Source of the DNA: Phoronis australis | Taxonomy: Eukaryota; Animalia; Phoronida | Length of the DNA: 57,635 bases | Reading direction: 5' to 3' | Assembly (NCBI GenBank): GCA_002633005.1 | Contig: NMRA01000079.1 | Coordinates: 680,859-738,493 of the forward strand | In this document: piece by piece, positions 1-57,635 of the stretch | Numbering within the stretch: position 1 is the stretch's first letter | How the letters are laid out: each line of letters starts with the position of its first letter | Position numbers and translations under genes: made by a program | The notes under the pieces: generated by a model | What the model was told of the DNA's origin: nothing | Database searches by the model: none | Seen by the model: the letters and a program-made list of their open reading frames with translations, nothing else

Positions 1-191
1 TCCTCAGTAGCCGCCTCGTTTCTCTCAACAGCTGCCTGTGCCTGTGCGTACTCTGCCTCGTTATACTCGGGCTCAAACTTGTACCCACCCAGTGAATGTC
101 CGTGAAAAAATTCTTCGTCACCACTGCTGTGAACAAGGTCTCCGTTACTCACACTACTGTCACTGTGATACGGGTCATCGACTCCAGCCAT
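1..191 (-). CDS. 5' part of an ORF truncated by the window edge (MAGVDDPYHSDSS...GGYKFEPEYNEAEYAQAQAAVERNEAATE); possibly a P2X7 C-terminal-like or other transposon-associated protein
   Basis: ATG at 191-189 in the context GAAAATGG, then 63 open codons to the edge. An acidic/Ser-rich N-terminus followed by Y-x-FEP resembles invertebrate P2RX7-ballast-like proteins (recalled, not searched). ETS-like CACTTCCGG at 397-405 lies upstream. Confidence 0.5.
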   Translation of the reverse strand, partial: MAGVDDPYHSDSSVSNGDLVHSSGDEEFFHGHSLGGYKFEPEYNEAEYAQAQAAVERNEAATE

Positions 192-532
192 TTTCAGCTT
201 ACAACACACTAAACAATCCCTAAATCCAACGTAGTTGAGTTCACTACTAACCTATCTTGCTGCAGAATACTCGCCGATGGAAAGTGGTGGCGACAATTGT
301 TGAAAAACAGCACAAAACAAAAGTAGAATAGAACAGATTCGCACGGTAAAGTCAACGCAAAACCAAGTGGCGGGAAACGCTTGCCTCCTAAAACGTCACT
401 TCCGGCGGAGTAGCGGACGAGTAATTTATAAAATTGCGAAAAGCTGTAATTATATAAGTGGAAAATATCTCTAGGATAACCAACCAACCTTATTTTAGCT
501 CAAAATGACATGGAAAAAGGTTGCCTTCGCCT
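1..532. mobile_element. Right end of a probable Kolobok-like DNA transposon inserted at TTAA (533-536)
   Basis: Ends ...GGTTGCCTTCGCCT|TTAA. Strong homology of the flanking TIR element to its intact copy (32529-32532, TTAA) breaks down at this TTAA. A related terminus (GATTGCATTCTCCT|TTAA) occurs at 1197-1226. Confidence 0.5.
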
Positions 533-946
533 TTAATTTAATACTGTTACATTGGAGTGGATTCCGGACACAAATATGTATTGGCAAACATCTGAAGATT
601 AATAAAAAGCGCTTTGGCAGCCCGCTTAAGGCTGCAAGCACACACCGGCTGGCTGGTGTTCAGTTCACTTTTGTTGTGCTTATGTGTAGGCCTAGAGCTG
701 TGACCCCAATGACCCAGCTAGCACTGTTATACTGTAGACTGTGGCATTCCAGAAATTCCAAAGACGTACTGTTATTGTAAATTTGACAAGTGTTGCTCTG
801 CAGACTATATTGACTTCAGTGGGGCTCACGGTACTAGCGCCCAAGCTTCCTGACCTTTAACCTTACTATGCGTTGTTATGATTGGATAGGGACATGGCGC
901 AAAGCGTCACCTAGCGGATCAAGAATGTTACAAATTTCTGGCGTTG
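533..946 (+). mobile_element. Partial copy of a non-autonomous TIR element (22-bp TIR at 925-946)
   Basis: Reverse-complement similarity to 30888-31053 joined to 32285-32532. Ends in ATGTTACAAATTTCTGGCGTTG, identical to the TIRs at 30888-30909 and 33122-33143. Confidence 0.8.
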
Positions 947-1594
947 CGGTAAGTACATGTAGCAGCCGTGCGGCATGTTCACTGACTCGTAAACAAATGC
1001 AAAGAACGACCGAACTTATAACAACCGGGGGAAAATAATAATAACTGACTCGACAGCTGACACAAAATGGCGGGAAATTCTTAACCCCTAATCGTCACTT
1101 ATGGAGTAAAGCACGACTTATTATAATAAAATGACGGGAAGCCGTAACTGAAAAATATGACAGAGATAATCAACGAACAGTATTTTTTATCAACAGTGAC
1201 ATGAAAAAGATTGCATTCTCCTTTAACAGGCTCGTACGATTCTAACAGCTAAATTAGACCCAGAGGAATGCTCTAACGCCGGTTTAAAAATAAATCCAAC
1301 ACTGGGCGCACGTATCAAGTTCCCGTGATAAAAGTGGCAGAGATTCTCAGATTCGATTTACGGCACTTCGTGGGCGAGAGAGAGGGAGATAGAGAGGTCG
1401 TCAAAAACATCGATTGAGCGTGGATTTATCGGTATGACCAAAGACATGTTTTTACAAAACACACACGCGTACTATCAGCACCAGTACTGATAGTGTTCTT
1501 CAAGTTTCGCTCGTTACAAGTAGGTCAGACGTTAGTGTCGATAACGGCTTTCTTATAAGCTCATCTGCAACACCAACAAAAATACTCGGCCATT

Positions 1595-4500
1595 ATGGAT
1601 TCTACGAAAGAGTACGATGCTAAATACAAACAACCCGACTTGGATGCAACCTTAACCAAAGGAAGGTTTAGCGGTAAAGTTGCTGTAGTAACTGGTGGCG
1701 CTCAGGGTATTGGACGAGCGACTGTGGAAAGATTTTGGTGAGTGTGCACAATGTACAGACATGATTAAAAACTTGAAGTTGACTGAAGAGCTACCTGCAT
1801 GGATTGATGTATAGCTAGGTACATTCAAACGGTTCAAGTCCTGAAGTCGTGCTAACTTTTGTGGTATGACTATTGCCTTCCGGGTGTGACGTAGAGTTTC
1901 TCAATCCGCTTGCCAAGAGCTATTTTGTTTGGGCCGGGCGATTTGGACACGTACCGGTAAACCTACGTGAGAAACCCCGGTTTAAGTTACCGTGACGTTG
2001 TGTTTTTCTACATTTGCCTTTGATAGCTGGTCTATTGAAAGTGCTGAGTGTACCATTCAATATCATTTTCAGTAATGATGGCGCATCCGTTGCGATATTC
2101 GACCTGAACAGCAGTTTGGGCAAAGGTTTGGAAGAAAAAATGACGTCACTGGGAATGAAAGCAAGATTTTACGAAGTCGACGTTACGAAAGAAGACCAGT
2201 GCGTGGAGGCGGTAAAAAGGGTCGCAGACGATAATGGTGGAATGATCCATTTTCTTGTGACCTGCGCGGTGACCTTTGAAAGTCTGAACATTCGTACGTT
2301 TTGGTTGCTGTTAAGTGCATGCCTATCGATGTCATTTTGATGTAAAAATGTTGAAATTCACAAACTGATGAAATCTTTCGCGCAAACTTTTTGCTAATTT
2401 GTTCGTGTTTTTTGCACATTTTCCTGAAAATTGCGGAATGTTTCATTTCCCAAATTTCACGGAACTTGGCGGAAAAATTCTAGTGAGCGAAAATGTAAAG
2501 GTGCACAGAGCTAGCGTGCAGCGCACCCCTGTGAGCTGCTTATTCAACACAAATTTTTCGCAAGTAGTCCACCTAAGCCGGTGGGTGTAATGTTCCATTT
2601 ACTGAGTTACTGTGTTTTCAACAATCTCGTGCCTAGTAATTTTATTGCCGTGGCCATTCCCAATTTTGGAGAAAAAAGTGTGTCATTTCATTTCGTAATA
2701 GCTACTTGAAATAGCATTCATGAAATCAAAATATCATGTCGTGCCTTACAAGCATTTATGAAATAACAACTTGTTTGAACAGATCAAATTTTGGTAAATT
2801 TTCAACATGGTGGTTTCCTTTTGTTGCGTTGGATACAAAAATCACTGAAAGCCTGATAAAAAAGTACATGTACGTATCAAACCGTACGATTTTACGAAAC
2901 GTTTCATGATACAGAATGTACCACTGAAAGTTTATTGATTGCGTTAATGCAAACCGTCAGTTTCATGAAAAGTTGGCAACAAAGAAAAATTTGTCATGCT
3001 GGTGTAAAACTAAGAACTAACGAGTAGCATTCTAGGTATTTTTGAAGGATTTTAATTTTGCAAGTTACACTTATGAAATGGCTTGTTTAAGGCTAACCTC
3101 TTACCTTGATTTTTGACAGACGAATGCTGCAGACAAAACGCAATGCGAATAAATTGATTTTTTACGATTTCAGCGACAGGCTTTCCAATTCTGTTCTTGT
3201 TATAGGGCTATTGCCCTTACGAGAAGGTCACCTAAATACTCTAGGGCTATAACATGTGGGATATGCTCGGCTGACACTGCAAAAAGCTACGTTTTAATTT
3301 GCAGCCATCACGGAGTTGCCGATTGATGTTTTCAAGAAGACGCTGGAGGTCAATGTTATTGGTGTATCCAACATGGTTCAAGCCTGTTTTCCCTTTATGA
3401 AAGGTAGACCCTAAAATCATTCGAGGACGCATTCAATTGCTTGTCACTAACATGACGCTCGTGTTTCGAGTTTATATCAGGATATCAAAAATAATAATAA
3501 TTTAAAAAACAAATAACTAAAACGAAAAGCTGGTTAGTAAGGCACAGCAAGGCTTACATGTATTTATTTTCTTATCGTGTCATCTTTGCATATTCAGTTA
3601 TATTTACATACATTATGGTTATAGTCAAATAAAACCAGCCAATCGATCAACCAATCACCTTTACTCATTTTAAAGGTGTTTTAGCGATACTAGGCGTACA
3701 TGTACATGTAGTTTTCGAAAACTACGCTACTTATGAGATGTATTTTCGTACCTCCGCTAAAGAGGAGAGTTGGATTCGGGATGCCGGCATTCAGCTGCAG
3801 TAAGCTCACCGTGAGTGACAAGAGTTCGTGAGGAGCAAGGAATGTGCTTTTGGGAGTGGCAAGGATTCCGCCCTTAAATGCCATCATTAGTTTACTGGTG
3901 ACAAATGCTCTGTTTTTCAATTACTAGTACATGTATTCTAAAGGAACTTGAAATGAAAGTTATCTGGAACATTCTACTGTTGACTTAGTCTCCCACTTGA
4001 ACGTTTCAGAGAATGGAGCCGAGTGCGCCGTGGTGAACTTGGGTAGTGTCCGTAATCACTGCGCGGTAATTAACATGTCCGCTTACAGCGCTGCTAAGGG
4101 GGCTGTCATGATGCTGAGCAAATGTATAGCACTTGACCTGTCCTCACACGGAGTGAGGGTTAATACTGTGTCCCCAGGGGCGGTGTGGACGCCGGCCCAG
4201 GTAAGAACACTACACACCCTACTTTGCGATGGAAACGATTTGCCACTGGTGCCTTTATTTTAAAACCACATGCAGAACCAACTTTGAAAATTGTTGTTTC
4301 TAGTTACACATAGTAATAAGATTCCGCCTACAGTAGGTCATTATCACGTTTTTGGGGTCTGAAAACCAACATGTTGCCCCCGTTGACAGTCATTGTATAC
4401 GGTACTTCACGGATTTTTCCGTAATCAACGGAAAAATACACCTTGACATTGCTACCTTGACACTTTTTCAGATTGAAGCTCATAACTTCGGCTTGACAAA

Positions 4501-5162
4501 GTTGTCCCTGCTTGGGTCATTTAGATACTTTAGATAATTTTATCTTTGTTTTCACTGGTTTGCATGAAGAACATGCAGTAAGTCCACTTGTTACATGGCA
4601 CACTTTGTGTTAAAATTGTGCCAACGGAAAGAGTATCAAAAGTGCCTTTGAAAACGCGAAAGACAAGTAAAGTCAAGGAAAGTGCAACAAATAACCATAT
4701 GGAAAAAGCGAAAACGGTTCATTGATGCTAAGTTCATTGCCAAAACAAGCCCTTTCCAGGTTCAGAGACTGGTTGCCTTTCTGGAAATGACTGAAACTAA
4801 ATCAAATGTACGTATACACAGTACATATTAATCTAATTACATATTAAAACAGTTTCATAGTTAGTTTTGTTGACCTAATAAAATTCCAATTGACCGCCAT
4901 GCTGTGTTAAACAGGTGAGGAATTATAGTTAGACGGATTATTTTCTGTTTTGTAGGAATTCAATGGCGATACTGAACGAGGAGGCAAGTACGAAACAGAG
5001 TTCAGTAAGTGTCTGATGACTCCACGTGCATATATCGAATCTGCCGGCGTGGCGTCAGTGGTCGCGTTCCTATGTAGTAAAGACGCCATGTACATCGATG
5101 GTGCTGACATACCTGTGGATTGTGGATATGCGGCAATGGGACCCGAAGGGCCCGGGCAGTAG
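1595..5162 (+). CDS. Classical short-chain dehydrogenase/reductase, copy 1 (286 aa); exons 1595-1737, 2073-2293, 3305-3403, 4010-4200, 4956-5162
   Basis: All introns GT-AG with compatible phases (861 nt). Contains TGGAQGIG, Asp after beta2 (IFD, NAD-type), VNVIG, catalytic GS and YSAAK, VRVNTVSPG and GADIPVDCGY. AATAAA at 5377-5382. Confidence 0.93.
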
Positions 5163-6471
5163 AAGGATGTGATTTGAAATAAGGTGGATATGACAGGCTG
5201 CCAGTTGCCAGTGTGACGTGGGCGCTGACACCAAGCAAATACGTTTTGCCTTAAATATAGCCAGCAAGACCTCGTGGGTGTTCATGAGCTGATGATTCGG
5301 ACGAGAACTGTTGGCATGGAAACGAGTGTAAAGATGTAATGAGGACAAGATCATGCCATATAAAAAATGTTGAGTGAATAAAATGCTATATTCGCTAAAG
5401 CTGATTATCAAGAAAAGTGGACTACGTTTCATATTACAATATAATGAAACTAAGCACGTATTTGCCGAGTAGACGAATTGGTTTTATGTACGTCAAATAA
5501 TCGGACAAGAGCATATTCCTAACAGATGAATCCCAATTTTTCCTACCAGCCTCATCCAATGTGACAAGCACGTCATAAACTGATTTTGGATTTCAATGTG
5601 CTGGCATTTTTTACAATTTAAACCAATATTTGATCAATTTAGCAAACAGCTTTACATAAATTGGAAAACTTCCCAGTTTTCCCAGGACAGCATCATTTGA
5701 ACAGTAGCTCCCAGCAGTTGCTTACAGAATTTCAATCGGGCGCGTTCGATACTAGAATAATTATTCTTTAAATCCCCGAATCTCACTGACATAGCTAATG
5801 ACACTGAGCATACGTTTAATAAAAAAAACTTAAGTGCAATTTTCTGTGAAAATCGTCCACATTTTAAGTGAAAACGTTTAATTTAAATAATTGCTTTCTG
5901 TGCCTGGTGAGACACAGTTTCCGTAGCTTGCGTCCAGACTAACTTAAGAGTATCAAATACCCACTGCACGTTTTTCTACGATGAGATAACATCAATTTTG
6001 TCATTTCCAAAATGCCAGTTTTCGTATTTTCTCAATGGTTCACGTTTTCTAAATATTCTAAGTATTCTGCGCAGGTGTTATTTCGCAATAAATGTGCAGC
6101 TTGCACCTGGTGCGAAAAATCATCACTTATAAATCAGAAACGATGAATTCTACCCAGCCATCAGTTCAAAACTACGTCCTAGTAGAAACTGTGGTGGTCT
6201 GGGGTGCAATAAAGACGACCAGGTTTGCAAAACATGGTGAGGGAGAGGGGGAGGAAAAGGAAGAGTTTGTCGATCCTATTGCCTACTATTCGTTGATTTA
6301 TTAGCCTGACCTAGTTTATGACTATTCAAAGCACTTACAGACAGATGTACACACAACACGAATACATTAATTAACGTTAATAATGTGGCGTGACTGTTCT
6401 CGCTAGGTCAGACAGTAGTGTCGCTCGAGAACTTCTGCCGATAAAAGGTCGTAGCCAACATTTCGTACTTG

Positions 6472-9400
6472 ATGGATTCTGCGATAAGAAAGTACGATGC
6501 TAACTGCGAGCAACCAGACTTGGATGCACCCTTGACTAAGGGACGGTTTAGCAGTAAAGTTGCTGTAGTAACTGGCGGCGCCCGGGGTATTGGACGAGAG
6601 GTTGTGGAACGATTTTGGTGAGTGTCGGCTAGTTAAAAATAAATGCATAAGTTGACTGCAGCCCAGAGCAATCTGAACAGTGTAGTGTCGACACACAATT
6701 AATGCATAATTCAGTTGTACACTCAAACGATTGGAGTCATGTTACTTTACTCTTATAGCCGAGTCACTTTCTTAGCTATTTCTCTTGGTGTTTCCAACAG
6801 TTCATCTCCGTTAACCTTGTAATACCTGATCTATTTATGCGCGCACCCTGCCTAAAATATAGGAGAGCTCGAATTTTTGACACTGTGGATCTTTTACACG
6901 TATTAACAAAAAAAACAAACAAAAAATCGGGGTACCACGTTCAGAGCTATGAGTTGTGCATTTGCACCATTTTAGTGAACTTTTGCCTCATTTTCTCGGA
7001 CTTTTTGTGTCTCTAAGGCAGACTTTTTTGCCCACGGGGGCTCGTTTGAGCCCCTCTCCCCTTGGTGCACGCAAGCTATTGAAGACCTCAGTTGAGTAAA
7101 CCATTGACACACAGATCATTTTCAGTAATGATGGCGCATCTGTTGCGATATTCGACCTGAACAACAGCCTGGGGAAAGCTTTGGAAGAAAAAATGATGTC
7201 ACTGGGTATGAAAGCAAGATTTTACGAAGTTGACGTTACGAACGAAAACCAGTGCGTGGAGGCGGCGAAAAGGTTCGCAGACTACAATGGTGGCGTGATC
7301 CACTTTCTTGTGACCTGCGCGGTGACTTTCGAAAGCATATTTATCCGTACGTTTTCGCTTATTGCTATTAAGTGTAAGCCTATCGATGTCACCTGTCATC
7401 TTGATGTCAAAAACGTTGAAACTTACAGACTGTGAATCTTTTGCGCAACAAATTTGCTAATGTATGGGCCCGTTAAGAGAATATTAAAAGGTGGTCTATA
7501 TGAAAACCACTGAATAAATTTTCAATATTCAGTCTATGCGTCAAAATTCAAAACAACTGCATTTTTTGTACATGGATGAGTATCCTACTAAAAAAATCTA
7601 AATGCCAAATGTTGTGCACCCAGTGACCCCTAATTTTGGCACTGGAGCACTAGGCCGCAGTTGGTCATATTAGCAGTCTCCAAAATAGCATGTTTTCAGC
7701 AACGAAAATAAGTAACTTACAAAACAAATTGAAAGCATACTGTAAATAATTATATGGCATTTGCTCAAATTGGACGGCCTTGTGCTAGATAATTCCTAGC
7801 TAATTGTGACCATCTTACTACCATACAGCACCTTGCAGCTTTATGTAACTTTTTGAACATACAACTAAGGAGTAGCCTAAATCTTGATGACTGACCAAAA
7901 AACATCTTGCCTCAACTTTACATTGAGTGAAAATTGTCTTGCAATACTGTCGATTTTGAAAATAATGAGCAGAGTTTATAGACAAATTGAGCGGAAGTTT
8001 GAAGCCCCATTAATCTTGGAAAAGAGTGACGGAGACCCGGCTTACCAGCGATATCCTGTCGGGGGCCCTCAAGGGGTAAACCTTGCTCTATACTACATGT
8101 ACATGTATGTTGTGAAATGTTCTCTTGAATTTTCTCTCTTATATCCTCATTCGCAGTCTTTCTTTTCTCAACTGTCCACGGTCCCACGCCTATGTCGGTT
8201 GCCAAGGTTTAACCCAGATGCTGCCTGCAAAAATTTTAGGGTGCACGTGCCCCCCTGGCCCCCCGACTTCCCACGACCCAGCACATGATTTCTAATGGCA
8301 AACTTCTTATCATGATGTGCGAGTTAAAATGTGATGCGCAAAACGAGTTTGTTGGATGGTTTTTCAATACTTAACGATTTCTGGTTCGAGTGTGGTGTTT
8401 TTACACGTTGGTAGCCTGCATGCTCGCTCTACGGTGACAATGTGGGAAATGTTGCAATGACACAGCAGCAATTAAGTGACGTTTTGCTTTGCAGCCTTCA
8501 CAGAATTGCCGACCGAAATTTTTAAGAAGACGATGGAGGTCAACGTTATTGGTGTATCCAACATAGTTCAAGCCTGCTTTCCCTTCATGAAAGGTAGACC
8601 CTCAAATCATTCGAGGACTTATTCAACATGACCGGTCTCGGATTACCCATCGAAATTCGAATCTCACTGTATTTACAAACAATGCCGCAGTATCCACCAA
8701 GCACTTTCTTGTTTCGTGCCATTCGAGTTTCACACGTTCATTTTGTTGTGGTATTCTTTACAAGTCTTTCTGAACTGCATTAATCTACTCGTCCATCCAA
8801 TGCCAACGAAGTGATACTGCTGCACTTGCTGTGAGTTGCAACTTCGACGGGAGATATACCTGTAGTAAAACTTGACAAACCATGTGTGGATGCACGGTGT
8901 CACGATCTTCGCTTTCCCGACATTAACAAAAGATAAGGAAATGCGCGGCAATTGGAAAAAGCAAATCCGTCGGGTTAATCTTGAACCGATAAGAATCCCC
9001 TCTCTGACACCTTTCCTTTCCAACAGACCTACAATGTACTCTTAAAGGGTTTAAATCCGGAGAACACACACATCGACAACTTCCGACATGACCTGTGAAA
9101 ATGTCGAGGCCCGTGAAAACAACGCACTTTCTATCATATACATGTACCTCCGAGTTCCATCGATGTGTAATTCTGGACGGCCTTATTGTTTGTTACAAGC
9201 ATAACTTTCGTGGTTTGAGGTCTTCAAACATTGAAAAGTTGGGTTAGTGAGGAGCGATAAATCGTTCATAGTTGTTTGTTTTCTTTCTTATCATGTCTTT
9301 TCCTTGCTGTCATTCATTTATATCTAAAATTGATTGCTCAATATAACCATCCAAACAACCAATCAATCAGTCCGACTCGGCTCAAAAAAGTTCTAATTGT

Positions 9401-11211
9401 ACTACCTTTCTAAAACTAGACTACTCGTGAACTACATGTACAATTACATGTACCTACCTCTGCTAGAGAGGAGAGTTGGATTCGGGATGTTCGAATGAAT
9501 TCAGCGTCGATGGGCTTGTTGTGCGTGGCAAGAGTTATTGTAGAACTGACTTCCGCTCTTGACTGTGCCATTGTTAAGTTTGCAATTGGCGAATCTTGCA
9601 CTACTTGTATATTGAATTGGGAATTGAAATGAAATTCACCAATTAATTAGAACATTCTGTCGTAATGTTGTGATTGAGTCTTCTTCTCGGTCGTTTCGCA
9701 GATGGAGCCGAGTGTGCAGTGGTGAACATGGGCAGTGTCTACAATCACTGCGCGAGAATTAACATGTCCGGCTACAGCGCTGCTAAGGGGGCTGTCATGA
9801 TGCTGAGCAAATGTATGGCACTTGACCTGTCCTCACACGGAGTGAGGGTTAATACTGTGTCTCCAGGGGCGGTGTGGACGACATTTCGGGTAAGAACACT
9901 ACACAATTGGGAAATTGCATTATTCATAGACATCAGAATACATGAACCTAGGCAATAATGAATGCTGTGTGACTAAGAAGATTTGTAATTGAGACCCAAG
10001 TTTTAAAACCGAATGCAGCGCCATCCTTGAAAAAACGGTTGTTTTGGTATCTGTGTTTGAGAGAAAATCCTCCGTTATCGGTCCTAATTACCGTACACAT
10101 ACTTGAAACAAAAAGGATCTGCATCTGTCACTGTCATATTTTGGGGTCAGAAAATGAGCATGTTGACCTCTGTTAAAGTCAACGGAAGAGTTATCGAGGC
10201 ACTGTTAATTTGTCCCGGGTTGAAACTAGCAGCTTCGGCTTGATAGGCTTGCTCCAGTTTTGGAAATTTAAATGTTCTTATCTTTGTTTTCGCCTGCTCG
10301 CATCAAGAACACGGGGGTTAATCCTATCGGTAAAAATGTAGGTAACGGAAATAAGTGCATGTGATGAAAGTCTCTGTTCGTGTTCACAACCTGGTGCCAA
10401 TTGAAAAAGTATGAAAATGTCTATAAAAGTTTCAGTATTTGTCTTTGAAAATGCGAAAACAAAGTCGAATGGGCACATGGAAAGTGCGAATTGGTTTGGT
10501 AATGTTAACACAATTGTTCAAAGGCTGGTAATTTTGTTGGAAATATTAAAAATAGATCAAAAATGTACAATGTTAACTAATACCAGATGAAAACACACTT
10601 TAAGCTTCAGTTTTAAATGTACATGCATATGTAAATATTAAAGAAAACATTGAACACACATTGTTTGTGTTCCATAATTCCACACCGGTTGAGATTTGCA
10701 TATACACTTAGGCTCACGATTTTATGAGGGGATGCCCACTGCTAAGTCTGATTGGATGCTTGTGTTTGACCGGTAGTCCCGGTGGCTCAGCGGCTTAAGT
10801 GTCTACACGGATGGTAGAGGGTCCTGAGTTAGAGTCCTAGTCGGGGGCAGAATTCTTTTCGGACTTATGCTCATTAGGTCACGTGATGTGGCCATTAAGC
10901 GGAGTGCAGACCAGATTTGAAATGTTTGTAATCTTCAGTTTTGTTAAGAAATACACAAGAAATTTCTCGTGAATGCCATAGTACTGTATGTGCTAAACAA
11001 GCCAAGAGTTACTATAGGAAATTTTTTTCTTTTCTAGACGAACGACCCATTTTGCAAAAACCTTATGACTCCACGTGTGTTGATCAAAGCTGCTGGCGTT
11101 GCGTCAGTGATAACTTTCTTATGTAGTAAAGACGCCATGTACATCGATGGTGCTGACATCCCTGTGGATTGTGGATACACGGCGATGGGACCCGAAGGGC
11201 CCGGGCAGTAG
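6472..11211 (+). CDS. Classical SDR, copy 2 (275 aa); exons 6472-6617, 7126-7346, 8495-8593, 9702-9889, 11038-11211
   Basis: Same intron positions and phases, open frame (828 nt). Contains TGGARGIG and YSAAK. Last exon is 11 codons shorter than in the paralogs. AATAAA at 11707-11712. Confidence 0.9.
8627..9025 (-). repeat. Insertion in SDR2 intron 3, homologous to 40835-41225; decayed coding relic
   Basis: Starts where the intron diverges from SDR1 intron 3. Shares CGAATCTCACTGTATTT...ACAATGCCGCA and further blocks with 40835-41225. Minus-strand peptides are CGIVCKYSEIR and CGIVGKYSEIR. Confidence 0.65.
10776..10849 (+). pseudogene. tRNA-derived pseudogene or SINE head in SDR2 intron 4
   Basis: A-box TGGCTCAGCGG, degenerate B-box GAGTTAGAGTCC, anticodon stem TCTAC/GTAGA with a 7-nt loop. 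Acceptor and T stems are imperfect. Confidence 0.6.
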
Positions 11212-12970
11212 AAAGATGTGCTTCGAAATAAGATGGATGTAACGAGCCGCTAAGTGCCTGTGTGACGTGTTCAAACCAGGTCGCAAGCTGGTCGTATAGA
11301 GATCGGTACATTGGGGTATCCCATGTTCACTTTGTTTTTCTGTATTATCAAAGATAATGGCAACCATTTATCCGTAACTGGAGATGTGAGCCCAAGGTAC
11401 AATAGCCATGATACCCGTATTGTTACATGCATATCCAATAAAGATGAAACAAAGGAAAACAATGGTAGTGTCCCAGAGGCGACAACCAAACGACGCGCTT
11501 ACGCTGGTCATGGATGTCGCAAGTTAAACAATACCCTCCGACCTCCGTACGACTTCATATGGCATGACACCTAGCAAATACGTTTTGTCTTAAATCTCGC
11601 CAGAAAGACCTTGTGCATGTTCGTGTGCTGACGAGAATTGTGGACATGAAAACGAGTGTAAAGATGCAATCAGGACATGCACTTGCAATTTAAATATTAC
11701 GCTGTGAATAAAATGCTCTGTTTGTTCATAATCGATGAAAAAGGACTACGTTTGATTCTTAAGTGGCAATATAATTTAATTAGGCCAAGACGAGTGAACG
11801 CAAGAATAAAGAATATAACGTCACAAAGTATGTGAAATTGTCTTTACATATCGTTCAGGAAATTATGCAAACATAAACTAGGATTCCATTATCAGGAACA
11901 ACTCTGATATCTTCGCAGCCCCAAATTTTTCCTTGAAGATGAACGTTATCTGCTCGTTTGCAAATTTCAATTATACAGCAAGCTTTCACGCTGGAGAATG
12001 ATTGGTCGTATGACTGAAGGTCGCACGTGCGCAGATAAAGTTCACCTCCGAGGAGTCCCGGAAGGCTTCCGGCGTCTTATGGAATAACTTAGAAATTGCC
12101 GTAGCCTCAAGTTTCCAGTGGGAAGTGTGAGTTTGGTATTCTTAGCTGTGTCAGGTTCGAATTTCACTCAGTAATGTGAGCTTCGAAACAAAATAGACTA
12201 GTAGACTCCCCAAAGAATTGCGGGAATTTTGGCGAAAGTATTCGCCACAAAAATCCGCCCATGCGTTTTTTTTTTGACTCAACCCCCATGGGGGCGACAT
12301 TATATGTCTTGTGCGACAATATATGCCTTAAATGTCGCTAAGCATTGTCGTGCGGACGATAACAGGTGTCGAGTGCGACAATATATATCACGACATGACC
12401 TGTCACATTATAAACATGTAAGGGAAACACGCTCATGTCTGACCAGGATACCCGGCCAAACGCGCTTAAATATTAGAAAAATACACAAAAATTCCCGTCA
12501 CAGGAGTGGAGACTAAATGATGGAGCTGGGACAATTGTTTTGTATACCGGTTTGTACATACATGTATATGAAATTGCGGTTGTTTTATGATCGGACGAAC
12601 TATTTTGGTGTAGAATGAACACAGATATGGCTCCATTGAAGCAACGCTGGAGACCTACAGGTTTTTTCAGACACTTTGTAGCCTACGTACCCAGACAACA
12701 CGCCCCAACATGCAGGTGGCATGAACTCTATCTTCAGGCGGAGGAAACAAACTCTAATTACGGGTTGCATCCGTATCACGGCATCTAAACTCCAACCACA
12801 CTCGTCACCAATTATGTACGACACAGTTTCTAGTGTGCAAATCACAGTGTAACAGTACGGATCTCAGAACGGCACCCCGATACCTCTCAGGCCCCACGAC
12901 TACAACGACGCGTAGAATTATTACTTGTCATCGTGTTATTTGTCTTGATGTCTGTCATTTAAGTTAATTG

Positions 12971-13332
12971 CATAGGCGGATTTAGGGTGCTTGCAGGCCC
13001 CCCCTTCATAGTGGCTGCAGGAAAAAATAAAACAGTCAGAGGTGAGGACATATTGAGTTCATTAACTAACCCCGGTAATTAACATGCGACTGAAACAAGT
13101 CTTAACAAAGTGTGCAGTTTCAGTTTGTGTGTGCGTGTGTGCGTGGGGGGACTGGCAGTTCCTATTGCAAGCGGCAGGCCGCTGCCGTCGCAACCGGTTA
13201 GCCGTTTTTTATTTTGGTCGTGAACATCCTCAGAAATTCGAGTCCCCCTATATTTTAGGCTGGGTGCGGCCTCGCAATCGAGCTTTCCGTGATTCCCCGA
13301 GATAAATAGTTGCCCCCTTGGATGCGCCACTG
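12971..13332. mobile_element. MITE-like element (CATAGGCGGATTT...GGATGCGCCACTG)
   Basis: Imperfect TIRs, flanked by AATTG on both sides. Related termini at 23971-24122. Confidence 0.55.
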
Positions 13333-13678
13333 AATTGAACTAAATAAGAGCGATGGCAATTTTTAATTTAATCCTCGAGGCAGCAATTAACACAGCTAAA
13401 TCTGTTCGTGGTAAGCCTGTATATCCTACGTGGGTTTGATTATAATTTAATTTCCGTAGTAAGGATTCATTGTCCGTCAGAGGTACGTTATTACGGAGTA
13501 TGGGGCTTTTTAGACAGTGGCAAGGGTTCTTCTCGGTGATATGACTTCTTAGGCCCGTACATGTATACAGGGCCTGACCTTCTGTACTGTGTGTTTAAGA
13601 TTAACCTGAGGAAAATATCAAACAGGAATGCACACGTAGATAGGGATGTTGAAACAATCTTAACACAAGACAGAAGTC

Positions 13679-14674
13679 ATGGAAGCTGCAAGGGAATATG
13701 ATGCTAAATTCAAACAACCCGACCTGGATGCGCCCTTAACCAAGGGACGATTTCAAGGGAAAGTTGTCGTAGTAACTGGAGGCGCCCAAGGCATTGGGCG
13801 AGCTGCTGTTGAACGGTTTTGGTAAGCGTCCAATGACAGTGCCTATGCTGCTAGGTGGGTCAGCAGATTTAGCAGGCAGTAGGCCTACATTGCTAGGTAG
13901 TAGTAGTAGGCCTAGTGTACAGTAGTAAAAATACTAACATTACTACAGTGCGTCATCGAGAGACATTAAAGGGATATATTTTTCTGAAAGTAGTGAAACC
14001 GTCGGAGCCCGGCATGTTTTTATATTTTAGGACACGTTCCGCCTCAAATATTGCTATGGGTCCATTAAGACTTTTGTTCGAGATATCCGTTAATATTTTA
14101 ATGCAAAGTTTTGATGCCAACAGGGCTTAATGATGGAAGTGCGATCTGTTTGCTGCGAAACTGTAATCGAAGCGAATACAAAATCACACCAAATCCCGGG
14201 CAAACAGGCTTAATTCATGCCATATAATAATTATTATCACAATTGTATTTTTTCACAATTTTCTAAATACATACAGACGATTTTTTCCGATTACCTAATA
14301 TTTCAAAAAGCGTATTACGCCTAACTCTATTCGCTTTATGGCACTGACATCTTTTTCAGCAACGATGGGGCATCGGTAGCAATATTCGACATCAACAAAG
14401 CTGAGGGCACAAGCCTGGAAACAAAAATGACTTCCCAAGGAATGAAAGCGAGGTTTTACGAAGTTGACGTGGCAGAGAAAGACCAGTGCGTGAAAGCGAT
14501 GACAAGAGTGGCAGACGACAATGGCGGGATGATCCATTTTATTGTGAGCTGTGCTGTGTATCCGGACAGTGCACATATACGTACGGTATACTTTTTATCT
14601 GTTTATTGCTCATTTAAAGGAGGGCAGTCTTAACAGTGTCAACGTAAAAATAATGATGACGATGACAATGATGG

Positions 14675-14706
<32 letters not shown>

Positions 14707-17700
14707 TTGATGATGATGATGATGATGATGATGATGTTGATGATGATGATGATGATGGTGATGATGGTGATGGTGATGGTGATGGTAATGGTGATGGTGA
14801 TTATGATGATGATGATGATGATGATTTATTAGAATCACACAAGGAGTACAGAGATAAAAAACAGTAACATGAAAGCACAAGACAAAAAATAGAAGTACAA
14901 GTGGAAGATATGGAAAACAAAAAGTCAAAGACTTATTTCCATTATGGTCAGTAAAAAAGGACGACAAACAAAATGAAAACCGATGAAAGACAAAAGAAAA
15001 TCAGGAGTACATAAGTAAATCAGTTACTAAATAGGTAAATAAATATAGACATAAATACATAAACACACGCGCGGGTGCACCCAAGGGGGGAGGGGCTCGG
15101 GGGGCTCGAATTAGAATTTAAGCGTAATAGCTTTCACTGATGCAGCATTTGTGTGGTGAATAGCGGAATCCTCTCTCGTCGTACTGTACGTGCAAGTAAC
15201 GTTTGAAACAAATAAGAGTCACAGAATACAACCGAGACGTAAAAAATATCAGAAAGACATTGCTAATGTCTTCTTGGTAGCATTCACATGTAATTAAACT
15301 GCACACCATAGCGAATGATATGGAATCAAATGTTGCAGTTTCTTGTGTTTTTTCTCTTTTGAATTTTTTTTTTTTACTTTTTACATGTATATTAACGGAC
15401 CTCCTCTCCTAATGCAATGGAAGTTGTAATTTGACTAATGTTATCAATATTTACAGGCAAATTGCGTAAACGGTATTTGTCTTTCCAGCTTGCTTTGAAT
15501 TGTCAACGGAAATGTTCAAGAAAGTATTGGACGTTAACGTTATTGGAGTGTTCAACGTGGTACAAGCCGGGTTTCCTTTTATGAAAGGTATATTTTCAAT
15601 GCCTGCACTTCGTCAACTGCTGTGTCAATGAGCTTATACATGTAAGCCGCTACATCAGTATCTCGTTTTGCAGCTTGGCACTGAGCCAACTGAGGTTGTC
15701 AAGTCCTTTCAAAAGAGTTACAAGCGCATCTATATTTAATTCATTCACCATGGACTACTTCAAACATTGCGCTTTTGTCAAAGACGATGTATCCCAGGAG
15801 TAATTTGCATATCTTGCAATTTTCCGAATATACATCCCAGCGTCTGAGCACTTGAAACTCGAAGTTGTAACACCAAATGAACGCACATAGGCATGGGCGT
15901 TTCATTGAGTGGGCCTTTTTGCGAAAATTCCCATTATACAGTAGAAGACGGCATTGGTGCTTATTTCGGTTAAGAAGACTGTCATTGCTGAGGTTGGAAC
16001 CAGGGATCATTAGGAGGCAGTCACCTTGCCAATGTGTGTGCCTCCCCCGGGTTGATTCCTTGAATAGGCCTAACTTGCTACGGTATATCCTGAGACGGAC
16101 TCGCTACCAAACCACAGCACCCGCCTCAACGGTCCATACTAGGGCCAAACAATTCTTCGGAAAAGGAATTGATCGTTTCTTAAAATAAACACATTACGCG
16201 TACACTGTACACTAAATGATTATTGCGCAACATAACTTTATTATAAAACAGTCAAATTCAACTTACAAACATGTGGAGTGTAATAGCATGACAAAGCATG
16301 ACAGAGGAGGTAAAAACGTTGCACGTCGATTCATATCAGGGTTGCGGTACCACAGTATAATCCCTAATCAAATCAAAACATATTTTAGAGTAAAATAAGA
16401 GTCGACGGATGCGCGCGCACAATTGACTTGCCGATGAGTTACGAAGAGTTGAAATGCGTTGCTTTTCGTGATTACAGTAAATCACAATGCAAAGAAATTA
16501 TATTTTCAGGGTGAATCTCCGATCATTTTTTCGAGGTGGTTTACTTGAGGTTTACCCACGCTGGCGGTGCCGTTTTCATTTTGCTGGAGAGGTTTTGGAT
16601 TTTTAATTTTTATTTTTTGATCCTGTCCCAAAGGGGGGTTTAAACCCTCTCAACCCACGGTAAATCCGCCACTTTCAGGGGTGGGAGAACTTGCGTTTAA
16701 AGGTACGTACGTTCTAGATAACGGTGTAATTCAGATCCGACCTCTGATATAAAGCGGTTGGCAAACGTTCTCGTGTGTGGTTGTTTCAGACGGCAGACCA
16801 GGCATCCAATCTGGTTTCTGTTATGTTCATTTTTTCGACACAAGTAGTTAGCCTTAGGTTGAGTGACAATCATTTACAACTCTTTTCGTAGACAAAAGTG
16901 AGTGTGCTGTGGTGAGTGTCGGCAGTGTCCGCGGCCATTGTGCTGCTCTTCACCAGGCCGGTTATAGCGCTGGTAAAGGAGCCCTATTGATGCTAACAAA
17001 ATGCATGGCACTGGACTTGTCCTCTCACGGAGTGCGGGTCAACAGTGTGTCACCAGGGGCAGTGTGGACACCGAGTCAGGTGAGATGTTGGTAGGTACAT
17101 GGACGTTAATGACTGGTGTGAAGGCAAAATTAGATAGTTAAAAACTAGATACGATAAAATGCAGTTACCTCTTTAGACCATGCAGCATCTGTTCAGCAAC
17201 GCGTGTTGTAAGCTTACATGTATTTTTGGCGCTCTCAAGTAGTCCTGTAGCCTCTTTCCAAAGCACTCAACTGGTACACAAACGGAATACATGTGGTCAA
17301 ACTCATGTATGTAATCGTTTGAGAAAGACCCTCTATCACGGTCTTTCTGAGAATGACATCACAAAAAGGGAAATGTGCCGGGCTGCGTTCCATAAATCAA
17401 CTGTCTTGCGAGAAAATTAAGAACCCGAAAGACCTCGCAAAATCACGATAGTGAAAGGCAATTGTTTCGCGAGTATGCTCGAGACCTAGCAAAATGGGAG
17501 CCTCTGAAGAGATTGGTTGGTGAGGATGTAATGTTGAATTATGGGATAGAATTCATGGATTATGACTCATATTACGTCATGAATGTTGGGGGGGAAAATA
17601 AACTATTTCCATTGCATATAGTCTTGCCGCAAATGCAGAAATTTGAGCCTACGGAACGCAGTTCTGTACCACTTAAGCATTTTCTTTGGACGTTTATATG

Positions 17701-18418
17701 TACTGTATCTCTTAGCGAAGGCACTAATTCCAAAAGTGGCTTTAAATCTGCTTTCCGTCGACGAAAATAACTTCGATTTAACCGTATCTCTGTAAGATTA
17801 GTCTGAACTTGTTCCTTACGCGGGTGAGAAGTGATTTTAGTAATTTGCAAACAACTGACAGTTGGTTGATGCTCTAGACCACGCTCAGCAATGAACTTGC
17901 TGTGACATTTTCACGAAAAATGTCGCTCTAGTCGGCTGGCAAAACGCTGGTGTTGGTTACGTAGTAAAATGCCGCTGCGACATAAACTCAGTTGCATCAA
18001 AAAATGAAGATGTGATAGTTCGTTCCAAGTCCAGAAATCACATGTACTTTGAATGGGGAACAATTTGAGATCAATTGAACTACGGTAAGGGATAAAATTC
18101 AAAAGCTGTTTTTTGTATGGCTTTGAGCAGTAACAGATAAGAAAGCGTGCTTTGGGCAAGAGTTCCACACAAACTTACTACCCTTTTAACGAAGGCTGAT
18201 TTCTTTTATAGGTGATAAATGGAAAACTTCAACGCGGCAGTGAGTACGAGAAGGAGTTTGGCAATTGTCTCATGACGCCACGTGCATTTATAGAGAGCGC
18301 CGGCGTGGCGTCTGTGATTGCGTTCCTGTGCAGTAAGGACGCCATGTACATTGACGGCGCTGACATTCCTGTAGATTGTGGATACATTGCAATGGGTCCA
18401 GAGGGACCTGGTTACTAA
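13679..18418 (+). CDS. Classical SDR, copy 3 (285 aa); exons 13679-13821, 14360-14580, 15489-15587, 16892-17079, 18212-18418
   Basis: Same exon structure, open frame (858 nt). Contains TGGAQGIG, YSAGK and VRVNSVSPG. AATAAA at 18599-18604. Confidence 0.93.
14652..14826. repeat. (ATG)n/(ATGGTG)n microsatellite in SDR3 intron 2
   Basis: Directly visible trinucleotide run of about 175 bp. Confidence 0.97.
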
Positions 18419-19367
18419 AGGCATACTAACTGCATGGTTTTCTAATGCACGTGGATGTTAATGCCACAGATTTTCTATACAAGCTTTCCCACACAATAAT
18501 TTGATACTAACATTGCCTATAAGATGACATGGAAGTCGAAACTATAAATGCTCAATCTGAACAAATGAATTCAGCTTATGGTAGCGTGAACTAATTAAAA
18601 TAAAAAAAACACAATGTAAATCACTCAAAGGGACTTCTTTCAGATGCAGCTTAAACTTTTTGTTTTTGATCTTGGTGTGGCTCTGATACAAAAATCACCA
18701 ATTTTGGTTGTATTGACCCCTTTTCATTTATAAGCCTTCAAAAGTTTACGAAGGAAATTACACATTTTTTTTGAATACCGAAAACAGGAATTTTTCAATA
18801 TCCCAAGCAAGTATATCGCATGCAATGAGGGAGAACACACAATGAGATTAGGAAGTTATACATGTGCATCAGGATCGCCATCATTTTCCCGCGTCCATCC
18901 TGTTAGAGGGGAGATAAATCTGGAGGGAATTTTTAGTAGTTGTCACGTTTTCCCCGTGTGTGGGTGGGTGCAGGTTGTTACAGACCGATGCTAATAGCTT
19001 TCGGTGCGAAGATTGACTGAAGACTGGTTCAAGTTAATCCTTTATTAATCCCGACCGTACGTTCACAAGCCTACTCAAGCAAAACGTCCGACGTAATGTC
19101 TGTTTATGCTCCAGCCAGTGCTGCGGAAGCCTTGACTTGTGTTGAACTTCTGAGATACTTCCAACAACTGTTACACTCGTTGATTCAATAACCTGCTGTC
19201 TCTATAGCTGGCTCTCTATTGACTATCGCTGTAACTGCTGATTCTCTTCACTGCAACTCAACTGTAGTTCTCCTGATAAACTTTCTTGAACTCACCGATT
19301 AACTGACTTGATCTTCTCTTGAACTGCATGACGTGATCTTACTGACTAACACAAACCCGTGCTTGTG

Positions 19368-19590
19368 TATTTATAGTCTAATGCATTGTTCTAGAACTTT
19401 ACATCAATTCAAGCACATTCTAGAACTTTCCTGAATGTACCCAACTATTCTACAAACATGTACTAGTCTCTAGAATATTCCAGACTGCATTAATCATTGT
19501 CACGCTAAAGTCTTCTAGAAAGTTCGACACTATACTGTAGTAAACAAATTACATCATCACTGTTCTGACCTCAGTCTTCTAGAAAGTTCC
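19368..19590 (-). promoter_or_regulatory. TATA box plus heat-shock element cluster in the LTR U3
   Basis: Perfect three-unit nTTCnnGAAnnTTCn at 19417-19431, 19512-19526 and 19576-19590. Two-unit sites near 19389 and 19472. All lie just upstream of CTATAAATA on the minus strand. Confidence 0.7.
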
Positions 19591-19671
19591 ACAATATTTT
19601 GTAGTAAACAAATTACATCATCACTGTACTTAACGCAGGGGTCATGCCAATCAAACAGAATAACAAAACAA

Positions 19672-22177
19672 AACTAGAAAGATTATTGTCACGGCGTGAC
19701 AATAACGGACTCTGCGCGTGCGTATTACTGGAATTATGGGAAGTTACTGACAGCAACCCGTTTACCAATATGAAAAGGAATTCTTTAAAATTGTAGGAGA
19801 AATTACATATTAATTTTTTGATGACCTTTCCACTAACTGACCTCTTCCGGTGCATTATGAGCCCCGATGAGGAAGTAATTGTCAACTCGATTAAAAGTGT
19901 GGTTAATGCTAATAATCACAGATGTTTTACTTTATGCACTTCAGAATACAAGATGTATGAAGTGGTCAAACTTTCAGAAGAAAAATGAACCTAATGACCT
20001 CATGGGTGCACCAAATGACCTGAAAATTTAGAATTCAACTTCAATCGCACTAAGTAAACAGATACGTAATTCTGAAGTGTCTAGCTCAAAATTTTAGTTT
20101 GCACTCAATGACCTTTGACCTATTTTTTCTGATTGGCTAGGCCTATTGCGAAGTAAAGTAGGGTATCCACTTGGCATTGTTGACTTACACCAGTGTGCTG
20201 AAATTGAAAAGAATTCCTTGAAAAACGTAAGAGATATAACATTTTGAACGTTACATGACCTTTGCACTAATTGACCTTATCCGGTGCATTTTAAGCATCT
20301 TTAGGAGAATTATTGCAAACCCCATGGAAAATGTGTTTAACGCTGAGAATCACAGTTGTCTAACGGTTGACACATCAGAATACTTGCTGATTGAAAAGGT
20401 CAAATTTTCAGAAGAAAAATGCACCTAATGACCCCATGTTTGCACTAAATGACCTGAAACTTTGGATTCCGATTTGATTTACCTGTGGCAATCAGACCTG
20501 TCAATTTGAAGTGTCTAGCTCAAAATTTTAGTTTGCATCTAATGACCTTTGACCTATTTCACCTGATTGGATGACCCGATTACTTAGAAAAGCAATTTTT
20601 TAAATTGTCATGTTGACTTATACCTGTGCACCGAATTTGAAAAAGATAGCTTTAAAACTGAAGGAGGAGTAGCATTTTGAAAATTATATGACCTTTGCAC
20701 CAAACGACCTCTTCCGGTGCAATATGGAATATGATTATATAACCAATCAAAATTTATATACTGTCAAAAGTCATATGCTGAATTTAAAGACCGTACCTGC
20801 ACCCAATTTGGAGTTATTAAGCCTCAAAGTTGGTCGGAAGAAGAATAAGAAGAACTAGAAAGATTATTGTCACGGCGTGACAATAACGGACTCTGCGCGT
20901 GCGTATTACTGGAAATATTATGGGAAGTTACTGCCAGCAACCCGTTTGCCAATATGAAAAGGAATTCTTTAAAATTGTAGGATGAATTACATATTAGTCT
21001 TTTGATGACCTTTCTACTAATTGACCTCTTCCGGTGCATTATGAGCCCCCATGAGGGAGTAATTGTTAACTCGATTAAAAGTGTGGTTAATGCAACTAAT
21101 CACAGATGTTTTACTTTAAGCACTTCAGAATACAAGATGAATGAAGTCGTCAAATTTTCAGAAGAAAAATGCACCTAATGACCCCATGGGTACACTAAAT
21201 GACCTGAAAATTTAGAATTCAAACTCAATCGCACTTAGTAAACAGATACGTAATTCTGAAGTCTCTAGCTCAAATTTTTAGTTTGCACTCAATGACCTTT
21301 GACCTATTTTTTCTGATTAGTTAGGCTTATTGCGAAGTTAAGTACGGTATTCACTTGACATGTTGACTTACACCAGTGTGCTGAATTTGAAAAGAATTCC
21401 TTGAAAAACGTAAGAGATATAACATTTTGAACGTTACATGACCTTTGCACTAATTGACCTTATCCGGTGCATTTTAAGCATCTTTAGGAGAATTATTGCA
21501 AACCCCATGGAAAATGTGTTTAACGCTGAGAATCACAGTTGTCTAACAGTTGACACATCACAATACTCGCTGATTGAAAAGGTCAAATTTTCAGAAGAAA
21601 AACGCACCTAATGACCCCATGTTAGCACTAAATGACCTGAAACTTTGGATTGGGATTTGATTTACCTGTGGCAATCAGACCTGTCAATTTGAAGTGTCTA
21701 GCTCAAAATTTTAGTTTGCACTTAATGACCTTTGACCTATTTCACCTGATTGGATAACCCGATTACTTAGAAAAGTAATTTTTTTAATTGTCATGTTGAC
21801 ATATACCTGTGCACCGAATTTGAAAAAAGTAGCTTTAAAACTGAAGGAGGAGTAGCATTTTGAAAATTATATGACATTTGCACCAAACGACCTCTTCCGG
21901 TGCAATATGGAATATGATTATATAACCAATCAAAATTTATATACTGTCAAAAGTTATATGCTGAATTTGAAGACCGTACCTGCACCCATTTTGGAGTTAT
22001 TAAGTGTCAAAGTTGGTCGGAAGAAGAATAAGAAGAATAAGAATAAGAATAAAATTGAAGAAAACCCAGGAACAACAGTACTCTGCGCTTACACGCGCAG
22101 AGTAAAGAATAAGAATAAGAATAAAATTGAAGAAAACCCAGGAACAACAGTACTCTGCGCTTACACGCGCAGAGTAA
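19672..22177 (-). mobile_element. Non-autonomous Helentron-type element (HINE family 1, copy A; 19672-20852 + 22106-22177)
   Basis: On the minus strand: 5' subTIR/IR hairpin ACTCTGCGC..GCGCAGAGT, (ATTCTT)n microsatellite, internal ~435-bp subrepeats, 3' subTIR, stem-loop TTATTGTCACG/CGTGACAATAA, CTAG-TT end. No TSD. Confidence 0.8.
20853..22105 (-). mobile_element. HINE family 1, copy B, nested in the microsatellite of copy A
   Basis: Complete second copy beginning AACTAGAAAGATTATTGTCACG. The remainder of copy A's microsatellite and its terminus follow it. Confidence 0.8.
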
Positions 22178-23970
22178 CAATGCAACTAAAAGTACTGCCA
22201 GACTATATTCTGACAGTAGTGTTGAAAGGGGGTGTCACTCAAGTGCTTCTTCAAGCCAGTTTGCAGGGCTTTGGACAATGAAAGATATGTCTATGGATAG
22301 GTCTTCGACGTTTGAACAAATTCAAGAAATCTCTAGAAGTACGGATTTTTTCATTTTTGTTTAAAAACATCCCAATATTGCGTATTCTGTATTATTTAAG
22401 CCAATGCTTTCACATTGTAACTTCATTGCATTTGAAATGGCTTTAAGCAGGAATAATTAAAGAGAATCAATGATTTAAATATATTATGTGTCACAAAAAG
22501 GGCACACATTTTTCTACATTTTATGCATAAATTGTGTTTTTGATTCATGCTTTGTAACTAGTTGCCTTCCACTCCAAGCTATATCAAAGCTAATAAGTGT
22601 GAAAAATCTTAATTTATTTGCAGAAATAGGGAAAATTTGGATTATGAAGTGTGATGCTTACTCCAATCTTTCTACCTTTTATAATTTTTTAGCTATCATG
22701 CAGCACAGGCTAAAACCTTTCGAAAACATGCACCTGCCATCGTTTTCAGAATAGAAGTGTTTTGGCCAAATTTCAACAAAAGAAATTTAGTTAGAGAAAC
22801 TGCCACCAGGGGCCAGCAATAGCCAATTTCATCTCCACTGAGAACATAATTACAAAAATTCATGAAGATCCTTTATTAGGTTTATGGGATACAGTCAATG
22901 ATTATAAAATACGCCATGGTTTGTGCATTCTATATCGGCTGTTGCTTGGAAACATACGGCAATATTTCAAATAAAATTTTATCTCAAAAACAGTGAGCTC
23001 CACACGTCACTTGCAATAATGCGACCCTGTACTTGATTTTGCTGCCCCGGGCGGACACACTAACAGGCAAAGTGGCCTTGAATTGCCGTGACTCTTCGCC
23101 GGGAAAATACTCTCTTCCTAAATTTGCATTGATTTTCAATTATCAAGGAAATATATTTCAAAACTTCACAAAAACTTACAATATATACCTCTGTTGCCTA
23201 AATATATGAGTTCCGCGCCAATAGAATAATTTTAACAAGTTTTTTAAAACTTTATCAGAAACAGTGTTTGTTGAAATTAAATTTAAATCATTGGTTACTT
23301 TTTCCATCACTAAATCAGAGACATTACTACCTGAAGCTTTAAATCTATTGACTCCTTCGGTATCTGTTTTTTTATTACAAATCTCTTTCTTGTCTCAGTT
23401 GACTTGCAATTATTACACGATTGATCGGACTGGGTGCTATTTTTGCACCTCTGGCCACGTGCCATCGTTGGGGTATACTTGTGCAGTTCAGCTGATCTGG
23501 GATGTACTTGAAGTATTGAGACTTTAAATTCACAAGTAAGAGACAATTTTTTGTGAGAGCGTGGGGCGTAAAGAATGATTACAAGAAGCATCCTTTTAAA
23601 AAAACCAAGTAATGTACTTAAGCATTGAAATCGCTGGCTTAATGCATTTTGTAGTATCCTCGGGTAAACCCCCTGAGAAAAGTCACCGATGTTTAATTTT
23701 CTTAGAGGGAGAATTGAAATTTTATAGGAACAATATTTTTACCAGTGTTTGCTAACACTTACCCAACTGTTGAATGGAACTAATTTGCACTAGCATTTGG
23801 GGCCAAGAAAGGCGAGTAAATTTCGTTGAAAATAGATGGTCCTTGTGGATTTTTAAATAGCATTGTTGGACGCCAAATTTTTCTAATTTAGGACCGGCAA
23901 TTTCTGTGGACAGTACATGAGACAGTTAGAAGTTGTTTACATTTATAACCCAGGTGAATAAGTGGTGTAA

Positions 23971-24122
23971 CATAGGCGGATTTATGGGAGGGGGGGCCCA
24001 CCCTCCCCTTGGCTGCCGCAACTTTCGGGCCTGTGCTGCAAACACAATAACACAATAGCGCTTTGCCCTAATTCCCCGAGACAACATGTTGCCCCCCTTA
24101 TGGCATCCTAGATCCGCCACTG
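23971..24122. mobile_element. Short MITE related to 12971-13332
   Basis: CATAGGCGGATTTA...TAGATCCGCCACTG termini, with flanks TGTAA and TGTAG. Confidence 0.55.
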
Positions 24123-24639
24123 TGTAGTGCAAACCCTTGGAACAGAACCACAATAACATGCACGTGTACTAGGTATATACCTTTGCGGTCGCTCAGTCGC
24201 CCAAGGTGACTAAGTTTCTTGCCAGATGCCCAGCTAGCGAACTGGCTTTAGATTTAATATAAATACATGTAACTTGTTTTCCATACGTTCACCACAATAT
24301 CATGTTGGCACTTATAAGCGAAGTAACTTAATATTGGGTGATAGAGTACAGTAATTTCCCGACAGACGGCATACATGTATCTTGGAAATACCGGAACCAC
24401 ATGTGGGCAAGGTCAGCACTACACTCTATCACAGTGTTAAACGAAAGTTACACTTTGCAGTATAGGTGGCGCTGTGTCAGAGGGTAAGTCAGTACAACAT
24501 TACTGCATATTCATTAATATCTGTCTACGTCACCGGAATTTCCAAGTCAAACGCAGCATTTTTCGGCAATTACCGTATAATGCAAAGGGTCGAGATCACT
24601 CACAGCAAATACATGGGTGTAATAGGCCAATTAAAACAT

Positions 24640-24728
24640 CTAGGTCAATTAAAATACGCCCGCTCGATGTACGGAGATTAAAGAGACGAAGTTGACAAAT
24701 TGTTCAATGGATTATGCGGCGTTTTGTG
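24640..24728 (+). repeat. Dispersed repeat, second copy at about 39086-39170
   Basis: Shared CTAGGTCAAT...GAGACGAAGTTGACAAATTGTTCA...TATGCGGCGTTTTGT. Confidence 0.7.
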
Positions 24729-25485
24729 GGCAGTGTTTCAGACCTCCGACAAACGAAAACACCAAGAACACAACGAAGCCCCGTGTGTATCAAATGATCA
24801 ACTCCAAATCTTTCAATACCGTACTAAAGGCTGGGTATCAACCAGATAACGGCACTGGGATTTGATTACCAAAATATTATTTAGACATTGGCCTGCTTTC
24901 GGGGGCCCGCCAAGTTACACTTGCTCACTCGCTGGATGGACACCAAGTGGCCATAGACTTTAGACAGTGAAGGTCTTTCCCGGCTTCACATTTCGTTACG
25001 ATAATTTTTCTATATAATGTGCTTTCATGGCTCGAAATTGTGCCTAGAAAATAGCACAAAATCTTGCCCATAACGGCGGTCAAATGGAGAAACAACGGGT
25101 AGTTCCGTCTAAACAGTCAGGCAACGCTCACCGGATGGTACCATAAGTGCTAAGTCAATGGTTGCAGAATTCCTTTGCAAGCGTAAGCCTATGCTATAGC
25201 AACAGATTATCTACGTTCTGTACTTGACCATGCTTCAGTGGAGCCACATTGAGTATCAAAATTGGTCTTGGGACCCAAATTAAAAGTTGCACTCAGCAAC
25301 TGATGGCGACACCAAGTCTTTGAGAGCATTCGTATATTTCAGTATCACGAGGCACGGCAAGCTTCATTCACAGATGTTTGATCGAACCACGAACTCCCTG
25401 AGACTCATAAGTTATTGTTCGGACATACATGTATGTCCCAATTGCACTATAAATACTTCAACTTCGGATAAAATTGCAAAAAAGG

Positions 25486-26732
25486 AACTAGAAAGATTAT
25501 TGTCACGGCGTGACAATAACGGACTCTGCGCGTGCGTATTACTGGAATTATTATGGGAAGTTACTGACAGCAACCCGTTTACCAATATGAAAGGAATTCT
25601 TTAAAATTGTAGGAGAAATTACATATTAATTTTTTGATGACCTTTCCACTAATTGACCTCTTCCGGTGCATTATGAGCCCCAATGAGGGAGTAATTGTTA
25701 ACTCTATTAAAAGTGTGGTTAATGCTTATAATCACAGATGTTTTACTTTAAGCACTTCAGAATACAAGATGAATGAAGTGGTCAAACTTTCAGAAGAAAA
25801 ATGCGCCTAATGACCCCATTGGTGCACCAAATGACCTGGAAATTTAGAATTCATACTCAATCGCACTTAGTAAACAGATACGTAGTTCTAAAGTTTCTAG
25901 CTCAAAATTTTAGTTTGCTCTCAATGACCTTTGACCTATTTTTTCTGATTGGTTAGGCCTATTGCGAAGTAAAGTAGGGTATTTAACTGGCATGTTGACT
26001 TACAAATGTACACCAGTGTGCTGCAATTGAAAAGAATTCCTTGAAAAACGTAAGAGATATAACATTTTGAACGTTACATGACCTTTGCACTAATTGACCT
26101 TATCCGGTGCATTTTAAGCATCTTTAGGAGAATTATTGAAAAGCCCATGGAAAATGTGTTTAACGCTGAGAATCACAGTCGTCTAACGGTTGACACATCA
26201 GAATACTTGCTGATTGAAAAGGTTAAATTTTCAGAAGAAAAATGCACCTAATGACCCCATGTTTGCACTAAATGACCTGAAACTTTGGATTCCGATTTGA
26301 TTTACCTGTGGCAATCAGACCTGTCAATTTGAAGTGTCTAGCTCAAAATTTTAGTTTGCATCTAATGACCTTTGACCTTTTTCACCTGATTGGATGACCC
26401 GATTACTTAGAAAAATAATTTTCTAAATTGTCATGTTGACTTATACCTGTGCACCGAATTTGAAAAAGTTAGCTTTAAAATTGAAGGAGTGCATTTTGAA
26501 AATTATATGACCTTTGCACCAAACGACCTCTTCTGGTGCAATATGGAATATGATTATATAACCAATCAAAATTTATATACTGTCAAAAGTCATATGCTGA
26601 ATTTAAAGACCGTACCTGCACCCAATTTGGAGTTATTAAGCCTCAAAGTTGATCGGAAGAAGAATAAGAATAAGAATAAAATTGAAGAAAACCCAGGAAC
26701 AACAGTACTCTGCGCTTACACGCGGAGAGTAA
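25486..26732 (-). mobile_element. HINE family 1, copy C (full length, about 1.25 kb)
   Basis: Highly similar to copies A and B end to end, with the same termini. Confidence 0.85.
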
Positions 26733-28538
26733 TAAAGCCAGGTAATATGAATGACATGTGACATGCAATGTGCCTTGCAACTTTGATATTCCAAACTGAC
26801 ACACAATTCACGTGAGGTACCCCTCAAGTCAAATGAATAGGTCGCTATCACGTGAAAGGGTTGACATTATAATACAGCTGAGTTCTTTACACGGAGTCCA
26901 TGAGGTCTCCTCAGGTGAAAGCAAAATGTCTGCGATTCTAGAGATACCGAGATTTAATAAAATGACATTGGCAAGAGAACCATTTTCGAGATTCAAAAGT
27001 GGGGCCTCTATATCGATATCTAAGAGGCCCCGCCTGAAGGCAGTCAAAAAGCGGGGAGAGCTACATGTATATTACTATACGAGGTCCCACTTGGGGCAAC
27101 AAAAAAGCGGGGCCTCACTTTTAGACTGCCCTCAGATGCCGGGTCCCATTTTGATACAGGGGCCCAGTTTTTTGATCACCTTCAGGTGCCCCATTATGAA
27201 GCTCCACTAGTACACATGTAAGTCGCCTTCAGATAGCGCCCCTAAGGCTTTCACTCGAAGACAGTCTTCAGGTGACATATCTTTATCAATACAGAGAGCC
27301 AGGGCCAGCTCATGGTGGTTTTCAGGCGGCGTCCTCCATGTTTGCAACCGGATTCGGGCGATGTAAAAAACACGAAATTGACGGTAAAACTTTATTTTAA
27401 TTGAAGATACTGAACACTCTACAAATAAATTTAAACCCATTACCATACACAAACAAAACTTTACAACCATTACCGCACAATATTACAGTTTACAATCTTA
27501 GGTTAATTACTCCTTACTATGTATTCTCAATAAACATACATACCAAATTATTAACATTTTATTACTCAAAACTATGACACTAGAACTCCAATGTGAATTG
27601 AGTGACCAAAACTTCACCGAAGCTACTGACTGACACTGAGGCATTCCGCACTTAATCGACCACTGAAGTACCCTCTAAAACAGCGCCACCTATACTGAAA
27701 AGTGGTGTGGAGTGTACAACCGAAGAATAGAGAATGACTACACCCCAAGTCAAACCTTCAACTGCAAAGTAATGTTTAGAAGCACTAAAGAAGCTCAATG
27801 GTTCAGTGGCTAACTTACAAGTTAATAGCAATAACGACTCAGTTGAAGTCCTTACTAATACAAATATTTTTTTATACTTGTTTATCCTTAAAGAAAACCA
27901 CACACATAAATAGAACACAAGACAAACATAGAACAAAGAAAACTGTCACATATTAATATAGAGCGTCGCTCTTGGTTATCATCGGGCGTGACTGGGGGAC
28001 ACTATATAATATAGGGATTCCACTTCTCAGGCTCAAAAATAACTTTTGCTTAATATTCCATCGCACAATTCGTAAACAAACGCAACTACTTGTCCATTGC
28101 CTTAGCAAAAACTAATATGCCTAACATGACCAGTAGTAACAACTCGAAATACTAGATAAACAAGTTCATGGGTGCCATAGAATCATAAAAACGAGTATCG
28201 CATATTATCACGCACTAACTTATGAATAATGCATATAAACTCATGGATCATGCATACGAACCCAAATAACACGCATTTTCACTCGACGATATACAGTAAA
28301 ATTGTATACATGAAAGAATATATAATGGCTAAACTAACATCACCACCAAATCGAAGCACTTTGACCTCGATGCACTGTCATTCGGGCTAAATTTGCATCA
28401 AGACTTAAGACAAAACAGTGATACATATGGTACCCAAGTAATCATATTTCATACATGTAGTTCCATCAACAGTTGTAATCACCAAGTAGTACTACTTTTA
28501 GTCAGAACGTACATACATGTAGCACAGGTCATAATCTG

Positions 28539-28687
28539 GGCCCAGTTGCATAAACGTTATACGCCGTATAGCAACAATGACGTCGCATTATCACCCGTCA
28601 CATTGTTATTGTTGAACAATGCACCTGACCTCATGCAACAATCAAACTTATCCAGCGTATAACTTTGAAGCTTTATGCAACTCAACC
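28539..28687 (+). mobile_element. About 150-bp MITE (PIF/Harbinger-like)
   Basis: TIR core GTTGCATAAA/TTTATGCAAC. Inverted copy at 42091-42240 and internally deleted copy at 39682-39771. Confidence 0.7.
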
Positions 28688-29362
28688 TAGGAGATTAGTT
28701 CAGAGCGAACGCCCGCCATTAACAATGTACATCTACAACATCGAACAATACGACATGAAAATTGCAAAACCATAAAAAACTTTCGCGTTCTACTAGGCAA
28801 ACGTGAAACATGAAGCTGACGTTGCAACTGGATTTAGATTGAAATATTCGTAAATTTAAGTCATTAAAATACAAACTCTTCCATCTGTACAGTATGCCAA
28901 TCATCGCAATGAAATTGCACAAACGGCTACTAATCGTGGATTTTATCAAAAATGGAAAATATAAAGCCGATTGACCTTTTCCGGTAAGAATTTTCTGGAA
29001 TATCTGCAGTAGATTTTGGAACCCCGGTATGTCAAGCAGAATGAAATCAACGAATGTGGAGTACACCTGCATTTGCTGTCAACAGGTGGCGAGGGACGTA
29101 TTCCACAATGCTCTAGCAGTAAAAATGTCTATACAAATAACTGGAGACACTATCATTTAGCGTTACACACTTTGGAATTCGTATTTAGTACGAACAGAAA
29201 ATTTGATTCATTAGTGGCGATCAATGCAGCTTTGTTTCTTACAGTTCCCTGTTTTGTATTTCTTCAAATACTAGCCCGGCTGCTTTGCTAATAGTGCCCC
29301 ATTGTAAATAGGTGTAGCGGAATCTGACTGTCAAAGGACTTGGACATGACTTGGCAGAGTGA

Positions 29363-30847
29363 TTACCTCGGGCGTTCGGGACATCCCAGGCCGGGGTGAT
29401 CCCTTTGTATTCCGCAATATCTGCACATGTGCCTGTATTTGCATTTAGTTTGGTCACAAGGCAGCCTTTTATTGAACTTTATACAAAAACCCCAGTTCGT
29501 GTAAATATGTTTTTCCTGTCCTAGTCTTAGACATGACTTGCCGGCGTGTTCACGTCCGCAATGCTGACACACGTGTCTGTAATTGCAACCTTCCCTTCCA
29601 CACCTTTTTGTGTCGTTGTACTCCAAACAGATCCCTAAATATCTCCTTGGCGGTTCTTCATTTCTCACCTCCCTATCTGGACATGTACCCGTTCTTTTCT
29701 CTCTTATACAGAATGGCCCATGATCGACATTGGAACAAGTTGGCCTGTTGTACGGCACAAATATAGATACATTAACATAAGCGTCTTCATTTCCTATTCT
29801 GACGGCTGCATCACTTGGTTTCTTTTTCCCCTCAAAGGCTCCATCAGGCTCCTTATGAGCGTAAAGGATTACATTAGTCTCATTCTTGTACTCGACAATC
29901 TCGCCTTGTCGAAGTCCAGTTACACCCATTTTAGAGAGCGTGGTTTCAAACCTGCGTGACCCATAGACACTACTCCCATTGCAAAGGCCAAACCATACTC
30001 CTGGGATAATGTTCTTGTTGTCACTAGGCTTGAATGTTCTATCATTCTGTATCTGCTTAGCCTCATTCTGGTGAGTAACATGGTATATTGGGGTATCACG
30101 AGCAATTTCTATATCTTCAAGTTGTTCTGCCCGATAGCTGCTCAATAATTTCTTTGTACCATAATTGTCAATAAATAGTGGTACTTCCAGAAACTTGAAT
30201 ATTTTCAGAGCTTCTAACACACTTTGAATGGGATTTTTTAGAGCGTCGCTTTCGACATAGCGACACAGCGATTCGTTGCGCCAATTTCTGAGAAACTCTC
30301 GGAAAAGGTCACCGTAATCCGAAAGAAAGTCTTTTACGTCGTCATCATGATCCTTAATGGAGAGAAGTGCTTCCAGTGCCAGAACAGTAATTAGCGGATC
30401 TTCCTCGCCAGCCGCTACAAGTCTTCCAGACAGAACAATTTTATCTTCATCGCTAGCAAAATATATCGATAAGTCGTCGCTGGTTAAACGGACTAGTCTC
30501 AGAACTCTTTCTAGTTCGTCAGCCAATTCGTCAGGCCTGGGTTCACCTGCTTCAGCCCTGGGTTCATGTGGTTCAGCCCTGGGTTCGTCTTCTTCACGCC
30601 TGGGTTCACCTGCTTCAGCCCCCATGGGTTCCTGCTGACGTGGATTGTCAGGGAAAATTCGTCTCACGATGTCATCAATTCGGTTAGGAACCGCGTCAAG
30701 ATTTCCAACCTGAATGCAATAAATCCCCTCAAGGGCAAGCCGGACGGCGATTGTTCGAGGGGCACGTCGCACGGCTGCTTCAAAATCGTTGAAAAACTGA
30801 TCAAAGCTGACTTCATTAAAGGCCAAAAAAATATCCAGTCTCGCCAT
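29363..30847 (-). CDS. Intronless 494-aa protein: duplicated helical module, E/P/R linker, putative ADP-ribosyltransferase-like fold, and 2x (CCCH + CCHC) zinc fingers
   Basis: By far the longest ORF in the window; context GATCATGG. Central YHVTH...A..I...FKPS...GVWF...YG pattern. Zinc fingers C407-x8-C-x4-C-x3-H425 + C427-x2-C-x3-H-x4-C439, repeated at 455-489. Confidence 0.85.
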   Translation of the reverse strand: MARLDIFLAFNEVSFDQFFNDFEAAVRRAPRTIAVRLALEGIYCIQVGNLDAVPNRIDDIVRRIFPDNPRQQEPMGAEAGEPRREEDEPRAEPHEPRAEAGEPRPDELADELERVLRLVRLTSDDLSIYFASDEDKIVLSGRLVAAGEEDPLITVLALEALLSIKDHDDDVKDFLSDYGDLFREFLRNWRNESLCRYVESDALKNPIQSVLEALKIFKFLEVPLFIDNYGTKKLLSSYRAEQLEDIEIARDTPIYHVTHQNEAKQIQNDRTFKPSDNKNIIPGVWFGLCNGSSVYGSRRFETTLSKMGVTGLRQGEIVEYKNETNVILYAHKEPDGAFEGKKKPSDAAVRIGNEDAYVNVSIFVPYNRPTCSNVDHGPFCIREKRTGTCPDREVRNEEPPRRYLGICLEYNDTKRCGREGCNYRHVCQHCGREHAGKSCLRLGQEKHIYTNWGFCIKFNKRLPCDQTKCKYRHMCRYCGIQRDHPGLGCPERPR

Positions 30848-30887
30848 GATCGTCAGTACGGGTAGGGCCGAACTGAAAACTCCCTGC

Positions 30888-33143
30888 CAACGCCAGAAAT
30901 TTGTAACATTCTTGATCCGCTAGGTGACGCTTAGCGCCATGTCCCTAACCAATCATAACAACGCATAGTTAGGTTAAAGGTCAGGAAGCTTGGGCGCCAG
31001 TACCGTGAGCCTGCATGAAGTCAGTAGTCTGCAGAGCATAGTCAAGTTTACAACGAGAGCGCTCGGAAGAGCGACACTTGGCGGAATTAATCGAAAAGAC
31101 GACAATGAGAGCGACGACAACAATCATGACGATCTAGGCGGCAAATATGAATAAAACGATAACATTCATGTGACTAGCGTAGAAATCAAATAGAGAGCAT
31201 ACAATCAACTACAATAAAGAACGAAAGCCCGTTCAAAACTCTATCTAAAGTGGTAGTTTTGCAAACACGATAACATTCATGTGACTAGCGAAGAAATCAA
31301 ATAGAGAGCATACAATCAACTACAATAAAGAACAATAGATGGCGCAACATGACGGTCCAGTCTGCAGTAGGACAGTGCTGGCTGGGTCAGTCTGGGTCAA
31401 CTAGGCATAACCAAAACAAAGTGGGCTGAAAGCCAGCCAGCTGCGTGTGACCAAAGGCACAACGGTATCCGAAAATCTCGAATAATTCAAAAAGTAGTCG
31501 TCGTAGCGCAAAATGGAAAATATCTCCTGAAAGCCCGTTCAAAACTCTATTTAAAGTGGTAGTTTGGCAAAAATCCAAAAATTTTTCGAGAAAATTGAAA
31601 ATTCGCCGTTTTTTTTGGAATTCAAAGTCAAATAACTCGAAAACGGTAAGTCTGAGAAATACGCTCTCGCAAACTTTTTGAAAGGCCATACTTCAAGGAA
31701 TCCACATGCAAAAATTCACGTCATTTGCTCTTCCCATAAAAAATGCGACACCAGAGCGATTGAAACCGTGTGAACATGCCCCACAGCCGCCATCTTGAAG
31801 GTAACTTCCGGTTCAATAATTTTTTATAAAAGCTTATTAAACTCAACAAACACGTGACCAGTTTGAAAGTGATTGGTTTGCAATTGCGCCCTCTACAGGA
31901 GAAAACGTTTTGAGCCATATTTCGGGGTGCGCATGCGCCACGTCCAATATTTCCGCTATCTTTAACCGGAAGTGAACGATTTTCTGCACAATTGTAGCAC
32001 ATGCGTTGTAGTATATTCGTACCGATTTTCAGCTATGTAGGTCGAAAAATGCGGCCTCTACGAGTATTTGACCGTGAAATCGGATACAAAATGGCCGCCA
32101 TGTCCGCCATTTTGTATCCGATCATAACCAAAAACAATAGCGTTCTAGCAATTCCCGATCTACACGCTGTGTGCAAATTTCGTAAAAATCGGACAAAAAT
32201 TGCGACCTGTAGAGTGCGAACAAACAAAAAAAAACTTGCTGTCAGACCAACATACTTGACGGAATTCGAAGAATTCCGCCAAGTAATAACAGTATTTGGA
32301 ATTTCTGGAATTCCACAGTCTACAGTACGACAGTGCTAGCTGGGTCATTGGGGGTCACAACTCACTGGTAACTTGTACACATAACCAAAACAAAAGTGAA
32401 CTGAATGCCAGGCAGCCGCGTGTGCTTGCATTGGCTTAAGCGGGCTGCCAAAGCGCTTTTTATTAATCTTCAGATGTTTGCCAATACAAATTTGTGTTCG
32501 GAATCCACTCCTAAGTAACAGTATTGAATTAAAACGAATGACAACGTACTGTGGATCACAAAAAACGGAACAACATTTTGAAGATAACTATAGTATCAAC
32601 TACTGATCACAGCACGAAATCTGGAATAAAACTGTATAAAATCCGACTTTTTTTAAACTTCGAATGTATTTTTAAACTCATACCGGATGAAAAAATGAAC
32701 ATAACAGTTTCTTACCGATTCTGAGCTAGTCTTTCATCTACTGAGTGCAAATTTCAATGCAAGACAACCAGGCGATCGGCAATATTTCATCTCACAGCAC
32801 TGTACGTGACAAATCCGATGGCAAAATGAATTCAGCCACAAACTTGACTTCAAAATGAGCTGTGCGCTCAAATATTAGCTTCCGGACGATCGTTAGCATA
32901 TGCCTCAACGGGGCAAACTTCAAACTTCAAGAGACGTGGAAAAATTTTCACCAATGACGCTGATATTTGGCAGTAACACGTCTTAACATACACTCTATGC
33001 CACAGGCTATCGGCAAATTGTGTAGTTATCTCCCCTCACTTGTAAATTGCTGATTATAGCCTGTTATTGTGTATTTCTTATGGAGGGCTGCTGGCAAGAT
33101 TTAGCGCATGCGTAGTAGTGCATGTTACAAATTTCTGGCGTTG
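30888..33143. mobile_element. Non-autonomous DNA element with perfect 22-bp TIRs (about 1.0 kb without the HINE insert)
   Basis: CAACGCCAGAAATTTGTAACAT (30888-30909) and its exact reverse complement (33122-33143). Second copy at 533-946. No convincing TSD; superfamily undetermined. Confidence 0.75.
31054..32284 (-). mobile_element. HINE/Helentron-type element, family 2
   Basis: Absent from the homologous empty site at 771-780, and inserted at an AA/TT. SubTIR ACTTGGCGGAATT at both ends, terminal hairpin ACTTGACGGAATTC..GAATTCCGCCAAGT, and stem-loop CGCTC/GAGCG. Confidence 0.8.
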
Positions 33144-34194
33144 TTCGCTAAATCACTGGAGGGAAGCAATTGATAAGGTCAACCTATGTGAATAGTTGAG
33201 AAGAAGTATAACATTGCAGAGATATTATCTTTTTGATAATGTCCTCAGCTCACACAACTTCTGTCATCCAGCATCAAATGACACACAGCCCTCGTATGAA
33301 CTATTGAAATAGCGTCGACGAGATTCTAACGCGGTTACTGATTTTTGTCTACGTCATAGCATTTTAAGCATTCAAGAGTTCAGTGCACTGTAGCTGTCTC
33401 CCGGCTAAAAAGCATTGAAAAAATCACGTGTTCTCATTAGAATACACGGAATTTCTCGCGAAATCTTGCAAAGTCTTGTTTTTCTCGAGAGGTCCTTATA
33501 GCGTCATTGAACTCTATCCAGGATAAAATATAACAAGGCAGACATGGCAGACTGTTTATTGGCAGTGACTCAGCTAGTCTGCTATCCGGAATATGTCATG
33601 ACCTTACATTACGTGTCATTTGAGACGATGGCAAAAGCATCATCCGCCCCATGGTCATAAGTTCGACAGGTCGCAGAAAAGGAGAATATATTTGATGAAT
33701 GTTTCTTTTGTGTTATACTATTGCTGGGAACGTCATGCCAGACACATATTGATTCTTTTGACTTAGTTGCAGTCTGGCCGGCGGTCAGCATTAGTACAGG
33801 AATTTTGGAACGGACAAGACTACTATCATTTACTAGAAATAAAATCTAGTTAGCCTCGCAGTTATAAAATATAATCGTTAATAGCAAACGCAAACGGTTT
33901 TCGAAGAAATGAAATCCGTATAGCCGCTATTCACGACTGGGCTATGACAGTCGGGGCAAAAACCTCGGTTATTCATGTAGATTTACAGATAGAGACATAC
34001 ATATTACTCGACACTGAAGTGGTTCGAGAATTAATTCGTGATCCAAGAAAAGGCTGTAATTACAACTCAGAACTGTCCTCACACTAAGTAGGCTCCTACT
34101 CGGCTTCACTCGCAACGGTTACCTGTTGTCCAGATGCTTTTAAAATTCGACTTCCGAGCAGTTTTGTTCTCTGTAGTAATTAGCTTTACACGTG

Positions 34195-34920
34195 AACAAA
34201 ATAAAAAATGAAATGTTTACCTCCTAAAAGAATCCAATCCATTGATATGTGTTGCTGACCGCGTACTCATTGTTCTGCCCTTGGTGCACCGTCCCACTTT
34301 TTAAATCCCCTCCCCAATCCCGTCATACCGTCGCAATGTACCACTCGACCCACTAGAAATTGACGTATGCTTATAGTATTTTAATTTCCCCAGCACTATA
34401 TTTTCTGTTCGATTAAAAAGAAAAACTGGACTTTGTGTTTTCCGCGAAAACAAGAAAAACGTACAAAAATCGCCTTCGGGCGCTTTGAGGTGTTACGTCT
34501 CCTGTTCTACAAAAAACCACGGTCGGCACAGTTTTGTGTATGGCGGGTTATACTGTAATTCACTATTGTGTTTTGGCTTAGACCCAAATGCCCCGCTTTT
34601 GTCCGAAAGTCCCAATTTTCAACTCAGCTGTCCCGTTTTTTCATTTTCGAATGTTGACCGTGAAAGCTATGTTGTATGCAACAGTTGTTCAAAATAACAC
34701 TGACTCTTTGCTATGAATATTGTTATTTTCAAGAGTGCACTTTCTTAAGAAACACAAGAATCATAAAATGTAGTAAATGCACTGTATCAGAATCGCTAAT
34801 TTTTGCTTCCATGAAAAGTACTACACTGCAACCAACGTAATAAGCTATCCTCTGTTAATGTCAAAGCTACCCAATAGATGATTGCCCATTTATGACCATC
34901 GAGAAAACATTTATCTGCAC
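34195..34920 (+). repeat. Old diverged duplication with about 36550-37240; partial inverted copy at about 52410-52520
   Basis: Collinear shared blocks (AAATGAAA.GTTTACCTC, TGTCCCG, CTACACTGCA..TAATAAGCT..ATGTCAAAGCTA). Confidence 0.55.
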
Positions 34921-35509
34921 ATCTCGGATAGGTAGTTGGAGTAACTAGTTTGTCGCATTTTTGAAAATATCACTGCATCATGAATTTTATTATTTAAGGT
35001 TTTAGACATGACTGATTAGCAATAACAAAAAACAATAGCTCGTCTTTTATCCTTAATAACGGTATGGCCTTATACAAAATACAAAATGACCTTGAATATG
35101 AGGCCGTGGGAATAACTAGGAACATAGCAGACATTGTTCAACATTGGTAAAAAACTGAACAAATATTCAAATTCTCGATGACTGCTTTAGGCGGAGACAA
35201 AGCGAACAAGGTGAAGGAATGATCGTTGTTACATGTACATGCACAGAAACAAAGGCTAGAGCTCTCGGATAGAACTATATTAATGGCATGCCAACTCCTG
35301 CGCGTGATCCATGCATTCTAGCGTTAGAGCTGACGACTCACGGAAGTAGTCGCGAAAGTTTGCACTGTGACTTGCTGGTTGTCCGTTGGGCTGAGTTTTG
35401 ATCGAGTATTCCAGTTATCAAAATATGCCTAATTTCATTGCTTCAATTCCATTTTGTCACATTTGGGTGATAAAAAGTTATCACGTAAATAAAATTAAGA
35501 TACTCAATA

Positions 35510-36193
35510 TGTTTTACAGCTGCGTCTGTGTTAATCGTTTCTGGAATTCTTTACATCATTTCATAAATAAAGTTTTTAATTTACACATTGAGCCATCTAT
35601 GTACCACTTCTTAGTTTGCTTCTTTGGCAATCTAAGTGAAATCTTCAATACTATATACACTCATGCCCAACATTATATTTATACATCAACGAGAGATAGG
35701 TCTCAACCTTGTTTTAATAAGTTTAGATGTATACTTTTTGACGCAGTGAACCTCATTGTATTTAATGCCTCGGATAAAACTTCAGAACAGTAGAGGGTTT
35801 TGCAGGCATTCCTTTAAAATGATTCAAACAATATATGGAGTTATTTTTTTAACCACTTCTGTTGTATTATAAGAAAATTGACCTTTTCATAAATATGCAC
35901 CTACGTAAATGTAAACATAAGTTAATTTAATTAAATCGTGTGAATGTGAGTGTGAATGAGTGTATGAAAGTCCTTCCCCTTCCCGTCCCCACCCCCCCCC
36001 CTTTCATATTATTCTCGGCTAATTATTCGCCCAATCATTAGGAGTAATTTCCAGATACTTATTTGTTTAATTAAGATGATGTATTATACTCTAGTAAGTT
36101 GTAAAGATACGTAGTTGGGGCTACCCAACCCCAGCCGTATCTACCATTCATTAATGATATGCTTTATGGGTAAATAAACGTATTAAAAAAAAA
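35510..36193 (+). mobile_element. 5'-truncated L1/Tx1-like LINE insertion
   Basis: 13-bp TSD AAGATACTCAATA (35497-35509, 36194-36206) and AATAAA followed by a poly(A) tail. Residual peptide FYSCVCVNRFW...AQHYIY...PCFNKF resembles ORF2 C-termini of this clade. Confidence 0.8.
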
Positions 36194-39100
36194 AAGATAC
36201 TCAATAAAAATCTATAGCCAGTTTCGACAACCTTTCAAACTGCACGACCGTTAGAAGTTTTCAACAAGACATTTTGTGTTAAAATCATGTTACAGCATTT
36301 TACAAGAGTAAGCGACATAAACTATTTGCTCTACAATTATAAATCAAACATTTACCAACTTACGTAACCCACGAACAACTACTCGTGTATATTTTTCTCT
36401 AATTGTATGTTCGTATATATGCATGTATATTACTATTTTGTTTTGTTTCTAAAATAATTCCTTCTTGCGATGTTTACCTTTTGCCCAGGTATAATGTCAT
36501 TTGTATATCTGAGCAATTATGATATGAATAGTATTTACATGTTCTTCTAAAAATAAATAAAAATGAAAAGTTTACCTCGCAAAGTAATCCAACATCCCGC
36601 TTTTACACACTAGTTTTCTTTTTAATGTTTTTCCGGATTTCCGTTAAACCATCAAAATGCCCCGCTTTTTGGCACTCGGCAAAATTGACATAATGTCATA
36701 TGCAATTATGACTTCCCACGCTACATAGCCCTATTTTGCCGTTCAGCTTAAAAGGAGAACATGGTATGTTCATGGGTTCTTGCGGAATCTACAATTTCCT
36801 GGTGCATTAAAAAACAAAAATGTAATCGGGCAAACATTTCACCTTTTCAGTTACTTTTTGACATTCATTGTGGACCCACTTTCCGAATGTATCGCTTTTC
36901 CATCCAGTTGTCCCGATCGTAAGTCTCGCATGTTGTCAACTATGCAACAGGTGATACAAAGAATATTGCGTCTTTGTTAACAAGATTTTTATTCTCCAGA
37001 GTCCAAGTTTCTTTAGTAACACAACAATTGTACAATTAAAATGTGTTCCAATTTCTCTTGTTTACGGTGACGCACAAAACATATATCAGTATCACTGATT
37101 TTTACTTGTGAAGAAATGAGTTTAATTCTAAACGTCTATGTGAAATTCTACACTGCAGCCAGTGTAATAAGCTGTAATCAATACATGTCAAAGCTAGATG
37201 TTTGCCCAATTTTATCCTTCAGAAAACCCTGATCTGCAAATTACAGTTACATTCTGGGCGGTGGATCGGTAAAACACGTTTTAAAAAGCCTAGTTAAACG
37301 GCATATGCAATAAAACAAAAGCGAGACTTTGTCAGGAAAAAATTATTAAAGTAAACGTTGTTTGCTATATTTCGCACGATGGCGCTGTGGCGGCCATTTT
37401 CCCTTTTATTGGTTTGCGGAGTCACAGCTCCACCGTTTCTCATAGTGTTGTTTTTTCATTTTATCTGTGAATTGATAATTTCAATGGCTATCATAATTGT
37501 GTCGTTTTGCTTTTCTCTAGGTTTTACTGTTCTCTAGTTATTCGAGATTTACTGAAGATTGGTCTCCGATTAATTGAGTTTTTTGCCGTATCTTCGGCGT
37601 CCCTTAATCAATCAGTCTGAAATTTGGTAAGTGTATATATCGCTACAGTTTTGACGATATTTGAGATTTAATGCTTAAATGACTGTTCTTTTAGTGATTT
37701 GTTTTGTATAGCTGCACTTTGTTAGATCAAAATACATGTATTTGTGCTAGAGATCACATTTTTCGTCTGATGGACACGAAATTTACACAATGTTTACTTA
37801 GTCGATTGCCCGATGGCTTTCCTTCTTGGCGAAGATGACAAGGGTAATAGTTTACATAGACGATTAAAGTCCGAATTTCGTTCGCTTCCTTTAGCTTCGC
37901 ACCCACCCAAGCTGGGTACGGGTATGCTAACAAATAAAGTTACCAGTGTTACGTCAGATGATTCGGAGGTGCATGGTGGTTATTCCATTAAAAGAGTAAT
38001 TAGTGCTATCAGTGCTTAGCTTGACGTCAAGACGGCAAATGCGATTTCGTAAAATCCCAAGTCGCCAAACTGTGGATAGATTACTACATGGGTTGCAGTA
38101 TAGGACTTTCCATACTTACATTAGTTTGTAAATAAACCAATTTCTTCAGAACGAAAATAGTGATCCTGGCACACACACATGTAGTGTATGTTGCCGTAAA
38201 CAATGAAATACAGTTTTACGACTGTTATGCTACTATAGTAAGTGGACTATAGAAAACAGAAATATTCATAACAAGTACAATATACGCTGTGAGCAACACA
38301 ACGTATTGGTTTGGGGTTTTTACCAGAAATGTTTTCATTTTTTGAATTTTATTTCACGGTTATATGTAAGTACGACAGAAAAGATTCATTGCTACGAAAT
38401 CAAATTAACAAAAAGCATCGCAACAACAGGTAAACGTTGCACAGATGATTTAGTATAGAAACAATTGAAAACAATACTCATTTATGCAAACACAAGCATA
38501 CACACGTGGCTACGCAAATACGAGTTGTTTTTCGAAAGTCACCTAAACCCACCTGCTAGTAGGGGCTATAATTTTCATTTATAATTGCAGAACAGACACA
38601 CAGAAATCAAATTTCACTTGTTTCCTAAAAATACAGAAACATGATTCATGATTTTTACACCCAAAATAAACTCCTAGCATGTAGTTTAATAGATTGTCGA
38701 AAATGGTTGTGAGACTGGAGATGAAAAGATATCAGAGGCCAGACAATTCCCGGGATCCGGTCAGGGCCACGGGTCGGTGTGTATAAAGAGTCACCGAAAT
38801 TAATGTAATTGCCGGGTTTGTTGATTAGTTTTGCCGGAAATCGTTGGTTGTCTAGAACCGTAGCTCAAGAGTGTCGCATCATGAACAAAAATGTCAAAAT
38901 GAAAACGAAACTATGGAATTGGGCTTGATTTGACAACTACAACACTTGATATTTGGCCAGTCTCAGAGTCGCAATACATGTACTTTGGTCACATATTGGA
39001 GTTGGTATTTCAGGGCTAGAGTTCTGCAGTGTATTCTCACAGCAAATGCATATACATGTACATACCTAGATCAATTAAAAAATAACTAGGTCAATCAAAA

Positions 39101-39681
39101 ACGTTCGCTCGCTGTACGGTGATTGAGAGACGAAGTTGACAAATTGTTCAGTGCCTATGCGGCGTTTTGTAGCAAATGTTTGTTTCACTGAACACCAAAA
39201 CACAAATATAACGAGCATTACGAATAAAACAAGCGCGATAGATCGTTTCAAATTCCTTGGACGGTGAACAATGAAGCCGTCGGCTTACCGACAAGGAGCA
39301 CGCCAAGTAAAGTGCACCAGTTTTTCAGTAAAAAATATCATTAGGATTGTACGCCACATCAGAAGAGTTCAAAAAGCAGACAGCAGAGACAAGTAAAAGC
39401 TTTTCTGTTGTAGTTCATACAATTATGATCAGTTAGTGTGTTAAAAATCTTTCCCGTGAAATTGCAATTTCATAAGTTCATTGATACGAAGTCGGTACTT
39501 GAATCTGAGTACCTACATAGACAGGCGGTCCTACTTAAAGTGAAGTACACCCATACTTCGACCTGTGTACAGCGGGCCAAAAGAGAGGCCTCGCAAAAAT
39601 GATTGGTTTTAGATAGACCTGAAAAACTGGACGTTATTGGTTTGAATTACATGTATAGACGTGTCCCAACTTAAACATCTG

Positions 39682-39771
39682 AGCACAGTTGCACGAAAGT
39701 TATACGCCTTATAGCAACAATGGCGTCACATTGTCACGCGGAAAGCTTTTGAAGTTTTATGCAACTCAGCC
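39682..39771 (+). mobile_element. Internally deleted copy of the 150-bp MITE
   Basis: Both ends match 28539-28687. Confidence 0.6.
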
Positions 39772-42090
39772 CAGGTTGAGTTCTCTATAAACGGGGTTTT
39801 GTTAATATTATTTGACGTTTTCTGATTAATGTCTTTGCATACATGTATACATGTACGATGGTATGTGAATGCTGAATATGGTGGAAAAAGCAGTCATTTT
39901 GCGTATTTTCGGTAAAATTCTGTTGCATGGGACTGAACTATTTGACTGAAAGCGTGACCCGACTTCCAGTTTATGACTGGGCCTGCGGCGGTCGTACCTT
40001 GAATGAAATACAAGTAGGCCTACGCACTCCAAGCTCGGCGTTCTTTGATGTGCTCCTTTCATTCTTTGCAAATATTGATTTAGCATTTTTTGTCATTATA
40101 AGCACATATCTAAATATTAAGTGACTTCATTAAAATTCTTTTCTTGAAAGGATATATTTATCTTTTCTTGACATTTTAGTATTTTTTGTCAATATTAAGA
40201 ACGTATCTCAACACTTGATTTCATAAGAATTCTGTTCTTGAAAGCGTTTTTGTCTTTTGAATAGTCTAGTACCTTATGTCAATAATTAAGCACATATATG
40301 AACAGTATTTGGTTTTCTTTAGAATTCCATTCCCATAAGGGTGATTGTCTCTTGACTGGGATCGCGACGACAGACCATGATTGAACTTAGCTGAACACAG
40401 TAACTATTCTAAGCATTCATTGATGTGTTTGCAAAGGGCAGTTAAGCATGCCATTAATTCCAGGATCTTTGTTTGAATTCTTTTAAACCGAAATTAAATA
40501 TTTTTTGAAGGAGTGGCTCCGCTCATTGCATGGTTCCCGCGAACTTATTGTTAAGTTGAGCACGTCTACCTTTTACCCTTTACTGTTTATAGGAAACTAA
40601 ATAGTTTTAAGTGCAATCGTCGATCTAGGTACATATTTAGATTAAGGGTGGCCGACTCCACCGACTTGTTCGTTTTCTTGTTGGTTCATTATCCTTCAAA
40701 AACTCTAGCGCTCCTAGCTTTTTGTCCTGGCTCCTAAGATTTGAAAACTCGTGGCGCAGTTGGTGACTTTCCCGTTTTAGTTAAGGTACATGTACAGTAT
40801 ATTCCTGGCCATTCAATCCCTAACTCAACAGAGCCGTCCCGGATTGCCTGCGAAACTCGAATCTCACTGTATTTTCCCACAATGCCGCACGCATCCGCCA
40901 GGCAAATGTACTGCTTCTTTTTTGTGCCACTGGAGTTTCACATGTTATTTGTTGGTGTCTGATTCTTTGCAAGTTTTTTCTGTTGCTTTACTCCAAGGAG
41001 GTCGATCAGTGCTGTGCTGTGGGCTCCAACTCCGACGTGAGAAAGTTTGATTTATTTCACTTTTACCCGTGAATGTGTGATCTGAAATTCTTCGCAGGCC
41101 GATATTAATGGGAGACACGCAAATGTGCCTGATTTGCAAAAACGAGGTCACGCGCTTTCTTATCTCCAGAAAAAAGGAGAATTCTTTCGCCGTGTAATCC
41201 GGAACGGGTCTATTCCTTCCAACAAAGAACGCAGCCGATCGGATACAATGGAGGCGGGTTTTCCATGGCTCGGTTTTGCCCGCCTTTTGCCGAACAGCTC
41301 TGACTTCAGTGTGCTTACACCCTGTAATGTGTGGTGAATGTTGAAGGTGGCAAATATACTAATTTCACGAAGTAATTGTGAATCAAATGTATTGCATCTA
41401 GGGAAAGCGGTAGTAATTTAAGGTCTGGAAGTCACCACTGATTCTCGGCTCTGCTAAATGGCGAATTCTTGGCCTTAAAAATTTTCCCAGGTCGCCAAAC
41501 ACAGTCTGAGGTTGCATTCGTTTGACGACCTGCACGTTGCAAAATCGAGTACCAACTATAGTTTTCAAAGTCTCTAAGGCGTTCAGCGACCCTTGTCTGC
41601 TTGCTACCCATCCTGTCTCTGGTGCAGTCTTCAGGTTTAGCGACAATCCAGCTCTGTCCCGAAACTCAGTAACGATAAATCTGCAGGCACTTTTTTCCAA
41701 AGTATTCATTTCGGAGATCGTCATTAGATTGATAAAAAAAAGGAGATCTTCGTTCGAAACTCGCTTTGCCCATCAGAGGGTCAAGTGTATGTTTTTAGTG
41801 ACTATGTGCAAGACAAACATCTTCGGATGATGACCCAAAAATTTCTCAATGTTCGTGTTCTGGGAAAGATTAGTGCGGGGATTAGGGTGAATTTAAATTT
41901 TACTCACAAACCGTGACAGGAAACACTGAAAGGAACCAAAATTCTGAAACTTTTCTAAGTTGGAACTTTTCTTGGGATTCCCCGTCTCATGTGTTCCTCC
42001 AGCTTTCTGTCGAGTTTATATTCACGTGCATTGTTTCCAGGATCGTCAAAAATTACGGATGTGGAAAACGTCTTGTAACATACCAACCTG

Positions 42091-42240
42091 GGCTGAGTTG
42101 CATAAAGCTTCAAAAGTTATCCGCTGGATAAGATTGATTGTTGCATGACGTCAGGTTCATGGTTCAACAATAACAACGTGACGCGTGATAATGCGACATC
42201 TTTGTTGCTATACGGTGTATAACTTTTATGAAACTGGGTC
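42091..42240 (-). mobile_element. 150-bp MITE copy with CTG flanks
   Basis: Reverse complement of 28539-28687, with CTG on both sides (3-bp TSD). Confidence 0.7.
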
Positions 42241-43193
42241 CTGAAGTTAAACTCAAAGTATGCATTGTGTGTACCTAAGTCCTTTGTTTTTAAACCTTGA
42301 TGACGTATGACGACAAAACACGTCAATATTATTTTCTTCTTGTTCGACGTGCAAGGTTTCTGATTTACATGTATTCTACGAAATTCGAGTGATTCGTAGA
42401 CGATTCTTTGGAAATTATTAGTTACTCCGAAGTGGATAGTGATGCAGACTGAATTTCAAGAAGGTCTAAAGTCTATATCGTCCTACCCCAAACAGCAAAG
42501 TGCGCCAAATGGATTTTGCCAGTCTGAACAACCTTCTAAGAAATTCAATATTCTGGGAAATTTAACGCAGGATGATAAAATTGGGACAACTGATTTGCCT
42601 GCTTTCGGGGTCAGCCACTAAAAACTCGATTGCCCATTGTTCGCAAAGGTCTTTGAAACAACCCCTTAGGCAATGCACCCAGGAACCCCGAACCGCGCCC
42701 TTTGTGAAAGTGTATCCCTTCAATTAATGAAGCTAATGGAATTTTGCCAAATGTAGCCCTAAAAAACTGAATCTTGGTCTTGAGCCTTCTATTCCACTCC
42801 CGGAAATAGAGGAAAACAACTGACGTGTCCATCACGATTTCCCGTCTTTTTCGTAGGTGGTAGGATTTCTTCCATAACTTTTATGTCACCTGAAGAATTA
42901 TGGCGTACTGAGGCATCCTAATAATTTATTCATCATGAAATTCATTTATTTCAGGTCACTCTAAGCGCGTAAAAGAGCAAAAAGTGACCCGTTGTCGTGA
43001 AATGGTGTTGAACCACGAGTACATGTACACAAATTTCTGTTGGCTGCTTCTATGGTGTTTACCTGAAGATTAGCAAAACCTGTTCGCATATGGCGATGCA
43101 TGTTGAAAGGAATGCCAAGTTGGCGATGACCTTCCGAAGTGGGATTAATTGGCGTCCTCCCTCCCCGAAGTTTGCTACATGTATTCCACGTGC

Positions 43194-45771
43194 TTTTGTT
43201 TGCTCTCCCACCTGCCCCCTTCTCACCGAAAGCAAACCTGCCGGCTAAGCCTACTAGAAGCCAGACGTAGTTGGAGCACACCGATTAATCCAAACACTTA
43301 AATTGAATTTATAAAAATTCTACCTGTTAAATTGCTCACGTGGTTACCCGAACCGAGAAAATGCCAAGGCCTTGAAAATGTGATAATACTGAGCATTTCT
43401 ATTCCAATCCTATTTGTGAGTCCAAATGACGTCATATCAGTAGCAGATAAGTCATCCCTAAACGTTCGAATATCAGGGCCTTCAAGTATTAGTAGTAACA
43501 ATTATCAGTTTGAATACACAAGTTTACGCATACAAATGAACAAGAATTTCAATGATATATACAAGATTCTAAATGTAAACGAAGATACATGTATGACTTT
43601 TAATATTGATGTACAATACTTGTGTACAATGTCTTGTATATAAAGGTTTATGATTAATACATGTTATACCGATGTGGGGTACATAAAAACAAGATATGAT
43701 TGAGATAAGTTGATGCCGTCAATTTCAGGTGGAACAACAAATCTTACTGAATTGAACATTCTTCATCAAGACTTATTGTGACTACTGGTAAAAAGCGGCC
43801 ATTAAGCAAACAGCTAATTTTCTAGTAAACATTTAACTAAGATTTTTGAGTAAGCAATGTTAATATCGGAGTATTGTTTGTGTGCGTGGGAAACCTCTGA
43901 ACTCTGGTCTTTGTTTACTGTGCAATCAAAGAAATACGTGGGAATGTCTGGAAGGCTACACAGCGACGCAGTGTTGAAGTGTCTCTGAAAGTTGAAATGT
44001 CGCCAGTTATGTAGAACCACATTGACACGTATTTAGCCAAATGAATTCGAAACTAAAGATTTCAACTCAGTAAAATTCTTTTCTGAAAGGAGGAAGTCTG
44101 TAAAATTTGATTTTTGACCTTATACCAACCTGCCATTAATTGGGCGGTGTGACCGTGTGCTTTATTAAAATTTAGAGAAAAAAGTATATTCATAGGACAA
44201 TAGGGGTCAGTCAAGAACATGAATAAAATCTCAAAAACGACGTTACATTTTTCTAAAGAATCCTTTCGTTTCACTTCACGAAAACTTTTATTTTATTTCT
44301 TAAAATCATAAAGGTCGTATTGATATAGTCCCCCGGTAGATTCTCTTGTCGATCCAGTCAAACAGGATTTTATTGAAAAGTTGTTGACGTTGTTTTAAGA
44401 CTACAAAAGTATGTAAATTGACACATGCAGTTTACGAGGAATATCTAATTGTGTTAGATCCTATGAATGCTCCCGTCATGGGTAAAACTGCTTGGTATAA
44501 TCTGACCAATAGTAAACCTGTTCGCCGATTGGTATGTGATAATATCACGGTAGATGTGGGAGCATAAAAGATCACGGAAAAAGTTTCAAGATTGCACGGA
44601 ATTGAGATGACCAGAATTTTTGAGTTGATTAATTAATTCATTTACCTTTTTCAAGAACGCGTTCGCAACATTGATATTCGACTTAGCCGTGGTGAAAGTT
44701 TATATACTGAAATATACAGCTTCGCGCCGATGGTGGGTAAAAATAGCCAAATAAAATCAGACACAAAATTATTGTCATTAAAAATAAAGATTTTCCTTGG
44801 GCAAACTAAAATATTTGCCGATGTTAGAAAAATTGGCGTTCTACCGACATTCTGCTGGTAAAGTTTTAGACCGAACCGGATCCCATGCGTAACAGGCGGA
44901 TTTCGGAGCGATGAAATATATTGTAGCGTCACCTATTGGCCAGTTTATATACCTGATGTTGTGCTCCAACTTGGAATAGAAATCTATTCCAAGTTGACGC
45001 AAGTGATCTTGAGATTAAGCAAGCACTTGCGACATCTAGTGTGCAACTGTTAACTAAAGTTTCGAATGGTCGGTGGACACGAATTCGTTTGTCGTGAGTT
45101 ATTGTTTCTGTTTCAATTATTTTTTTGCCAATTCTGTATGTTATTCTGGTCTTGGTCAATTGTTTCCAAAGGTGATTTGACTGGGATGGTTGGGTTTGTG
45201 ACCGAGGGGCTGAAATGACTGGCAACCTGGGACTTTTGCAATGAAAAGGATTAAGAATAATTAAGAGCTAAGATGTACCGTACCGAGAGGGGTTTTGCAT
45301 TGAACAGTTTGTCATGCCCCGTTGTACCTGCCACCTCACCCCCCGTTTATACACCAGTGCTTGGAGCTCGCTATTTGGTGGAAGTGTTTTCATTTATATC
45401 TCACAATGACATCGCCAATCGCTGCCAGCATGGCCTAAGCATTGATCTGTAATTTTTTCTTAAAATCTTATCTGATTAAGGAAGAAGTTCAGATAACGCT
45501 TGTTGAGTAAAAGTGTTATTTTTGGCAAATACTCATTTCATTTTGAAACGTGCAATTTAATGAATATTAGTTTTTCATTGGTTTGCTGTGTGATGTCATC
45601 AGGTCTATATAGTGATGACAATATGCCAAAAGTTACAGAAAACAACTCTGAAGTTCTGTTGACAGGTTTTGAATGTTCTCATGATAAAGATCATTAGACT
45701 TTTCTGGCCTACGATATTTTTGCCTTTCTCTGTTCAGTACAGACCCACATAACATTACGCCAATGTATGTA
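43194..45771 (+). repeat. Copy 1 of a 2.6-kb near-tandem duplication
   Basis: Collinear and highly similar to 46208-49444, apart from small indels and a MITE. Confidence 0.92.
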
Positions 45772-46207
45772 AAGACAGACAAAAGTGGCCCAGTGAAATA
45801 ATACTGTCTAACCACTTGCTTTGGCACAATAGCTTGCAAACCACTGCCCAGCACTGATTCGCTGTTTGAAACAACCATGTTAGACTGAGTGAGGTAACAT
45901 ATGCATATGCGTCTTTTGCAGGTTGTCGACATCTCTAAATACAGTTGATAACATTTAACAACTGCACTGAAACATGGTGGCACACAGTAATGTTTGATAC
46001 AAATGTTCCCGTGTGAGTGAGGAGACAGAGGTAATGACATATCAACTACTGACAGTAAATCTGGATCCTTGTTCACTTTTCAAAACTCGTGGTATATGTA
46101 TTTGTCACTGGTATTATGCACGTCAACAACATGCTATGAACATTCCCACTAAATAAAATTGGTTCTAACCCCGGTGTTTAAGGTAAACGGCGGGGTATGG
46201 AAAATTN

Positions 46208-49200
46208 TTTTGTTTGCTCCCCCACCCACCCCCTTCTCACCGAAAGCAAACCTGCCTAAGCCTACTATAAGCCAGACGTAGTCGGAGCACACCGATTAAT
46301 CCAAACACTTAAATTGAATTTATAAAAATTTCACCTGCTAAATTGCCCACGTGGTTACTCGAACCGAGAAAATGCCAAGGAGGCACAGAACAGTTCTCAC
46401 TGGGTTTTGCCTAGCAAAACACGCATCACTTGATTTGTAACCTTTTCTTCACTCTGTCAAAAACAGGATGCAAAGAATGGCATGTTTTCAATTATTTCAC
46501 ATAAAAAGCCCAGCAGATGAGCACAGAAACTTTATTCTTTCTTGTATTTTTGACCATTTCATTGCCACTGAAAACCAAGCTAGACTAAGAAAAATAAGGG
46601 CAAAACAAAATGCAAAATCGGCACTTTTCACCCGAAAAACACCACTTCCCTGCCGAGACACGACTAAAACCAACATTAGAGTCTGAAAGCAAATTTCCTA
46701 CCGATTCCGAAAATGTGGTCCAAAAGTACTGTCAACCAACTAGTATTTTGGCAATTCTTGCTTGTTTGAGGGCTACCTAAAATCACAGCCAATTTCTCGG
46801 TCGCTACCCAACAATGCACAATTGCAGCCGGGGGCCGCCATCTTCAAGAATAGTGCAGCTACAGCCAAGAAAGTGGCCTTTTTTATTCACAGCATGTTCA
46901 CAAATACAAACAAACCACATTCACCGAGCCTACGTGCAATGCCCACCTACAAAATGTCCCCAAACTTGGCCTACCCCAAAATTTCTATATTTTGGCAGTG
47001 CAAATTGGCCGCGGCCGTAGCCTAACTATTCAGTGCCACCCAAGGCCTTGAAAATTGATAAGGCTGTCCATTTCTATTCCAGTCTTATTTGTGAGTCCAA
47101 ATGACGTCGTATCAGTAGCAGATAAGTCATCCCTAAACGTTCGAATAGCAGGGCCTTCAAGTATTAGTAGAAACATTTATCAGTTTGAATACACAAGTTT
47201 ACACATACAAATGAACAAGAATTTCAATGATATATACAAGGTTCAAAATGTAAAAGTAGATACCTATATGACTTTTAATATTGATGTACAATACTTGTGT
47301 ACAATGTCTTGTATATAAAGATTTATGATTAATACATGTTATACACCGATGTGGGGTACATAAAAACAAGATATGATTGAGGAAAGTTCATGCCGTCAAT
47401 TTCAGGTGGAACAACAAATCTTACTGAATTGAACATTCTTCATCAAGACTTATTGTCACTATTGGTAAAAAGCGGCCATTAAGCAAACAGCTAGTTTTCT
47501 AGAAAACATTTAACTAAGATTTTTGAGTAAGCAATGTTAATATCGGAGTATTGTTTGTGTGCGTAGGAAACCTCTGAACTCTGGTCTTTGTTTACTGTGC
47601 AATCAAAGAAATACGTGGGAATGTCTGGAAGGCTCCACAGCGACGCAGTGTTGAAGTGTCTCTGAAAGTTGGAATGGCGCCAGTTATGTAGAACCACATT
47701 GACACGTATTTAGCCAAATGAATTCGAAACTAAAGATTTCAACTCAGTAAAACTCTTTTCTGAAAGGAGGAAGTCTGTAAAATTTGATTTTTGACCTTAT
47801 ACCAACCTGCCATTAATTGGGCGATGTGACCCTGTGCTTTATTAAAATTTAGAGAAAAAGTATATTCATAGGACAATAGGGGTCAGTCAAGAACATGAAT
47901 AAAAACTCAAAAACGACGTTACATTTTTCTGAAGAATCCTTTCGTTTCACTTCACGAAAATTTTGATTTTATTTCTTAAAATCATAAAGGTCGTATTGAT
48001 ATAGTCCCCCGGTAGATTCTCTTCATTGTCGATCCAGTCAAACAGGATTTTATTGAAAAGTTGTTGACGTTGTTTTAAGACTACAAAAGTATGTGAATTG
48101 ACACATGCAGTTTACGAGGAATATCTAAATTTGTTAGATCCTATGAATGCTCCCGTCATGGGTAAAACTGCTTGGTATAATCTGACTAATAGTAAACCTG
48201 TTCGCCGATTGGTATGACGTGATAATATCACGGTAGATGTGAGAGCATAAAAGATCACGAAAAAAGTTTCAAGATTGCACGGAATTGAGATGACCAGAAT
48301 TTTTGAGTTGATTAATTAATTTCTTTACCTTTTGAACGCGTTCGCAACATTGATATTCGACTTAGCCGTGGTGAAAGTTTTATATACTGAAATATACAGC
48401 TTCGCGCCGATGGTGGGTAAAAATAGCCAAATAAAATCAGACACAAAATTAGTGTCATTAAAATAAAGATTTTCCTTGGGCAAACAAAAATATTTGCCGA
48501 TGTTAGAAAAATTGGCGTTCTACCGACATTCTGCTGGTAAAGTTTTAGACCCAACCGGATCCCATGCGTAACAGGCGGATTTCGGAGCGATGAAATATAT
48601 TGTAGCGTCACCTATTGGCCAGTTTATATACCTGATGTTGTGCTCCAACTTGGAATCGTGATAGATTTCTATTCCAAGTTGACGCAAGTGATCTTGAGAT
48701 GAAGCAAGCACTTGCGACATCTAGTGTGCAACTGTTAACTAAAGTTTCGATTGGTGGACACGAATTCGTTTGTCGTAAGTTATTGTTTCTGTTTTAATTA
48801 TTTTTATCGCCCATTCTGTATGTTATTCTGGTCTTGGTCAATTGTTTCCAAAGGTGGATTGACTGGGATGGTTGGGTTTGTGACCGAGGGGCTGAAATGT
48901 CTGGCAACCTGGGACTTCTGCAATGAAAAGGATTAAGAATAATTAAGAGCTAGGATGTACCGTACCGAGAGGGGTTTTGCATTGAACAGTTTGTCATGCC
49001 CCGTTGTACATGCCACCTCACCCCCCGTTTACACGCCAGTGCTTGGAGCTCACAATTTGGTGGAAGTGTTTTCATTTACATCTCACAATGACATCGCCAA
49101 TCGCTGCCAGCATGGCCTACTGAGCAGGGATCTGTAAAATTTTTCTTAAAATCTTATCTGATTAAGGAAGAAGTTCAGATAACGCTTGTTGAGTAAAAGT

Positions 49201-49444
49201 GTTATTTTTGGCAAATACTCATTTCATTTTTAAACGTGCAATTTAATGAATATTAGTTTTTCATTGATTTGCTGTGTGATGTCATCAGGTCTACACAATA
49301 TGCCAAAAGTTACAGAAAACAACTCCGAAGTTCTGTTGACAGGTTTTGAATGTTCTCATGAAGATCAATAGACTTTTCTGGCTACGATATTTTTGCCTTT
49401 CTCTGTTCAGTACAGACCCACATAACATTACGCCAATGTATGTA
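46208..49444 (+). repeat. Copy 2 of the duplication, starting immediately after the N at 46207
   Basis: As for copy 1; the start coincides with the only ambiguous base in the window. Confidence 0.92.
46379..47040. mobile_element. 662-bp MITE, PIF/Harbinger-like
   Basis: Absent from copy 1 (empty site AATGCCAAGGCCTTG). Imperfect 17-bp TIR GGAGGCACAGAACAGTT / AACTATTCAGTGCCACC and 3-bp TSD CAA. Confidence 0.85.
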
Positions 49445-49938
49445 CGCTCAGAAGTGTTCCAAAATTATTAGAAAATGCATTTAAAATGTCTTGCTACCTG
49501 TTACCAAATGTTTGGTTCACTATGGGAATTTTGGAAAAAGAAATTGAATTATTCCAGTTAATGCAAGGGCGTATCTTGCTTAAACGTTGAATGGGGTTAA
49601 AAAACTGTAAATGCGCTCAAAAGTATTCTAAATGTAATAAAAAAAGCATTTAAAATGTATTGCAACCAGTCAGAGAATGGTTGGTTCACCACGTGAGTTT
49701 TTGTGAAGCAGAAATTGAGTTATTCCAAGTTGAAGCGAGCTACGCCCTTGCTTAAACGTTTGGTTCAGATCGCGAATTTTTAGAGAAGAAATTGAATTAT
49801 TCCGAGTTTAAGCAACCAGTGTGGCTTGCTTAAACTCGGAACTGCGATTCGGAATGCGCTCAGAAGTGCTCGAAAGGTAATAGAAAAAAAAAACATTTAA
49901 AAAGTATTGCAGCCAGTTAGAGAATGTTTAATTCACCC
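49445..49938. repeat. Diverged tandem repeat with ~170-bp units
   Basis: Recurring CGCTCA.AAGT...CATTTAAAA.GT.TTGC...GAAATTGA.TTATTCC...TTGCTTAAAC. Confidence 0.7.
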
Positions 49939-50389
49939 CTTGATCTAACGTCAACCAGGCACTAATCACAAACATTCAGCTTTATTTTTATATTAGAATA
50001 GGCAGCAACACAGAAATAATACGACTCAAATGACCACCGTAGCCGCCCTGGGGCTATGACCTTGAATGCCCGGTGCATTACTGAGGGCCATGTAATCACA
50101 ATACAGTCCTTAACTGATTTTTTATTCCAGTCTCTTCGTACTAACCAATGTTCATGACCAGGCCACGGAAGCTTCATTTCAGTTCAGTAACGATTTCAGC
50201 CCAAGCGCCTTGCTCTGTGCCAGGCAGCCGCTTAATTCCAAGTTCACGTAAGATTCCAAGTTAACGTTGGGGGTTTGGCAGTTTGCTTAATCTCAAGATC
50301 ACTTGATTGATCTTCGAATTCCAAGTTGACGAAGCACTCACTTCCGCTTATTCTTGACATTAAGGATTTCAAGTTGAAGTACAACACCT

Positions 50390-50798
50390 GCCTCCCGTTC
50401 AGTAACGCTAGGACCTCGCTATAAAGCAAGACTTCGCGAGATTACGTGAGATATTGCCGGGCATTTCAAATGAGAACACGTGACTTTGACTAGGTTTTAG
50501 CTAGGTCCTAGCGTAGGTCCTAGCGTCTACTGAACGCACGCCTGATTCTTCCCGAGATCGGACGGGTAGCGACATCTATTAGTTGTTGTTGACACACATC
50601 ACAAGCCAAGAAGAAAATGACGTCTGCTGTCAGTTGCAGTTGACCCGCCTCCCGTTCAGTAACCCTAGGGCCTCGCTAAAAAGCAAGACTTTGCGAGATT
50701 ACGTGAGATATTGCCGTGTATTTTAAATGAGATCACGTGACTGTAGTTAGATTTTAGCTAGGTCCTAGCGTAGGTACTAGCATGACTGAATGCACGCC
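50390..50798. mobile_element. Two adjacent ~150-bp MITE copies (about 50390-50543 and 50647-50798)
   Basis: Each has inverted ends CGTTCAGTAACGCTAGGACCT / AGGTCCTAGCGTCTACTGAACG and a shared interior. Confidence 0.7.
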
Positions 50799-51602
50799 CG
50801 ATTAATCTGAGGTAAATTGAAGGCGGGTGATGGAGCATTTCCCAAATTTTAGGTCTAAATCTAATCTCGCAAAAGCATGGTCCATCGCTTAATAGGATTA
50901 GCTTCTTATTGCCAAAACGACCTGTCTATGAATCAGAGGCAGTTTTCTCAAATATATAAGCATGTACTCTAATAAATCAGAAAGGTTACCAGCTAGGGCC
51001 CGGGGTCAAATCGTTATACTAGAAATTGTTTTTGGATTTTCTGCTTTACTTTTGTTCCAATTGAAGTTAAAGACAAGTGTTAAATACTCGAGTACACGGT
51101 AGTTTACGTAAAACTATTTTGCCCTTGTCTGGCTGAAATTCCGAGTCTTTCGAGCTTTTACTAGAGTTCCTAGCGCGCCGGACTCGAATCTGGGGTCATC
51201 AAGTGCGAGATTCGACCAAAAAGTCATACACTGCATATACCCTAATGTACTCGAGCACAGAATACAAGATACGTATCTTAAATACCCACGAAAGTAGAAT
51301 GGAAGATGGCATACATAATTTCGAGTTTGATTTCGATTAAAAAAATCCCGGTTTCCGATAGAACACTGAACTGTAGCACTGGATGGGCCAACTTCGATCT
51401 TGTGCTGTTGAGGTTGCGCCTCCCATACGTGTCATTTATTTGCATTCGTTTGTGCCGATGTTGATTAACTAACTTTTCGCAACTCCTCCGTTTTATCAAC
51501 TGAATCGCGTAAGAGTCACATCATTACAAAATCCATCACCAGTTCTTGATAACGCCTCAGGGAAGCAAACGACAAATAATTTAATACAAAAATAATTATT
51601 TC

Positions 51603-51820
51603 GAGTGTATGAAAGTCCTACCCCTTCCCTCTTCCATCCCACTTTTATAATAATCTCTGCTAATTATTATGAGTTATTTTCCAGATATTTATTTGTTCTA
51701 TATGTATGACGTATTGTTCTTCAATATGTCTTAAAGATATGTAACTGGTGACATCCAAGCCCAGCCGTATCTTCTAATTACTAATGATATGCTTTCTGGG
51801 TAAATGAACGCATTAAAATA
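51603..51820 (+). repeat. 3'-UTR fragment of the same LINE family as 35510-36193
   Basis: Shared GAGTGTATGAAAGTCCT, TTTCCAGATA.TTATTTGT, CCCAGCCGTATCT and ATGATATGCTTT.TGGGTAAAT. Confidence 0.7.
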
Positions 51821-54800
51821 ATAATAGTTGTTTCGCATACCTGACACCCTAAAGATAATTTTTAACTTCACAACCCGAGAGTGTTACCTAAATGCGAGAA
51901 ATGACATCGTGCAATTATAATAACCGGAACACGAAAATGGAAATGAACCACAGAGGTCATGGAAATGGCCGATTAAACCAGCAGGGAAACAATTTCAATG
52001 CTACAAAACATTTCTACCTATCAAGACAAATATTTCAGAATGTTGTTGTGAAGGATTTAGTCAGGCATTCTTCCAAAATTATGCATCTTTATGTATTAAA
52101 TAAAAGCCTTTGGTTTCGTATAATACCGTTCCTCAGTAAAAAATCAGGAAGCGGTGACATTTACAAAAATTGTTCATAAACTTGGAGATAACATTTTTCC
52201 GACAAATAAAAGCGAGCAAACATCTAAAGTGTGGTCTTGAAGTGTACTTATGCAGGTTGCAGTGAAAGGCTTTCCATTGTAGAAAGCAAAATATTAGTGA
52301 TCTTAATACATGTGGTGTGCGTGACCCTAAATAAGAGAAATCGGAGAACATTTTTGCGATTGTTATGTTACCAAAGAAATGGAAATAACAAACTTTTTAT
52401 GACACAGTGACATTGTTGTTTTGGACAGCTGTTGCGTAATCGCCAACATTCGAGAATGAAGAAACGGGACAACAGAGTTGAAAAGCGAAATTTCCTGATA
52501 AAAAGCGGGACATCGCAATGCAAACTTTCGGGGTCGCACGCTCTAATAATAGAATACACTTGTCACGTTTGGGTGTTAGCATCCAGGACTTGAGTTCGAT
52601 GGATAGAAGGAAACAACATATTGAACCATTGCATGTAAACTCAGCAAAAAGCTTAAGGCAGAAACAGGAAACCATTTTGAGTTAAATGAAGGTTGTTAAG
52701 TTGCAAGGATTTCTTCAAAGCCAAATTTTACCGTATGAAATTTTAGGAGATAAAGTTCCCGAAGGCAAAAAATGAGAAATCCATGGGAGACGGGACTGTG
52801 GTGGAACGGGGTGATTTTCAGAAATTGCTCCTGTCGATGTGAATTCTAGTTCATTTTCATAGTGGCAGACTGGGTCAAACTTGCACTCCGAAATTGAAAA
52901 AAATCTACAGTTATTGAGCGCGTGGCTCATGTACGTGTACAATGTACAATGTACACGGGCATCAAGAATCACACCCCACACGGCCTGATCGATATGTGCT
53001 AGTTCATTCCCTAAGCACAACTTCCACCACCAAGGATAAGAAACCCAGTGTCGGTGACTTCAACCAGTCCTTCCTCTGTCACCTGCTATTGCATTATCGG
53101 CGTGTACACTTAAGTGATAAATGCAGAATTCAGTTAAAACTCACATTCTCTGAATCACAGATTGGATATTGATCTTCTTAGTGGGAATTTTTCATGAAAA
53201 GAAAGTAACCTACTTTGACACCCTCGCCGGCCGGGTCGAGATATGGAAAATCGACCGGGTTGGGTACCTTGAAATATGCCGCCATTGATCAGAGACATCA
53301 GTCTGTTTCAGTTAATTTCATCGCCTCAGGCTGCTGATGTTTTCGTTCTCTAAACAACCAGAGTCATCTTAAACACACAAGGGCGATAGTAGTATTTTTG
53401 AAATGTACACGTGATTATGTTTTTGAATTTTGAAAATCAGACAAGAAATGTGACTTCTACAACCTAAAACGTTTGTATGGTGTTGCCATATTATGTTCCT
53501 CATTCACTCTGCGAGGTATGCATCATAAATGGTCCAATTACCGAACCACCAGGCAGCAGTTGGATTTTGAGGTAAGCCATGTGATCATCGTACAGTTCTT
53601 GACATGTTCCCTTCATTTCGCATCTTACCTACATGTAAGTCACTCTCGCCTAATTACGGGACTTTGCAAGTGGTTTTCAAATTTTGTTCTGAACTTGTGA
53701 AGGTTGCCAAGGGTTACACAGCATGACATGGATGTTGTTTTAGAGAACTGGAAGGGAGTCTTTTTAATACCTGTTGCATTGATAGGCCAAAACCGTGTTT
53801 GGTACCCCTTCAACAACGCTTTCCTAATACATGAAAAGTGATCTTAAAAAAAGTACTCTTGAAAATCTTTTGCTGAAACAGATCTGTACTTTGACCGTTA
53901 CATTGGAATCGTAAAGAAACTTTCGTGTTTTCGATGACTGTCAAATCAACTGCTTTTTTCCATACGAGCCACATTTTGCACAGCATGTCTTGATGCTGTT
54001 GAACTTCACTGGAACATGTTCTGTGTCGGTTTTCTCGTCCAGTTTGAAATTCCACTACTTCCATTCGAGAATGCTGTGTTGAGAGCGAGGAACTTAGGTG
54101 AGCAACGGGGTAATTCCATCACTAGGGTGTCGTCTGTATGAGAGGACCCAGTATGATCGGGTATACCCTATGGATACTACTTTAAAAGAATGTCAGTTGG
54201 GGCCGCCGCCCTGAGCCAACGTTAAGACTTGAGAAACACTAAACAGCGGTAATTTCAAAAAACGGGAAATGCTATCATCAGGGTCCATCTCTGTCAGTTA
54301 AAATTTAAGGGATTTCCAATCTCAAAAAATATGCAAATAAAACGATTTTAGATCACTCCACTCTTCCCTATCATACAGGCGATGTCTCTGGAGAAATAAT
54401 TTTTCACTGCCATAACAAGGGTTTTTGTTGACCCAGATCAATGATAACGTCAAAATCAGTCACTCGAGGTGTGGCCTGCCCCTAAATTGTCGGAGGTGAA
54501 ACCGTGACTCACCAGGCACCGCTAGTGAATAGTGACCTCTCGGCCAAGTGTTGGTCGCGCCCAGTGCGCGCTATCACTGGTTTTGTCCTTTGAATGAAAA
54601 ATAAAAATATACAGAATTGACGGTCCACGTACTTTACCTGTAATCCGTGGTGCCAAGAAAGCTCATTGGTGGTATGAATCATGCGTTAGACCCATCGAGT
54701 CCTGTACAAACCCCAACCTTACAATACATGCCTGAAACAAGTTCATTGTTTCCCCAGCGGAAATTCGTTTACGGCTACATGTACAACGTGTGCTCTTCCG

Positions 54801-55498
54801 CTACTCGTTCTCGGACTAGAGATCATACGGCCGCCGCTCAAACATGCCACTCACTACGCAACGGGCGGATGAGGCTTGCAGTTGCCTATTCAACATGTTC
54901 AACTCAACTTCACGTGTAGAACAACACACGGTTAAACAACTTGAACTGAAAACAAAACTTTTCAAATAGCATTTTAGATTTATTATAGACTTGAATTTAA
55001 TAATTATTACAGTTACAATGGCATGCACATGAACAGACAGACACTCGCAGAAGATATACGTAAGTAATTGCAGCACGTCTAAAAATTCAATAACGACAAT
55101 CGCATTTTTGAGTTGCAGCAAAACGACAGTATTCGAGAATTTGTTCTAGTTTGGCACTTGACTTGATAGTCACCTAACGACTTAAAATGGCGCGCACTAG
55201 CGTCGTCCAGAAAGCCCCGACTGAGTTAAAAATATGAAACGGCTGGGAGTGCCCTCTTGTGCTGACTGCACGATTTCTTTACCCACCACAGCTGAGCGTT
55301 TTACTGCAGGCTCAGAAGCTAGCGTATTGCCGTTTTTGTTCATACTCACCAAAAGAATAAACCGTAATATAAAACACGCATTTTTGGCAACACACATAGC
55401 ACTAGTCAACAACAAAATGTTACAGAATTAAGTACACACTGCATCGAACTATTCCAGATGCAGCAAAAAAGTGAAAACACGAGGTCACCATTTTATTA

Positions 55499-55706
55499 AA
55501 GGTCGTACGCCCAGTCGTAGCAATCGTAAGACAGTCTTGTTAACAGTTTACAGACATGCAGTCCATTCAAGTGGTCACGATGGTGGCTGTTCAAGGCGGA
55601 TACGGTATACCTTGGATCTACGTCAGTTGTAATTTCGTTTAAAAAAGCGATGCGTTAGCAGTCACGTGCCTAAGACCGTCTCAGCTACGTACAGGCGTAC
55701 GACCTT
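55499..55706. mobile_element. About 210-bp MITE-like element
   Basis: Inverted ends AAGGTCGTACGCC / GGCGTACGACCTT. TTAA on the left flank only. Confidence 0.5.
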
Positions 55707-57635
55707 CGATAAATCGAGCCCCAAACTTGTGGATACTGCTTAGTCGTGCAGTGGCACTGGAAAATCCTGTGGCCAGATCCCTAAAGCCAATTGTAAGAAC
55801 AAATCCTGCAATACACAAACGAGGAGATCAAACTTCAGATTATATGCCGCCAATTCGACTGGCCAGAATTACACAATTTCGCAAATGCGGAAACGCCTAT
55901 ACATCCCTTTTTGGGGGATCCGGCCACTGGATTTAGCGAAGGTGCACCGGATGACTAGACACACTGTTACCGAGTTCCGGCTAAACAGCCGTTTTCCGAT
56001 TCCGCAAGAGAACTCCACTGACAACACGTCGTTAACAATCGATGCGGTGGCCCTATCCATTATCAAGTGAAAAGATAATCATGTATAGCAAAACAAACAT
56101 ACAAAAATAAACAAAAAGTCAACAAAACAACTTAAATAGATTGTATAAACGAAGCTACAACATAGACAAAATGATTATCCAACTCGCCAAAGCGTGCCTC
56201 CAGTCACCCTTCCCGTGTAATTCTCGTGTAAACTGTCTTACGAAGTCACTTCCACAGCCACTAAAGCAACACACACCGACATCTGTGAACACCACAGCTA
56301 TGATTAATGTTTAAGGTGGAACATTTTGTTTAGGTACTTTCAGTCAGCGTAGGAGTGGCAACGAATGGAATTTATTGCCACCTCACTAACTCGGGTCTAT
56401 AACAATTTCTGTGCGACCTAATTGGCGCTGTGTGGGACTCTAAAATCCATAGCGACTCAAACTGATCAAATACCGCCACACAAATTACACTAACAACCAC
56501 ATAATTATCTCACCAACAGTGAACGTCCACGAATGAGCGTCATGTGTTTGGTCTCAAACGCCTCTTCAACTCGTCGACACCAGCAGATACTGAATACGAG
56601 ACATCCAAGTACTTTTCAAAAGCTCTTTGTTTATCTTTCTTTGAGCTCCGTATCTCCCTACTTCACTATACGTCAAGTCAGCACACGATTGTTCCTGCTG
56701 GTAGCTACCATAAATAATTGTCTAAGCTAATAATATTGCACGCACACATAGACAGACATTGAGCAGGGGCCCGTTCTCCAACACAAGATACTCGCGAGGA
56801 AGCCAGTTTGATCACATGCTTCGCTTGCTATGCATAGCGACATCTCGCTCAGATTTGCGTGATCTAGCATTACGGAACGCAGCCCAAATACTACACACTA
56901 AATGTACAGCAGACTGGTGTCGGGAGCAGTAGCGCAACTAGGGGATTATCTGCGCATCTCAATTTCACGAAGCTTAAACGCCTCAATACAAAACAGCATG
57001 AACGGGAATCCTTATTCCGAGCACATCTTGCACACAGACTGTGGGACACAATCCAAACAGACACACAGACTCTGGCGTCCTTGGAGCCAAACGACAGTAT
57101 ATGCCGAGATGTTATAGGACTCTGACTGAAGCTTCGCAGCTTAACTTCCAGATAAAAATATGCCTAGAGACAAAACATACACAGCGGGCGTAAATCTAAA
57201 ATTATTGCAAGCAAACGCTTAAAAAGCTAGTGGGCTTTGAAGGATGTCACGTCCACCACCTACGTGATTAGGCAGACACATATCTCAAAATGCCGTGATC
57301 ACCAAAACTAAACCTTCATCACATTAGGATATTACGCACGCAACTGCACTCATAAATCAATGCCATCATCCGACTCACGAAGCGAATGCTGCCAATATTC
57401 TTCCCTGAAGAACATAAATATTAGCCTGGCACTTTACAACAACGAAATTCTCATGACTTTTGAAAGCACAAAGAGAATTTAGCTTAGAACTCTAAGCGGT
57501 AAGCAGAACAGCTGGTTTCGTGATCTTGAAGCTGAATCGTGCATCGGCTGGCGGATGGCGCTACGTCAATCTTAAGCTCGGACAGTCGGTCGCGGTGAAG
57601 ACCCATCCAATGGCGCAAAGTGTCCGTGTCGTACG

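Follow-up and report, generated by a model that had tools for sequence, protein, structure and literature searches.

We find that a 494-codon reading frame on the minus strand of the window (the whole 57,635-nt stretch of DNA analysed here) encodes a protein, P0001, which homology searches show to be a member of an unnamed family of anthozoan (coral and sea-anemone) proteins. The C-terminal half of this family is a predicted H-type ADP-ribosyltransferase (ART) that is likely to use NAD+, and we regard the family as a new, divergent one within the ART superfamily and its fusion to zinc fingers as a one-off. Of the two, the family is the solid result; the fusion is known from one copy with barely any expression. 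As an overall explanation, to which we give an even chance, we propose that P0001 is an intact ART-family gene for a predicted NAD+ enzyme, and that it uniquely carries two fingers, probably Gag-derived, that would tether it to RNA.

The frame runs without interruption from ATG to TAA, from position 30847 down to 29363 of the window, across an interval whose plus strand is full of stops. It is the sole ATG-initiated frame longer than 136 aa in the window, and the window's stop-triplet frequency predicts about 7e-9 stop-free runs as long as P0001. An intact single-exon ORF of this length in repeat-rich DNA had been noted, with the strand unstated, and is borne out here; the motifs quoted with it (PIYHVTHQNEAKQIQNDRTFKPS, PGVWFG, SVYG and VNVSIF) all occur in P0001 as given. 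Near the N-terminus, aa 4-47 are matched by a family profile built without P0001 (E 0.002, one-sequence search) and are also covered by weak second segments in BLAST; a direct self-alignment was not significant. The helical domain that follows (aa 124-222) may have a regulatory role.

Table 1. Features of P0001 and its surroundings, in window positions.
Feature	Positions	Strand	Basis
Single-exon ORF, 494 aa (P0001)	29363..30847	-	ORF reading
aa 4-47, weak degenerate second copy of family N-terminal helices	30707..30838	-	profile match
21-nt tandem repeat, 4.3 copies, encoding acidic/Pro linker	30531..30621	-	
Helical domain of the family (aa 124-222), a predicted bundle of helices	30182..30478	-	
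aa 223-392, ART-like domain, six core strands	29672..30181	-	structure models
Core strands of ART-like domain: aa 253-258, 283-287, 298-303, 311-319, 323-331, 357-364			
H256-V-T258-H259, strand-1 H-x-T motif	30071..30082	-	alignment
W285 in G-x-W-F, strand 2	29993..29995	-	90/91 rows
S293-V-Y295 (-G296)	29963..29971	-	S 91/92, Y 88/94, G 94/94
E316 in Q-G-E, strand 4, invariant	29900..29902	-	94/94
E323, front of strand 5, candidate catalytic Glu	29879..29881	-	89/94
Site of ~12-residue deletion after strand 6 (family F-L-P...F..V helix)	29746..29747	-	alignment gap
Conserved H376, C380, R385, C389, end of family core	29681..29722	-	alignment
Zinc-finger unit 1 (CCCH + CCHC), C407-C439	29531..29629	-	
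Zinc-finger unit 2 (CCCH + CCHC), C455-C489	29381..29485	-	
Dispersed repeat ending ~40 nt upstream of ATG	30888..31053	.	continues at 32285-32533
Three tandem intron-containing short-chain dehydrogenase genes	~1595-5160, ~6475-11200, ~13680-18410	+	

P0001 had 86 homologs in a protein search, at 39-52% identity (E 1.7e-104 to 1.8e-35); the majority are 270-340 aa long, and the alignments cover only residues ~120-390 of P0001. All 11 that carry an organism name are from stony corals (Porites, Oculina, Stylophora, Montipora, Acropora), and one further family member is from the anemone Exaiptasia diaphana. A family profile built without P0001 scores it at 299 bits over the ~280-aa core. When a 73-row profile was compared with 1.84 billion representatives, every one of the 46 matching clusters belonged to the same family, and none was a distant bridge. 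No relatives were found among prokaryotic genomes (37 pattern matches) or viral contigs (107), and the exact P0001 protein is absent from a collection of 15 billion sequences. A viral match, L008, was rejected as an out-of-frame chance match. Pfam gave nothing at threshold for P0001 and 94 family rows, sequence and profile searches of the PDB gave chance matches alone (E>=0.14), and Foldseek against the PDB and viral models gave no match at E<=0.001. A wide VIA search with a two-domain model left the helical domain unplaced, since its results were dominated by generic helical repeats. In a literature search that took in few subscription papers, none contained any of six family accessions and none was listed as describing the family.

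In seven metagenome loci the family core lies in one reading frame without introns, and we therefore take the single-exon structure to be a family trait. Six of the seven stop soon past the last conserved Cys, and L004 continues for ~40 residues beyond it, without fingers. A quick tree leaves P0001 unplaced on a long branch and carries a long-branch warning. The host of the window is presumably an anthozoan. Rearrangement is frequent within the family: P0002 and P0003 have tandem double cores, the N-terminal helices are apparently doubled in P0080 and P0097, and Acropora members with helical repeat tails (P0055/P0056/P0058/P0076, P0082) are among the rearranged ones.

We are highly confident that the C-terminal half of the family has an ART fold. 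The predicted models contain a six-strand split beta-sheet core that can be superposed on known ARTs, and this structural comparison supports the H-type ART-like fold of the original prediction. As described in PMC7955679, the H-Y-[EDQ] clade is marked by Hx[ST] in strand 1, by two Tyr residues, one in strand 2 and the other a second stacking residue, and by x-x-E where strand 5 begins (YxEY[VI][VI][FY] in PARPs). In our 94-row family alignment, where denominators vary by column, the strand-1 motif of this clade is present, with H256 and T258 in 91/91 rows each and a second His (H259) in 90/91; the residue first singled out, H256, is thus invariant among aligned homologs. In place of the strand-2 Tyr, the family has the Trp that had already been noted (W285, 90/91), which probably occupies the position of the Tyr of H-Y-E enzymes, and Y295 of S-V-Y-G is a candidate second nicotinamide-stacking aromatic. 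Q314 (93/94), N325 (92/92) and Y329 (93/93) are also conserved, as is a C-terminal cluster of H376 (91/92), C380 (92/93), R385 (93/93) and C389 (91/91) that may be a metal site.

The first reading of the sequence saw no obvious catalytic Glu in a last strand, VNVSIF. Both structure models make VNVSIF the last of the six core strands and put E316 in the fourth, and the fifth begins with E323 or its equivalent; the Glu had therefore been sought one strand too late. We propose H-W-(Y)-E as the putative family signature, with E316 as the alternative Glu and a putative pocket placement for E323. In this scheme H256, W285 and Y295 would hold NAD+, E323 (or E316) would stabilise the oxocarbenium, and a single ADP-ribose would be transferred to nucleic acid or a bound protein, or else NAD+ would be hydrolysed. 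The family is probably catalytically active, and its members are most likely mono-ARTs (or NADases) that use NAD+ and carry a helical regulatory domain.

Structurally, Tpt1/KptA come closest, tied with diphtheria-like domains that act on proteins, so nucleic acid and protein are both candidate substrates. Tpt1/KptA/TRPT1 are RNA 2'-phosphotransferases of the H-H-h ART clade, and Tpt1/KptA act on nucleic acid (PMC8120803). They carry a His in strand 2 and a hydrophobic residue at strand 5, whereas the P0001 family has Trp and Glu at these places (H-W-E by alignment, not the H-H-h triad), gives no PTS_2-RNA Pfam match, and is distinguished by a narrow anthozoan distribution with many paralogs. 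Unlike the H-Y-E ARTs (PARP, diphtheria-toxin-like, DarT), the family is H-W-E and has an extra invariant Q-G-E in strand 4 and a C-terminal His/Cys motif; it shares no sequence-level similarity with them and lacks toxin delivery domains. Neither the 94 members nor P0001 matched the PARP profile PF00644 at E<=0.1, and no DarT or PADLOC profile matched. The H-x-T-H motif does recall DarT.

As originally noted, the tail of P0001 holds two CCCH+CCHC units (C-x8-C-x4-C-x3-H-x-C-x2-C-x3/5-H-x4-C, C407-C439 and C455-C489), and all 16 ligands are kept. Shuffled tails contained one such unit in 2/100,000 cases and two units in 0/100,000. Neither the finger unit nor a published YR-Gag pattern occurs in any of 181 family proteins, and P0001 is the only known copy with the ART+finger architecture; the ART+finger system first suggested as a possibility is confined to this one protein. 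Among 159 measurable family proteins the tail past the last Cys has a median of 7 aa. A search for longer fused forms (567-2000 aa), which is weak evidence, found nothing beyond four isoforms from a single locus of Acropora digitifera, and their tails are not fingers. Searching the finger tail against longer proteins gave no match and no sequence homolog of the fingers was retrieved; the ESM rows at 0.88-0.91 comprised one cluster with 10% zf-CCCH and otherwise unnamed clusters from fungi and molluscs.

A CCCH-then-CCHC tandem is how the ends of Ngaro-type Gag proteins look. Comparison with the Gag finger patterns of tyrosine-recombinase retrotransposons listed in PMC4157794 supplement 4 reveals that the CCHC of unit 1 is the exact Ngaro Gag pattern C-x2-C-x3-H-x4-C, and that the CCCH halves are one residue off the listed forms. 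One of ten Ngaro patterns is matched exactly, once, and any Ngaro pattern appears in 5% of shuffles. Given this partial fit, aided by the layout of Gag ends, the fingers were likely captured from a Ngaro-type retrotransposon Gag, and they would then tether the P0001 enzyme to RNA. The two units differ from each other (dN 0.53, dS 1.27 over 35 codons), and the pair may have come ready-made from the donor. Unlike a Ngaro/DIRS element, P0001 has no Gag body, RT, RNase H or recombinase that we could find nearby: 111 stop-free segments (55-75 aa or more, 21.8-57 kb) gave no Pfam match to RT-RNase H, recombinase or transposase, a scan that short decayed remnants would escape.

The Ngaro Gag patterns fit the fingers better than the ZAP/PARP12 layout to which P0001 had first been likened. 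ZAP/PARP13, PARP12 and PARP7 likewise combine a CCCH-type finger and an ART-fold domain in one chain, a functional analogy only. Zinc-finger PARPs are built of CCCH, tandem WWE and PARP domains, and cnidarians have such genes of their own (PMC11784840). P0001 has no WWE or PARP Pfam match, its fingers lie at the C-terminus together with CCHC knuckles, and the fusion is a singleton. Given the absence of a CCCH-WWE-PARP layout and the reverse order, we rejected P0001 as a ZAP/PARP12 relative.

That P0001 is a working gene with working fingers is, in our judgement, evenly poised. Compared with the seven metagenome loci, its ART part is conserved (pN 0.25-0.38 vs pS 0.70-0.83, with synonymous sites saturated). 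This supports long-term purifying selection on the ART domain, in a comparison that is blind to recent decay. Every candidate catalytic residue is kept. Against a working gene, P0001 agrees with 63/71 conserved columns, the seventh lowest of 89, and lacks a stretch that nearly all relatives have. The family has a ~12-residue segment after strand 6 (columns 600-615, filled in 88-93/94 rows; F in 87/93), and P0001 is the only row in which all 16 columns are empty.

This deletion, the long branch and the singleton finger fusion are consistent with a rival in which the ART family is real but P0001 is a young chimera under relaxed selection, a duplicate that would have lost a helix and its stop and read through into a Gag fragment without selected function. 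Repeats adjoin the ORF start, and P0001 is near-silent in three raw-read RNA runs that show splicing and expression of the SDR gene next to it. We regard the chimera as unlikely, if a serious contender, for it has to be reconciled with 494 codons without a stop, the retention of all candidate active-site residues and 16 finger ligands, synonymous sites saturated against seven loci while the ART part is conserved, and no Gag, RT or recombinase remnant adjoining the fingers.

In about a fifth of the raw reads of each of four RNA runs (X1-X4), P0001 expression is only trace. No ORF bins are covered in X1, X2 and X4 (0/13 each), and 2/13 are covered in X3, at depths 1.7 and 0.7. The few X3 reads are sense, since first mates are antisense to RNA in the dehydrogenase control; the first dehydrogenase gene is spliced in all four runs. 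No reads in these samples span the ART-finger junction. X3 comes close to the haplotype of the window, with 157 reads at 99% or more against 15 each for X1 and X2, and the blank ORF in X1 and X2 may reflect divergence or gene absence. Over positions 1500-12000, runs X1-X3, which bear the same species label, differ strongly in their likeness to the window (15, 15 and 157 reads), pointing to high polymorphism or cryptic lineages.

Returning to the predicted enzyme, its ART fold could instead be a non-catalytic NAD- or nucleic-acid-binding module, as in PARP13 and the TASOR pseudo-PARP, to which the fingers add RNA binding. The pseudo-enzymes PARP13, TASOR and RCD1 are indeed among the structural matches, those to all active enzymes have low Z and an rmsd of 3-5 A, and Trp replaces the strand-2 Tyr. 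We consider a pseudo-enzyme quite improbable, as invariant H256, T258, K278, N279, S293, Q314, E316 and N325 with conserved E323 across 94 divergent rows would look like an active site.

Less probable again is that P0001 is cargo of a selfish mobile element, with fingers that package or copy its own RNA. A precedent exists in AACRNL, a transposon-linked, ART-associated Crinkler-like protein of fish and other free-living eukaryotes; its gene, like that of P0001, is ART-like without being a PARP and sits in an animal genome, with ties to genome conflict (PMC12957317). Gag-like fingers on a member of a single-exon family within repeat-rich DNA suit such a role, as does an ORF (L005:1442-1945) that follows a family gene after 0.5 kb and reads like a helix-turn-helix/integrase-type transposon protein. 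But terminal repeats and a target-site duplication were not found at P0001, the 111 segments hold no transposase, RT or recombinase, the window has one copy, and other family members lack fingers. Going by the description of AACRNL, P0001 is also set apart by having no detected Crinkler domain or flanking hAT element. Least probable of all is that a small split beta-sheet gives the family its ART likeness by coincidence, and that its members are really another enzyme or a metal-binding protein.

Because there are many fast-diverging single-exon paralogs and one pair with dN close to dS, the family suggests a role in conflict or immunity. The pair consists of close members (L002:744-1586 and L003:274-1257; dN 0.121, dS 0.108), which hints at selection that is diversifying or relaxed. 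Under our preferred reading, the family would serve in defence as an effector that evolves fast and is expressed conditionally, and the fingers would aim P0001 at retroelement or viral RNA. We put forward an immune or anti-transposon role only tentatively. A bolder version, which we think doubtful, is that an expanded anthozoan family of H-W-E ARTs outside named families supplies innate-immune effectors on nucleic acids, and that P0001, having captured Gag fingers, is a self-targeting weapon that would seek out retroelement or viral RNA and ADP-ribosylate this RNA or the proteins on it, so independently reinventing the ZAP/PARP12 design. To our knowledge, animals have few ART lineages beyond PARPs, ecto-ARTs and TRPT1. 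If our reading is true, an unannotated, multi-copy, ART-like family of reef corals and an anemone, invisible to Pfam/HMM searches, would add an animal ART lineage. Its H-W-E pocket would be unusual and would offer testable catalytic residues, and expressing natural members, at ~280 aa, is easy. A defence effector would bear on coral immunity, and the copy with fingers would be a case of a transposon's RNA-binding module redirected to aim a host enzyme.

P0001 is flanked by dispersed and tandem repeats. The dispersed repeat at 30888-31053 and 32285-32533 has an uninterrupted inverted copy at 532-946, and reads from other copies pile up on 30888..31053. One copy of this ~415-nt repeat precedes the first dehydrogenase gene and another precedes P0001, the latter interrupted by ~1.2 kb of different repeated DNA. 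The left copy has a GTAAGT donor-like site next to its end, and the repeat might be the source of a promoter or 5' exon. Apart from P0001, the coding material recognised in the window is limited to the tandem trio of spliced dehydrogenase genes (~1.6-18.5 kb), with GT-AG joints read for the first two and adh_short matches on two exons of the first. A tblastn match at 5422-5514 was rejected as a family copy and attributed to chance because stops interrupt it. Two further repeats have no Pfam match or recognised gene, respectively: three ~1.2-kb copies (19657-22105 and 25485-26732; 93-95% identity, ~434-nt sub-repeats), and a 2.4-kb direct duplication (43364-45771 and 47040-49444; 95% identity). 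Lastly, an intron of the third dehydrogenase gene contains a long (GAT/GGT)n microsatellite (~14645-14830).
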